Position numbers and translations under genes: made by a program. Positions 1 to 64,000 of a stretch of 64,000 nucleotides of DNA are shown one piece after another. The stretch's first letter is position 1; each line of letters begins with the position of its first letter. The DNA lies in contig NC_083242.1 in the NCBI RefSeq assembly GCF_032191835.1, positions 558,001 to 622,000 on the forward strand, read 5' to 3'. Source of the stretch: Heteronotia binoei (taxonomy: Eukaryota). The notes under the pieces were generated by a model. That model made no database searches. It had not been told where the DNA came from and worked only from the letters and a program-made list of their open reading frames with translations.

Positions 1-447
1 TTGCCCCTTCTGAGGGGGGGGGGTCCCTGTGCTACCCAGCTGGTTGGCTCAGCCAGGGTCCAAAGGGAGGAGCGATGTGGGGGGCCGCCCGGGGGGGGGG
101 GGGGGCTGAGGGCTCTTCTCTCTGCTGGGGAATTGCAGGGGAGGGTCTCAGATGGGCCTGCCTCAGACGCTGCAGCCAGGTGTGTGGGGGGGGGGGGGTG
201 GCCCCACTTTGGGTGGCAGGCCTGGCCCCTAAACTGGTCGAGCTGGTTTCTGCCTCTGGGAGAGGCAGCAAGATCCGGGGCCAGAGGCAGCCAAGGTCCG
301 GGAACGCCCTGCCTGGAGGGGGGGAGGGAGGCTGCCCTGAGGACTGCTCCTTGGGGCCCCTTCCCGTTTCCCCCCGACCTGAGCCCGGGGCCTCTGAGCG
401 CGTGCAGAGGGCTTGGGAAGGAAGCAGCCGCTAGCCGACGGGGCCCT

Positions 448-468
448 GGGGCGGGGCGGGGCGGGGGG
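448..468 (+). promoter_or_regulatory. Tandem GC boxes (Sp/KLF) upstream of ERN2 start
   Basis: GGGGCGGGGCGGGGCGGGGGG about 60 nt upstream of the ATG at 529, in a CpG-rich region. Confidence 0.5.
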
Positions 469-528
469 TGGCCGGTCCCTCCCTCGGCGGCCGGGAGCGA
501 AGGAGCGCGGACACCTGCTGCGCGGGGC

Positions 529-8349
<7,821 letters not shown>

Positions 8350-8395
8350 GGGAGGACACAGCCCTTCTGACCAGCCTCTCCTCCAAAGGGAGAGC

Positions 8396-8473
8396 CCAGC
8401 GGGGCTCACATCGGGGGACAGAACCGGGGGCTGCCAGCGGGGCTCACATCGGGGGACAGAACCGGGGGCTGCC
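8396..8473 (+). repeat. 38-bp direct tandem duplication in ERN2 3'UTR
   Basis: CCAGCGGGGCTCACATCGGGGGACAGAACCGGGGGCTG occurs at 8396 and 8434. Confidence 0.85.
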
Positions 8474-8507
8474 GGGACAGGCCTTCTTTTGGAACACAAT
8501 TGTGTAC

Positions 8508-8513
8508 AATAAA
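8508..8513 (+). terminator. ERN2 polyadenylation signal AATAAA
   Basis: AATAAA about 160 nt after the stop codon at 8347-8349. Confidence 0.7.
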
Positions 8514-8961
8514 AAACCAAAACCCAAAGCTTGAACTGTGGCTGCAGCCCAGGGGGCCTTCCACCCCATCCTTTGCAGTGGCAGGAGGGGAGGCCACGGA
8601 CTTTGGAGGTTGGAGAACACACACCCCCCTCAGATCCTGAACCATGGCCTCTCCACACCCCCACCCCACCTTCTAGGTGAAGGCCTGCCTGAAGAGCAAG
8701 GAGCCGTTTCTTCTTGGCCCCTTCTCCTCCACATCGAGGCAGACAGAGGGGGCAGGAGAGCTTTCCGGAGTCAAGGAGCTATCTCAAAATGTGAGCCAGG
8801 ACTCACAACAGATCATGGGGGGTTTTAGCCTTTCTGGTGCTCCTGAACTCCGGCTCTTTTCAAGCAGGCTCTGCCAGCAGCTGCCCCCCCACTCACTGCC
8901 CCCTTTCCTTTGGGGTAAAGGGCAGGGGGGAAATATTGTAGTGGAATAAGCTAATGAATGG

Positions 8962-9452
8962 GGATGAGCGGTGGCTCAGTGGTAGAGCATCTGCTTGGGA
9001 AGCAGCAGAAGATGACATTAGATTTATATTCCACCCTCCACTCAGTCTCAGAGCAGCTCACAATCACCTTTCCCTTCCTCCCCCACAACAGGCAGCCTGT
9101 GAGGTAGGTGGGGCTGAGAGAACTCTGATAGAAACTGCCCTTTCAAGGACAACTCTTGCAAGTGCCATAGCTGACCCAAGGCCATTCCAGCAGCTGCAAG
9201 TGGAGGAGTGGGGAATCAACCCGGGTCTCCCAGATAAGAGTCTGCGAAGTTAACCACTACACCAAACTGGCTCTCTTCGAAGGTCCCAGGTTCAATCCCC
9301 GGCATCTCCAACTAGAAAGAGTCCAGGCAGATAGGTGTTCCCTCAGCCGGAGACCCTGGAGAAAGTGCTGCTGCCAGTCCAAGTAGGCAAGGCTGCCTTT
9401 GATGGACCCAGGGGGGTCTGATTCAGTAGAAGGCAGCTTCAGAGGTTCATGA
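8962..9452 (+). mobile_element. tRNA-derived SINE (family B) interrupted by an antisense SINE of family A (about 9005-9277)
   Basis: Head GTGGCTCAGTGGTAGAGCATCTGCTTGGGAAGCAG stops at about 9004 and resumes at about 9278 with GAAGGTCCCAGGTTCAATCCCCGGCATCTCC. The intervening 270 bp is a reverse-oriented copy of the SINE seen at 26400 and 33320. Confidence 0.75.
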
Positions 9453-9635
9453 CTGGGGCGGAGCGGCCTCCCCAGGGACGGCACATCTCGAGGCCCTGAA
9501 GCCTGGCCAAGGAGGGCTACTTACAGCACTCTCCCCCCCTCCAGGTGTCTCTGGTCTCGAGCAAGACAAGAGTTCCCATCCAGTGTTCTTCAGGCCTGCT
9601 GACACAGATCCGCCTCCTCAGTGTACAAAATGACC

Positions 9636-9641
9636 TTTATT
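9636..9641 (-). terminator. Candidate PLK1 polyadenylation signal AATAAA
   Basis: TTTATT on the + strand about 440 nt downstream of the PLK1 stop. Confidence 0.55.
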
Positions 9642-10082
9642 TGATTCATTTTCAGTATTTAAAAGGGTAGGTGGCCATCTAAGGTTCACAGAACAAACTG
9701 GGAAGGGGGCGGCAGACGCCACAGACAGGAAGGAGAGACACCCCCCCCCCGGGGTGGGGGGGGAAGGAGGCCGCTTTCAGAGACTCACACATAAATAACT
9801 TACATGATGTGCCCCCTGCCAGCCTCTCCCACCCCCTCACACAGAAGAGGCAGTGCTGCACGCCAGGCGGCTGGGGGCATCTTCTCCACCAAAACAGGGA
9901 GAGGGGGTGGGGAGGAAGGGAAAAGAGACAGCTTTCTTGCACGTGCTTTGCCAGGAACCTGGAGGAACAGTCTGGCCGGGCTGGAACCGGCCTCGAGGCT
10001 GCTGAGTGTCAGGGCAGGAGGGGCGGGCACTGCCCCTGGATGCTTCCGGAAGCAGGAGACTGTCTTCCGTCCCGGCCGGCCT

Positions 10083-13000
10083 CTAGGCGGAAGGCTTGGT
10101 ACTGGGCGTGCCCGCCTTGGAGCTCAGCAGCTTCTCCACCATGGTGCGGGCAAAGCGCAGGCGGTTGGCCAGTTCCTTGCAGCAACCAAACTCCTCGATC
10201 AGGCTGAGTTTGTAGGTCCGGAACTCCCGCTTCTCGTTGATGTAGCTGACGGCCGCCATCAAGGGGCAGAGGATGACCTTGGTGTGGTCCTGGGGGGGGG
10301 GGGGGGGGGAGAAGGGCAGCACACACCCAAGAGAGTGAGAAGGGGTCGCTCCCTTGCCCTGGGAGGCCAAGCACTTCAATCAAACTCACAGTTCCATTAA
10401 GGACAGCTTGGGTAGGCTTACGGGAATGGGGGGGGGGGGGGAACCAGACAAGTCCAGGACTGGACCCCTGCTTACTCGGGGGCCCACGCTCCCCTCCTGC
10501 CTGATAGGGTGACCACTGGTGGGGGTGGGATGGGAGAGGTGTAGGGTGGCCAGCTGCCCCTGTCCACTGGTGGGGGTGTAGGGTTGCCAACCCCAGCTCA
10601 TAAACTCCTGGAGATTTGGGGGTGGAGACTGGGGAAGAACTCAGCGGGGCCCAGTCCCATAAAGCCCCCCCTCCAAAGCCCCCATTTTCTCTAGGGGAAC
10701 TGATCTCTGTCATTCCAGGAGAGCTCCAGGTCCTGCCTGGAGGCTGGCACCCCTAGCAGCAGCTGGAAAAGGCCTTCAGTCCCCCTGCAGGTGGTCCAAG
10801 GAAAGCAGGGCTCTCCTGCCCTCTCCCAGGAAACCCGCTTCTGAACTAGGCTTGGCCTGGGTGTTGTTCCAGCCCTGGGACAGACGGCCCTTATTGCAGC
10901 CACAACATCCCTGAGAGAGTGTGACTGGTCCAGCCAGCTTCCCAGAGATTTGCACCCGGGTGCCCCCTGATCTCAGCCCGTGGGGCTCCGGCTGCTCACC
11001 TCGAAGAAGTTGATCTGCACGGTGCCGTTGCTGAGGTGCAGGATGATGGCGCTGCGGGTGCGGAACCAGGTGCGCAGGTAGGGCAGGCGGGCCAGCTCGT
11101 CCCCCTCCCGAGGGGTGATGTTGGCGCCGGCTTTCAGCAGGTGCTCACTCATGTAGTTCCGGAAATACTCCAGCAGCGTCACCTGGGGAGACAACCGGGC
11201 CCACGTGAGTCAGGGAGGCCCAGTCAGATTTCTTCAGCAGGGGGGCGGTGGAGGGAGGCTCAGCACGCAGCCTGGGCAGATGCAGAGCTCGGGCCAAGCC
11301 TCCTCCAGGGTAGAGCTGCCTCCTCCTCTGCTCATCCCAAACCAGCGGAGGCCTCATTGCACCCCGGTGAGCCCCTGGCCTCCTCCTTTAGCTCACAGTC
11401 CTGCAACCAGCGCTCCCTTGAAACCGGGGGCCTGAGTGGCCACTCGCTAACCCCAGAAGCCCCACTCAGCAGCAGTCTGGAGCTGTGCCAGTCTTGCACA
11501 GCCCCCACTCGGAGGGAGGAAACATGGGTCCTGCCCCCTCTCCCCGCCAGGCTGACCTTCTTGCTGAAGCTGCCCGGGTAGGAGCGCACGTTGAAGTAGG
11601 ACTCAGAGCCGTTCTGCTCAATGTACTGCAGGCTGTCCCCATCGTTGTACATGATGAGGCGGGTGGAGTCGTTGAAGAGGACGCCCACGCTGTTGTCGCA
11701 CAGCTGGTAGCCTGTGGAGGGGGGGAGGGAGTGAGGGGGGGGCACGTGCTGAGGCACCACAGCTCCACAACACCCCCCACGCTGGCTGCAGCTCTCAAAT
11801 CTGCAGCTTCAAGCACTGATTCTTGGCTCTCTCAGCAGGAGAAACAGGGAAGCTTAAGCCACAGAGCCGTCCGTCCCCTCCCAGACTCTCTCCTAGAATG
11901 CGAGTGAAGCGCAGGGGCAGCAGGTCCAGGATGGACGAGGGGAAGCGCTCCCTGACACAGGCAGTGATTAGAAGGGGGCTGGATGGACTCATGGAGGAGT
12001 GACAGAAGGGAACCTCCATGTTCAGAGGCAGTCAACTCCTGAAATCCAGAGATAGGAGGCAGCACCAGGGGAAGGCCTCGGCCTCTCTGCCCTGTTGTTG
12101 GCCCTCCAGAGGAACTGGCTGGCCACTGTGTGAGACAGGAGGCTGGACTAGATGGACCCTCCCTGGTCTGACCCAGCAGGGCTCTTCTGATGTTCTTCTC
12201 AGGGGAAGGCCTCGGCCTCTCTGCCCTGTTGTTGGCCCTCCAGAGGAACTGGTTGGCCCTTGTGTGAGACAGGAGGCTGGGCTAGATGGACCCTCACTGG
12301 TCTGACCCAGCAGGGCTCTTCTGATGTTCTTCTCAGGGGAAGGCCTCGGCCTCTCTGCCCTGTGGTTGGCCCTCCAGAGGAACTGGCTGGCCCCTGTGTG
12401 AGACAGGAGGCTGGACTAGATGGACCCTCCCTGGTCTGACCCAGCAGGGCTCTTCTGATGTTCTTCTCAGGGGAAGGCCTCGGCCTCTCTGCCCTGTTGT
12501 TGGCCCTCCAGAGGAACTGGCTGGCCCCTGTGTGAGGCAGGAGGCTGGACTAGATGGACCCTCCCTGGTCTGACCCAGCAGGGCTCTTCTGATGTTCTTC
12601 TCAGGGGAAGGCCTCGGCCTCTCTGCCCTGTTGTTGGCCCTCCAGAGGAACTGGCTGGCCCCTGTGTGAGACAGGAGGCTGGACTAGATGGACCCTCCCT
12701 GGTCTGACCCAGCAGGGCTCTTCTGATGTTCTTCTCAGGGGAAGGCCTCGGCCTCTCTGCCCTGTGGTTGGCCCTCCAGAGGAACTGGCTGGCCACTGTG
12801 TGAGACAGGAGGCTGGACTAGATGGACCCTCCCTGGTCTGCTCCAGCAAGGCTCTTCTGATGTTCTCCTTAGGGGAAGGCCTCAGCCTTCATGCCCTGTT
12901 GTTGGCCGTCCAGAGGAACTGGCTGGCCACTGTGTGAGGAGACTAGATGGACCCTCCCTGGTCTGACCCAGCAGGGCTCTCCTGATGTTCTCCTTAGGGG

Positions 13001-16000
13001 AAGGCCTCAGCCTCTCTGCCCTGTTGTTGGCCCTCCAGAGGAACTGGTTGGCCTCTGTGTGAGACAGGAGGCTGGACTGGATGGACCCTCCCTGGTCTGA
13101 CCCAGCAGGTCTCTTCTGATGTTCTTCTCAGGGGAAGGCCTCGGCCTCTCTGCCCTCCAGAGGAACCGGCTGGCCACTGTGTGAGGAGACTAGATGGCCC
13201 CTCCCTGGTCTGACCCAGCAGGGCTCTCCTGATGTTCTCCTTAGGGGAAGGCCTCAGCCTCTCTGCCCTGTTGTTGGCCCTCCAGAGGAACTGGTTGGCC
13301 CCTGTGTGAGACAGGAGGCTGGACTAGACGGACCCTCCCTGGTCTGATCCAACAGGGCTCTTCTCATGTTCTTATGTTCTGCTCTCCTGGGGCCAAGTTG
13401 GTTTGAGAGAAGCTCTCTGCCCAGCCAGAGACCCACCTAGGCCATACTTGTCCGAATAATCCACCCACTTGCTGACCCAGAAGATGGGGATGCAGGCTGG
13501 GTCCTCGGCCTCCTCTGGAAGAAAGGAAAGAAGCCAGCATTATTAAGAAGTGAATTGCAACTGGCTGGGTTTGACGCAAGGGTGGTGGGCTCCCCGCCCC
13601 CAGATACACACACACCTTGCCTTGCCCCTTACCTTGCCTCACAGGGATCTTCTCAGAAGGCCTGCAAGCATTCACCATGGTCAGCTGCTGCAAGAGGTCC
13701 ATCAGGAGACTGTCCACAGACTCGCCTTGCTCTCGCAGGGCCGCCTCCTCCTCCTTCTCCGGCAACTTCTCCAGCATGGGGCTGTCAGGGCCTGAGAGGG
13801 GAGAAAGCATCCGAGATGAGAAGGTGGGAGGGGAAGGAGAAGGCAAAGAAGCCCCCACCGGCAGTTGGTTGGCCCCAAACATCTCAGAGCTGCCTTCCTT
13901 TCTTGTGACTTTCAGCCTCAGTTCCCAAGTGGCTCTGTTGACATTCAAAGGCCCGCTTTATCAATGGGGAAATCTGGGGAGAGAGTCCTGGGAGGAGCTT
14001 GCAGGACTTCCCCCTGTGCTTCTACGCCTCCCCCGTCCCTTCGCAGACCCTGCAAGGCTGTGCCTTTCAGAAGGCCTGAGCCAGGCCCGCGGAGGTAGTT
14101 CTGGTTTCCCCACAGGGACTTCAGTGGGGCTGCAGCGTTCCCCCTCCCCTCCCCATGCCGCCTTCTCACCTTTGTTGACTACAGTCAGGGGCTTCCTCCC
14201 GCTGGGGTCAGGCCCGTTGGGGGCCAGGGAGAAGCGGGGCGGGACGGTGAGGCAGGTGGTGGGCAGGCGGGAAGGGATGTAGCCCGTCGAGAAGAACTCG
14301 TCGCTCAGCAGCTCCTCAATGGTTGGGCGGGTGGCCGGATCTGAGCGCAGCATTCTCCGGATCATGCTAGCAGCTATGGGGTTGATGTGCTGCAAGGCGG
14401 GGAGAATGAGCGTCTCAGAAGAGGGGGCCCCTTTTTGAACTCTACAGCCCAGGCCCCCCCATCTCAGCAGGGTCTTACCGAAGGGATGCTGTAGTCGTTG
14501 TTCTTAATCCGCAGGTAGGTTTCCTTCAGGCAGGAGGTTTCAAAGGGGGGCTTCCCGACCAGGAGGGTGTACCTGTGTGGAGAGACCACCCACGGAAACT
14601 CAAGAGGAGATGGAATGGGAGCCCCCTCCTCCAAGAGGCCTCTGGCAACTCACCCTCAAGCAAGAGACCCCCCCCCTTGAAACCTACACTCTAACTTGAA
14701 TTCGGGGCAGGGAGAGTGATGAACATAGCTGCAGCAATTTGTTGAAAGGGGAGTGGGCAGATATGGAAGCGAGGGCCCAGTCCAGCTCTTCCCAGTGTGC
14801 TTGTGTCTGCCACAGAGCAGGCTGCTACTCCAGAAAGCAGAACATGGGCTGAGCCACGAGAATTCCCTGAGCAGGTTACAAGTGGGACAAAAGAAAAGCT
14901 GCTCTGCAGAATTCAGTGTTAGACATATGAATGCCTTATACTGAATCAGACCCTCGGTCCATCAAAGCCAGTATTGTCTTCTCAGACTGGCAGCGGCTCT
15001 CCAGGGTCTCAAGCTGAGGATTTTCACACCTACTTGCCTGGACCCTTTTTGCAGATGCCAGGGATTGAACCTGGGACCTTCTGCTTACCAAGCAGATGCT
15101 CTACCACTGAGCCACCGTCCCTCCAAGGTTACCAGGAATTTTTTTTTAAGTCAAAGTTAGAACAACCTTCCTTTAAAGATGAACATTGTCATTCTATGGC
15201 AGGTTAATTGTTTATATGTTTAGCCCAGATTGAGTCTAGATTTCTTCCTGTTAATACTTCAACAGAAACTGAAGTCCGGGGGGGGGGGGGGGGAGAAGAA
15301 AACACACACATCCGGGTGCTCTTCCAGGCTGTGCAAAGGGGACAATTGGCCAAATTCTAAAACAAATATGTTTATACTCTGCATCATTCATTTACAAATG
15401 TTTCTCCTAGTCTATAAAAGTTTCAGTCTTTGTATTATACCTAATAGTTTGCTAATATCAACACTAAAGTGTGCAAATTGAGGAATTACAAGTATGTGTC
15501 GTATAAGAGTCAAATTTGTGTCTTCAACCATTCATAAAAGGGTTCTCTTCATCTCGTATTAGTCAACCCTTAAGACAAAGTGAAAGGGCGTCTGTTTCAA
15601 GGGAACTTTAGCCTTGACCGTTCTCCCTAGCTGGCCCTCATGTACAATATTCTTCACTCTCAGGCTCACGCCCCCCCCCCCCCAAGCTAGGAACGTAAAT
15701 CTCTCTCTTGGAACTCAACTTCAGCACCTGTGCAAGGCAATCCTAGAATACATTTTTTTTGGGGGGGGAAGGACTCCTCCCACCAGTCTGCAGCATCCCT
15801 CAAGACCTCCCCCCTGCCACGTACATGATGCAGCCGATGGACCACACGTCCACTTCGAAGCTGTGGCCCTTCTTGCCCAGAACCTCGGGGGCAATGTAGT
15901 TGGGGGTCCCGCACAGGGTCTTCTTCCGCTCCCCCTCGTACTCCACCTTTGTGGCCAAGCCAAAGTCACCTGGAAAGATGGCGAGAAGATGGAGGCAGCC

Positions 16001-18799
16001 CAGGGTCAGGGCTTTGCCCAAGGTGACCCCCCTCCCCCAAATAAGATACGTCGCAAAGGACTGCAAGCAGCTGAGCATGGGGAAAACAAGGAGTAAATGC
16101 AGTGCTTGTCCCCTAGCTGGGTCTAAAACTTGACTCTGGGATGCTAAAGAGAAAGACAACAATATCTTCATGGTTCCAGGTTTGTTGCTCAGGGTCACTC
16201 TTTCTTCTCCCATCCAGCGGGTTCCTGACTGCGTGCCAGTCTTCCCCCTTCAGAGTCCCCCTGGCACATCTCTAATGGCACCTGACCATCTTTTGGGGAG
16301 GCCTTCTTGTCACCAACCCCTGGAAGCTAAGCAGGGCTGACCTTGGCGAGTATTTGGATGGGAGACCTCCAAAGAATACCAGCACTCGGAGGCAGAGGCA
16401 GGCTCTGAATGTCCTCCATGCCTCACTAGGAGTTGCCGTGACTTCTGGGCATAGACACACACACAAGCAAAATAATACCCCCCCCCCGAAAAAGCACCCC
16501 CTGCCAAACAATTCATAGCGGGGGGAGACCAGAAAGCCATTTGGTCCTTTGGTGACAGGACCAAACCAAAGCCTTCTCACACAGAGTCTTGGGGGTGCCT
16601 TTGCCCCAAATTCTGCTGCTGGAATTGGGCGAGGGCTCTGTCTTTGGGCCAGATGATGTGTCAGGGTAGCACCAGCTTCATCCTGAGCCCTCCTAGACTT
16701 GAGCAGGAAACCAGGCGGCCTTTTTCCCACAACCACCTGGGACGTGCTGGCACTTCTCTACAAACCCCCCGCTGCTTCCATCCCCCCACAAGGGCCAAGA
16801 TTAGAAAAGGCCAGGCCAGAAAACACACACAAGGCGATCTTTAGATGTCATGCTGGCCTTTGATCCACCTGCTAAAAGCCCCTCGTTTACAAGTCAGGAT
16901 AAGGAAGGCATCCCGATTCTACGTCTTCTTGCAACACAGAAATTGGGAAGGAGCAAAACAGATCACAAAGGCTCACCCACTTTCTGAGGAATTTCCACCA
17001 AGAAAGAGATGCCCAGTTTCTAAAGGTTAGATAGGAGCTGCCCCCCCCCCCCCGGTGTGCAGGGCAGCAGGAGAGCCAGGCTGAGCCCCCTTACCTATCT
17101 TCACCTCCATGTCATCATTCAGGAAGAGGTTGCCCAGCTTGAGGTCGCGGTGGATGACCCGGTTGCTGTGCAGGTACTGGCAGCCCAAGATGATCTGCCG
17201 CAGGAAGTAGCGGGCCTCTGGTTCCGTCAGCGCTTTCCGGCGCTTGTGCAGTTCCAGAAGAGACTGGGGAGGAGAAACAAAGGCCGCCTTGAGCTGGCAA
17301 AGAGCGGGATCGGCTCCCCCTGGGAAGCAACCTGGCCACTCCTTCCGCTGCCCAGCTCTCTGCTTCATTTCCTGCCACTTCCAGGCTTATAGGATCATAG
17401 AGTTCAAGGGGACCTCCAGGGTCATCTAGTCCAACCCTACGCAATGCAGGGCATTCAGAACTACCTCCCCCCCAACACACACACACAGTGACCCCCTGCT
17501 CCATGCCCAGAGGATGGCGAAAACCCCTCTAGGATCTCTTCCCAAACTGACTTGGAGAAAAATCGCTTGCTGACTCCACAGTGGCGACAGACATTTCCCT
17601 GGGTGGGCAAGAAAAGGCCACAAGAACTAAGCCCTGATGCGGCCCTTCCTCATCTGCCTCATTCACAGAACCTGCATTTCTGCCAGACGGCCATCAGCCT
17701 CTTCTTGGAAAGCAGGCTCTGCACATTCCAGACACTCTAGAGAAGGGTTGTTGGTTAGCTGAACTACAGGGTATTATGCATTGTAGCCCAAATCCAATCA
17801 GGAACTGTTTCTTCTAAGCCCGGGGAAACTGCAAGCTCTGTATTGGTCAGCCTTGTGCGCGAGACGCTTTGCTCTTGTTTTTCCTGCCCCGAATGCTCTC
17901 TGGGAACAAGAAGCCAGGAGGCAAAGAGTTATAAACTAGCCATGTAGTACTTAGAGGGGAGATGCAGCATGTAATGTTTCCTTTCCCTCATGTTTCATGC
18001 TAGTAAGCTTTGTCTTTTGATAAGCAATGGCCTTTGACTCCTGTGGGCAAACTCCTCGCCTCTCATTTAAACGGATAACCCCACGCCTGTTTCGAAACCT
18101 CCAAGGAAGGAGAGCCCCCCCCACCTCCCAAGGAGGAAGCCTGTCCCAATAAGGAGCGGCTCTCACTCCCAGGAAGCTCTTCCTAACCTTGAGCCAGAAA
18201 CTAATTTCAGCCGTTGGTTCTGGTCTGTGAAGGTGCCCCTCCTTCCACTGCGTGTGTGTGTTGGGGGGGGGGGGTCCTTGGCTGCTCAGTTTCCCAGGCC
18301 TCTTTTCCCCGGCTGGGCGCTCTGCACGGGCTCAGAGACTGCGGGCTGGACGCCTTTCCCTCCCTCCCTCCGTCCGTCCCGTGGGGGGCTCACCCACCCT
18401 TCGGCGGCAGAGCTCGAGGACGACGAAGACGAAGTTGGAGTCCTCGAAGAAGCCGTGGAAGGCGACGACGTGGCGGTGCTGGAGGCTGCGGTGGATGGCG
18501 ATCTCCATGGACATCTTCTCCCGCTGGGGCGCCTTCAGCAGCAGCGTCTTGGAGACCACCTTGCCGGCGAAGACCGCCCGGCTCTCGGCGTCCGTCAGCT
18601 CGTAGCACTTGGCGAAGCCCCCCTTGCCCAGGAAGCGCCCCACCACGTACCGCCGACGGCTCCGCGGGTCCACCAGCACCTCCGGCACCTCCTTGCCGCC
18701 GCCGCCGCTCTCCCCCCGCCCCGACGAGGCCCCCGCCCGGCCCCCCACCGCCTGCGGCCCCCCCTTGCTGCCCGCCAGCGCCGTCGAGGCCGCGCTCAT
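10083..18799 (-). CDS. PLK1: Polo-like kinase 1, 10 exons, 603 aa
   Basis: Exons 18398-18799, 17095-17263, 15825-15969, 14479-14572, 14170-14389, 13633-13791, 13437-13514, 11557-11711, 11000-11182, 10083-10289; sum 1812 nt, frame intact. [21 protein letters not shown]-loop [13 protein letters not shown]-box RKPLTVVNK, polo boxes [13 protein letters not shown] and DHTK. Confidence 0.98.
12010..13380 (+). repeat. CR1 LINE 3'-end fragment with about 10 tandem copies of a 134-bp unit (PLK1 intron 7)
   Basis: GGGAAGGCCTC(G/A)GCC recurs at about 12069, 12203, 12337, 12471, 12605, 12739, 12873, 12999, 13133 and 13247. The unit contains CTGGACTAGATGGACCC and ends TGATGTTCTT; the array ends in the CR1-type tail ATGTTCTTATGTTCT. 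Confidence 0.85.
14924..15122 (-). mobile_element. tRNA-derived SINE (family B)
   Basis: Reverse complement of GTGGCTCAGTGGTAGAGCATCTGCTT...GGTTCAATCCCTGGCATCT (A and B boxes) plus the family body. Confidence 0.75.
17388..17725 (-). mobile_element. CR1 LINE 3' fragment
   Basis: Reverse complement of the CR1-type end GGTTGGACTAGATGACCCTGGAGGTCCCCTT...CTATGATCCTAT; matches the end of the + strand copy at 23300-23350. Confidence 0.65.
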
Positions 18800-19035
18800 C
18801 CTCCGCCCGCCGCCTCCCGCTGCACGATCACGCCGCCGCTCCCTGGTGCCGTCGAGGGACGGAAGGGCAGCTGCCTAGCTAGAGGGCGGGGGGGGACGCC
18901 GAGCAAGAAGGGGCGCCCGGGGGCTGCTGCTGCTGGGTGGCGTCGAGGGGCTGGGCGGGGCGGGGGCGCTGCAGGGCCGCGCAACAGGAAGGGGCGCCCG
19001 ACGGCGGCTGCTGCGCTCGGCGACCTTGCAACGAT

Positions 19036-19161
19036 TTCAAACCTGGAGCCGGGGACGTTACGGGCGCCGCTGCGCGCTCCCATTGGCCGCCAGATTTAAA
19101 ATGCGCCCCGCCCCCCCACGCCGCAAGGCACCCTGGGACCGCCTCCCCCGCCCCCTTTAAA
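19036..19161 (-). promoter_or_regulatory. PLK1 G2/M promoter: CHR TTTGAA, MYB-like GTAACGT, CCAAT box, two TTTAAA CHR variants
   Basis: On the - strand: TTTGAA at 19036-19041, GTAACGT at 19055-19061, CCAAT at 19082-19086, TTTAAA at 19095-19100 and 19156-19161, all in a CpG island upstream of the ATG at 18799. Confidence 0.7.
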
Positions 19162-19257
19162 GCGCGCGCCCCGCTCCCGGCCGCGCGCCCGCCCCGCCCT
19201 GCAGCGCCAGCAGCCGGCGCCCCTCCTCTCCACCCCCTGCAAGGTGGGCCGCTCCTC

Positions 19258-19413
19258 GGCTGCGTTCACGCACGCTGCACTGGACAATACACTTCCCATC
19301 TACTTTCAGGGCAGTTTCCAACTGGATTCGACTGTGGGAACGGGCCCGATCCAGTCGGGAACTGCAGTGAAAGTGGATTGGAAGCGCATCATGGAGTGTG
19401 TGAGATCCCAGCC
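19258..19413. mobile_element. Degenerate foldback/MITE-like element
   Basis: Ends GGCTG...CAGCC with internal arms CTTCCCATCTACTTTCAGGGCAGTTTCCAACTGGAT and ATCCAGTCGGGAACTGCAGTGAAAGTGGATTGGAAG, about 80% complementary. Confidence 0.5.
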
Positions 19414-19710
19414 TTTGTGGCCGCACCGAGCCGCTCTCCTTGCCGCAAGGACCACAGGCGGGCTGCTTGCTACAGGCCAGCCCGCCCCAGCTTCTTGGCC
19501 CTGCATTTTGCAAGGAGGGGAAACCCAACAACCCCCGGACCGCCCCCCCCCCCAGCCAGTCTGGCCGGGGACTCAGGCAGTTTCCTGCTTCACCAACTGC
19601 CTGGTTCTTTCTAGCTGCCCCTCAGCCACAATGGCCCCTCCTCCCATTTGCCCTGGCAGCGCTTCTGAAAGAAAAGAGCAGGGACTCAAAAGCCCCTTCC
19701 CACCCCCTCT

Positions 19711-20143
19711 CATAAGAACAGAAGAGAAGCCCTGTTGGATCAGGCCAGTGGCCCCTCCAGTCCAACACTCTGTGTCACACAGTGGCCAACACACACACAT
19801 ACACTGTGGCTAATAGCCACTGATGGACCTCTGCTCCATATTTTTATCCAATCCCCTCTTAAAGCTGGCTATGCTTGCAGCCGCCACCACCTCCTGTGGC
19901 AGTGAATTCCACGTGTCAATCATCCTTTGGGTGAAGAAGGACTTCCTTTTATCTGTTCTAACCTGACTGCTCAGCAATTTCATTGAGTGCCCTAGAGTTC
20001 TTGTATTGTGAGAAAGGGAGAAAAATACTTCTTTCTCTACTTTCTCCATCCCATGCATAATCTTGTAAACCTCTACCATGTCACCCTGCAGCTGACGTTT
20101 CTCCAAGCTAAAGACCCCCAAGCGTTTTAACCTTTCTTCATAG
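19711..20143 (-). mobile_element. CR1 LINE 3' end with ORF2 C-terminal remnant
   Basis: Translation YEERLKRLGVFSLEKRQLQGDMVEVYKIM...WNSLPQEVV...FKRGLD is the characteristic CR1 ORF2 terminus; tail reads CTTATG on the - strand. Confidence 0.9.
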
Positions 20144-20837
20144 TAGGTAGGTAGGAAGGAAGGGTAGAAAGAAAGCCACTTGAACTTTAACTGCATTTTC
20201 CAAGCTGCTGGATTTAAAGAGAGAAACCCCTTTTCCATGCAAGGGCTGCTGGACTCCCTGGTCTTTTCCCTCTTTGCAACGGGGGGGGGGGGGGGGGGCA
20301 GGCACAGGGTCATCTTCCCACCTCCTGCCACTCCACCCAGTTGTGCCAGGAGCACTGCCCCAGGGCAGAAGCTCAGTCCTCGGCTGGCTTGGCTTGGCCC
20401 CCCAGAGCAGATCCTGTCCCCACCCTGGTTGGGCCTGCCTCACTTTTCTGCAAGGAGCATGCCCAGTTCACCTGTCCCATGGCTGTGGGTTCCATTTCTT
20501 CGCACCAGCAGCTGCCTGCTTCCCCCCCCCCCCCAAGTCTGTTGTGCTGAAGGAGCATTTGCTTAAGACTGCAGCCAGAGGAAGAAACCCCAAAGCCCCA
20601 GGAAGGAGATGAACCCACTGCTCGGAAGCCCCAGACATCAGCCCTTTTCATTCATCCCCTCGCCGAAAGCTGGGGTTCTGTGAAGGGCAATGCTGATTCC
20701 ACCCCCACCCCCATGTGTGCCATCCACTCTGGGGCTACAGTTCTCTGCATGGAAGCCCCTGTGCTATTCTCCCTGGTGTCCCAGTGGCTACTGCCCCCCC
20801 CCCCCAGTTGGCCCAAACATGGGTTTGAAGGAAAGAT

Positions 20838-21175
20838 GAACATAACATCAGAGAAGCCACGTTGGATCAGGCCAACACTGTGTCACACAGCAGCCAAAAA
20901 CCCCAGGTGCCATCAGGAGGTTCATCAGTGGGGCCAGGACACTAGAAGCCCTCCCACTGTGCCCCCCCCAAGCACCCAGAATCCAGAGCATCCCTGCCCC
21001 AGACATAAGAACATGAGAAGCCATGTTGGATCATGCCAGTGGCCCCTCCAGTCCAACACTCTGTGTCACACAGTGGCCAAAAAACCCAGGTGCCATCAGG
21101 AGGTTCATCAGTGGGGCGAGGACACTTGAAGCCCTCCCACTGTTGCCCCCCCTCCCCCCGCAAGCACCAAGATGG
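20838..21175 (-). mobile_element. CR1 3'UTR fragment, two tandem copies (about 165 bp)
   Basis: GAGAAGCCA(C/T)GTTGGATCA...TGTGTCACACAG...CCCAGGTGCCATCAGGAGG occurs twice; same family as 19711. Confidence 0.7.
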
Positions 21176-21209
21176 TTGCAGTTGACAAAGGAACAGAGGA
21201 GGAGACTGG

Positions 21210-21420
21210 ATTTATTTATCCCCCACCCTTCGCTACCTGGAGGAGTCTCAGAGGGGCTTCCAATCTTCTTTCCCTTCTCCTCCCCACAACAGACACTCTG
21301 TGAGGGAGGTAGGGCTAAGACAGCTCTTTTGGGAACTGCTCTTGAGAGAACTTGTGACTGACCCAAGCCCACCCAGCTGTATGCATGTGGAGGAGGAGTG
21401 GGAAATCAAACCCAGTTCTC
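21210..21420 (-). mobile_element. SINE family A (Squam3-like), single copy
   Basis: GGATTTATTTATCCCC...CAGACACTCTGTGAGG...AAACCCAGTTCTCCCAGATAAGAG matches the family seen at 26400 and 33320. Confidence 0.7.
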
Positions 21421-21703
21421 CCAGATAAGAGTCGTGGGCCACTGGAGGAGGCTGTGTGACTTCTGCTCTAAAAAAGCCCATGCCAAGAAGGGCAGAGGAA
21501 CCGTTTCCCCACCATGCTGGTGCACACTTGCCTTCCCAGGAGGCAGCAGCATCCCAGCCTCCCCTTTCTCCACAGAGCACAGCAGCCTCTGCCCCCCCCC
21601 CCCGCTTCATCCAGTCCTGGTCCCCCCCCCCCCGGCAACCCCTCCCCCCCCAGAGCTCTGGCCAAAAAGCACCACCAGCACCTGACTGGACCCACTTCGG
21701 AAT

Positions 21704-21709
21704 TTTAAT
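21704..21709 (-). terminator. Candidate DCTN5 polyadenylation signal ATTAAA
   Basis: TTTAAT on the + strand about 660 nt past the stop; variant hexamer. Confidence 0.4.
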
Positions 21710-22372
21710 CTGTACATGGAAATATACACAAAACAGCAATGAGCAGCGGTGGGGGCACCCCAGCCCCGTGTTGGGAGAATGCCAGGGTGGTTCATGTGTG
21801 GCAGAGCCCGACGGTGCCCAGGCACACAGAGAAGAAAGCCAAGCCTGTTGTCACGGGGGCTGTGGGTCGATCTGGGGGCACCTCCTCACCCAGGAGACAT
21901 GGAGAGAAGAGAGAAGTGCAGGGGCGCCTGCCCCCTGGGAAAGCATGAGAGGACCCATCGCCCTCCAGGGACATGCAGACAGCCCCAGCAAGACAGGAGA
22001 GGTTCTCCTGTGAAGGCCAACTGAGCCACGCGGCCCAGAAATGACCCAAGCAAAGCAACTGGCTAGGAGCGGGAAGGGGGAGCAACTGCAGCAGCCCCTC
22101 CCCTGCTCTCAGGCTGCTCTGGGCTCCTCTTTGGGGTTAGAGGAGGCTTTGTGTCCACCTGCTTCATCCCCCCCCCCCATCAACTATGTTCTCCCAGGAG
22201 GGCACTTGCCAAGACTAGAAACCACCCCAAACCTCCAGCCTTCATGACATGCAGCACAAGGGGGGAGGGGGATGCACAAAAGGAGAAGGCGGCTCTCTCC
22301 AGACCCCCAAACAGGGAGCCCAAACAGCCCCCTGCGGAGACCTCCTGCCGGAGCCAAGCTGCAGAGAGAGGC

Positions 22373-25840
<3,468 letters not shown>

Positions 25841-26111
25841 CGCGCCCCAAGAGCAGGAGGAGGAGGAGGCTCCGCCCGGTGCAGCCCCGCAGGAGGACTC
25901 ACACTCCCGCTTCCGGTTTCCAGGGGCCACTCTAGCCCCGCTCTATGGTGCCTTTGTTCCGCACGCTTCCTCCGGCGGCCGGAAGTGGCTGCGTGAAGCC
26001 CGCGGGGCTTTCGCACGTGTGCGTAGAAGGGCCGGGCCTTCTTGCGGCTTCCTGATTGGCGCGCAGGGGCGGAGGGGGCGTGGCCGGCGGCGGCGGGAAG
26101 TTGGAGCGGGC
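25841..26111. promoter_or_regulatory. Bidirectional CpG-island promoter DCTN5/PALB2
   Basis: The divergent ATGs are 271 bp apart. ETS/GABP CTTCCGG at 25910-25916 and CCGGAAGT at 25979-25986, E-box CACGTG at 26014-26019, reverse CCAAT at 26055-26059, GC box at 26066-26072. Confidence 0.85.
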
Positions 26112-29100
26112 ATGGCTGCCCTGAGCGCGCGCGACAAGGAGAAGGTGGGAGCCCTTCACACGCTCTGCACGGCCCTTGCCATTGGGACATCCCTGCGCCG
26201 AGAAAGGCAGCGCCGCAGGGAGGGAGAGGGCTGCTTTCTAGTGGCGGGGAGTCCCCCTGCAGCTGCTCCTGCCCCCTCGTGCCCTCCTTGCACGCGTGAA
26301 CGGCTCCCTGGGAGGCACAAAGCTCTTTATCCACCTTTTCTCCAAGGAGGTCCGGGTTGCATTTGAGGTGGCTTGAGAACTCCCATTTCAGAAGACAGGG
26401 GAGCCAATCTGGTGTAGCGTTTAAGTGCACGGACTCTTATCTGGGAGAACCGGGTTTGATTCCCCCCTCCTCCACTTGCAGCTGCTGGAATGGCCTTGGG
26501 TCAGCCAGAGCTCTCTTATCTGGCAGAACCGGGTTGGATTCCCCACTCCTCCACTTGCAGCTGCTGGAATGGTCTTGGGTCAGCCAGAGCTCTCTTATCT
26601 GGGAGAACCGGGTTGGATTCCCCACTCCTCCACTTGCAGCTGCTGGAATGGCCTTGGGTCAGCCAGAGCTCTCTTATCTGGGAGAACCGGGTTTGATTCC
26701 CCACTCCTCCACTTGCACCTGCTGGAATGGCCTTGGGTCAGCCATAGCTCTCTTATCTGGGAGAACCGGGTTTGATTCCCCACTCCTCCACTTGCAGCTG
26801 CTGGAATGGTCTTGGGTCAGCCAGAGCTCTCTTATCTGGGAGAACCGGGTTTGATTCCCCACTCCTCCACTTGCACCTGCTGGAATGGCCTTGGGTCAGC
26901 CAGAGCTCTCTTATCTGGGAGAACCAGGTTTGATTCCCCACTCCTCCACTTGCAGCTGCTGGAATGGTCTTGGGTCAGCCAGAGCTCTCTTATCTGGGAG
27001 AACCGGGTTGGATTCCCCACTCCTCCACTTGCAGCTGCTGGAATGGCCTTGGGTCAGCCAGAGCTCTCTTATCTGGAAGAACCGGGTTTGATTCCCCCCT
27101 CCTCCACTTGCAGCTGCTGGAATGGCCTTGGGTCAGCCAGAGCTCTCTTATCTGGGAGAACCGGGTTTGATTCCCCACTCCTCCACTTGCAGCTGCTGGA
27201 ATGGCCTTGGGTCAGCCAGAGCTCTCTTATCTGGGAGAACCGGGTTTGATTTCCCCCTCCTCCACTTGCAGCTGCTGGAATGGCCTTGGGTCAGCCAGAG
27301 CTCTCTTATCTGGGAGAACCGGGTTGGATTCCCCACTCATCCGCTTGCACCTGCTGGAATGGCCTTGGGTCAGCCATAGCTCTCTTATCTGGGAGAACCG
27401 GGTTTGATTCCCCACTTCTCCACTTCCACCTGCTGGAATAACCTTGTGTCAGCCATAGCTCTGGCAGAGGTTGTCCTTGAGAGCCCTCTCAGCCCCACCC
27501 ACCTTACAGGGTGTCTGTTGAGGGGAAAGAAGATATAGGAAATTGTAGGCTGCTCTGAGACTCTGTCCTTGAAAGGACAGCTTCTGGGAGAGCTCTCTCA
27601 GCCCCACCCACATCACAGGGTGTGTGTTGAGGGGAAAGAAGATAAAGAAGATTGTAGGCCACTCTGAGACTCTGTCCTTGAAAGGGCAGGTGCTGGGAGA
27701 TCCTTCTCAGCCCCACCCACCTCACAGGGTGTCTGTTGAGGGGAAAGAAGATATAGGAGATTGTAGGCTGCTCTGTCCTTGAAAGGGCAGCTTCTGGGAG
27801 AGCTCTCTCAGCCCCACCCACCTCACAGGGTGTCTGTTGAGGGGAAAGAAGATAAAGGAGATTGTAGGCCACTCTGAGACTCTGTCCTTGAAAGGGCAGG
27901 TGCTGGCAGAGCCTTCTCAGCCCCACCCACCTTACAGGGTGTCTTCTGTGGGGGGAGAAGATAAGGGAGATTGTAAGCTGCTCTGAGACTGATTCAGAGA
28001 GAAGGGCGGGGTGTAAATCTGCAGTCTCACAATAAACCTCTGGCATGATCACTAACAACAGCCTTGCGATGCCTGTGTCTTGCAGCTGAAGGAGAAGTTG
28101 GCCGTACTGGAGAGACAGTACAGGAAGACGTTCAAGAGGCTGCAGGTGGGTCAGGACAGCCCCTCTCTCTCCAGGGCCCGGCTGTCTGGTCTCTCCAGGT
28201 GTGGGAGAGGAACAAGTTTATGGCATCCTTATGCTTAATGAGCCAAGCAGCGCAGCAAATGCCCCAAAACCATGGGAAAGGCTAATCCTCTGCCTTACTC
28301 TCCGCAGCGTGCTGAAAGAGCCGAGAAGGTCAAGAGTTACGTCAAGAAAACAGTTGCGGAGCAAAACAGCTTGCTTCTGCAAGCAGCGGCTGAGGAGGGC
28401 CCTGCAGGTAACCAGTGAGACATGCCAGTCGGGAGGCCCAGATCTCTCTGCTTAGTGAGCAAGCCGCCCACCGCCCACACATGTTCTTGAAGCCTCCCAC
28501 ATTTCCCCACAGCACAGCCCTGCTTGAGCACCTTCAGGCCCAAAAGGGAGGGGAAAACCTCTCTTTCTCCCTCCCTCCCTTCCTCCCCCCCTCTCTGTGA
28601 AATTGCCCCCCTCGCACTCTGCCCAGGGCAGCACTGACAGAGTCCTTTTGCTTTGCTGAGGCTCCTTGGCCAAAAGGGTGTCCCTTCAGGAACTGAAGCT
28701 CTTCTTTCCCTTTTCTGTTCTGTTCTTCTAGAATGTTGCCGTTGCCAACTTGTTGGTCAAAACATGCCTAATTGAGCCCTCTGGGCTGGGAGGGAGGGGC
28801 CTACTCAGGAGCTGCCTTTTGTTCCGCAGATTCCACCAGGCAGGGGGCTCCGGAAGGCTCCAAGAGCATCCCAGCTGGCTCTTGTCCCAAGAGGAGCGCT
28901 GTCAAAACTCCCTCCGTCACCTTCAGTCTTGAGCCGGAGGTGTTTAGTCGAGAAAGCGACTTGCCTGTGAACTCAGGCTCAGAATGTACCGAGAGGGAGC
29001 ATGAAGGGATTCTGGGTGGCACCATGCAGCCAATTCCTGGGAAAAACCGGAGCCGCCTATCCAGAAGCAGAAGGAGGGGACGGGAAAGTGTGGCTTCGGA

Positions 29101-32100
29101 GGAGAGCAGAGACGTTGCACGTGATGGAGAGGAGCTGGGGCACAAAGGAGCTGGCTGGGAGGGCTCTCAGTCCCCCGTGTTCACGAGACGTGGCAGCGGT
29201 TTGGAGCTTGACCCAAGCATCCCAAGGACACCTTCAGCTGGAGCACAAGGAAGCAGCGCTGCGACACCACAGCTGGAAGATGTACAGGGACCGCTTGGGG
29301 GAAACGTCATTCCCGGAGGCCTCAGTCCACTCCCCGGCTACCTCTTGGAGGAGAGTTGGGGTCCGTCCCTGGAGCACCCGTGGAAGGAGGGCACCTTTGC
29401 CCTCCCTGAAGTTTCAGCAGTCGAGGACACGGGCTGGCTTGCTGACGTTCAGCATCTCTCAAAAGAAAAAGAGGGAGGCAGGGAGGATGAAGCCGATGTG
29501 GGCAGAACTGCTCCCCAGGAGAGTGGGGGTGGAGCTGCCCCCCCACGGGGAGAGTCACAGAGCTCCAGACACTGCAAGGGTGACTCTCCTGCTGCCCAGC
29601 CTGCGAAGGCAAATTCAGGGGGTGGGGCAGAGGCGGCCTCTCCCCTCTTCGAGGGGGTTTCTCCAGCCGCCCCCACCCGCAGCCTGCTGGACTCCTGCAC
29701 GGTCGTGGAGGGGCTCCTCTTCCCGGTGGAGTATTACGTGAGGACCACGCGGAGGATGGCCAGTCGCCAGCGGGAGCTGAACCTGGCAGCCGTCATTCAG
29801 AGCCAGCTGGGCACGAGGAGGCGGAGCCAGAGGGCCTCCCCCAAGGACAGAGTGGCGAGTCCCGCCCCCTCCTCCCAAGGGCTGTCGGCGAGCCCTCCTG
29901 AAGCCAGCCAGGGGGGTGGGAGTGGGTCTCCTCTGCCCTCAAACGAGGGTCCCGGGGAAGGGATGGCTCCGAGCAGAAGGGGGAGGCGGAAGGGGAGAGG
30001 GCGGCCCAGGCGCACAGCTGCAAGCCGTGGAGCACGAGAACCGCTGGCGTCCGTGGGTCTCCCCTCAAGTGGGGCACGTGGCTCTGAGCCTCGAGAGCAG
30101 GCTGAGAATCAGAGTGGTGCCAGGGTGGAGCCAGCCCCAGAGGGCACCCCGTCTTTGCATCAAAGTGAGTCCTTGAGCACTTCTCTGGAACGCCAGGCAG
30201 GAAGAACGTCCCCAGGTGAGTGGTTCCGAAACTCAGTGGGTTTTTTTGGGGGGGGGGGGGACTTGTGGTTTCCCAGCGCTCCGAAGAGGCGTTTCATGTG
30301 GGGGGGTCATGGTGAAATTGTCCTTGAGGGCCACAGTCACACCTTCTGTGGGCTTTGGGGGGACAGGAGGGGCAGGGGCCTTCTGACGGCAAAGGGTGAG
30401 GTTGCCTGGCTGGTTCTCTTCAGCTCTCACGGAGCTGTCCCTCCTACAAGGCTTCCTCAGACTCTGAACACCCTTCAGGACGGAGCTTGTTGGGAAACGG
30501 GCAGATCTGAGCCTGGGGTGTCCCCCCTGGGAAGGTCTCCTGTGCAAGAGCGTAGGAGAGTCTGTGCGCCACCGTTTGCTTCAGTGGCCCTTGTGGAGTA
30601 GACCCTCCCTGTGGATTGGGCCCCGCGTTCATGAGGGCGGGTAGATTTTCCACCATAGATCCCAAAATGTCTCAGGCGTGACCTGCTGCAGAAGTTTGCA
30701 TTCTGTGGCCTTCTCTGTGTGCAAAGTGCTGGGGCGGCATTTAAAAACACGCCTGGTCGTGCGCCCAGGTTCCCTGGCTGCAGCTGTACGACGAGGGTCC
30801 GGAGGTGTGGGTGAGTTCCTCTTCTGTGTTTGCAGGTGGAAGGGGGAGCAGGCCGTGTGGGGCGGGGCCAGGACCTCCTTCTCTCAGCAGTCTTAACTGG
30901 CTGCCCACTGACTTGGCCCTCTGCGAATTCCACCTGCCTGCTGATGAGTTTGGCCTCCTCCAGTCAGAAAAAGTCAGAGCTTCCACCGCAAAAGTGCTGG
31001 AGATCGCAGGCGCCGGCGAGTCACCCGAGGATCTCCAGGGGGCTGATGATGCTGTCCTTCAGACTGCAGAGGAGAGGCCAGGCGACGTTCTCCTTTCTCC
31101 AGAGGATCTGCCCGCAGAGCCCGCGTTGGGCTTGCACACAAGCAAGCTGCTCCTCTCCCCAGCTCATGTCACCTCGGAGGGGGGAAGCCCTCAGCAGGAA
31201 TCCCAGCTGCCCACCCCGCTTTTCCCCATGGTGGGGGCAACCCCTGCCACTCAGGGCTTTGGTGACTCTCCTCAGCAAGTGCCAGCAACTTCCCCTCCTG
31301 AGCCAAGTGCCAGAGCAGTGGGCAAGCCAGCCTGTGGCATGGAGGAGGAGCAGTGCCACCCGAGGACGTTATGCCCGGAGGATGAAGGGGGAGCCCTCCG
31401 GAAGCAGGATGAAGCAGCGGTGAGCCTGGGGGCAAGGCAGGAGCTGGTGGCGGAGTCCGAAGAGCCCTGTGGGGCCTCTGCTGACCAGGTAAGAGGAGGC
31501 CTGGCCTACTCCCTTGCGTTGCTCTGGGAGAAGGCAGAAATGGGGCTGGCAGAACAATCTCTGGGTTTTGCTGCCAAGTAGACCTAGAGCCCTGCATCCA
31601 GCCTAAGGAACTGAAATCTGCACTCACCTCCCTTCTCTCTTTGGGCTGCTTCCAAAGTCTCCGTGCTCCTTCCCTCTCTCTTGGGCCCCCTTTTCACACC
31701 CGGGCCTTCTTTGTGTTCATATCCTTGGTCCTTTCTGTTTCCCAGCTCTCTGTGTTCGTGCTTGTTGGGCCACCTCTTCCTGTCTCCAGGCAGTGAGATC
31801 CTGCAAGAGAGAACGACCTTTCACTTTCCTCACAAGCACTGCACTGACTCCCAACACCCTGTGGTTTTCCCCTGAGTAGCTATAATGTCCACGGCATCCA
31901 GAACCTCTCCTCAGGAGGCTGCTGGAGCTCACACGTGATCGGCAAGAGCGAGCTAGAAGCGGCAGATCTTGTTTTCTACGAGACCCTTGAGACTGATGCA
32001 GCCACACTGCTACCCCCGAGCAGGATCTTTTCCCCCCGAGCTCTCCCTCTGCGTCGTTCACAGGGCTGGGTGTCGCTGAGAACAGCTGGCTCTGGGCTTC

Positions 32101-35100
32101 TTCTCACTGGATCTTGATGTTTTCTTGCAGCAGGACGCAGCAGCAGGAGGCCCGGCACAGGCGCCGGGGGGGCGACAGGGAGAAGGGAATTTGCAGCTGA
32201 TCTCCAAGCTAAAGGTGGGCAGGACAGAATGGTGTGGAGCTGCCTGCGGGTGGTTCAGGGGCTTAATTCCATGCCACATGGAGAATGCCTCCTGCAAACA
32301 CTCAACTGTCCGTGTGTCTTGTGGAGGTTCAGGCCTAGCGAGACAATCCCATTCAGACTTCCTTGGAACATCAAAGAGGCAAAATTTGCCACTTGCAGCT
32401 TCCAGGAAGGCCGGAATTTGGTGCTCCCCCCCCCATAATAATAATAATAATAATAATGACCAGGTTGTGGGGCCACCCAGCCTCGTTTTTGCCTGTTGGA
32501 GTCTTGTCTTACTTGTCTCATCTGAGCCTCGTCTTACTGCTGATGGCCCAGAGTGATGGATGCCCACTGGGGCCAGTAAACTGTGCTGGAACAACTCCCT
32601 TCCTCCTTCTGTGTTGTCCAGAATCCCACTGGTTCCTGCCCTGTGGACATGAGCACAGTGTGGTGGGAAGTGGCTGACTTCACGGAGTTGTGCATTGTGA
32701 CCGCTTGCGAGACTTCTGTTGCCCTCTGGAGGCGTCTGGACTCCGGCTGCTGGGAGACCATCCACACCTGGAGTTTTGCAGAGGTAGACGCCTGGGCTGA
32801 GCATCATGCCCCGCCCAGCAGTGGCCTCTTTGCACCTTCCTGGCCCCACCCCCACCCCACCCCACCCTCCTGCAGAGAGCCAGCCCAGTTGGCTGCTGCT
32901 GAGCAAGCAGTTCGGCCCCACGCCTGGGCTTCCTCTGGGGCTGTGTTGAGCAGGCTGACCCAGCAGATTAAGCGCCTGTGGGGAGTGGGGGACTTGCAAG
33001 GGCCAGAGAAGGGCTGCTTTGGCTGAGCACGAGGTGGGCAGGGGTGGCTTGACCTCTGCGGCCCTCCTCCTCTTCCAGGTCCCGGTCTTCCAACTCATCC
33101 CCCTGCCGGGAGCCCACAGCCTGGTCTGCGTGGCCTTGGGAGGCCTGGAGATAGCTGAGCTCAGGTGAGCAGCCCCCAGGGCTGGAGGCCTCGAAGGTGG
33201 GAACAAACCTGCTTTTCCCAGCAAGGCCACCGGGATGGAGCTCCTGCAGGAAGGCCTCCCAATCCATCCGGGCCGAGCAGCCACCCCCATGGGCGGGGGG
33301 CGGGGAGGGAGCCCTTTGGAGAGCCCGTTTGGGGTAGTGGTGAAGTGCACGGACTCTTATCTGGAAGAACCGGGTTGGATTCCCCACTCCTCCACTTGCA
33401 CCTGCTGGAATGGCCTTGGGTCAGTCAGAGCTCTCGTAGGAGTTGTCCTTGAAAGGGCAGCTGCTGTGAGAGCTCTCTCAGCTCCACCCACCTCACAGGG
33501 TGTCTGTTGTGGGGGAGGAAAGGAAAGGAGATTGTAGGCTGTTCTGAGACTCTGTCCTTGAAAGGGCAGCTGCTGGGAGAGCTCTCTCAGCCCCACCCAC
33601 CTCACAGGGAGTCTGTTGTGGGGGGAGGTGATAAAGGAGATTGTGAGCCGCTCACAGTCTCAGATTCAGAGAGAAGGGCAGGGTATAAATCTGCAGTCTT
33701 CTTCTTTAGAGGGGATGCTTTGAAGAGGGGCATTTCAGTCCCTAAGGAAGGCAGGGGGGAAGGGCAGGCCCAGGGCAGCTCTCAGCCTGCATTTGGGGCT
33801 CAGTTGTCCTCCTGCTTTTCAGCCAGGGTGGACCCCAAAGCTCCTTACAGGCCTCTAACGCACATCCGTCCCCAAAGCCACAAAATTCAGCGTAAGCTAT
33901 TCACAGTGTGGGGGGGGAGGGGGTGTTAGACTCCTTGTTTCCCTCCTTTGCAGGTTTTTGCCCAAGCCTGGCAGAGGGGGGGGGTGTTGGGTGTTGTGGG
34001 CTCCCAGGGTCAGACCACCATACCAGGAGAGGAGGGGACTTTTCTTAACCCCCCAGTGGCCCTGAGTTTGGTATGTACGCCTTTAGGGGGCTGCAGCTGT
34101 ACTGACAAGCTGCCCATTCAGTTCCCCCCACAGGGCCAAAGTCAAACAAACCTGTTCCTTCTTTCCTTCCTTCCTTCCTTCCTTCCAGGCTGCTGTTTCA
34201 TTCTCCGGAAGAAGGCTGCCTGAAACAGTTGTCTATCAAAGCCGGGAATATCACAGCTGTTCTGGGCCTGAGCGGCCAGAGGCTGGTCACCAGCTGCGAT
34301 GGAGCGGTGGAAGTCCTTTCCTTCTCTGAGGCAGGAGGGTGAGAAAGGCAGGGGGTGGGGTGGCTTAGCACCCACCAGAGGAGCAGCTGCTGCTTCTGCC
34401 CACCTTCATGTACCTGTCGGGGTCCTCCCTTTCTAGGGGCTGCAGGAGGCAGGCCTTGTTTCCTCCAGAGGAGACCGTGTCAGCGTTTGCTGCTGTGGAC
34501 GGGATGGCTGAGGCTCTGGTGGGCTTGACAGCTGCCAACTGCGTGGTGGTCTGGTAAGCATCGCTTTGGGAGCTCAGCTGGACTTGGGAGGGGGACCTGG
34601 CAATCAGAGATGTGGCAGGAGAGCTCCGCTGGGGTGCGGGCAGCCATGCCCTCCTCGCAGACTCTTTGGTGCAGAAGCTGGTGCTTCTGCCCTGCTGCCC
34701 ACTGAGGGCCCAGGTGCCCTGCCTCACTGCCTCCCTTCCTCCCGCAGGAATCTGAGCTCCGGGCAGCTGCTGTGTCGGATGCCCCTGGGCTACACCTACC
34801 CTGCACCCGTGTGCCACCAGGCCTCCTCTGACTCGGTGAGTCCCTTCTGTGCAGCAGGCGACGGGAGGGGTGGGGGCGCCATTGTGGCTCAGGGGCAGAG
34901 CATCTGTTTGGCATGGAGAAGGTCCCCGGTCCGTCCCCGCTGGCATCTCCAGCTGAAAGGAGATGGGAAAGACCTCTTAGGCCTCAGCTCTGAGACAGCA
35001 GCTGCCCACCCGAGTAGGCAAGACTGACCATGATGAACCGTGGTGGTGGTGCGGGGGGGCTGGTTCAGTCTAAGGCAGCATCCCGTGTTCCCTCTGCAGC

Positions 35101-37281
35101 CAAGGGCTTGGGGACGGAAGGCAGTTTCTGCACCCCACCCTTTCTGTTCTTTGCCCCAGCCGTGCCCCCTGGCATCAGCCAAGGCTTGAGCTTGGAGGGT
35201 CCTCTGGGGGGGGGGCATTTCTGCCCCTCCGGTGCCCCACAGCAGCCTCGGACATCCACGGTCCTGAGGGGCTAAAGCCTCAGCCGCTGGCTTCCTTCCC
35301 CCAGGACTTGCCCAAGACCACAGCAGAGCACTGGGGGGGGGGGGGGGGGGACAGGGCATGCAGAAAATGCTGATTTTTTTATTTCAAGGACAGCACCAAA
35401 CGTTAAAATGCTTGCAGAACCAAAAAGAACTTCAGCGCTGAAGTCTGCTCACTGTTCTCTTCTCCACTCACTGTTCACTGTTCTCTTCCCCATTTCCCCC
35501 CAGAATGCCACCTGGTTCTGTTTTAAATGGGCACATAAACAGCCGGACACAAAACTTCCACCAGCTCTCACTCCTGGTCACCCAGGCCTGGGGTTGTAAC
35601 ATCCATCCCACTGAAGAGGGTGTTTCGCACCTGCATGGGATCCTCGTGGGGGGGGGGTGTCTGCCTGGGACTGCATTTCCACAGAGCCTGGAGGACAGCC
35701 CCCGCCTGGTGCAGCGGTCCCATCTCTGCTCTCTCCCTTACGATTCAGGGCCTCCTGTTTGTGGTGTTGAGTCACCCGTGTGCCAAGGAGGAGGAGGTGT
35801 GCAGTAGCCCTGCTTTCCAGCTGGTTGCGTTCAACCCCAAGACGGCCAGGAGTGTCGAGGTGATGGTCGCATCCCTCCCTTCGGGACTCCAAGGAAGGCA
35901 AGTGCAATCCCTGGCGGAGGCCGTAGAACAGAGGGCCGCCCAGAACTCTCTGGCAGAGGGAGGCCTTCCTCCCCCACCCGCCCCGGAGATTCATTTGGGA
36001 AAAGTGGGCCTGCAAAAGCTGGCTGCGCTCTGCTCTCACCACTGGGCAGCTTGTTATGGCGAATGCTGCGCCCTCTTCCTGTGGGCATTGTGATCTGCAG
36101 TTTCCGGGGCTTTGTTTAGGCGCAAGGCAGAAAGCTGAAGGGCACGTGTTCCTGCCCAAGGAGATAGTAATGGGTTCTGTTACTGAAAGCCCGTGAAACA
36201 TTTTGGAGAGCTGATGGAAGCTCTTTTCTTCTTGAGGGTGGATCAGAGAAGCCGGCCTTGTACCTGCAGCCTTGAGGGTGTCAGAACGGTTCGGCCTCGA
36301 GTGCGGAAAGGCGACTTTTGTCCCAAGACAGGGAGGATCTTCTCCTACACAAGCCCCCACAAAACAAGCAAGAACTCTGCCAGCAGGGCCTTGGCGAAAG
36401 GCTTATTCGCTTCAGGGGGGCTTGTGCCGGGAGAACTTCCTGCCGGGGCGGGGGGTGGCAGCCATTGTGACCCAAGGGCCTGGGGACAAAAAGCCTCCAC
36501 ATCCCAGAGCAGTTGAGCTGTGGATCCCAGAGCTGGGAGGCAACATCGGGGGAAGGCCTTGAGCTCGCTGCCCTCCGAGTTGGACCTCCAGGGAAGTGGT
36601 TTGGCCACTGCATGAAACAGGATGCCGGACTAGGTGGCCTCACACTGGTCAGGTCCAGCAGGGCTCTTCTGTTCATGTAGTAGAACACTGGTGTCCTAAT
36701 TGTGGCTCAAGACAGCTTACAGTAATAGTTGAAAACATTTCCACTTTAAAATATTGCCTTCTCTGCAGAAATAGCCTCCAGTTCACTTTTGGCTGTGCTG
36801 TTTCCACCAAGCGTTTGGTGCCGTTCCCAAAGCGCTTGCTTTTTGTCTGAGTTACAGTCTGTGTCGTTGCAGTCCTGAGTGTAAAGGCAGAAGACAGGCA
36901 TAGCCTGAGAGGACCTGTAGTGGCTCAGTCCCTCTTCCAGGGGCAGAATGCAGGCTGCCACTGTTGAGAGGACCAGAGTAAAAGCAAACAAACATGAGAA
37001 CAGCTTCCCCATCTGCCTTTGTTTTTGCTGCTAGGTACCTGGAGGGGGACGTGCGGGACACCTGTGCTGCAGCCGTGCTGGCCTCCGGAGTCATCGCTGT
37101 GTGGGACCTGCCCAGGGGAGAGTGCACGGCTCTGCTGCCCCCCAGTGCCGAGGGGAGCTGGTCTCTCGTCAGGTGGTCACTCACAGACAGGTGTCTGCTG
37201 GCTGGCCAGACAGATGGCAGCGTCTGGATCTACGCAGCCAGGCCGGGTTCTGGCCCAGAGCACGAGAGCTCCTGGGCTTGA
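26112..37281 (+). CDS. PALB2: Partner and localizer of BRCA2, 13 exons, about 1104 aa
   Basis: Exons 26112-26144, 28086-28145, 28308-28407, 28830-30215, 30836-31488, 32131-32214, 32622-32783, 33079-33164, 34189-34338, 34437-34553, 34748-34835, 35749-35897 (GC donor), 37035-37281; sum 3315 nt, in frame. Coiled coil [15 protein letters not shown], Ch[22 protein letters not shown]15-binding [12 protein letters not shown]40 exons. Confidence 0.93.
26399..28030 (+). mobile_element. SINE family A (Squam3-like) expanded to 1.6 kb by internal tandem arrays (13 x 79 bp, then 5 x about 110 bp)
   Basis: One head (GGGAGCCAATCTGGTGTAGCGTTTAAG); TCTTATCTGG every 79 bp from 26435 to 27383; CTCAGCCCCACCCAC at about 27488, 27598, 27707, 27808 and 27917; one tail (AGAGAAGGGCGGGGTGTAAATCTGCAGTC). 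Confidence 0.9.
33320..33715 (+). mobile_element. SINE family A with duplicated 3' segment (PALB2 intron 8)
   Basis: Head GAGAGCCCGTTTGGGGTAGTGGTGAAG, one 79-bp segment, two copies of the CTCTCAG..CCACCCACCTCACAGGG segment, tail GTATAAATCTGCAGTCTTCTTC. Confidence 0.85.
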
Positions 37282-37508
37282 GCCATTTCCCACCCGGACT
37301 TTTCCTCTGCCACAGACTTTGGGGGCGGGGGTTGGTGAAAGCGGCCCCTGCCCCTGCAGGAACTATCTCTTCAGCTCACTGCCGGTTTAGCTGAATGTAG
37401 ACTGAGCCTGGGGCCTGATCCCCTGGTAGGGCCCACTGGCCTCAGCTCTGCTGTTTGGCTCAAGGTCTGTTTGGTGCCTTCTTCTGGGGAAGACGATTTC
37501 CAGGGACT

Positions 37509-37514
37509 ATTAAA
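37509..37514 (+). terminator. Candidate PALB2 polyadenylation signal ATTAAA
   Basis: Variant hexamer about 230 nt after the stop, followed by T/GT-rich GTTTTTGGTTTTTTG. Confidence 0.5.
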
Positions 37515-38344
37515 CTTTGTTCTAAAAGGAAAAGACTTGTTTTGGTTTTTTGAGATGAAACCAGCTATTCTACTGGTGAACCTTTGCCTGCCTGGTGCGA
37601 AACTGGGCTTGCTGCTTGCCGAGTCCCCTTGCCTACTGGGGGGGAGGGGGGCTTAGCGGTTGCCTGCTTCTTGCGGGAAAAACCCTTGCGGACTGGGGGG
37701 GGGGCAGAGCCTGGGGGAGGACAGGGACCTCAGTGGGGCACAATGCCCCAAGCACCCCTTTCCCCCAGAGGGAGTGGGGCAGGGAGGGGATGAAGGAGAA
37801 GCCTAATCCAGCCAAGTTTGAACCCTCAGACTTTACTCCCAAGTTCTGTTGCACCTTTTTTTTTTTAACCCCAGTTCCTGTTCGCTGAAGCACAGATTCT
37901 GGGCTCAGCGCTTCTCTTGTGACCTCCCTGAAATGTCAGCACAAAGCTGGGGCTGCCTGGCCAGCTGGGGGAGGGGCCCTGACTTCCTACGCCCCCCTTA
38001 CTCTCTCCAGCCCCCGGGAGGCCTTCCCCAGACAACGTCCAGCTGCACCCCTTGGCCGATCTATCCACCCACCCGTCCATCATCATCTATCGATCAGGCA
38101 GTCCTCTTTCAGCCAGGCTGCAGCATGTGCTTTCTTGGGAGGGGTGGGGCCTCGTGCTTGCCAACCCCTCCCCTGCCACAGGAGGGCAGAGGCGGCCCAG
38201 GAGCGGCTGGGGTCTGGAGGTCCCGCCGGGAGGCTGGCATCCCCTTGTGACACGCAGCTGTTCCCTGCAGAGTGCGACGGGCTCCTGGGCATGCGCAGAG
38301 CGCAGCCGCGGAGGGGGCGTGGCGCAGTTGAGGCCGCGTTCTGA

Positions 38345-40628
<2,284 letters not shown>

Positions 40629-41171
40629 ATACTTGTCAAGCTGAGCAGGTAGGAAGGAGCCGTGGGGTGGGGCGTGTTCAGACCCACAGCAAGGGGTTGG
40701 GGTGGCCGGAAAGGGGCTTCTCTGTCTGCCTGTTTGCCCCCCATACGGGATCGTTCAGAGATGCAGCAGAGGGAGCGGATTGGTTGAAACTGGAGTCATG
40801 GTCTTCTCAAGGTGCAGCTTGGCTCACTTGCTTGAGCAGCTGTGGGCAGCCTTGAAGCTGGTGCTGAGGAGGGGCTTGGGGTGGTGAGGGGAGGGGGGTA
40901 TCTCCACCTGGTAGGATTTGGGGGCCAGCGGGCTTTCAGCAGGGGGCTTGTGTGTGTTTTAAAATTGTTTCTGACTTTCTCGCCTTCTGTCCTTCTCTCC
41001 TGCAGGCAACTCTGTTCTCCTGGAGGGTGTGGAGGTTGTCCACGGGGTGGGGGTGTGCTGGTGAGCAAAGCACACCCCCCCACACACACACAGCTATCCC
41101 TGTTGCTCTCAGACGACCGGTTGTACGTGGTTGTAATTTAAAGCTTTATAAATATCTATGTTGATTTTCAG

Positions 41172-41177
41172 AATAAA
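41172..41177 (+). terminator. NDUFAB1 polyadenylation signal AATAAA
   Basis: About 170 nt into the UTR exon starting at 41006. Confidence 0.7.
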
Positions 41178-42622
41178 TCTGTGACCGGACTTGCCTGCTT
41201 CCTTCTGGTGGCTCCAAACATGCCCGCCTTCCCTTCTCCAGCAGGGAATAAAAGCCCTCCTCCTCTGCTTGCTTGTGTGACTGTTGAATGTGGGGGGGAG
41301 TAGTGAAAGGGGTCCAGAGCAGGCAGCAGAAGACCTGAGTTCGAATCCTTGCTTAGCCATGGGGAAGAAGGGCGAATTAATGCACCCCTTATCCTCACCT
41401 GCTTTCCGGCATAAAAGAAGGCGAGACCTCAGGAAAAAGGGAGGGGGAAGCCAGTTGTGGGGGCTCCTGCTTTTACTCCCACCTGTGAAGGAGACCACCA
41501 CGTCCCCCCACAAGCAGGAGATGCAAGCCCTGTCCTGGTTCTGCCCAGCCCTTGGTCTGCGGGGGCAGTGGTGTCTGTGCTTATCAGGTCTCTTCTGGAT
41601 TTTGGCTTCTCTGCTTAAGCAGCTCTGCTGAAACTTTGCTGAAGGCCCCCCCCGCCCCCCCCTTGCAAGCCAGGCTCTCAGCTGCCCTGCATTAAAGAAA
41701 GATCTCCAAGGAACAAAGGAGGCTCCTTTGGGAGGGGAGGGGGCTTTCCCTCCCTCCCTCCTTCCCCCCCCCCACGTGCCTACTTGGGTCATGGCCCAGG
41801 GAGGGGTCAGGTTTGGGTGCCTCCTGATGGGTCTGTAAAAGGGACACCTGCCCTTCCTCAAGGTGGGGGCTTTTAGGAATTGGGGGATAGACTGTGGTTG
41901 CCAAGTCCAGGTTGAACAACAGCTGGAGGTTTGGGAGTGGGATTTGGGGAGGGGACACACTTCCGAGAGGTCCGTTGCCCAAAGCAGCCACTGCAGGCCT
42001 GAGCGCCCTTGTGGTTGTGGGAGACCTGCCCCTTCCCCCCGCCTGCCTGCTGGCCACCTCGAGAGACCTGGTGGGGGAGTTCTTTATTATTATTATTATT
42101 AAATTTTATTTGTATCCCGCCCTCTCCGCCTGGGCAGGCTCAGGGCGGCTAACAACATTCAGGGGGTTCTGGGGGGCAGGGAGGGAGGATACATAAAAGG
42201 CGCCTCTTTTCTTGGAGGGTTTCAGGTGCAGGAGAGACCTGGGCAGGGGCTGAGAGGAGCTGCCCTTCCCCTCCAGGGCTGGATAGCCGGGGGAAGGGGT
42301 GTGTGGAGAGGGAGCGATTGTCCTGGCCTGCCTCTGGGAAGCCCCCTGCCCGGGTGGGTCTCCCCCGCGCCCCGCTTGCTCTGAGGAGGGGAGGGAGGGG
42401 GGCTTGTGGCCTGGAGCTGGCGGGATCCCCGGCGCGTCTTGGGGGTGGGGGGCGGCTGGGGGGCCGGACTGGGCAGCAGCAGAGTCGCGGGGGGGGGGGG
42501 GCGAGGCTGCGCTTGCGGCGAGCGGGCGGAGGGGGGCGGGCGGGCTCTGCTGGCGGCGGGGCTGGGCGAGGCGAGGCGGCGGCGGGGCGCGGGGAGGCCG
42601 GAGCGGCGACGGGGCGCGCAGC

Positions 42623-45600
42623 ATGGGCGGCCGCCTCTTGCCGCTGCTGGTGCTGCTGGGCGCCACAGGTAAGAGCCGACGGGGCGGGCAGCGGGGGGCG
42701 CTGCGGCTGCTGGGGGGCGGGGGTGCCGGTGCCCTTCGTCTCCGCGGCCAGCTTGGGGCGACGCCAGGCGCGGCACAGGCCCTCGACGCCCCACGGGGAC
42801 CCACCGGCACGTGGCCCCGATCCGCGAGTGCCCGCCCCCCGCCTTCCGAGGCTCCTTTGGCGCCCCTGGGGGAAGGAGGGCTCTGCCTTCGCTGGGCATG
42901 TGCGGGGGGGAGCGCGCCCTCCCTAGTCCCGGCGCCCCCCCACCTGGCCAAGCCCCCCCCCCCCAAGTGGCGCCTTCCCTGCGGGCAAGCAGACGGCGAG
43001 TGCCAGGAGCCCCCTTTGGGCTGGGGGGACTCGTGAGGGCAGCCAGTCGGGCTCCTGGCCGCTCCGCCCGCCTTTTCTGCCCCCCCCCCCCCCCCGGCCA
43101 GGGAAGAGGCGGCCCCGCTGTCCACGGTGCGGCTGGGGGTCCCTTCTTTCGCACCCAGCGCTTGGAGCTCTTCTGGGGCAGGGCGGGCGCTCCTCCAGTC
43201 CCACAACCGGCGGCGGACGGGGCGTCCCACTGGGCGGGGGAACCTGGTCCCAGAGAAAGGCATGCGGGGGTCAAGCCCTCCCCCGCTCCCGGGACCTTCT
43301 TCCAGAGGGGGATGTGCCCCTGACGGGACTCGAACCAGATCCGGCACGGCCTGCTTGGGGCTGCCAGAGAGGCACTCTGCACGTGGCCCTTTCCCCCTCC
43401 TCCCCGGAGGGCATCTCCATCGGGTGGGGGGGGGGGTGAGTGTGCTGCGGGTGGCCTTGGGAGGAAAAACACGCGGGGAGGGAGGGGGGGCTTGTGCTCA
43501 GCTGGGGTCTTCTTGTCTGGTGCTGGCCTTGTGATGAATGCGGGGCGGGGGGGGGGGTCTGGCTTGGGCCTACCTTGTGACATGCACAAGGGGAGTCCTT
43601 AGAACAGGCTGGGGGGGGGGGGGCTCCAGATTCCAGCTGGCTTTTCTCAGTAATTAGCCCCCCTCCCCGCATCCATGAAGGGCCCTGAACCCAGTGCGGG
43701 GGGGGGGGGGGCGCTGAGCCCAGGTCTTGGGTTGAGGGCTGAGGGTCCCAGGACTGTCAGACTGGCACTCTGTGCCCACCTCTTGGATGGGGCTGTCTCT
43801 CTTCTCCTGGGCCCCTGAGTTCAGTGCCAGCTTTGCCCTGGTTCAGCTGGAGGCAGGGCTGGCAGAAGGCTGTGGAGGCCGATCCCCTTCTCCCCCTGGC
43901 CCCAGGCAAGCCTATCCAGGGAGGAGTGGCCTGTTTATTTCCCCCTTTGGAATAAAGGAGTCCCTCTCGCTTCCCGTGGGCACCCTCCCCTTCTCCCCTG
44001 CCCAGGCCAAGGGGGCACCATTCAGGCTGGCCCTTCCAGGGCAACCGTGAGGGGGGGGGGTCATTGCTTCATGCTGAAGCAGGACCCAGTTTGGCTTGGG
44101 GGCTATTCAGTGCACAGAAGACGAGATGCCCCAGCCCTTAGGAATGGAAGCATTCAGGTTTGCTGGCTCTTCATATATGAACATCTGAAGCTGCCTTCTA
44201 CTGAATCAGACCCCCCTGGGTCCATCAAAGTCAGTATTGCCTACTCAGACTGGCAGCTGCTCTCCAGGGTCTCCAGCTGAGGTTTTTCACGCCTGCTTGC
44301 CTGGACCCTTTTGAGTTGGAGATGCTGGGGATTGAATTTGGGACCTTCTGCTTGCCAAGCAGATGCTCTGCCACTGAGCCACCATCCCTCCCTTCGTCCA
44401 GGGCCAGCTGGGAGAGGGAGAAGGGGCAGCTTCTTGCCTCATTCCAGATGACTGAAGAGCAGCAGCCCGTAAGACTCTGGAGGGCCTTGCCTGGGTGCCT
44501 GCCTCAGTCCTTTGTCGCACGGGGATGCCCAGAGCCCTGCTGGCTTCTCCACCGGCCAGGGGAGTGGGGGGTTTAGAGCTGCGGTGTGTGTGAGTGGGGG
44601 GGGCATTCTGAATCCTGCCCTGGGCTATGGGTGGTTTCTGCAGGTGAACTCATTTGGGGGCAGTGCGGAGAGTCCTTCCACAAACATCAGTGCCTGCTTG
44701 GCATGATCAAGGCCACCCAAGGGTGCTCCGCTCTGCCCTGTTGAGCTCCTGCTGCATCCTGTGCCCCTTTTGGAGCAGAGACGGGGGGGGGGGGTTGCCA
44801 GCTGCCCTGGATCCACTGGTGTCAAAGGGACCGGCAGCAAGTGCCCGCGTGTGCCCAGAGAAAGCCCGTTGCCATGGAGATGCAGGGCTGGTGATGCAGT
44901 CTCTTCTCTCTCTCTCTCCCGCCTCCCTCCCTCCCTGTGGGTTGCTCCTAACGATAGTGGCAGTTTAATGTAATTAGGCTTCTCTTGAGTTTGGCAGCAC
45001 TAGGAGGGTGACGCCAAGCCCAGCTTCCGGAGAGGGCCAAGAACACCCCCCACACACACACATACACACTCACATAGGCCGGAGATGCTTCTCCCAGAAG
45101 CAGAGAGTGATTTTGGTTTTTAATTATTTTAATTTATTATATATTTTACCCCCAGAATGGGGTTTGGGGTGGCTGACAGGATCACAATGCAGTAACAATG
45201 CAGGAGTGGCCGTTAACTGAGGAATTCCTTCTTCCTCTGGCATTTGGAAGACAAACAGCACCTGCCCATGAGCAGAGTGCCGTCTGCAGACCAGGTGTCT
45301 GGAGTGGGCTTGTGTGTCCCGCCCTCTCAAGGCCACACGTGGGTCTCTCTGGCGGCACCTCCTGGAATCCAAGCATCACACAGAGAACACTCCCAGTTTG
45401 TGTGCATGTGTGCGTGTGTAGAAGAAGAAGAATTGCAGATTACCCTGCCTTTCTCTCTGAATCAGAGACACAGAGCGGTTCACAATCTCCTTTATCTTCT
45501 CCCCCCCACAACAGACACCCTGTAAGGTGGACAGGGCTGAGAGGGCTCTCCCAGCAGCTGCCCTTTCAAGGACAACTCTGCCAGAGCTATGGATGTCCCA

Positions 45601-48600
45601 AGGCCATTCCAGCAGCTGCAAGCGGAGGAGTGGGGAATCAAGCTCGGTTCTCCCAGATAAGAGAGCTCTGGCTGACCCAAGGCCATTCCAGCAGCTGCAA
45701 GTGGAGGAGGGGGGGAATCCAACCCGGTTCTCCCTGATAAGAGAGCACTGGCTGACCCAAGGCCATTCCAGCAGGTGCAAGTGGAGGAGTGGGGAATCAA
45801 GCTCGGTTCGCTCAGATAAGAGAGCTCTGGCTGACCCAAGGCCATTCCAGCAGCTGCAAGTGGAGGAGTGGGGGATCAAACCCGGTTCTTCCAGATAAGA
45901 GAGCTCTGGCTGACCCAAGGCCATTCCAGCAGCTGCAAGTGCAGGAGTGGGGAATCAAACCCGGTTCTCCCAGATAAGAGAGCTCTGGCTGACCCAAGGC
46001 CATTCCAGCAGCTGCAAGTGGAGGAGTGGGGGATCAAACCCGGTTCTTCCAGATAAGAGAGCTATGGCTGACCCAAGGCCATTCCAGCAGCTGCAAGTGG
46101 AGGAGTGGGGAATCAAACCCGGTTCTCCCAGATAAGAGAGCTCTGGCTGACCCAAGGCCATTCCAGCAGGTGCAAGTGGAGGAGTGGGGAATCCAACCCG
46201 GTTCTCCCAGATAAGAGAGCTATGGCTGACCCAAGGCCATTCCAGCAGCTGCAAGTGGAGGAGTGGGGGATCAAACCTGGTTCTTCCAGATAAGAGAGCT
46301 CTGGCTGACCCAAGGCCATTCCAGCAGCTGCAAGTGGAGGAGTGGGGAATCAAACCCGGTTCTCCCTGATAAGAGAGCTCTGGCTGACCCAAGGCCATTC
46401 CAGCAGCTGCAAGTGGAGGAGTGGGGAATCAAACCCGGTTCTCCCAGATAAGAGAGCTCTGGCTGACCCAAGGCCATTCCAGCAGGTGCAAGTGGAGGAG
46501 GGGAAAATCAAACCCGGTTCTCCCACATAAGAGTCCATGCACTACCCCAAACTGGAGGGGGTAACGTTTGCACCCCAAATCTGGAGGCTGCAGCAGTTTT
46601 CCAGGTGGAGCGTTTTTGCAAACCCCCTTGCTCTGCTTTTCCCTCTAGGGCTGGAGCCTGCTGAGCCGGTGGAGCCAACCCCTCCGCAGCCCCTGAGCCC
46701 CCTCTCCTCTGTCCGAGCCGAGCCCTCCTGGGACCCTACACCTGCCCCCCTTCCTCCCACGTGGCACCTGAAGCTGGCATCCTCCCGGGCTGTGGAAATG
46801 CCCACGGATTCGACAGCAGTGGAGAAGACCTCTGAAGCAGGCCAAAGGGAGCGAGCCGAGCCTCCCACACGCCTAGGGGGCAGCGGGCAGCCCCACCCAG
46901 TTAACTCCGCTGTCACCAAGATGGTGCTTCTTCCCTCCTCCTCCTCTCCTGCAGGTGCCACTGTGCACGGATCCAGCCCTTCCTGGCCTTCGGAAGGGCT
47001 CTCTTCAGAGGGTGCCCCAGGGGGCCGGCAGCTCACAACTCCCTCACAGAGGTCGGGCACCGGAGTGCAAGTGGACGTGCGCCCCCCCATGGCTGAGGCC
47101 CCATGGGCTGCTGGGAAGGCCAATGCACCGGGGGTGGTCCCTGTGCCCCCCTCTCTCAGCCCAGCCAGCAGCCCGAGGATGCAAGTCGAGGGGGCCGAGC
47201 GCCACCATGTTGGGCTCCCGAGGCCTTCTCTGGCTGCAGTGGGGGGGCCGGTCTCAGGAGCTCCCCTCCCGAGTCCCACCAGGTCAGCAGACTCTGCCGA
47301 GACCCTCCAGCAGGCCCCTGCTGCCCTTGCAGAGTTGCTCCACAGGGGGAGCACTGCCCCACAGGTGGTGGGACCCGAGGAGTTTCCCTGGCAACCAGCG
47401 GCCAGCGAGGCCTATGAGGAGTTGGAGAGGAAAACGGGCCTGCCCCCTGCATCTGCCAGGCCCCCCAAGCATTGGTCGACCGTGGGACTTCAGCTGGCTG
47501 CCACAGCCCCTCCAGAGTCCCGGGCTCTCCCCAGATCAAGTGTGGGGCCAGATCTCATGGCAGGGGAGGACACGACTCCAGGAGACTTTCCAGGGAGGGT
47601 GGGTCTCACAGCCCCCTATGGAACGTCGCTGGGGCAGAGGGCCTCTGTGTGGGAATGGGTCTCTGGAGGGGCAGGCAGTGGGTCAAAGACCACCCCCCAT
47701 GTCACCCCTTCCTCTTCTTATGCAGCAGCAGCAGCAACCTCATCCGTGAGCCCAGGCGTTTTCTGCCACCGCTCTGGGCAGGCCCCCAGTGACAGCCCCC
47801 TTGTGGCCAGTCCCAGCTCGCCCTCGAGCCCCGGGGGGCTCTCCACAGACCCCACTGGAGAGGCAGGAGCTTCAGGCACAGGCCGGGAGGCCCTTCAGAC
47901 TTCCACACAAGCCCTACCCACCCTCGGAGCTCCCACCGCCCCTGCCGCTCACCAGTTCACGGAGCCCTTTGGCACCCTGCCGGATCTGGCACAGTCTTCT
48001 CCTGTGCTGGTGCAGCCCCCTCCCAACGGGGTCACGGCGGGGGGAGCCTCTTCCAGCTCAGGCAGGAGCTCAGCTGCTGGCACAGAGAGAGCGGGCTTCT
48101 CTTCAGCCTCTCCGGAGAGACGCCCAACAGGGGCACCACAGGACGGCTTCCCTTGGGAGGCAGCCTCCAGCCACGCCAGCCCACCTGCGGGAGAAACCAC
48201 GGCAACGGTCCCCCAGGCCCTGGGGACGCAGGAGCCCAGACCCAGGAGGCCTCCCAGCCCAACTGCGTTTGCTGCCTGGACCCCAGGGGAGGAGTCAACT
48301 CACCCCAGGCTCTCCTGGCTTCCGTTCCAGCCAGCACTTTTCTCCAGCCCCCCCTCTGCTGCGGCCGTGCCCCCCAGGCAAGGGGGCGAAACGGGGGGCC
48401 CTGCTCTGATCACCACCCACCCATCGTGGTCGACTCCAGCCGGGACATGGCGGTGGGGCAGGGGGGGCCCTTCGACAGGAACCTTGGTGAGGGCCCCCCC
48501 TCCTTCTCCGCCTCTGCCAACCACAGGAAAGGCCTGGCACACCTGGCCCCCGGCAAGGGGCGACCCGCCCGTCGCCAGCACCTGGCTCTTGGCTCTGGTG

Positions 48601-51600
48601 CCCGAGGCCGCAACACAGCTGGCGCCTGCCACGTCGAGGGAGGCCCGCCCGAGGGTCCCGCCGGTCTTCGTGGCGGAGAACCAGCCCCCTCTGCTGAAAG
48701 GTCAGTAGGGCAGCCGTGGGCGTGAGCTGTGCACCCCACATGGGGCTGGGCTATGGGGTCACAGGGCAGCTGGGGATCTCCTGCAGGCACCTTTCAGATC
48801 AGGCCCTGGCCAGAACCCTTGGAGGAGGCCGGGGGGGGGGCTTCTCTGTGGCAGCTGAGGCTGTTGGTCATTGGCCTGCCCAGCTTCTGAGGGACTCCAG
48901 CCCTGTCCCTTTGTGCTCTGTCCCCCCACCCTGCCCAAGCCCTCCTTCTCCCTGCGGGGCTGAGCTGGGCCAGGGGGCGCTTCTCTTTCTCCCCGCAGCC
49001 CCTTTCCTGCACCTCCCCTGGGAGCTGGTCCTGGCCACGGAGTCCCACGGCGGCTTCAGGAGCCCCCCCTTGCCCGACGACCTAGGCCTCCTGCGCAGCA
49101 TCAACGCAACGGTGAGCAGCTCAGGGTGGGGGGTGGGGTGACCCTGGCACCCCTGGGTGGTGGTTTTGCCTGAGCTGCCCAGGCTGCCCCTTGGGGGGTG
49201 TCTCACCTCCCCCCTCCCTTCCTCTCTAGGTCGCACCCCTCTTTGCTCCTTTGCCTGGATTCCAGCGCCTGGAGGTGAAAAGTATCCGGTACCTGTTTGG
49301 TTGACTCCCTTGTGGAGTTTCTTGCCCACCCCCTTCTTAGGGGTCTCAGTAGCAAAAACCCCACCCAGGGAAGGCCAGCCCTTGAGGCCCCTGTAAGAGT
49401 GCCCAGCTCTGGGTTGGGACATTCTGGAGATTTGGGGAGGGGGCTCCACATGGGGTCAAGCCGGAGAGACCACCTTCCCAAGCTGCTCTTTAATCCCTGT
49501 GGTCAGGAGATACAACTCCTGATCTCCAGCTGACAGCTGGAGGTTGGCGACCCTAGGTCCCAAAGCCCAGCTCAGAGAGGCTTCAGGTGGGGCAGCACCC
49601 AAGAGAAAGGTGCCTGGGAGCAGGGGGGGCATTGTGGAGTCCCTGCATGGAGAAGGTCACCCAGAAGCCCCAGGAAGGAGCCGGGCGTGTTCCATAACGG
49701 GATGGCTCCACCCATCCAGCATTCCCCCACCCTGAGAGGCCTCCATTGGCTCTGAGGGCGGATCAGGGCCCCAGGCACAGCTACCTGCTGACTCCCCTGC
49801 AGCCCTTCTCTCCGCAGGCCGGGCGGGGTGGTGGTGCTCTTGGATGTCCTCTTCCTGGCGGGGGCCCCCGGCTTGTGGGCAGCTCTGAATCGGCCAGGCC
49901 TGCTGAAGCCGCTGCCTCTCACCCCGTGGGCTGGCAACACCAGTGTCGCCTGGAGCCTGGCGCTGGGTGAGTAGGCTGCCAGGCAGGAGGCGGTGGCGGT
50001 GGCCGGATCCTGGGCAGTCCCACTTGGAGGGCGTCTTTCGAGCAGAGGGGAGGGGCTTGGATGGGGCTGGGGGGCGAGGGCTTTGAGCACAAGGGGAGGA
50101 GACAGGGCACCTCCTCCCCCCAAGCTTAAAATGTCCACTTGATGTGGCCCAAGAGAAAGGTCTGGCTAAGGTGGCTCCCACCAGCCCCCTTGTCCTTGGG
50201 CGTGGATTGCTGTTGCCCCCTCCCCTAGCAGCTGTGCCAGGCTTTTGGGAACTCTCCCTCTCCAGAGAGCCTGCCTTTGTGGCTCTCAGCCGTGCTGTGC
50301 CTTTGGGGCACAGCACGGGTACGTTAACATCTCCTGCTCCAGGGGCTCTTGGGGAGGGGGGGGGGCTTGCTGGCCATGCCAGTTCTGAGCTACATGAGCC
50401 CCCCCCCAAGTGCCTGCTGCCTCCCTCTCTCCCCCCCCCCCCAGAAAGGCCTCTGGACCTGTGTGCAGAGTTCTTCTTGTGCCCTGATGGCTACGACTGC
50501 ATTGTGGGTGAGGACGGCAATGCCACCTGTGCCTCTGTGTGCCACCGGGCGTACTGCAAGAACCAGGGCATTTGCACCCATGCCAACAACCAGATGCCCG
50601 TCTGCCAGTGAGTGCCCAACAGGGCTCGTCTTCCTCAGGGCTGGTACGTCCATGTGGGGGCAGTGTCACCACCCGGCACCCGCCTGACCCTTCTGTCCCT
50701 CGGCTCCCCAGGTGCCCGGCGGGCAGTGATTTCTGGTTCCTGGGGGTGCGTTGTGACTACCGAGTGACCCAGCAGGGCTTGCTGGGGGGGGCTTGCGGCC
50801 TGCTGCTGAGCCTGCTGCTGATTGGGGCAGCCATCTTCGGCCTGGTGGTGCGCAGGGTCCGGCTGCTGCTGCTGGAGGCCAGGGCGGACCAGACCAAGAG
50901 CAGGTGAGGGGGCCCCAAGGGGGCTTGGTTGGGTGGGTGGGATGTGGCCCCTCCCTCCCCCTCCAAGAGATGCTCTTTCCTCTGTCCCGGGGCTGGAGGC
51001 ATTTCCTCTCCAGGGGCTCCAGTTCAAGGGAAGCTGGACAGGAGGGGGAATCTTGCAGTGGCCTGCTGCAATGGCCTGGGGTCAGCCACAGCTCTTGTGG
51101 GAGTTGTCCTTGAAAGGGCAGCTGCTGAGAGAGCTCTCTCAGCCCCACCCACCTCCCAGGGTGTCTGTTGTGGGGGAGGAACGGAAAGGAGATTGTGAGC
51201 TGCTCTGAGACTCTCCGGAGTGGAGGGCGGGATATAAATCCAATATCTTCTTCTACCTCCCAGGGTGTCTGTTGTGGGGGAGGAAGGGAAAGGAGATTGT
51301 GAGCCGCTCTGAGACTCTTTGGAGTGGAGGGCGGGATATAAATCCAATATCTTCATCTACCTCACAGGGTGTCTGTTGTGGGGGAGGAAGGGAAAGGAGA
51401 TTGTGAGCCGCTCTGAGACTCTTCGGAGTGGAGGGCGGGATATAAATCCAATATCTTCTTCTACCTCACAGGTTGTCTGTCGTGGGTGGTGGAAGGGAAA
51501 GGAGATTGTGAGCCGCTCTGAGTCTCTGGCCGTTTTCCCACTGAGCTTACCTCGGAGCGACGTCCCTCTTCACCGCGCAGCGTCTGCGTGGATTTCCCAC

Positions 51601-53763
51601 CAACTGCTCCGAGGAACCAGGAAGTTCCCGACCTTTTGCATCGCAAATGGAAACCGCTAAAACCCAGTTTACGTTAGCGACGCAAAAGCCGCGACTACTT
51701 GGTTACTCGGAGCAGCCTTGGAGCAGTTGGTGGGAAATCTGCGCAGACGCTGCGTGGTGAAGAGGGACGTCGCTCCGAGGTAAGCTCAGTGGGAAAACAG
51801 CCTCTGGTTCAGAGAGAAGGGCGGGGTATAAATCTGCAGTTTTCATCTTCTCTGGCAGCTACCGCCGCTTCTGCCGGCTGGACGACGTGTCAGCCCATTA
51901 CTGGTCGGAGCCCTGGCTGGCCTCGGCTGACTCCCTGGACAACCCAGCCTTCAGCAACTCCGAGGAGCTCCTGCACCTACAGATCCTGGAGCCCCCCGGC
52001 TGCACCTGCCCGGAGGGCTGCCTGCTGGCTGCCGAGGGACGCCCCCACAAGCCCCTGCAGGGCGGCCCCTCCCGGGGGGCTGCAGGCCGGCCCAGGTACC
52101 CTCCTTCTCCAAGGCCTCCTCCACCTCTGGACTTCCCCTCGGCTGCAAACAGGCTGGTCTCCTCCCCCCACCCCCCCGTCTGGCCAAAGTGCTCCAGTTC
52201 AGAGAAAGGTCCCCGGCCCCAAGGAAGTCACAGTCAAGCGGCAGGGAGAGGGAGAGCCTACTGTGGGGGGGTGTGGGGGGGAGGGCTGATCCTGGAGGAG
52301 GGGAAGCGGCAGGACAAGGCCTAGTCTCTGGCGCTGAGCCCAGCCCTGGAGGGGAGATAAGAGGAGGAAGCCCACAGCCAGCAGACTTGGAGGGAGGAGG
52401 CCAGGAGAGGGAAAGACACTCCAAAAGCAGGCCTCTGGCAGTGGGAAAAGGCAAGCCCAGAGTGTGCATCACGCCCCCCCTTCCCTTGCCACTGTTGCTG
52501 GCCTTTTGGCTATCCAGTCACAGCCCACTTCTGGCGACCCCCACCGCACCCTGTGGGCTTTTCAGGGCAAGAGGCCTTCCGAGGTGGTTGGCCCCTGCCT
52601 GCCTCTGCGTAGCCACCCTGCACTTCCCCGGGTGGTCTCCCATCTCCCAGGGCTGACCCTCTGGGCTTCGGAGATTGGGCTCACCTGTGCTGTCCAGGTG
52701 AGGGCAGAGGTGCTCGACTTGGCTGGTGTTCAAGAGCAGACCCCCCCTCCAGCCAGGCAGAGGCCTTCTGCAAAAGCATTGAAAGAGCCTGGGGGGGAGG
52801 GCAGAAAAGAAGCTCGGGGATGTCTGTCTGCTCAGTGCCTGGGGGGGGGGGAGTGGGAGGTGGTGCGACTCCACGTTTTGAGTCTACAGAGACCCCCATC
52901 AGCGGCTGGCTGCTCAGACTTTGCTTTCCTCCAGGAGCTGTGGGGAGGGGAGGGTGCCTTGGCCTGGTGGGAACGGTGTTGTAAGCAACCTGCCCCGCTT
53001 GCTTTGGGGGAGCGGTGGGGGGCAGGGGAAGAGAGCCAAGCTGGGAGGGGCCAGGAGGCATCCTGCTCCACTTCCTGCCATTGTGTCTGCGGCCAGGTCT
53101 CTCTGCAGCTGGGAGCGCAGTTCCGGCGGCGGCAGCAGCGGCAACGAGCACATGATTGACTCCGGGAAGGCCAGCGAAGTCTCCGTCTCCAGCTGGCCCA
53201 TGGAGCCCATCCAGTGGACCCCTTCACCAGCCCTGCACAGCCACGGCCACACCCGCCAGCCCACGGTGAGCGCAAGGGGGGGAGCTAAGGCTTGGACTTA
53301 GAGAAGCCTGCACTGGAGGCCCTTCCAGGCAGGAGACGAACGGAGGGGGGTTGCCCCTGCCTGCCTCCGTGGCTGCGGGGTGGCTGCGCAGCTCAGGGGC
53401 ACGAAAGGGATGTTTCTGTGCATCTGTGGCTGTAGAGGGCCCTTCTGAAAGCCAGCAGTGCCCCTGGGGAGCAGCCCTGTGAGAGCGGCCACTCCCCTCA
53501 GAGAAGCCGAACCCCCTTTTCTCTCTCTCTAGGCCTTCCCAGGGCGCCACCACCTCAGTCACCCCCTGGCTCAAAGGCCCCCTGGCCTGCACACCTCCAG
53601 CACCTGCCTGGGCTTGCCTGAGCCCACCCCGCAGGGCCTGGCCTCCAGCAGAGAGAGCTCCCCCTCACTCCCCTCCTCTCTTCCTCAGCACAAAAGCCGG
53701 CGGCCTCATTCGTACTGCGAGGGGATGGAGCTCATCAACCTGGAGAGAAGCTGGACAGCCTGA
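42623..53763 (+). CDS. Unnamed mucin-like type I membrane protein (signal peptide, PTS region, SEA-like, EGF-like, TM, long cytoplasmic tail), 10 exons, about 1084 or 1136 aa
   Basis: Exons 42623-42668, 46649-48700, 48999-49111, 49230-49288, 49818-49966, 50445-50607, 50712-50903, 51859-52095, 53097-53265, and 53533 or 53689 to 53763. All junctions are GT-AG and phase-compatible; sums 3411 or 3255 nt. Strong Kozak GCAGCATGG; MGGRLLPLLVLLGAT; 10-Cys module; TM GLLGGACGLLLSLLLIGAAIFGLVV followed by RRVR. Confidence 0.85.
44170..44392 (-). mobile_element. tRNA-derived SINE (family B)
   Basis: Reverse complement of the head GGTGGCTCAGTGGCAGAGCATCTGCTTGGCAAGCAGAAGGTCCC plus body. Confidence 0.75.
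45420..46540 (-). mobile_element. SINE family A with about 12 tandem 79-bp units (intron 1 of the mucin-like gene)
   Basis: Tail GAAGAAGAAG at 45420; one degenerate unit at about 45595, then CTGACCCAAGGCCATTCCAGC every 79 bp from 45672 to 46462; ends about 110 bp before the 46649 acceptor. Confidence 0.9.
51060..51842 (+). mobile_element. SINE family A 3' part, tail segment repeated three times, interrupted by a MITE
   Basis: GGAGATTGTGAGC(C/T)GCTCTGAG recurs at about 51189, 51292, 51392 and 51501; the final tail GGTTCAGAGAGAAGGGCGGGGTATAAATCTGCAGT resumes at 51806. Confidence 0.75.
51528..51802. mobile_element. Foldback MITE, PIF/Harbinger-like (about 83-bp TIRs, 3-bp TSD)
   Basis: Left arm GGCCGTTTTCCCACTGAGCTTACCTCGGAGCGACGTCCCTCTTCACC...CCACCAACTGCTCC is mirrored on the right with about 4 mismatches; TCT flanks both ends (51525-51527 and 51803-51805). 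Confidence 0.85.
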
Positions 53764-53978
53764 GCCCCGTGCAGCCCAGCCCAGCCCAGCTCCCAGAGGC
53801 CACAGAGGGGACCAGCTGGCTGTGCTGGCAGGACTCTCCCAAGGCAGCTCGGTTTCAGGAGACCAGCCCCCCCTTCCACCTCCAGGCCACAGGACGCAGG
53901 CAGCAGCCTGAGGGGCAAAGAGGACAACAGGGGTGGGGAGGGACCTCTTGTAAGTGACCGGACGAGGCCTCGAATGCC

Positions 53979-53984
53979 AGTAAA
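53979..53984 (+). terminator. Candidate variant poly(A) signal AGTAAA for the mucin-like gene
   Basis: About 215 nt after the stop, followed by T/GT-rich sequence; no canonical AATAAA seen nearby. Confidence 0.35.
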
Positions 53985-54099
53985 GCATCCCTTCCCCACC
54001 CCCACCACCTGGTCCCCTCTCTTTGCAAGTGTTCTTCTGTGATCTGAGTTACTCCAAAAAGGGGGGAAGGCAATGCCAGCAGGGATGGGACCACCAAGT

Positions 54100-55080
54100 C
54101 ATCAGAACACCAGAAGAGAGCTCGGCTGGATCAGACCAGGGAGAAGGGTCCACCTAGTCCAGCTCCCCATCTCACACAGGGGCCAACCAGTTCCTCTGGA
54201 GGGCCAACAACAGGGCAGAGAGGCCGAGGCCTTCCCCTGAGAAGAGCATCAGAAGAGCCCTGCTGGATCAGACCAGGGAGGGTCCATCTAGCCCAGCCTC
54301 CTGTCTCACACAGTGGCCAGCCAGTTCATCTGGAGGGCCAACAACAGGGCAGAGAGGCTGAGGCCTTCCCCTGAGAAGAGCATCAGAAGAGCCCTGCTGG
54401 ATCAGACCAGTGAGGGTCCATCTAGTCCAGTCTCCTGTCTCACACTGTGGCCAGCCAGTTCCTCTGGAGGGCCAACAACAGGGCAGAGAGGCCGAGGCCT
54501 TCCCCTGAGAAGAACCTCAGAAGAGCCCTGCTGGGTCAGACCAGGGAGGGTCCATCCAGTCCAGCCTCCTGTCTCACACAGTGGCCAACCAGTTCCTCTG
54601 GAGGGCCAACAACAGGGCAGAGAGGCTGAGGCCTTCCCCTGAGAAGAGCATCAGAAAAGCCCTGCTGGATCAGACCAGTGAAGGTCCATCTAGTCCAGCC
54701 TCCTGTCTCACACAGAGGCCAACCAGTTCCTCTGGAGGGCCAACAACAGGGCAGAGAGGCTGAGGCCTTCCCCTGAGAAGAGCATCAGAAGAGCCCTGCT
54801 GGATCAGACCAGTGAGGGTCCATCTAGTCCAGCCTCCTGTCTCACACAGAGGCCAACCACTTCCTCTGGAGGGCCAACAACAGGGCAGAGAGGCCGAGGC
54901 TGTCCCCACATTGCCTCCTGGCTCTGGGGTTCAAAGGTTTAGTGTCTCTGGATGTGGAGGTTCCCCTCAGCCATCCTGCTAGTAGCCACTGATAGACCAT
55001 GAGTCTATCCAATCCCTTTTGAAGCTGTCTGCTCCTGTGGCCATCTCTCCGGCAGCAAATCCCAGATTTCCATCTGTCCT
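54100..55080 (-). repeat. CR1 3'-end fragment with about 6 tandem 134-bp units, opposite orientation to the 12010-13380 array
   Basis: (C)ATCAGAA(G/A)AGCCCTGCTGG at 134-bp period (54247, 54381, 54515, 54649, 54783), followed by CR1-like AGTAGCCACTGATAGACC...CAATCCCTTTTGAAGCTG. Confidence 0.85.
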
Positions 55081-55187
55081 CCTTGTTAGTGTGTTGGGTT
55101 TTACAAGGGACTTTTGCACCCCCCCCCCCCGCCCCGCCCAACACACACACACAACAGTTCCGTGGTAAGCAGCCCAGAGTTCCATGA

Positions 55188-55193
55188 TTTATT
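55188..55193 (-). terminator. TNRC6A polyadenylation signal AATAAA
   Basis: TTTATT on the + strand at the end of an AT-rich 3'UTR of about 1.6 kb. Confidence 0.65.
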
Positions 55194-56776
55194 AATAGTT
55201 GGAGAAACGTCATAATTTTCAAACACAAACTCAACTGTACATTTTACAATCACCCCTGCTTGTAAACAGTTAAAAAGCCACTGACTTCTTCAGCATCTTC
55301 TTCGGACACAACAGCTAAGAATCAAGGCCATGAAATGAGTCTTTCAGCACAGTTAAAACATTTTTTTTATCCTTGTTTAGTCTTCTCTTTCAACTTCCCA
55401 GCTAAACAAGCAACAAGTAATATAATACCATTTGTGGCAAAAAAAAAAGGGGGGGAGGGAATGATGATTTTAACACTTCCACAAGAAAAGCAGTTGCAAG
55501 AACTCCTTAAACATTTAAAATTTTATACAACAAAAGTTTCTGTAAGCCCAGGACCTCGGTTACAGTCTGCATAGTTACCCGGTTCGTCTTTAAGGTTAAA
55601 CACTGAACAAACTCACGAGAGAGAGCAGGGCTGAAGGGCGGAGAATAAAGAGATTCAGAGGCTAAGCCCCCCACCCCACCCCCAGCACTGGAAAGCAGTC
55701 CGACTCCAGCAAGGTGAAGCAATTTTTGGCAGAAGTTTGACCGAGCAAGTCATGAAGATCAGTGCTAAAACGTGATTTTTCCTAGAAGGAGCTACAGGAA
55801 TCGGATGAGGGCCTTGGTTTTCCTGAGAGCCACGCGCTCTGCGAGTCAGTCGGGGCGAGGAGCCGTACACGTGCATGCACGCCACGTGGCCAAAAACTGC
55901 TCGGGTTTCCCAGAGAGAGAGAGAGAGAGATAGAAGCATCTGGATCAGCCCTGCTTCTGTCGGTGGTGTTTTTAAAAAGTAATTTTTAAAAAGGATGGAA
56001 GAGTAAACATTGTTTCTCAAAAACAAGAATGCACAATTTCTGTAAACAAGGCAGCGCCCCCCCCCAACACAGGAGCCCTTCTCCCCCCCCCCAAAAAAAA
56101 GAAAAGAAAAGAAAAAACCCCAGAAGCCTACAGAAAGTGCAGAACCTGCCCGGGACGCCAATCTCAGCCACGCAGTTTTCGCTGGGTGCCCATGCCACTC
56201 TGCCCGACTCACCTAGTGCCAGGCCTTGCCTTCCCTTCCCTCTCCTCCCCGTCACGTGCTTGATTGTGGCTGGAGGGGCATCAAGGCACTGTGGAACACC
56301 CCCTGGCCCCCGCCAGGAAATGCTGCCCATCAATGGCCACCTCCGCCAGGCAGGAAACGGGCCGGCCAGCCCCCTGCAGGGCAACGAAGGCTCTGGGGCC
56401 CAGATGGTCAGCAGTCAAGGGACCGATGCAAAGGAGAAACCACACGACAGGCCAACAGACACACACAGCCACACAGCACAAAGCCTGTTGACTCTCAGGA
56501 GGCTCCTAAAACTACCCAAAACGCTCTCTGGAAGTTTCCATCCGTCACTTTTTTTCACATTATAGACTTGGCCTGCAGGATTCAAGTATTCAAACTGGCA
56601 CGTTGGGGGTTAACACATGTATGGGGGGGGGGAGGAAATGTGCACAAAAGTAACGGCTTCCACAGGTGACCGCCCCCCAGTCCGCCCTCCCCCCAGGCTG
56701 CAGGGGGTGTGGGCAGAGGGCAGGGGGGGGGGCAGATGTAGTGCTGCTTCCTGCCGTGTCTTCTGAGGTCACAGTT

Positions 56777-59700
56777 TCATTCGCTGAAGGAGGAGAGGGG
56801 GTGGCACTGGCTGCCCCCCAGGTGGTCGACGGAGGAGAGGAATGCGTGGAGTGGGGAGGGGCTGCTGAGGCCCTGGCCATCGCCGCTGCCCAGGGAGCCC
56901 CACAGGCCAGCAGAGGGGTAGCTGGGGCTCCCCCCCCAGAGGGAGGTGCTTGGGAGCTCCCCACCCCCGCCCCCCTGCAGTCCAGCCCCCGTCCAGTGAT
57001 TGCTCAGCTCGCCGCTGCTGCCGCCGCTGCTGCGGAAGGCGGAGGGGGAGGAGGAGGCGTCCAGGGAGCCCAGCCGGCTCTGGCCACTGCCCAGGGACTG
57101 CCAGGCCGGGGAGGAGGGGGCCAGAGACGGGCCTTGTGCAAAGAAGCGGCTGATCTCCTCTTCACTGGCTAGCTCCGCCAGGATTGTCGTGTTCCCCAAG
57201 ACACACCTGTGCAGGGAGGGGGGAAGGGTCAGCCTCTCCGCCCACTCCTCTCGGGGGCCCATCCTGGGGGACCCCAAGCCCTCCCCCCCCAACACTCCAC
57301 ACCTTGGCTCTTGGGATCCCACCCCCCTTCCAGCAGGAGAAGGCGGCGGCTGCGGATTTATACACTCCACCCTTCTCTCTGTATCAAGCGCCTATAGCTT
57401 CTTCCTGCACAACAGACACCCTGGGAGGTGGGTGGGGCTAAGAGGGCTCTCCCAGCGGCTGCCCTTTCAAGGACAACTCCTGCAAGAGCTCTGGCTGACC
57501 CAAGGCCATTCCAGCAGGTGCAACTGGAGGAGTGGGGAATCCAACCCGGTTCTCCCAGATAAGAGCTCTGGCTGACCCAAGGCCATTCCAGCAGCTGCAA
57601 GTGGAGGAATGGAGAATCAAACCCGGTTCTCCCAGATAAGAGAGCTCTGGCTGACCCAAGGCCATTCCAGCAGGTGCAAGTGGAGGAGTGGGGAATCCAA
57701 CCCGGTTCTCCCAGATAAGAGTCTGCACATTTAACCACTACACCAAACAGGTCAAAGACCAACATGACCACAACTTTGGGTCCAGCTGGAAACTGCCCCC
57801 ACCAGGGAACTCTGAAATCCCACCTGCATTGCGAAGGATCCCCTTGCACATTTCCTCCCGGGTCAGCAACTCCCCTCACCAGAGCTCTCTGCTGGAGGGA
57901 ACCCCCCCCCCCCCCCAGCCACTCACATGTGCAGGGACTTCTGTGCCTTTGCCACCTCTTCTTTTGAACTGTAGCGGACCAGGGCGTTGCCGTGCGGGAG
58001 GTTCAGGTGGAAGGTGATGAGCGGCCCGTGCTGCATGCAGAGCGTCCGCAGGGTGGAGCCATCAATCTGCGGGGGGGGGGGGGGGGGGGAGAAGCAAGGA
58101 CACGCGCCGTGGCACACGTACTTTCTCGGGGGTGGGGAATGCCCCCCACAAGCCCCAGGGGGCCACTCCACTCACCTGCGGCGTGAGGTTCTTCAAGATG
58201 AGAGAGCAGCTAGTGAGTCCCCCTGAGCTGCTCTCCACCCAATGGGAACCTAGAAGACGACGACAATGTTGGATTTCTATCCCGCCCTCCACTCCGAAGA
58301 GTCTCAGATCGGCTCACAATCTCCTTTCCCTTCCTCCCCCACAACAGACACCCTGTGAGGTGGGTGGGGCTGAGAGGGCTCTCACAGCAGCTGCCCTTTC
58401 AAGGACAACCTCTGCCAGAGCTCTGGCTGACCCAAGGCCATTCCAGCAGCTGCAAGGGGAGGAGTGGGGGAATCAAACCCGGTTCTCCCAGATAAGAGGG
58501 CTCTGGCTGACCCAAGGCCATCCCAGCAGGTGCAAGTGGAGGAGTGGGGAATCAAACCCGGTTCTCCCAGATAAGAGGGCTCTGGCTGACCCAAGGCCAT
58601 TCCAGCAGCTGAAAGTGGAGGAGGGGGGAATCGAACCCGGTTCTCCCAGATAAGAGAGCTCTGGCTGACCCAAGGCCATTCCAGCAGCTGCAAGTGGAGG
58701 AGTGGGGAATCAAACCTGGTTCTCCCAGATAAGAGGGCTCTGGCTGACCCAAGGCCATTCCAGCAGCTGCAAGGGGAGGAGTGGGGAATCAAACCCGGTT
58801 CTCCCAGATAAGAGGGCTCTGGCTGACCCAAGGCCATTCCAGCAGCTGCAAGGGGAGGAGTGGGGAATCAAACCCGGTTCTCCCAGATAAGAGGGCTCTG
58901 GCTGACCCAAGGCCATTCCAGCAGCTGAAAGTGGAGGAGGGGGGAATCAAACCCGGTTCTCCCAGATAAGAGAGCTCTGGCTGACCCAAGGCCATTCCAG
59001 CAGCTGCAAGGTGAGGAGTGGGGAATCAAACGCGGTTCTCCCAGAGAAGAGTCCGCACTCTTAACCACTATACCAAACTGGCTCTCCAGGAGAGACCAAA
59101 ACAGGCAGGTGGCGCCTCCACTCCACAGAGCCCAAGGAGGGCCGTCCCCGAGCTCTGATTCCTGGGCCCAACGGGGTCAGCAGCCGCCAGACTCCCCTTC
59201 TGCCCCAACTCAACTCCTGGCTGGCAGGGCCAAAGCAGCAGCAGGAAGCTCTCACTTACCCGCAGGGGCGTATCTGGCCTCGGGGCTGCTCCAGCCGCCG
59301 CCGCCCAGCCGCATGGAGCTGTCCCAGGCCGGGAGAGGCAGCTTGTGGCCGCTCAGCCCCGGGGGCGGGCGTGATGGGGCAGGGATGCTGCCCTTGCTGG
59401 GCAGAGGGACTTTCCACAGCTCGTGAGCCAAGGAGGAGTTGCTCAGGGAGGCCGCAGACCACATGGATTTGGAGTCACTGTTTCTAGCTGCGGGGGCGGG
59501 GAGGGAGAGAAAGCAAAGCGCTGAGACGGGGGGGGGGGGCACACGGAAGCAGCCAGCGAGGGGGGGGCAGGGGAACCCCCCGGGAGGGCCCGCTCCCACC
59601 TGAAGTGCTTTGTGCTGTGCTGCTGAGGGAACCATTGTAGCTGGAGGCACGAACGGAGGACCAGGCACTAGTCGAAGGCAGCGCGGTGTTCAGAGATGAG

Positions 59701-62700
59701 GATGACCCAGCTGGGGGGAGGGGAAAGCAACCCCTGGGTGAGCGGGGGGCCGCCGAGTACGGGGGGAAGCACACCCCCCCCCAGGAAACAGCCCAGCGTG
59801 TTCCTGCCTGACACCCCCTCCCCCCCAGTCAGAACTGAGCCCCTGCGGAGGCCCCGTGCCCCCCCCCCCCCCGCCAAGGACCCAGCCGGCCGGCCAGCTC
59901 CCCCTCCCCGCCTACCAGTGCTCCTGTCCCTGAGGGGGTCAGCCTCCCGCACAGTGGTGATGGAGAGATTGTTGGTGACGCTCCCGGGAGTGATGTAGGG
60001 GTCCGTTTCAGGGTCGATGTTGGGGTAACCTTTCCAGGGCTCACCAGGGCGGAACTCTGGAATCACCGGGAGAGGAAGGCAGGAAGGAGGGTTACGGCAG
60101 CTTCCCCACAAAGGGCTCAGGCAGCCACGCCCAGCTCCCTGGGGCCAGCCGCACCAGCTCTCCCCTGGCTGCCTTTCCGGGGCACTGATGCTGGGGCAAT
60201 CTGAGGGGCTCGAGGCCAAACCCCCCCCCCCCACGTTATTGGCCTCCACAATCCAGCTTGATGTGCTGAAGGCCACGGAAAGGCTCCCCCCAGTCAAGTC
60301 CACAGCTGGGAGGCAAATTCAGACCTGGTCTTCTCTCTCTTTGCCCCCCCGAAGGAAGAAGAAGAGATTGGATTTATGAGCGGCTTCTAGTCTCCTTTCC
60401 CTTCCCTTCCCTTCCCCACAAGAGACCCCTGGTGAGGCGGGTGAGGCTGAGAGAGCTCTGAGAGGGAACTGCTCTTGAGCAGAACAGCTCTGAGAAAGAT
60501 TATTGGGAAAAAGGACAACAGCAAGAACTGGAGGCTACAAGCTCTGGCAGCCACTGTGGTGCAGCCGGGCTCCAGGCAAGGCTTGCAGGCAGAAGCATCA
60601 CCCCTCCCAGCCCCAGACCCCTCCCCCAGGACTCCCCCTCTCAGTCTCCAGGCAGCAACAACCCTTCTGGCCCCCCCTCGCCCCCTCAGCTCACACAGCC
60701 ACCAGGGCCCGCGACCCCACCCCCGCGAGGCACCCCGGAAGCAGCTCACCTGGGGGCCAGTTGACACTGCTGGAGCCGCTAGGCGGCGATTTGGCACGTG
60801 GCCAGCCATCCCCGATCGAGCCTGGAGGACTGGCGGAGAACTGCTGCTGTGCATGAAGTCATAGGGGACAAAGGGGGCTTCCTCCATCCTGAAGCCGCTG
60901 GAAATAGCACCTGGGCAGAGGAGGGGAGGGGAGGGGAGGGAGAGCGTCCCATCAGGCCGAGGGGCAGCAGATTCAGGCCGCACAAAAGGAAACCCTTCTC
61001 TACACAGAGAGGGAGCAACGGGTGGGATTCACTGCCAGAGGCTGCAGAGAGCGCCCCAGCAGGGACAGGGGACTGGCCAGACTCTGGGAGGAGATGCCTA
61101 TCAGCGGCTGCTGCCCAGGGAGGCTGAAGGGACCCTCCACAATCAGAAGCACTGAAGCCCAGAGCCGGAAGGCTTCAGCTTCTCTGCGCTGTTCTTGGCC
61201 CTTCAGGAACTGGATGGCCACTGTGTGAACATATATGAACATATGAAGCTGCCTTACACTGAATCAGATCCTCGGTCCATCAAGTCAGTATTGTCTACTC
61301 AGACTGGCAGCAGCTCTCCAGGGTCTCAAGCTGAGGTTTTTCACACCTATTTGCCTGGGCCCTTTTTAGTTGGAGATGCCAGGGATTGCACCTGGGACCT
61401 TCTGCTTACCAAGCAGATGCTCTGCCACTGAGAGGAGGCTGGACTAGATGGACCCTCTCTGGTCTGACCCAGCAGGGCTCTTCTGATGTGCTTAGGTATT
61501 TTTCCCAGCCTTTACGGATACCCTGGGCACCAGGCAGGCAGCGTCTGCAAGATGTCTAATCATTGGCATTTCACTCCCCTGTGATCTTGGGCCACCTCCC
61601 CACTCCCAGCCTGCAACCGTTCACAGCCATTCCCCATGAAGCATTCACACATCTTACTCTTGGCAAGAAACACAAATGCTTCACAAAGACACCAGAGCTT
61701 TACAAGGTGCCTTAATTTCAGAGCAAAGTGTTCAGAACAAGCCACGTTTCTGTTTCCAGGATTTAAACCCAAGCCTTCTTGGACACCTGCACAGCTATTT
61801 CCATGATTTACCTGCTTTCACAACCTGTCTTGTTTCTGGTGAAGTAACATGAGGTCCCCCCCCTCTTTGTGGCACTCTGAATGGGCTGGCCGAATGCACC
61901 ATGGGGGTGGGGGGGAGGGAGGTCACCTACCATTTTTGCTGACGTTTTGATCCAGCGAGGCGTTTGCAGCCCCGCTCTCCACCGTCGTCCATTTCCTCAG
62001 CCGGGACTGTGGCTCTTTTATGTTGCCCATGTCCATGCTTACATTCAAGTGGGAGTTCAGTCCTGCAACAGAGGAGGAGGAGGAGGAGGAGGAGATGAAC
62101 CAGGGAACGATCTTCTCTGGACTCCCCCACCCCCCCAAGGACACAGGGACCCACTTCCTGGACTTCAGCGGAGAGCCAGACTCTCCACTGTAGAAAGCCA
62201 TTCTGGTGGCTCCTGGCTGAGGAGAGCAAGGCAGTTTGTGGCACTCACGCCTGAATGACGGTGCAGAGACTCTGCTTTTCAGCTCTTTGGGAGAACTGCA
62301 GCCCACCAGCCTCCTTGCCAGCGCCTGCCCTGTGCACCGCCTTGGGCAGTGGGGGCAGTCATGGGGGCCGCCACCTTTCCTGAAACAGGGAAGTCCCCCA
62401 AGGTGCCTCAAGCCCACAGAGGCCAGGGGAGCGACGGGGCAGCCGGACACCGTCTCGCACGCTGCCGCTTTCTGAAGTGGCTCCCTTACTGCCTGCCAAC
62501 TGAGAAGAGCCGCAGAAGGCACGATCCGGATCACAGAGCTGTCAAGAGTCACCCCAGCTTGTTCCTCTTGTCATGTGTAGTCAATTGTACAATGCTAGGC
62601 TGTGCTTCAATGCTATGCTGTGCTTGCCATGCCTTTGATATAACTGTAACTTGTTGCTTATCTGGAGGGAGGATGGCATGTCTGGGAACCGGCTAGTTGC

Positions 62701-63991
62701 TATGCAACCGAGGCTAAAGAGCTGGAGGAGATGAGAACCATGAACTGATAGTGAGCCCCTGTGGTGATGAGAGCTTAGCAAAAACCCCGTGCAAAACCCC
62801 TGCTTTTGCTTGGCGCGCTTTGGCGTGAATTATAACGGTCAGAGCAAAGGTATATAAGGCGGAGAGGTCAGTTCCGACAAGGCGTGTGTCTGCCCATGAA
62901 GCTGGAATAAAGATCTTGAACTTCAACTGTCTTTTCCTTGACTGGGTCTGACAAGAACTGCCCCCCTTCTCCGCTCTCTAAATGCGTTTTGCAAGGCAGC
63001 CGGCAGTCTGAACTGGGATTGTTTATAGCTGTCAGATTTTAAAATGTTTTAAAAGTATTATTTGTATGTTTCCCCCCCGGATTTGTGTGCTGCCCAGAGC
63101 CCTGCAGTAGCAAGAAGAAGAAGAAGGAGGAGGGGCTTCTGGGCCCAGACCTACCAAGGGGGAAGTTGCTGAAGGGAGTGCTGCTCTGCCCCGGCCCTTT
63201 CTGCAGCTCGGTCTCCAGGAAGGACTTCAAGGCAGGCGACTGGAGCTGCTGCTGCTGCTGCTTGAGGAGGAGGAGGGCGGGGTCCAAATGGCAGGGCTGT
63301 GGCAGGCCCAGGGGGCGGCTCTGCGAGGAAGGGAGAGTGAGCAAGAGAGGGGGCTCCAGCCCAGCAACATCACCCAGCAGGCCGTGGGAGAGAGAAGACC
63401 CAAGCCCACCCACCAGCATCCTCAGGAGACAGGTCATGATGGACAGCTGTGTGAGCCACAGAGTGCCTGAAGAAAGCTCCCACCCCCTGCTGCCGCAAGC
63501 CTGCTTAGTCTTTACGGTGCTCCCGGCTCTGGCTGGCACAACCACACACTGGTGTGGACTGAAGGAGGTTGGGCTGCAAGCCAAGGAACTCCGTTGGTCA
63601 CAACTTCCCATCTCCAGCAACCATCCCCCCCCCCCCCGCGGGTCCAGCGCAGGCAGACATGGCAGAAAGAAAAGGGGGGAGAGAGTGGGGAGGGGCCTAC
63701 CTGTTGCTCTGGCTGGCGGCCCCCCGCAGGCATGTTTCGGGGTGGCTGGGCCTTCCTCTGCTGGGCAAGCAGGCGCTGCAAGAGAGCCACAGTGAGAGCG
63801 ACGGGGGCAGGAGCACCGCGGGGGGGAGGGGGGGAAGGAAACAACAAAGCCGTTCCACTTACTTGTAACTGGGAGATCTGGGAGAGCTGGTTCAACTGGG
63901 AGAGTTGGTTCAACATGGCTACCTGCTGTGGCCCAAAGAGCGGGCTCAGCGCCCCATTGTTTGGTGCATACTTCAACAGAGAGACAGGAAC
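56777..63991 (-). CDS. TNRC6A: GW182 / trinucleotide repeat-containing 6A, 3' part (11 exons; gene continues beyond the window); one apparent 1-nt deletion
   Basis: Exons 63863-63991, 63701-63775, 63155-63320, 61931-62062, 60750-60910, 59916-60056, 59600-59710, 59260-59487, 58176-58249, 57927-58066, 56777-57206. [40 protein letters not shown]2 [37 protein letters not shown]. Wording matches TNRC6A rather than TNRC6B or C. Confidence 0.95.
57340..57750 (-). mobile_element. SINE family A with 3 tandem 79-bp units
   Basis: CTGACCCAAGG at 57496, 57572 and 57651; head reverse complement TTAACCACTACACCAAAC. Confidence 0.85.
58255..59087 (-). mobile_element. SINE family A with 8 tandem 79-bp units
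   Basis: CTGACCCAAGG at about 58427, 58507, 58586, 58665, 58744, 58823, 58902 and 58981; one tail and one head (TTAACCACTATACCAAACTGGCTCTCC). Confidence 0.9.
61228..61492 (-). mobile_element. SINE family B (- strand) abutting a short CR1 3' tail fragment (+ strand)
   Basis: AAGCAGATGCTCTGCCACTGAG (head reverse complement) at about 61410-61432, then GGCTGGACTAGATGGACCCTCTCTGGTCTGACCCAGCAGGG. Confidence 0.7.
62540..62953 (+). mobile_element. Putative solo LTR (414 bp) antisense within a TNRC6A intron
   Basis: TGTCA...TGACA termini, flanks AGAGC and AGAAC (4/5 TSD match), TATATAA at 62851-62857, AATAAA at 62906-62911. Confidence 0.65.
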
Positions 63992-64000
63992 CTGCAGAGG

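What the first reader, a model, noticed from the sequence alone, without database searches (positions are those of the whole stretch)
42623..53763. Unnamed mucin-SEA-EGF transmembrane receptor gene at the synteny break
Seen: a complete 10-exon, phase-consistent ORF with signal peptide, a 684-codon Pro/Ser/Thr/Ala-rich exon, a SEA-like segment, a 4-Cys plus 6-Cys EGF-like module (CPDGYDC...YCKNQGICTHANNQMPVCQCPAGSDFWFLGVRC), a TM helix and a cytoplasmic tail of roughly 180-230 aa. Established: this SEA-EGF-TM layout is shared by MUC3/12/13/17 and IMPG2. Inference: I recognise no human gene at this position, and the tail is long and structured for a membrane mucin, so this may be a poorly characterised non-mammalian signalling mucin.
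Basis: partly seen in the sequence, partly recalled or inferred. Interest (0 to 1): 0.75.

Follow-up and report, generated by a model that had tools for sequence, protein, structure and literature searches.

The report
Lizard orthologue of zebrafish vap
This is a real, intact gene for a membrane glycoprotein (mucin-like stalk, SEA domain, EGF module, one membrane helix, very conserved inner tail); it is the lizard copy of the little-studied zebrafish gene vap, found from sharks to platypus but in no therian (marsupial or placental) mammal.

Summary
The gene is real. Ten GT-AG exons on the + strand are phase-consistent, and every exon from the 3' part of exon 2 onward matches orthologues from other species. 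One boundary needs correcting. The protein is then about 1080 aa with a tail of about 173 aa.

It is not nameless. It is the single-copy orthologue of zebrafish vap (Vascular associated protein, si:ch211-14k19.8). That gene has one 2012 paper, which I know by title only. Other databases give it wrong automatic names, such as NACA-like, collagen-like or "IMPG2 protein, partial".

Orthologues run from sharks to birds, lizards, platypus and echidna. No therian mammal appeared in two large protein searches.

In orthologues the SEA fold, all 10 cysteines of the EGF module and the membrane helix are confirmed. AlphaFold predicts a disordered tail, but it carries near-invariant short motifs: SSYRRF, NPAF, DSGKAS and the C-terminal ERSWTA. 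These motifs are more conserved than the ectodomain.

In this species the SEA self-cleavage serine is a glycine.

The gene is already known as a family but poorly characterised, so interest is moderate.

The parts
42500..43000 (.). CpG island over the start of the gene; probable promoter and 5'UTR
   Evidence: GC 0.80 and CpG observed/expected 0.81 in 42500-42999, against 0.12-0.3 in the flanks. G-rich short repeats lie at 42487-42616.
42623..42668 (+). Exon 1: ATG and signal peptide (15 codons plus 1 base), donor gtaaga
   Evidence: Sequence read and phase checked. The N-terminus resembles the Lerista and Pogona orthologue N-termini.
46649..48700 (+). Exon 2: 684 codons, a Pro/Ala/Ser/Gly/Thr-rich stalk without tandem repeats
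   Evidence: The acceptor has a 90 % pyrimidine tract. No repeat array lies inside it. Its 3' 120-150 codons align to lizard orthologues at 37-57 %. A word search with the whole exon found nothing.
48999..49111 (+). Exon 3: first part of the SEA domain, with an N-glycosylation sequon
   Evidence: tblastn borders at 48998-49117. Only 34-50 % identical to other lizards, which are 68-85 % identical to each other here.
49230..49288 (+). Exon 4: SEA middle part, containing the PGFQ..LEV block
   Evidence: tblastn 49230-49289, 70-85 % identity.
49818..49966 (+). Exon 5: SEA strand holding the self-cleavage position, which reads Gly-Gly-Val-Val-Val here instead of Gly-Ser-Val-Val
   Evidence: Sequence. 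Anolis HSP at 49816-49947. Most orthologues carry G-S at this position.
50445..50607 (+). Exon 6: the 4-Cys module and the first four Cys of the EGF-like domain
   Evidence: tblastn 50462-50608 at 51-65 % to lizard, bird, coelacanth, shark and danionin. All Cys are invariant in 37 orthologues.
50712..50903 (+). Exon 7: last two Cys of the EGF domain, the transmembrane helix and the basic juxtamembrane stretch
   Evidence: tblastn 50710-50901 at 77-85 % to lizards. In the AlphaFold model of the Lacerta orthologue this is one long helix with pLDDT above 90.
51859..52095 (+). Exon 8: tail block with the SSYRRF and NPAF motifs
   Evidence: A HMMER search with this exon alone gave 89 hits, 18 of them below 1e-10. 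It is 49-92 % identical to orthologues from shark to Anolis.
53109..53265 (+). Exon 9: tail block with the DSGKAS...SWPMEPIQWTP motif
   Evidence: tblastn from 53110/53143 to 53238-53265 at 55-85 %. D-S-G-K-x-S is invariant in 37 orthologues.
53689..53763 (+). Exon 10 as supported by orthologues: the last 24 codons (ending ...ERSWTA) and the stop.
   Evidence: Every orthologue HSP starts at 53689 or 53692. The RNA contig of run X1 lies on 53688-53889 from its letter 65. Bin depths fit its first 64 letters on the end of exon 9. This junction is inferred from depth arithmetic and was not listed as a joint.
55644..55649 (+). First AATAAA downstream of the stop; possible polyadenylation signal, giving a 3'UTR of about 1.9 kb
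   Evidence: Pattern scan. Not supported by reads.

Best explanation
What it is (shown). This is the squamate orthologue of the gnathostome single-copy gene known in zebrafish as vap (Vascular associated protein, si:ch211-14k19.8). It encodes a type I membrane glycoprotein with these parts, in order:
- a signal peptide;
- a stalk of about 680 aa, Pro/Ala/Ser/Thr-rich and probably O-glycosylated;
- one SEA domain;
- a 10-cysteine module (4 Cys plus a canonical 6-Cys EGF) placed directly on the membrane;
- one transmembrane helix that continues as a basic juxtamembrane helix;
- a disordered cytoplasmic tail of about 173 aa.

How it works (inferred). The tail is the business end. It carries four blocks kept almost unchanged for over 400 million years:
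- SSYRRF next to the membrane;
- SLDNPAF, an NPxF motif of the kind read by PTB/FERM endocytic adaptors;
- DSGKAS followed by spaced serines, matching the DSGxxS phosphodegron read by beta-TrCP in Snail and in the cytokine receptors IFNAR1 and PRLR;
- an invariant C-terminus, RRPxSYCEGMELVxLERSWTA, which is likely a docking site.

I therefore read it as a cell-surface receptor or adhesion-type sensor. Its surface level and signalling would be set by phosphorylation-dependent adaptor binding, endocytosis and ubiquitination.

In zebrafish the gene is linked to blood vessels and erythropoiesis. That link rests on the paper's title and on gene-set membership only.

SEA self-cleavage was probably ancestral but is dispensable. 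The nucleophile Ser is Gly in this species.
For: Gene model.

Orthology:
- Exon 8 alone finds 89 proteins, nearly all ending in ...E[RK]SWTA.
- The tree of 40 C-termini follows the species tree. Proteins labelled vap, Vascular associated protein and si:ch211-14k19.8 fall in a single teleost clade.

Domains:
- Pfam SEA scores 29.8 bits in Pogona (cut-off 26.4) and is found in 14 of 37 orthologues; EGF is found in 19 of 37.
- The AlphaFold model has pLDDT 84-98 over SEA, EGF, TM and the juxtamembrane helix, and below 50 over the tail.
- Foldseek top hits are MUC16 SEA5 (TM-score 0.67 by target), TMPRSS6 and the SEA domain of a mouse transmembrane protease (2e7v).

Constraint:
- Mean column conservation is 0.83-0.84 in the tail blocks, against 0.39-0.56 in SEA.
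- D-S-G-K-x-S, N of NPAF, S-S-Y-R-x-F and all 10 Cys are invariant.
- The window carries all of these motifs.

Literature:
- The vap reference appears in the reference lists of PMC4498767 and PMC4350073.
- si:ch211-14k19.8 is in a blood-vasculature gene set (PMC11968557).
- It is listed as an uncharacterised iridophore-enriched transcript (PMC3706446).
Against: - No experiment on the tail motifs is known to me. The degron, NPxF and docking readings are pattern matches to short motifs, which are common by chance. Only their invariance argues for function.
- The Kawahara paper could not be read, so its data are not used.
- RNA support in this species is almost nil. There is one metatranscriptome run of a related organism, with one informative contig.
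- The first SEA exon is unusually diverged in this species, so the ectodomain may be under relaxed constraint here.
- The spliced protein of the window itself was never searched or folded as one piece. Domain calls rest on orthologues.
Confidence: 0.85

Rival explanations
1. It is a member of the SEA-type transmembrane mucins (MUC3/12/13/17). It would act mainly as a glycocalyx or barrier molecule, with the tail of secondary importance.
For: It has the same domain vocabulary: PTS region, SEA, EGF, TM. Automatic names such as mucin-12-like and mucin-17-like were given by NCBI. Atlas feature scores are 0.92-0.93 to the 'Mucin-12 family' and 'Mucin-17-like' clusters.
Against: Exon 2 has no tandem repeats and only 21 % Ser+Thr. 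There is no EGF directly before SEA. The tail, not the stalk, is the conserved part. The stalk is not detectably conserved even by word search. The genomic neighbours here are TNRC6 (tested) and, by an unverified scan note, DCTN5/PALB2. From my own knowledge, not tested here, the human MUC3/12/17 genes lie at 7q22 and MUC13 at 3q21, with none of these neighbours.
Confidence: 0.08
2. It is an IMPG2 paralogue: an extracellular-matrix proteoglycan anchored in the membrane, as the many bird records named 'IMPG2 protein, partial' suggest.
For: Dozens of bird genome records, one caecilian record and one UniRef record carry IMPG2 names. The order SEA, then two Cys-rich modules, then TM resembles the IMPG2 C-terminal half (from my own knowledge). 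The Atlas feature score to an IMPG2 cluster is 0.88. Exon 2 contains eight Ser-Gly dipeptides.
Against: Only one SEA domain is found. The names are automatic best-hit labels, and the same clade also carries MUC17, CSPG5, MEP1B, collagen and NACA labels. No genuine IMPG2 appeared among the 89 tail hits. An Atlas score under 0.9 is only a lead.
Confidence: 0.1
3. Its main role is as a membrane-tethered EGF-family ligand or ErbB modulator. It would present or shed its membrane-proximal EGF module, as CSPG5/neuroglycan C does and as proposed for MUC4.
For: A profile of 37 orthologues matches human EGF, an EGF/TGF-alpha chimera, Spitz and Epigen best among all PDB sequences (E 5e-4 to 0.7). The G-x-R-C end of the module sits directly on the membrane helix and is largely conserved. 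Two bird records carry CSPG5 names.
Against: The E-values are weak. The module has extra cysteines and a 12-residue last loop, against 8 in EGF. Nothing explains the far stronger conservation of the tail. No receptor data exist.
Confidence: 0.12
4. In this species the gene is decaying or not expressed: a recently relaxed gene whose open frame survives by chance.
For: The first SEA exon is much more diverged than in other lizards. The cleavage Ser and a conserved Cys are replaced. There is almost no RNA evidence.
Against: Ten exons with intact splice sites and about 1080 open codons are present. The tail, TM and EGF exons are as conserved as between other lizards. A CpG island covers exon 1. 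The same Ser loss is seen in Pogona, alligator, a turtle and the gar and teleost orthologues examined, all of which keep the gene.
Confidence: 0.04

Closest known systems
[quoted passage not shown]
   Same: It belongs to the same single-copy orthologue group. It has the same SEA, 10-Cys module and TM layout, and the same tail blocks, including the ...SWTA C-terminus.
   Different: The danionin protein is about 50-70 % identical in the conserved exons. The gar and teleost orthologues examined lack the G-S cleavage motif. Coelacanth, paddlefish, lungfish and shark orthologues show a weak CUB and/or an EGF match at the N-terminus, a module that this squamate lacks; the surfperch and gar models showed no match. 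The zebrafish function is known to me only from the paper's title.
MUC3/MUC12/MUC13/MUC17 (SEA-type transmembrane mucins)
   Same: Type I membrane proteins with a Pro/Ser/Thr-rich region, a SEA domain and a membrane-proximal EGF. They are the nearest clusters by language-model features after the gene's own cluster.
   Different: This gene has no tandem-repeat mucin domain, no EGF before SEA, and an unrelated and much more conserved tail. Its genomic neighbourhood differs, and it is present in sharks and absent in therians.
IMPG2 (interphotoreceptor matrix proteoglycan 2)
   Same: SEA followed by two Cys-rich EGF-type modules, TM and tail, with a large low-complexity central exon. It is the commonest automatic label for the bird orthologues.
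   Different: This gene has one SEA instead of two.
MUC16 and membrane-protease SEA domains (PDB 7sa9, 1ivz, 2e7v, 9nrc)
   Same: The same alpha/beta sandwich fold in the model of the Lacerta orthologue.
   Different: Only 11-19 % sequence identity. The cleavage Ser is replaced by Gly in the window species.
HEG1 (heart of glass)
   Same: A vascular, mucin-like, EGF-containing type I protein with a functionally important tail. Atlas feature scores are 0.82-0.84.
   Different: There is no EGF_CA pair. The tail profile did not hit the HEG1 peptides in the PDB. SEA lies before EGF here.

Membership tests
Vap / si:ch211-14k19.8 orthologue group | Conserved cytoplasmic blocks (SSYRRF, SLDNPAF, DSGKAS..SWP.EP, C-terminal ...ERSWTA) | tested here: met
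   All blocks are present in window exons 8, 9 and 10. They are shared with 80+ database proteins.
Vap / si:ch211-14k19.8 orthologue group | Single-copy gene tree that follows the species tree and contains the proteins labelled vap | tested here: met
   IQ-TREE of 40 C-termini. The window itself was placed exon by exon with tblastn, not in the tree.
Vap / si:ch211-14k19.8 orthologue group | SEA, 10-Cys EGF module and TM architecture | tested here: met
   Pfam on orthologues, AlphaFold plus Foldseek and invariant Cys. The window exons carry the same residues.
Vap / si:ch211-14k19.8 orthologue group | Conserved neighbourhood | tested here: inconclusive
   A convergent TNRC6 neighbour is present in the window and in platypus. 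Zebrafish and bird loci were not examined, and the Ciconia look-up found no record.
Vap / si:ch211-14k19.8 orthologue group | Vascular or erythroid expression and function | not testable with these tools
   Only the title of the 2012 paper and gene-set membership are available.
SEA-type transmembrane mucins (MUC3/12/13/17) | Large tandem-repeat domain rich in Ser/Thr | tested here: not met
   No repeat array lies inside exon 2. Ser+Thr is 21 %, Pro 16.7 % and Ala 13.5 %.
SEA-type transmembrane mucins (MUC3/12/13/17) | SEA domain with a G|S-V-V-V self-cleavage site | tested here: inconclusive
   The SEA fold is met in orthologues. The site is G-S in most orthologues but G-G in the window.
SEA-type transmembrane mucins (MUC3/12/13/17) | EGF-SEA-EGF arrangement | tested here: not met
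   Pfam finds no EGF N-terminal of SEA in the lizard orthologues. The stalk runs directly into SEA.
IMPG2 | Two SEA domains | tested here: not met
   Each orthologue scanned has at most one SEA hit.
IMPG2 | Specific sequence kinship with genuine IMPG2 | not tested
   No IMPG2 sequence was available by reference. The only indications are automatic labels and an Atlas score of 0.88.
EGF-family ErbB ligands (including CSPG5) | Six-Cys EGF with G-x-R-C directly before the membrane helix, able to bind ErbB receptors | tested here: inconclusive
   Best PDB sequence matches are EGF, TGF-alpha, Spitz and Epigen at E 5e-4 to 0.7. Binding is not testable here.
HEG1 | Tail homologous to the KRIT1-binding HEG1 C-terminus | tested here: not met
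   A profile of 37 tails against all PDB chains of 20 or more residues gave no HEG1 hit at E up to 1.

The most novel reading that the evidence does not exclude
Vap would be an ancient gnathostome cell-surface receptor lost in therian mammals. Its disordered tail would combine a beta-TrCP-type DSGxxS phosphodegron, an NPxF adaptor motif and an invariant C-terminal docking peptide. That would make it a vascular or haematopoietic signalling module that mouse and human genetics never saw, possibly lost at the rearrangement that separates DCTN5 from TNRC6A in therians.
Probability: 0.3. Interest if true: 0.6.

Novelty: already known. Interest (0 to 1): 0.42.

Why it matters
The gene is conserved from sharks to monotremes. 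Its tail is more constrained than its ectodomain, yet it has one paper, no Pfam family for the tail, and a set of wrong automatic names (NACA-like, collagen-like, SAP18, IMPG2, mucin-2/5AC/19).

Its apparent absence from therian mammals explains why it has been overlooked. It is a candidate for lineage-specific differences in vascular or blood development.

For annotation, the practical gains are a correct name and a corrected last exon. The repeated loss of the SEA self-cleavage serine also offers a natural experiment on what that cleavage is for.

Tried and rejected
- Pfam on raw ORF pieces of the window found nothing, because the domains are split by introns.
- A word search with the 723-aa ORF over exon 2 found nothing, because low-complexity words swamp the candidates.
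- A PDB search with exon 6 alone gave only noise. The Lacerta C-terminal part gave weak EGF hits only.
- The Kawahara 2012 paper is not held under its PMC id or its PubMed id. Searches for text describing it gave only reference-list entries.
- RNA support: only one run was offered. It is a metatranscriptome kept as contigs, and nearly all of its 7160 laid pieces sit on SINE-derived repeats at 51.1-51.9 kb. That says nothing about this gene.
- The look-up of encoding contigs for the stork orthologue found no record.
- A search for CUB or EGF remnants in intron 1 found nothing.
All searches used single exons by reference or database orthologues.

Full report
**Observation**

The window is GC-rich vertebrate DNA carrying squamate-type SINEs. 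On the + strand between 42623 and 53763 I read ten exons from the sequence itself. I checked borders and phases arithmetically without building a joined sequence. Every exon has AG/GT borders, and the phases run 0-1-1-0-2-1-2-2-2-0 to a TGA at 53761-53763.

Exon 1 lies in a CpG island (GC 0.80, CpG observed/expected 0.81). It encodes a short signal peptide that resembles the N-termini of the Lerista and Pogona orthologues. Exon 2 has 684 codons: Pro 16.7, Ala 13.5, Ser 12.6, Gly 9.7 and Thr 8.5 %. It has one Cys, no N-glycosylation sequon and no tandem repeat.

**Correction to the model**

I ran tblastn with orthologues from Lacerta, Pogona, Anolis, Lerista, a stork, coelacanth, a shark, a danionin and platypus. 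The HSP ends fall on the exon borders I read. None of these proteins aligns to 53533-53688. All of them go from the end of exon 9 (53265) straight to 53689. That position has a strong acceptor (cttcctcag|CAC) and is also in phase 0.

The only informative RNA contig is 325 letters long, from run X1, and comes from a related organism. It lies on 53688-53889 starting at its letter 65. The bin depths are 1.86 in 53100-53299, zero in 53300-53499 and 0.35 in 53500-53699. These equal its depth of 5.81 times 64/200 and 12/200. The tool did not list this as a joint; I infer it from the arithmetic.

The protein is thus about 1080 aa, with a tail of about 173 aa.

**Identity**

Pfam on raw ORF pieces and a word search with exon 2 gave nothing. 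I therefore spent the single exhaustive HMMER job on exon 8 alone, by reference. It returned 89 proteins, 18 of them below 1e-10. Most are 1000-2400 aa long, with the match about 150 residues from their C-terminus. Nearly all end in the same peptide...CEGMELVxLE[RK]SWTA.

Cluster look-ups and two word searches gave species and names:
- lizards: Lacerta, Podarcis, Tiliqua, Lerista, Pogona, Anolis, Phrynocephalus;
- turtles, alligator and well over a hundred birds;
- platypus and echidna;
- caecilian, salamanders and frogs;
- lungfish and coelacanth;
- gar, sturgeons and paddlefish, and many teleosts;
- sharks.

The names are automatic and contradictory. They include NACA muscle-form-like, collagen alpha-1(I)-like, SAP18, mucin-2/5AC/12/17/19-like, serine-rich adhesin, and "IMPG2 protein, partial" for most bird-genome records. 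Three labels are informative: "Vascular associated protein" (UniRef; Astyanax and Triplophysa), "uncharacterized protein vap" (Gasterosteus) and "si:ch211-14k19.8" (Solea, Periophthalmus).

A maximum-likelihood tree of 40 C-terminal regions follows the species tree and shows one copy per species. These three labels fall in one teleost clade. So they name the same gene, and the window gene is its squamate orthologue.

[quoted passage not shown] I know this paper only from the reference lists of PMC4498767 and PMC4350073, because it is not held. Two further papers mention si:ch211-14k19.8. One lists it as an uncharacterised iridophore-enriched transcript (PMC3706446). The other places it in a blood-vasculature gene set (PMC11968557).

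**Mammals**

The search with the platypus EGF-TM-tail region gave 125 hits and listed 120. The only mammals were platypus and echidna. None of the 89 tail hits has a mammal-like C-terminus other than platypus. The monotreme branch is long, at 0.69 substitutions per site.

One tilapia protein also carries an nr label of ferret, which looks like contamination. I conclude, with moderate confidence, that therian mammals lack an annotated orthologue. A very diverged or unannotated copy is not excluded.

**Domains**

- Pfam SEA passes its cut-off in Pogona (29.8 against 26.4 bits). It is found in 14 of 37 C-terminal regions, and EGF in 19 of 37.
- AlphaFold on Lacerta residues 850-1239, with a 37-sequence alignment, gives pLDDT 84-98 for residues 1-230. 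That covers a beta-alpha-beta-beta-alpha-beta SEA fold, small beta-hairpin modules, and one long helix running through the membrane into the juxtamembrane stretch up to SSYRRF. The remaining 150 residues score below 50.
- Foldseek against the PDB puts MUC16 SEA domains first (7sa9, TM-score 0.67 by target). TMPRSS6, the SEA domain of a mouse transmembrane protease (2e7v) and the mouse MUC16-like SEA domain follow.
- A profile search of PDB sequences matches the 6-Cys module best to EGF, TGF-alpha, Spitz and Epigen (E from 5e-4), and the SEA part to ADGRF1 (E 0.012). No HEG1 peptide is hit.
- All ten cysteines are invariant in 37 orthologues.

**Where the constraint lies**

Mean column conservation is 0.39-0.56 over SEA and 0.72-0.79 over the EGF core. 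It reaches 0.83-0.84 over three tail blocks. The invariant residues spell S-S-Y-R-x-F after the membrane, N of SLDNPAF, and D-S-G-K-x-S followed by spaced serines and W-P..P..W..P.P. The last twenty residues are near-invariant. The window has all of these.

It is a disordered string of very old linear motifs.

The following readings rest on established motif knowledge, not on a test here:
- NPxF/NPxY is read by PTB and FERM adaptors.
- DSGxxS is the beta-TrCP phosphodegron used by Snail (DSGKGS) and by IFNAR1 and PRLR.
- The C-terminus may be a docking peptide.

This gives my working mechanism: a surface receptor whose level and output are set by phosphorylation, adaptor binding, endocytosis and ubiquitination. 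These steps are inferred.

**SEA cleavage site**

Shark, sturgeon, coelacanth, caecilian, salamander, birds, most lizards and monotremes have G-S-V at the self-cleavage position. The gar and teleost orthologues examined, one turtle, alligator, Pogona and the window species do not. The window reads G-G-V-V-V.

In the window the first SEA exon is also only 34-50 % identical to other lizards, which are 68-85 % identical to each other there. The EGF, TM and tail exons are as conserved as between other lizards. Cleavage thus seems ancestral but dispensable.

**Architecture over time**

Coelacanth, paddlefish, lungfish and shark models variously show a weak CUB match (17-18 bits, below the cut-off; coelacanth and shark) and an EGF match at the N-terminus. 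The EGF is above the cut-off in paddlefish and lungfish. Alligator, a tortoise (Chelonoidis) and two birds (stork, duck) show an EGF-like end there. The window's intron 1 holds no remnant, and Lerista also lacks the module.

**Surroundings**

Downstream, on the - strand, lies a TNRC6 gene. Its PABC-binding domain exon is at about 59.9-60.1 kb (Pfam 86.5 bits). In platypus the vap orthologue is followed by a convergent 1784-aa gene that holds the same exon at 90 % identity. The 3' neighbourhood is therefore old and is not a break.

The upstream PALB2/DCTN5 promoter is a first-stage note that I did not verify.

From my own knowledge of the human map, PLK1 to RBBP6 lie between DCTN5 and TNRC6A, and TNRC6A has the opposite relative orientation. 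A rearrangement next to vap in the therian lineage is thus a plausible route to its loss. This was not tested.

**Comparison with known families**

It fails defining features of both:
- it has no tandem-repeat mucin domain;
- it has no EGF before SEA;
- it has one SEA, not two;
- its tail is unrelated to theirs.

It is a family of its own that already has a name.

**Verdict**

Novelty: already known as a gene family, but barely studied and widely misnamed. Interest is moderate.

Noticed in passing
window 45583-46533; 51151-51527; 54117-54907: There are three minisatellites built from pieces of SINE-like repeats: 79 bp x 12, 104 bp x 3.6 and 134 bp x 5.9, each 93-95 % matching. They lie in intron 1 (ending 115 bp before the exon 2 acceptor), in intron 7 and in the 3' flank. 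The thousands of RNA contigs of run X1 laid at 51.1-51.9 kb belong to this repeat family, not to the gene.
   Followed up: partly
window about 55190-64000, - strand: A TNRC6 (GW182-family) gene lies convergent with vap. Its PABC-binding domain exon is near 59.9-60.1 kb (Pfam PF16608, 86.5 bits). A Gln/Leu-rich ORF lies at 63.5-64.0 kb, and TTTATT at 55188 may be its polyadenylation signal. The two 3'UTRs may overlap.
   Followed up: partly
window 48999-49111 and 49818-49966: The SEA domain of this species is unusually diverged. The first SEA exon is 34-50 % identical to other lizards, against 68-85 % among them. The self-cleavage Ser is Gly, and a Cys conserved in other amniotes is Trp. The EGF, TM and tail exons are normally conserved.
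   Followed up: partly
orthologues P0017, P0019, P0025, P0078 (N-termini); window 42669-46648: Coelacanth, paddlefish, lungfish and shark orthologues show a weak CUB match and/or an EGF match at the N-terminus. Squamate models and the window's intron 1 show no trace, which suggests the module was lost in squamates.
   Followed up: partly
database records: The orthologue group carries many wrong automatic names: NACA muscle-specific form-like, collagen alpha-1(I)-like, SAP18, PERM1-like, basic proline-rich protein-like, mucin-2/5AC/19/22, FLO11, and IMPG2/MUC17/CSPG5/MEP1B in bird genome records. One tilapia protein (P0291) also bears an nr label of Mustela putorius furo, which is probably contamination.
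   Followed up: no
window 42487-42616: G-rich short tandem repeats (periods 21-35) lie directly upstream of the ATG, inside the CpG island.
   Followed up: no
window 52096-52324: The frame of exon 8 stays open for 76 codons past the donor at 52095. Several short database proteins (for example P0001, P0008, P0010) are ORF-style calls that read one codon into this intron (...RPR). This looks like read-through annotation rather than an isoform.
   Followed up: no
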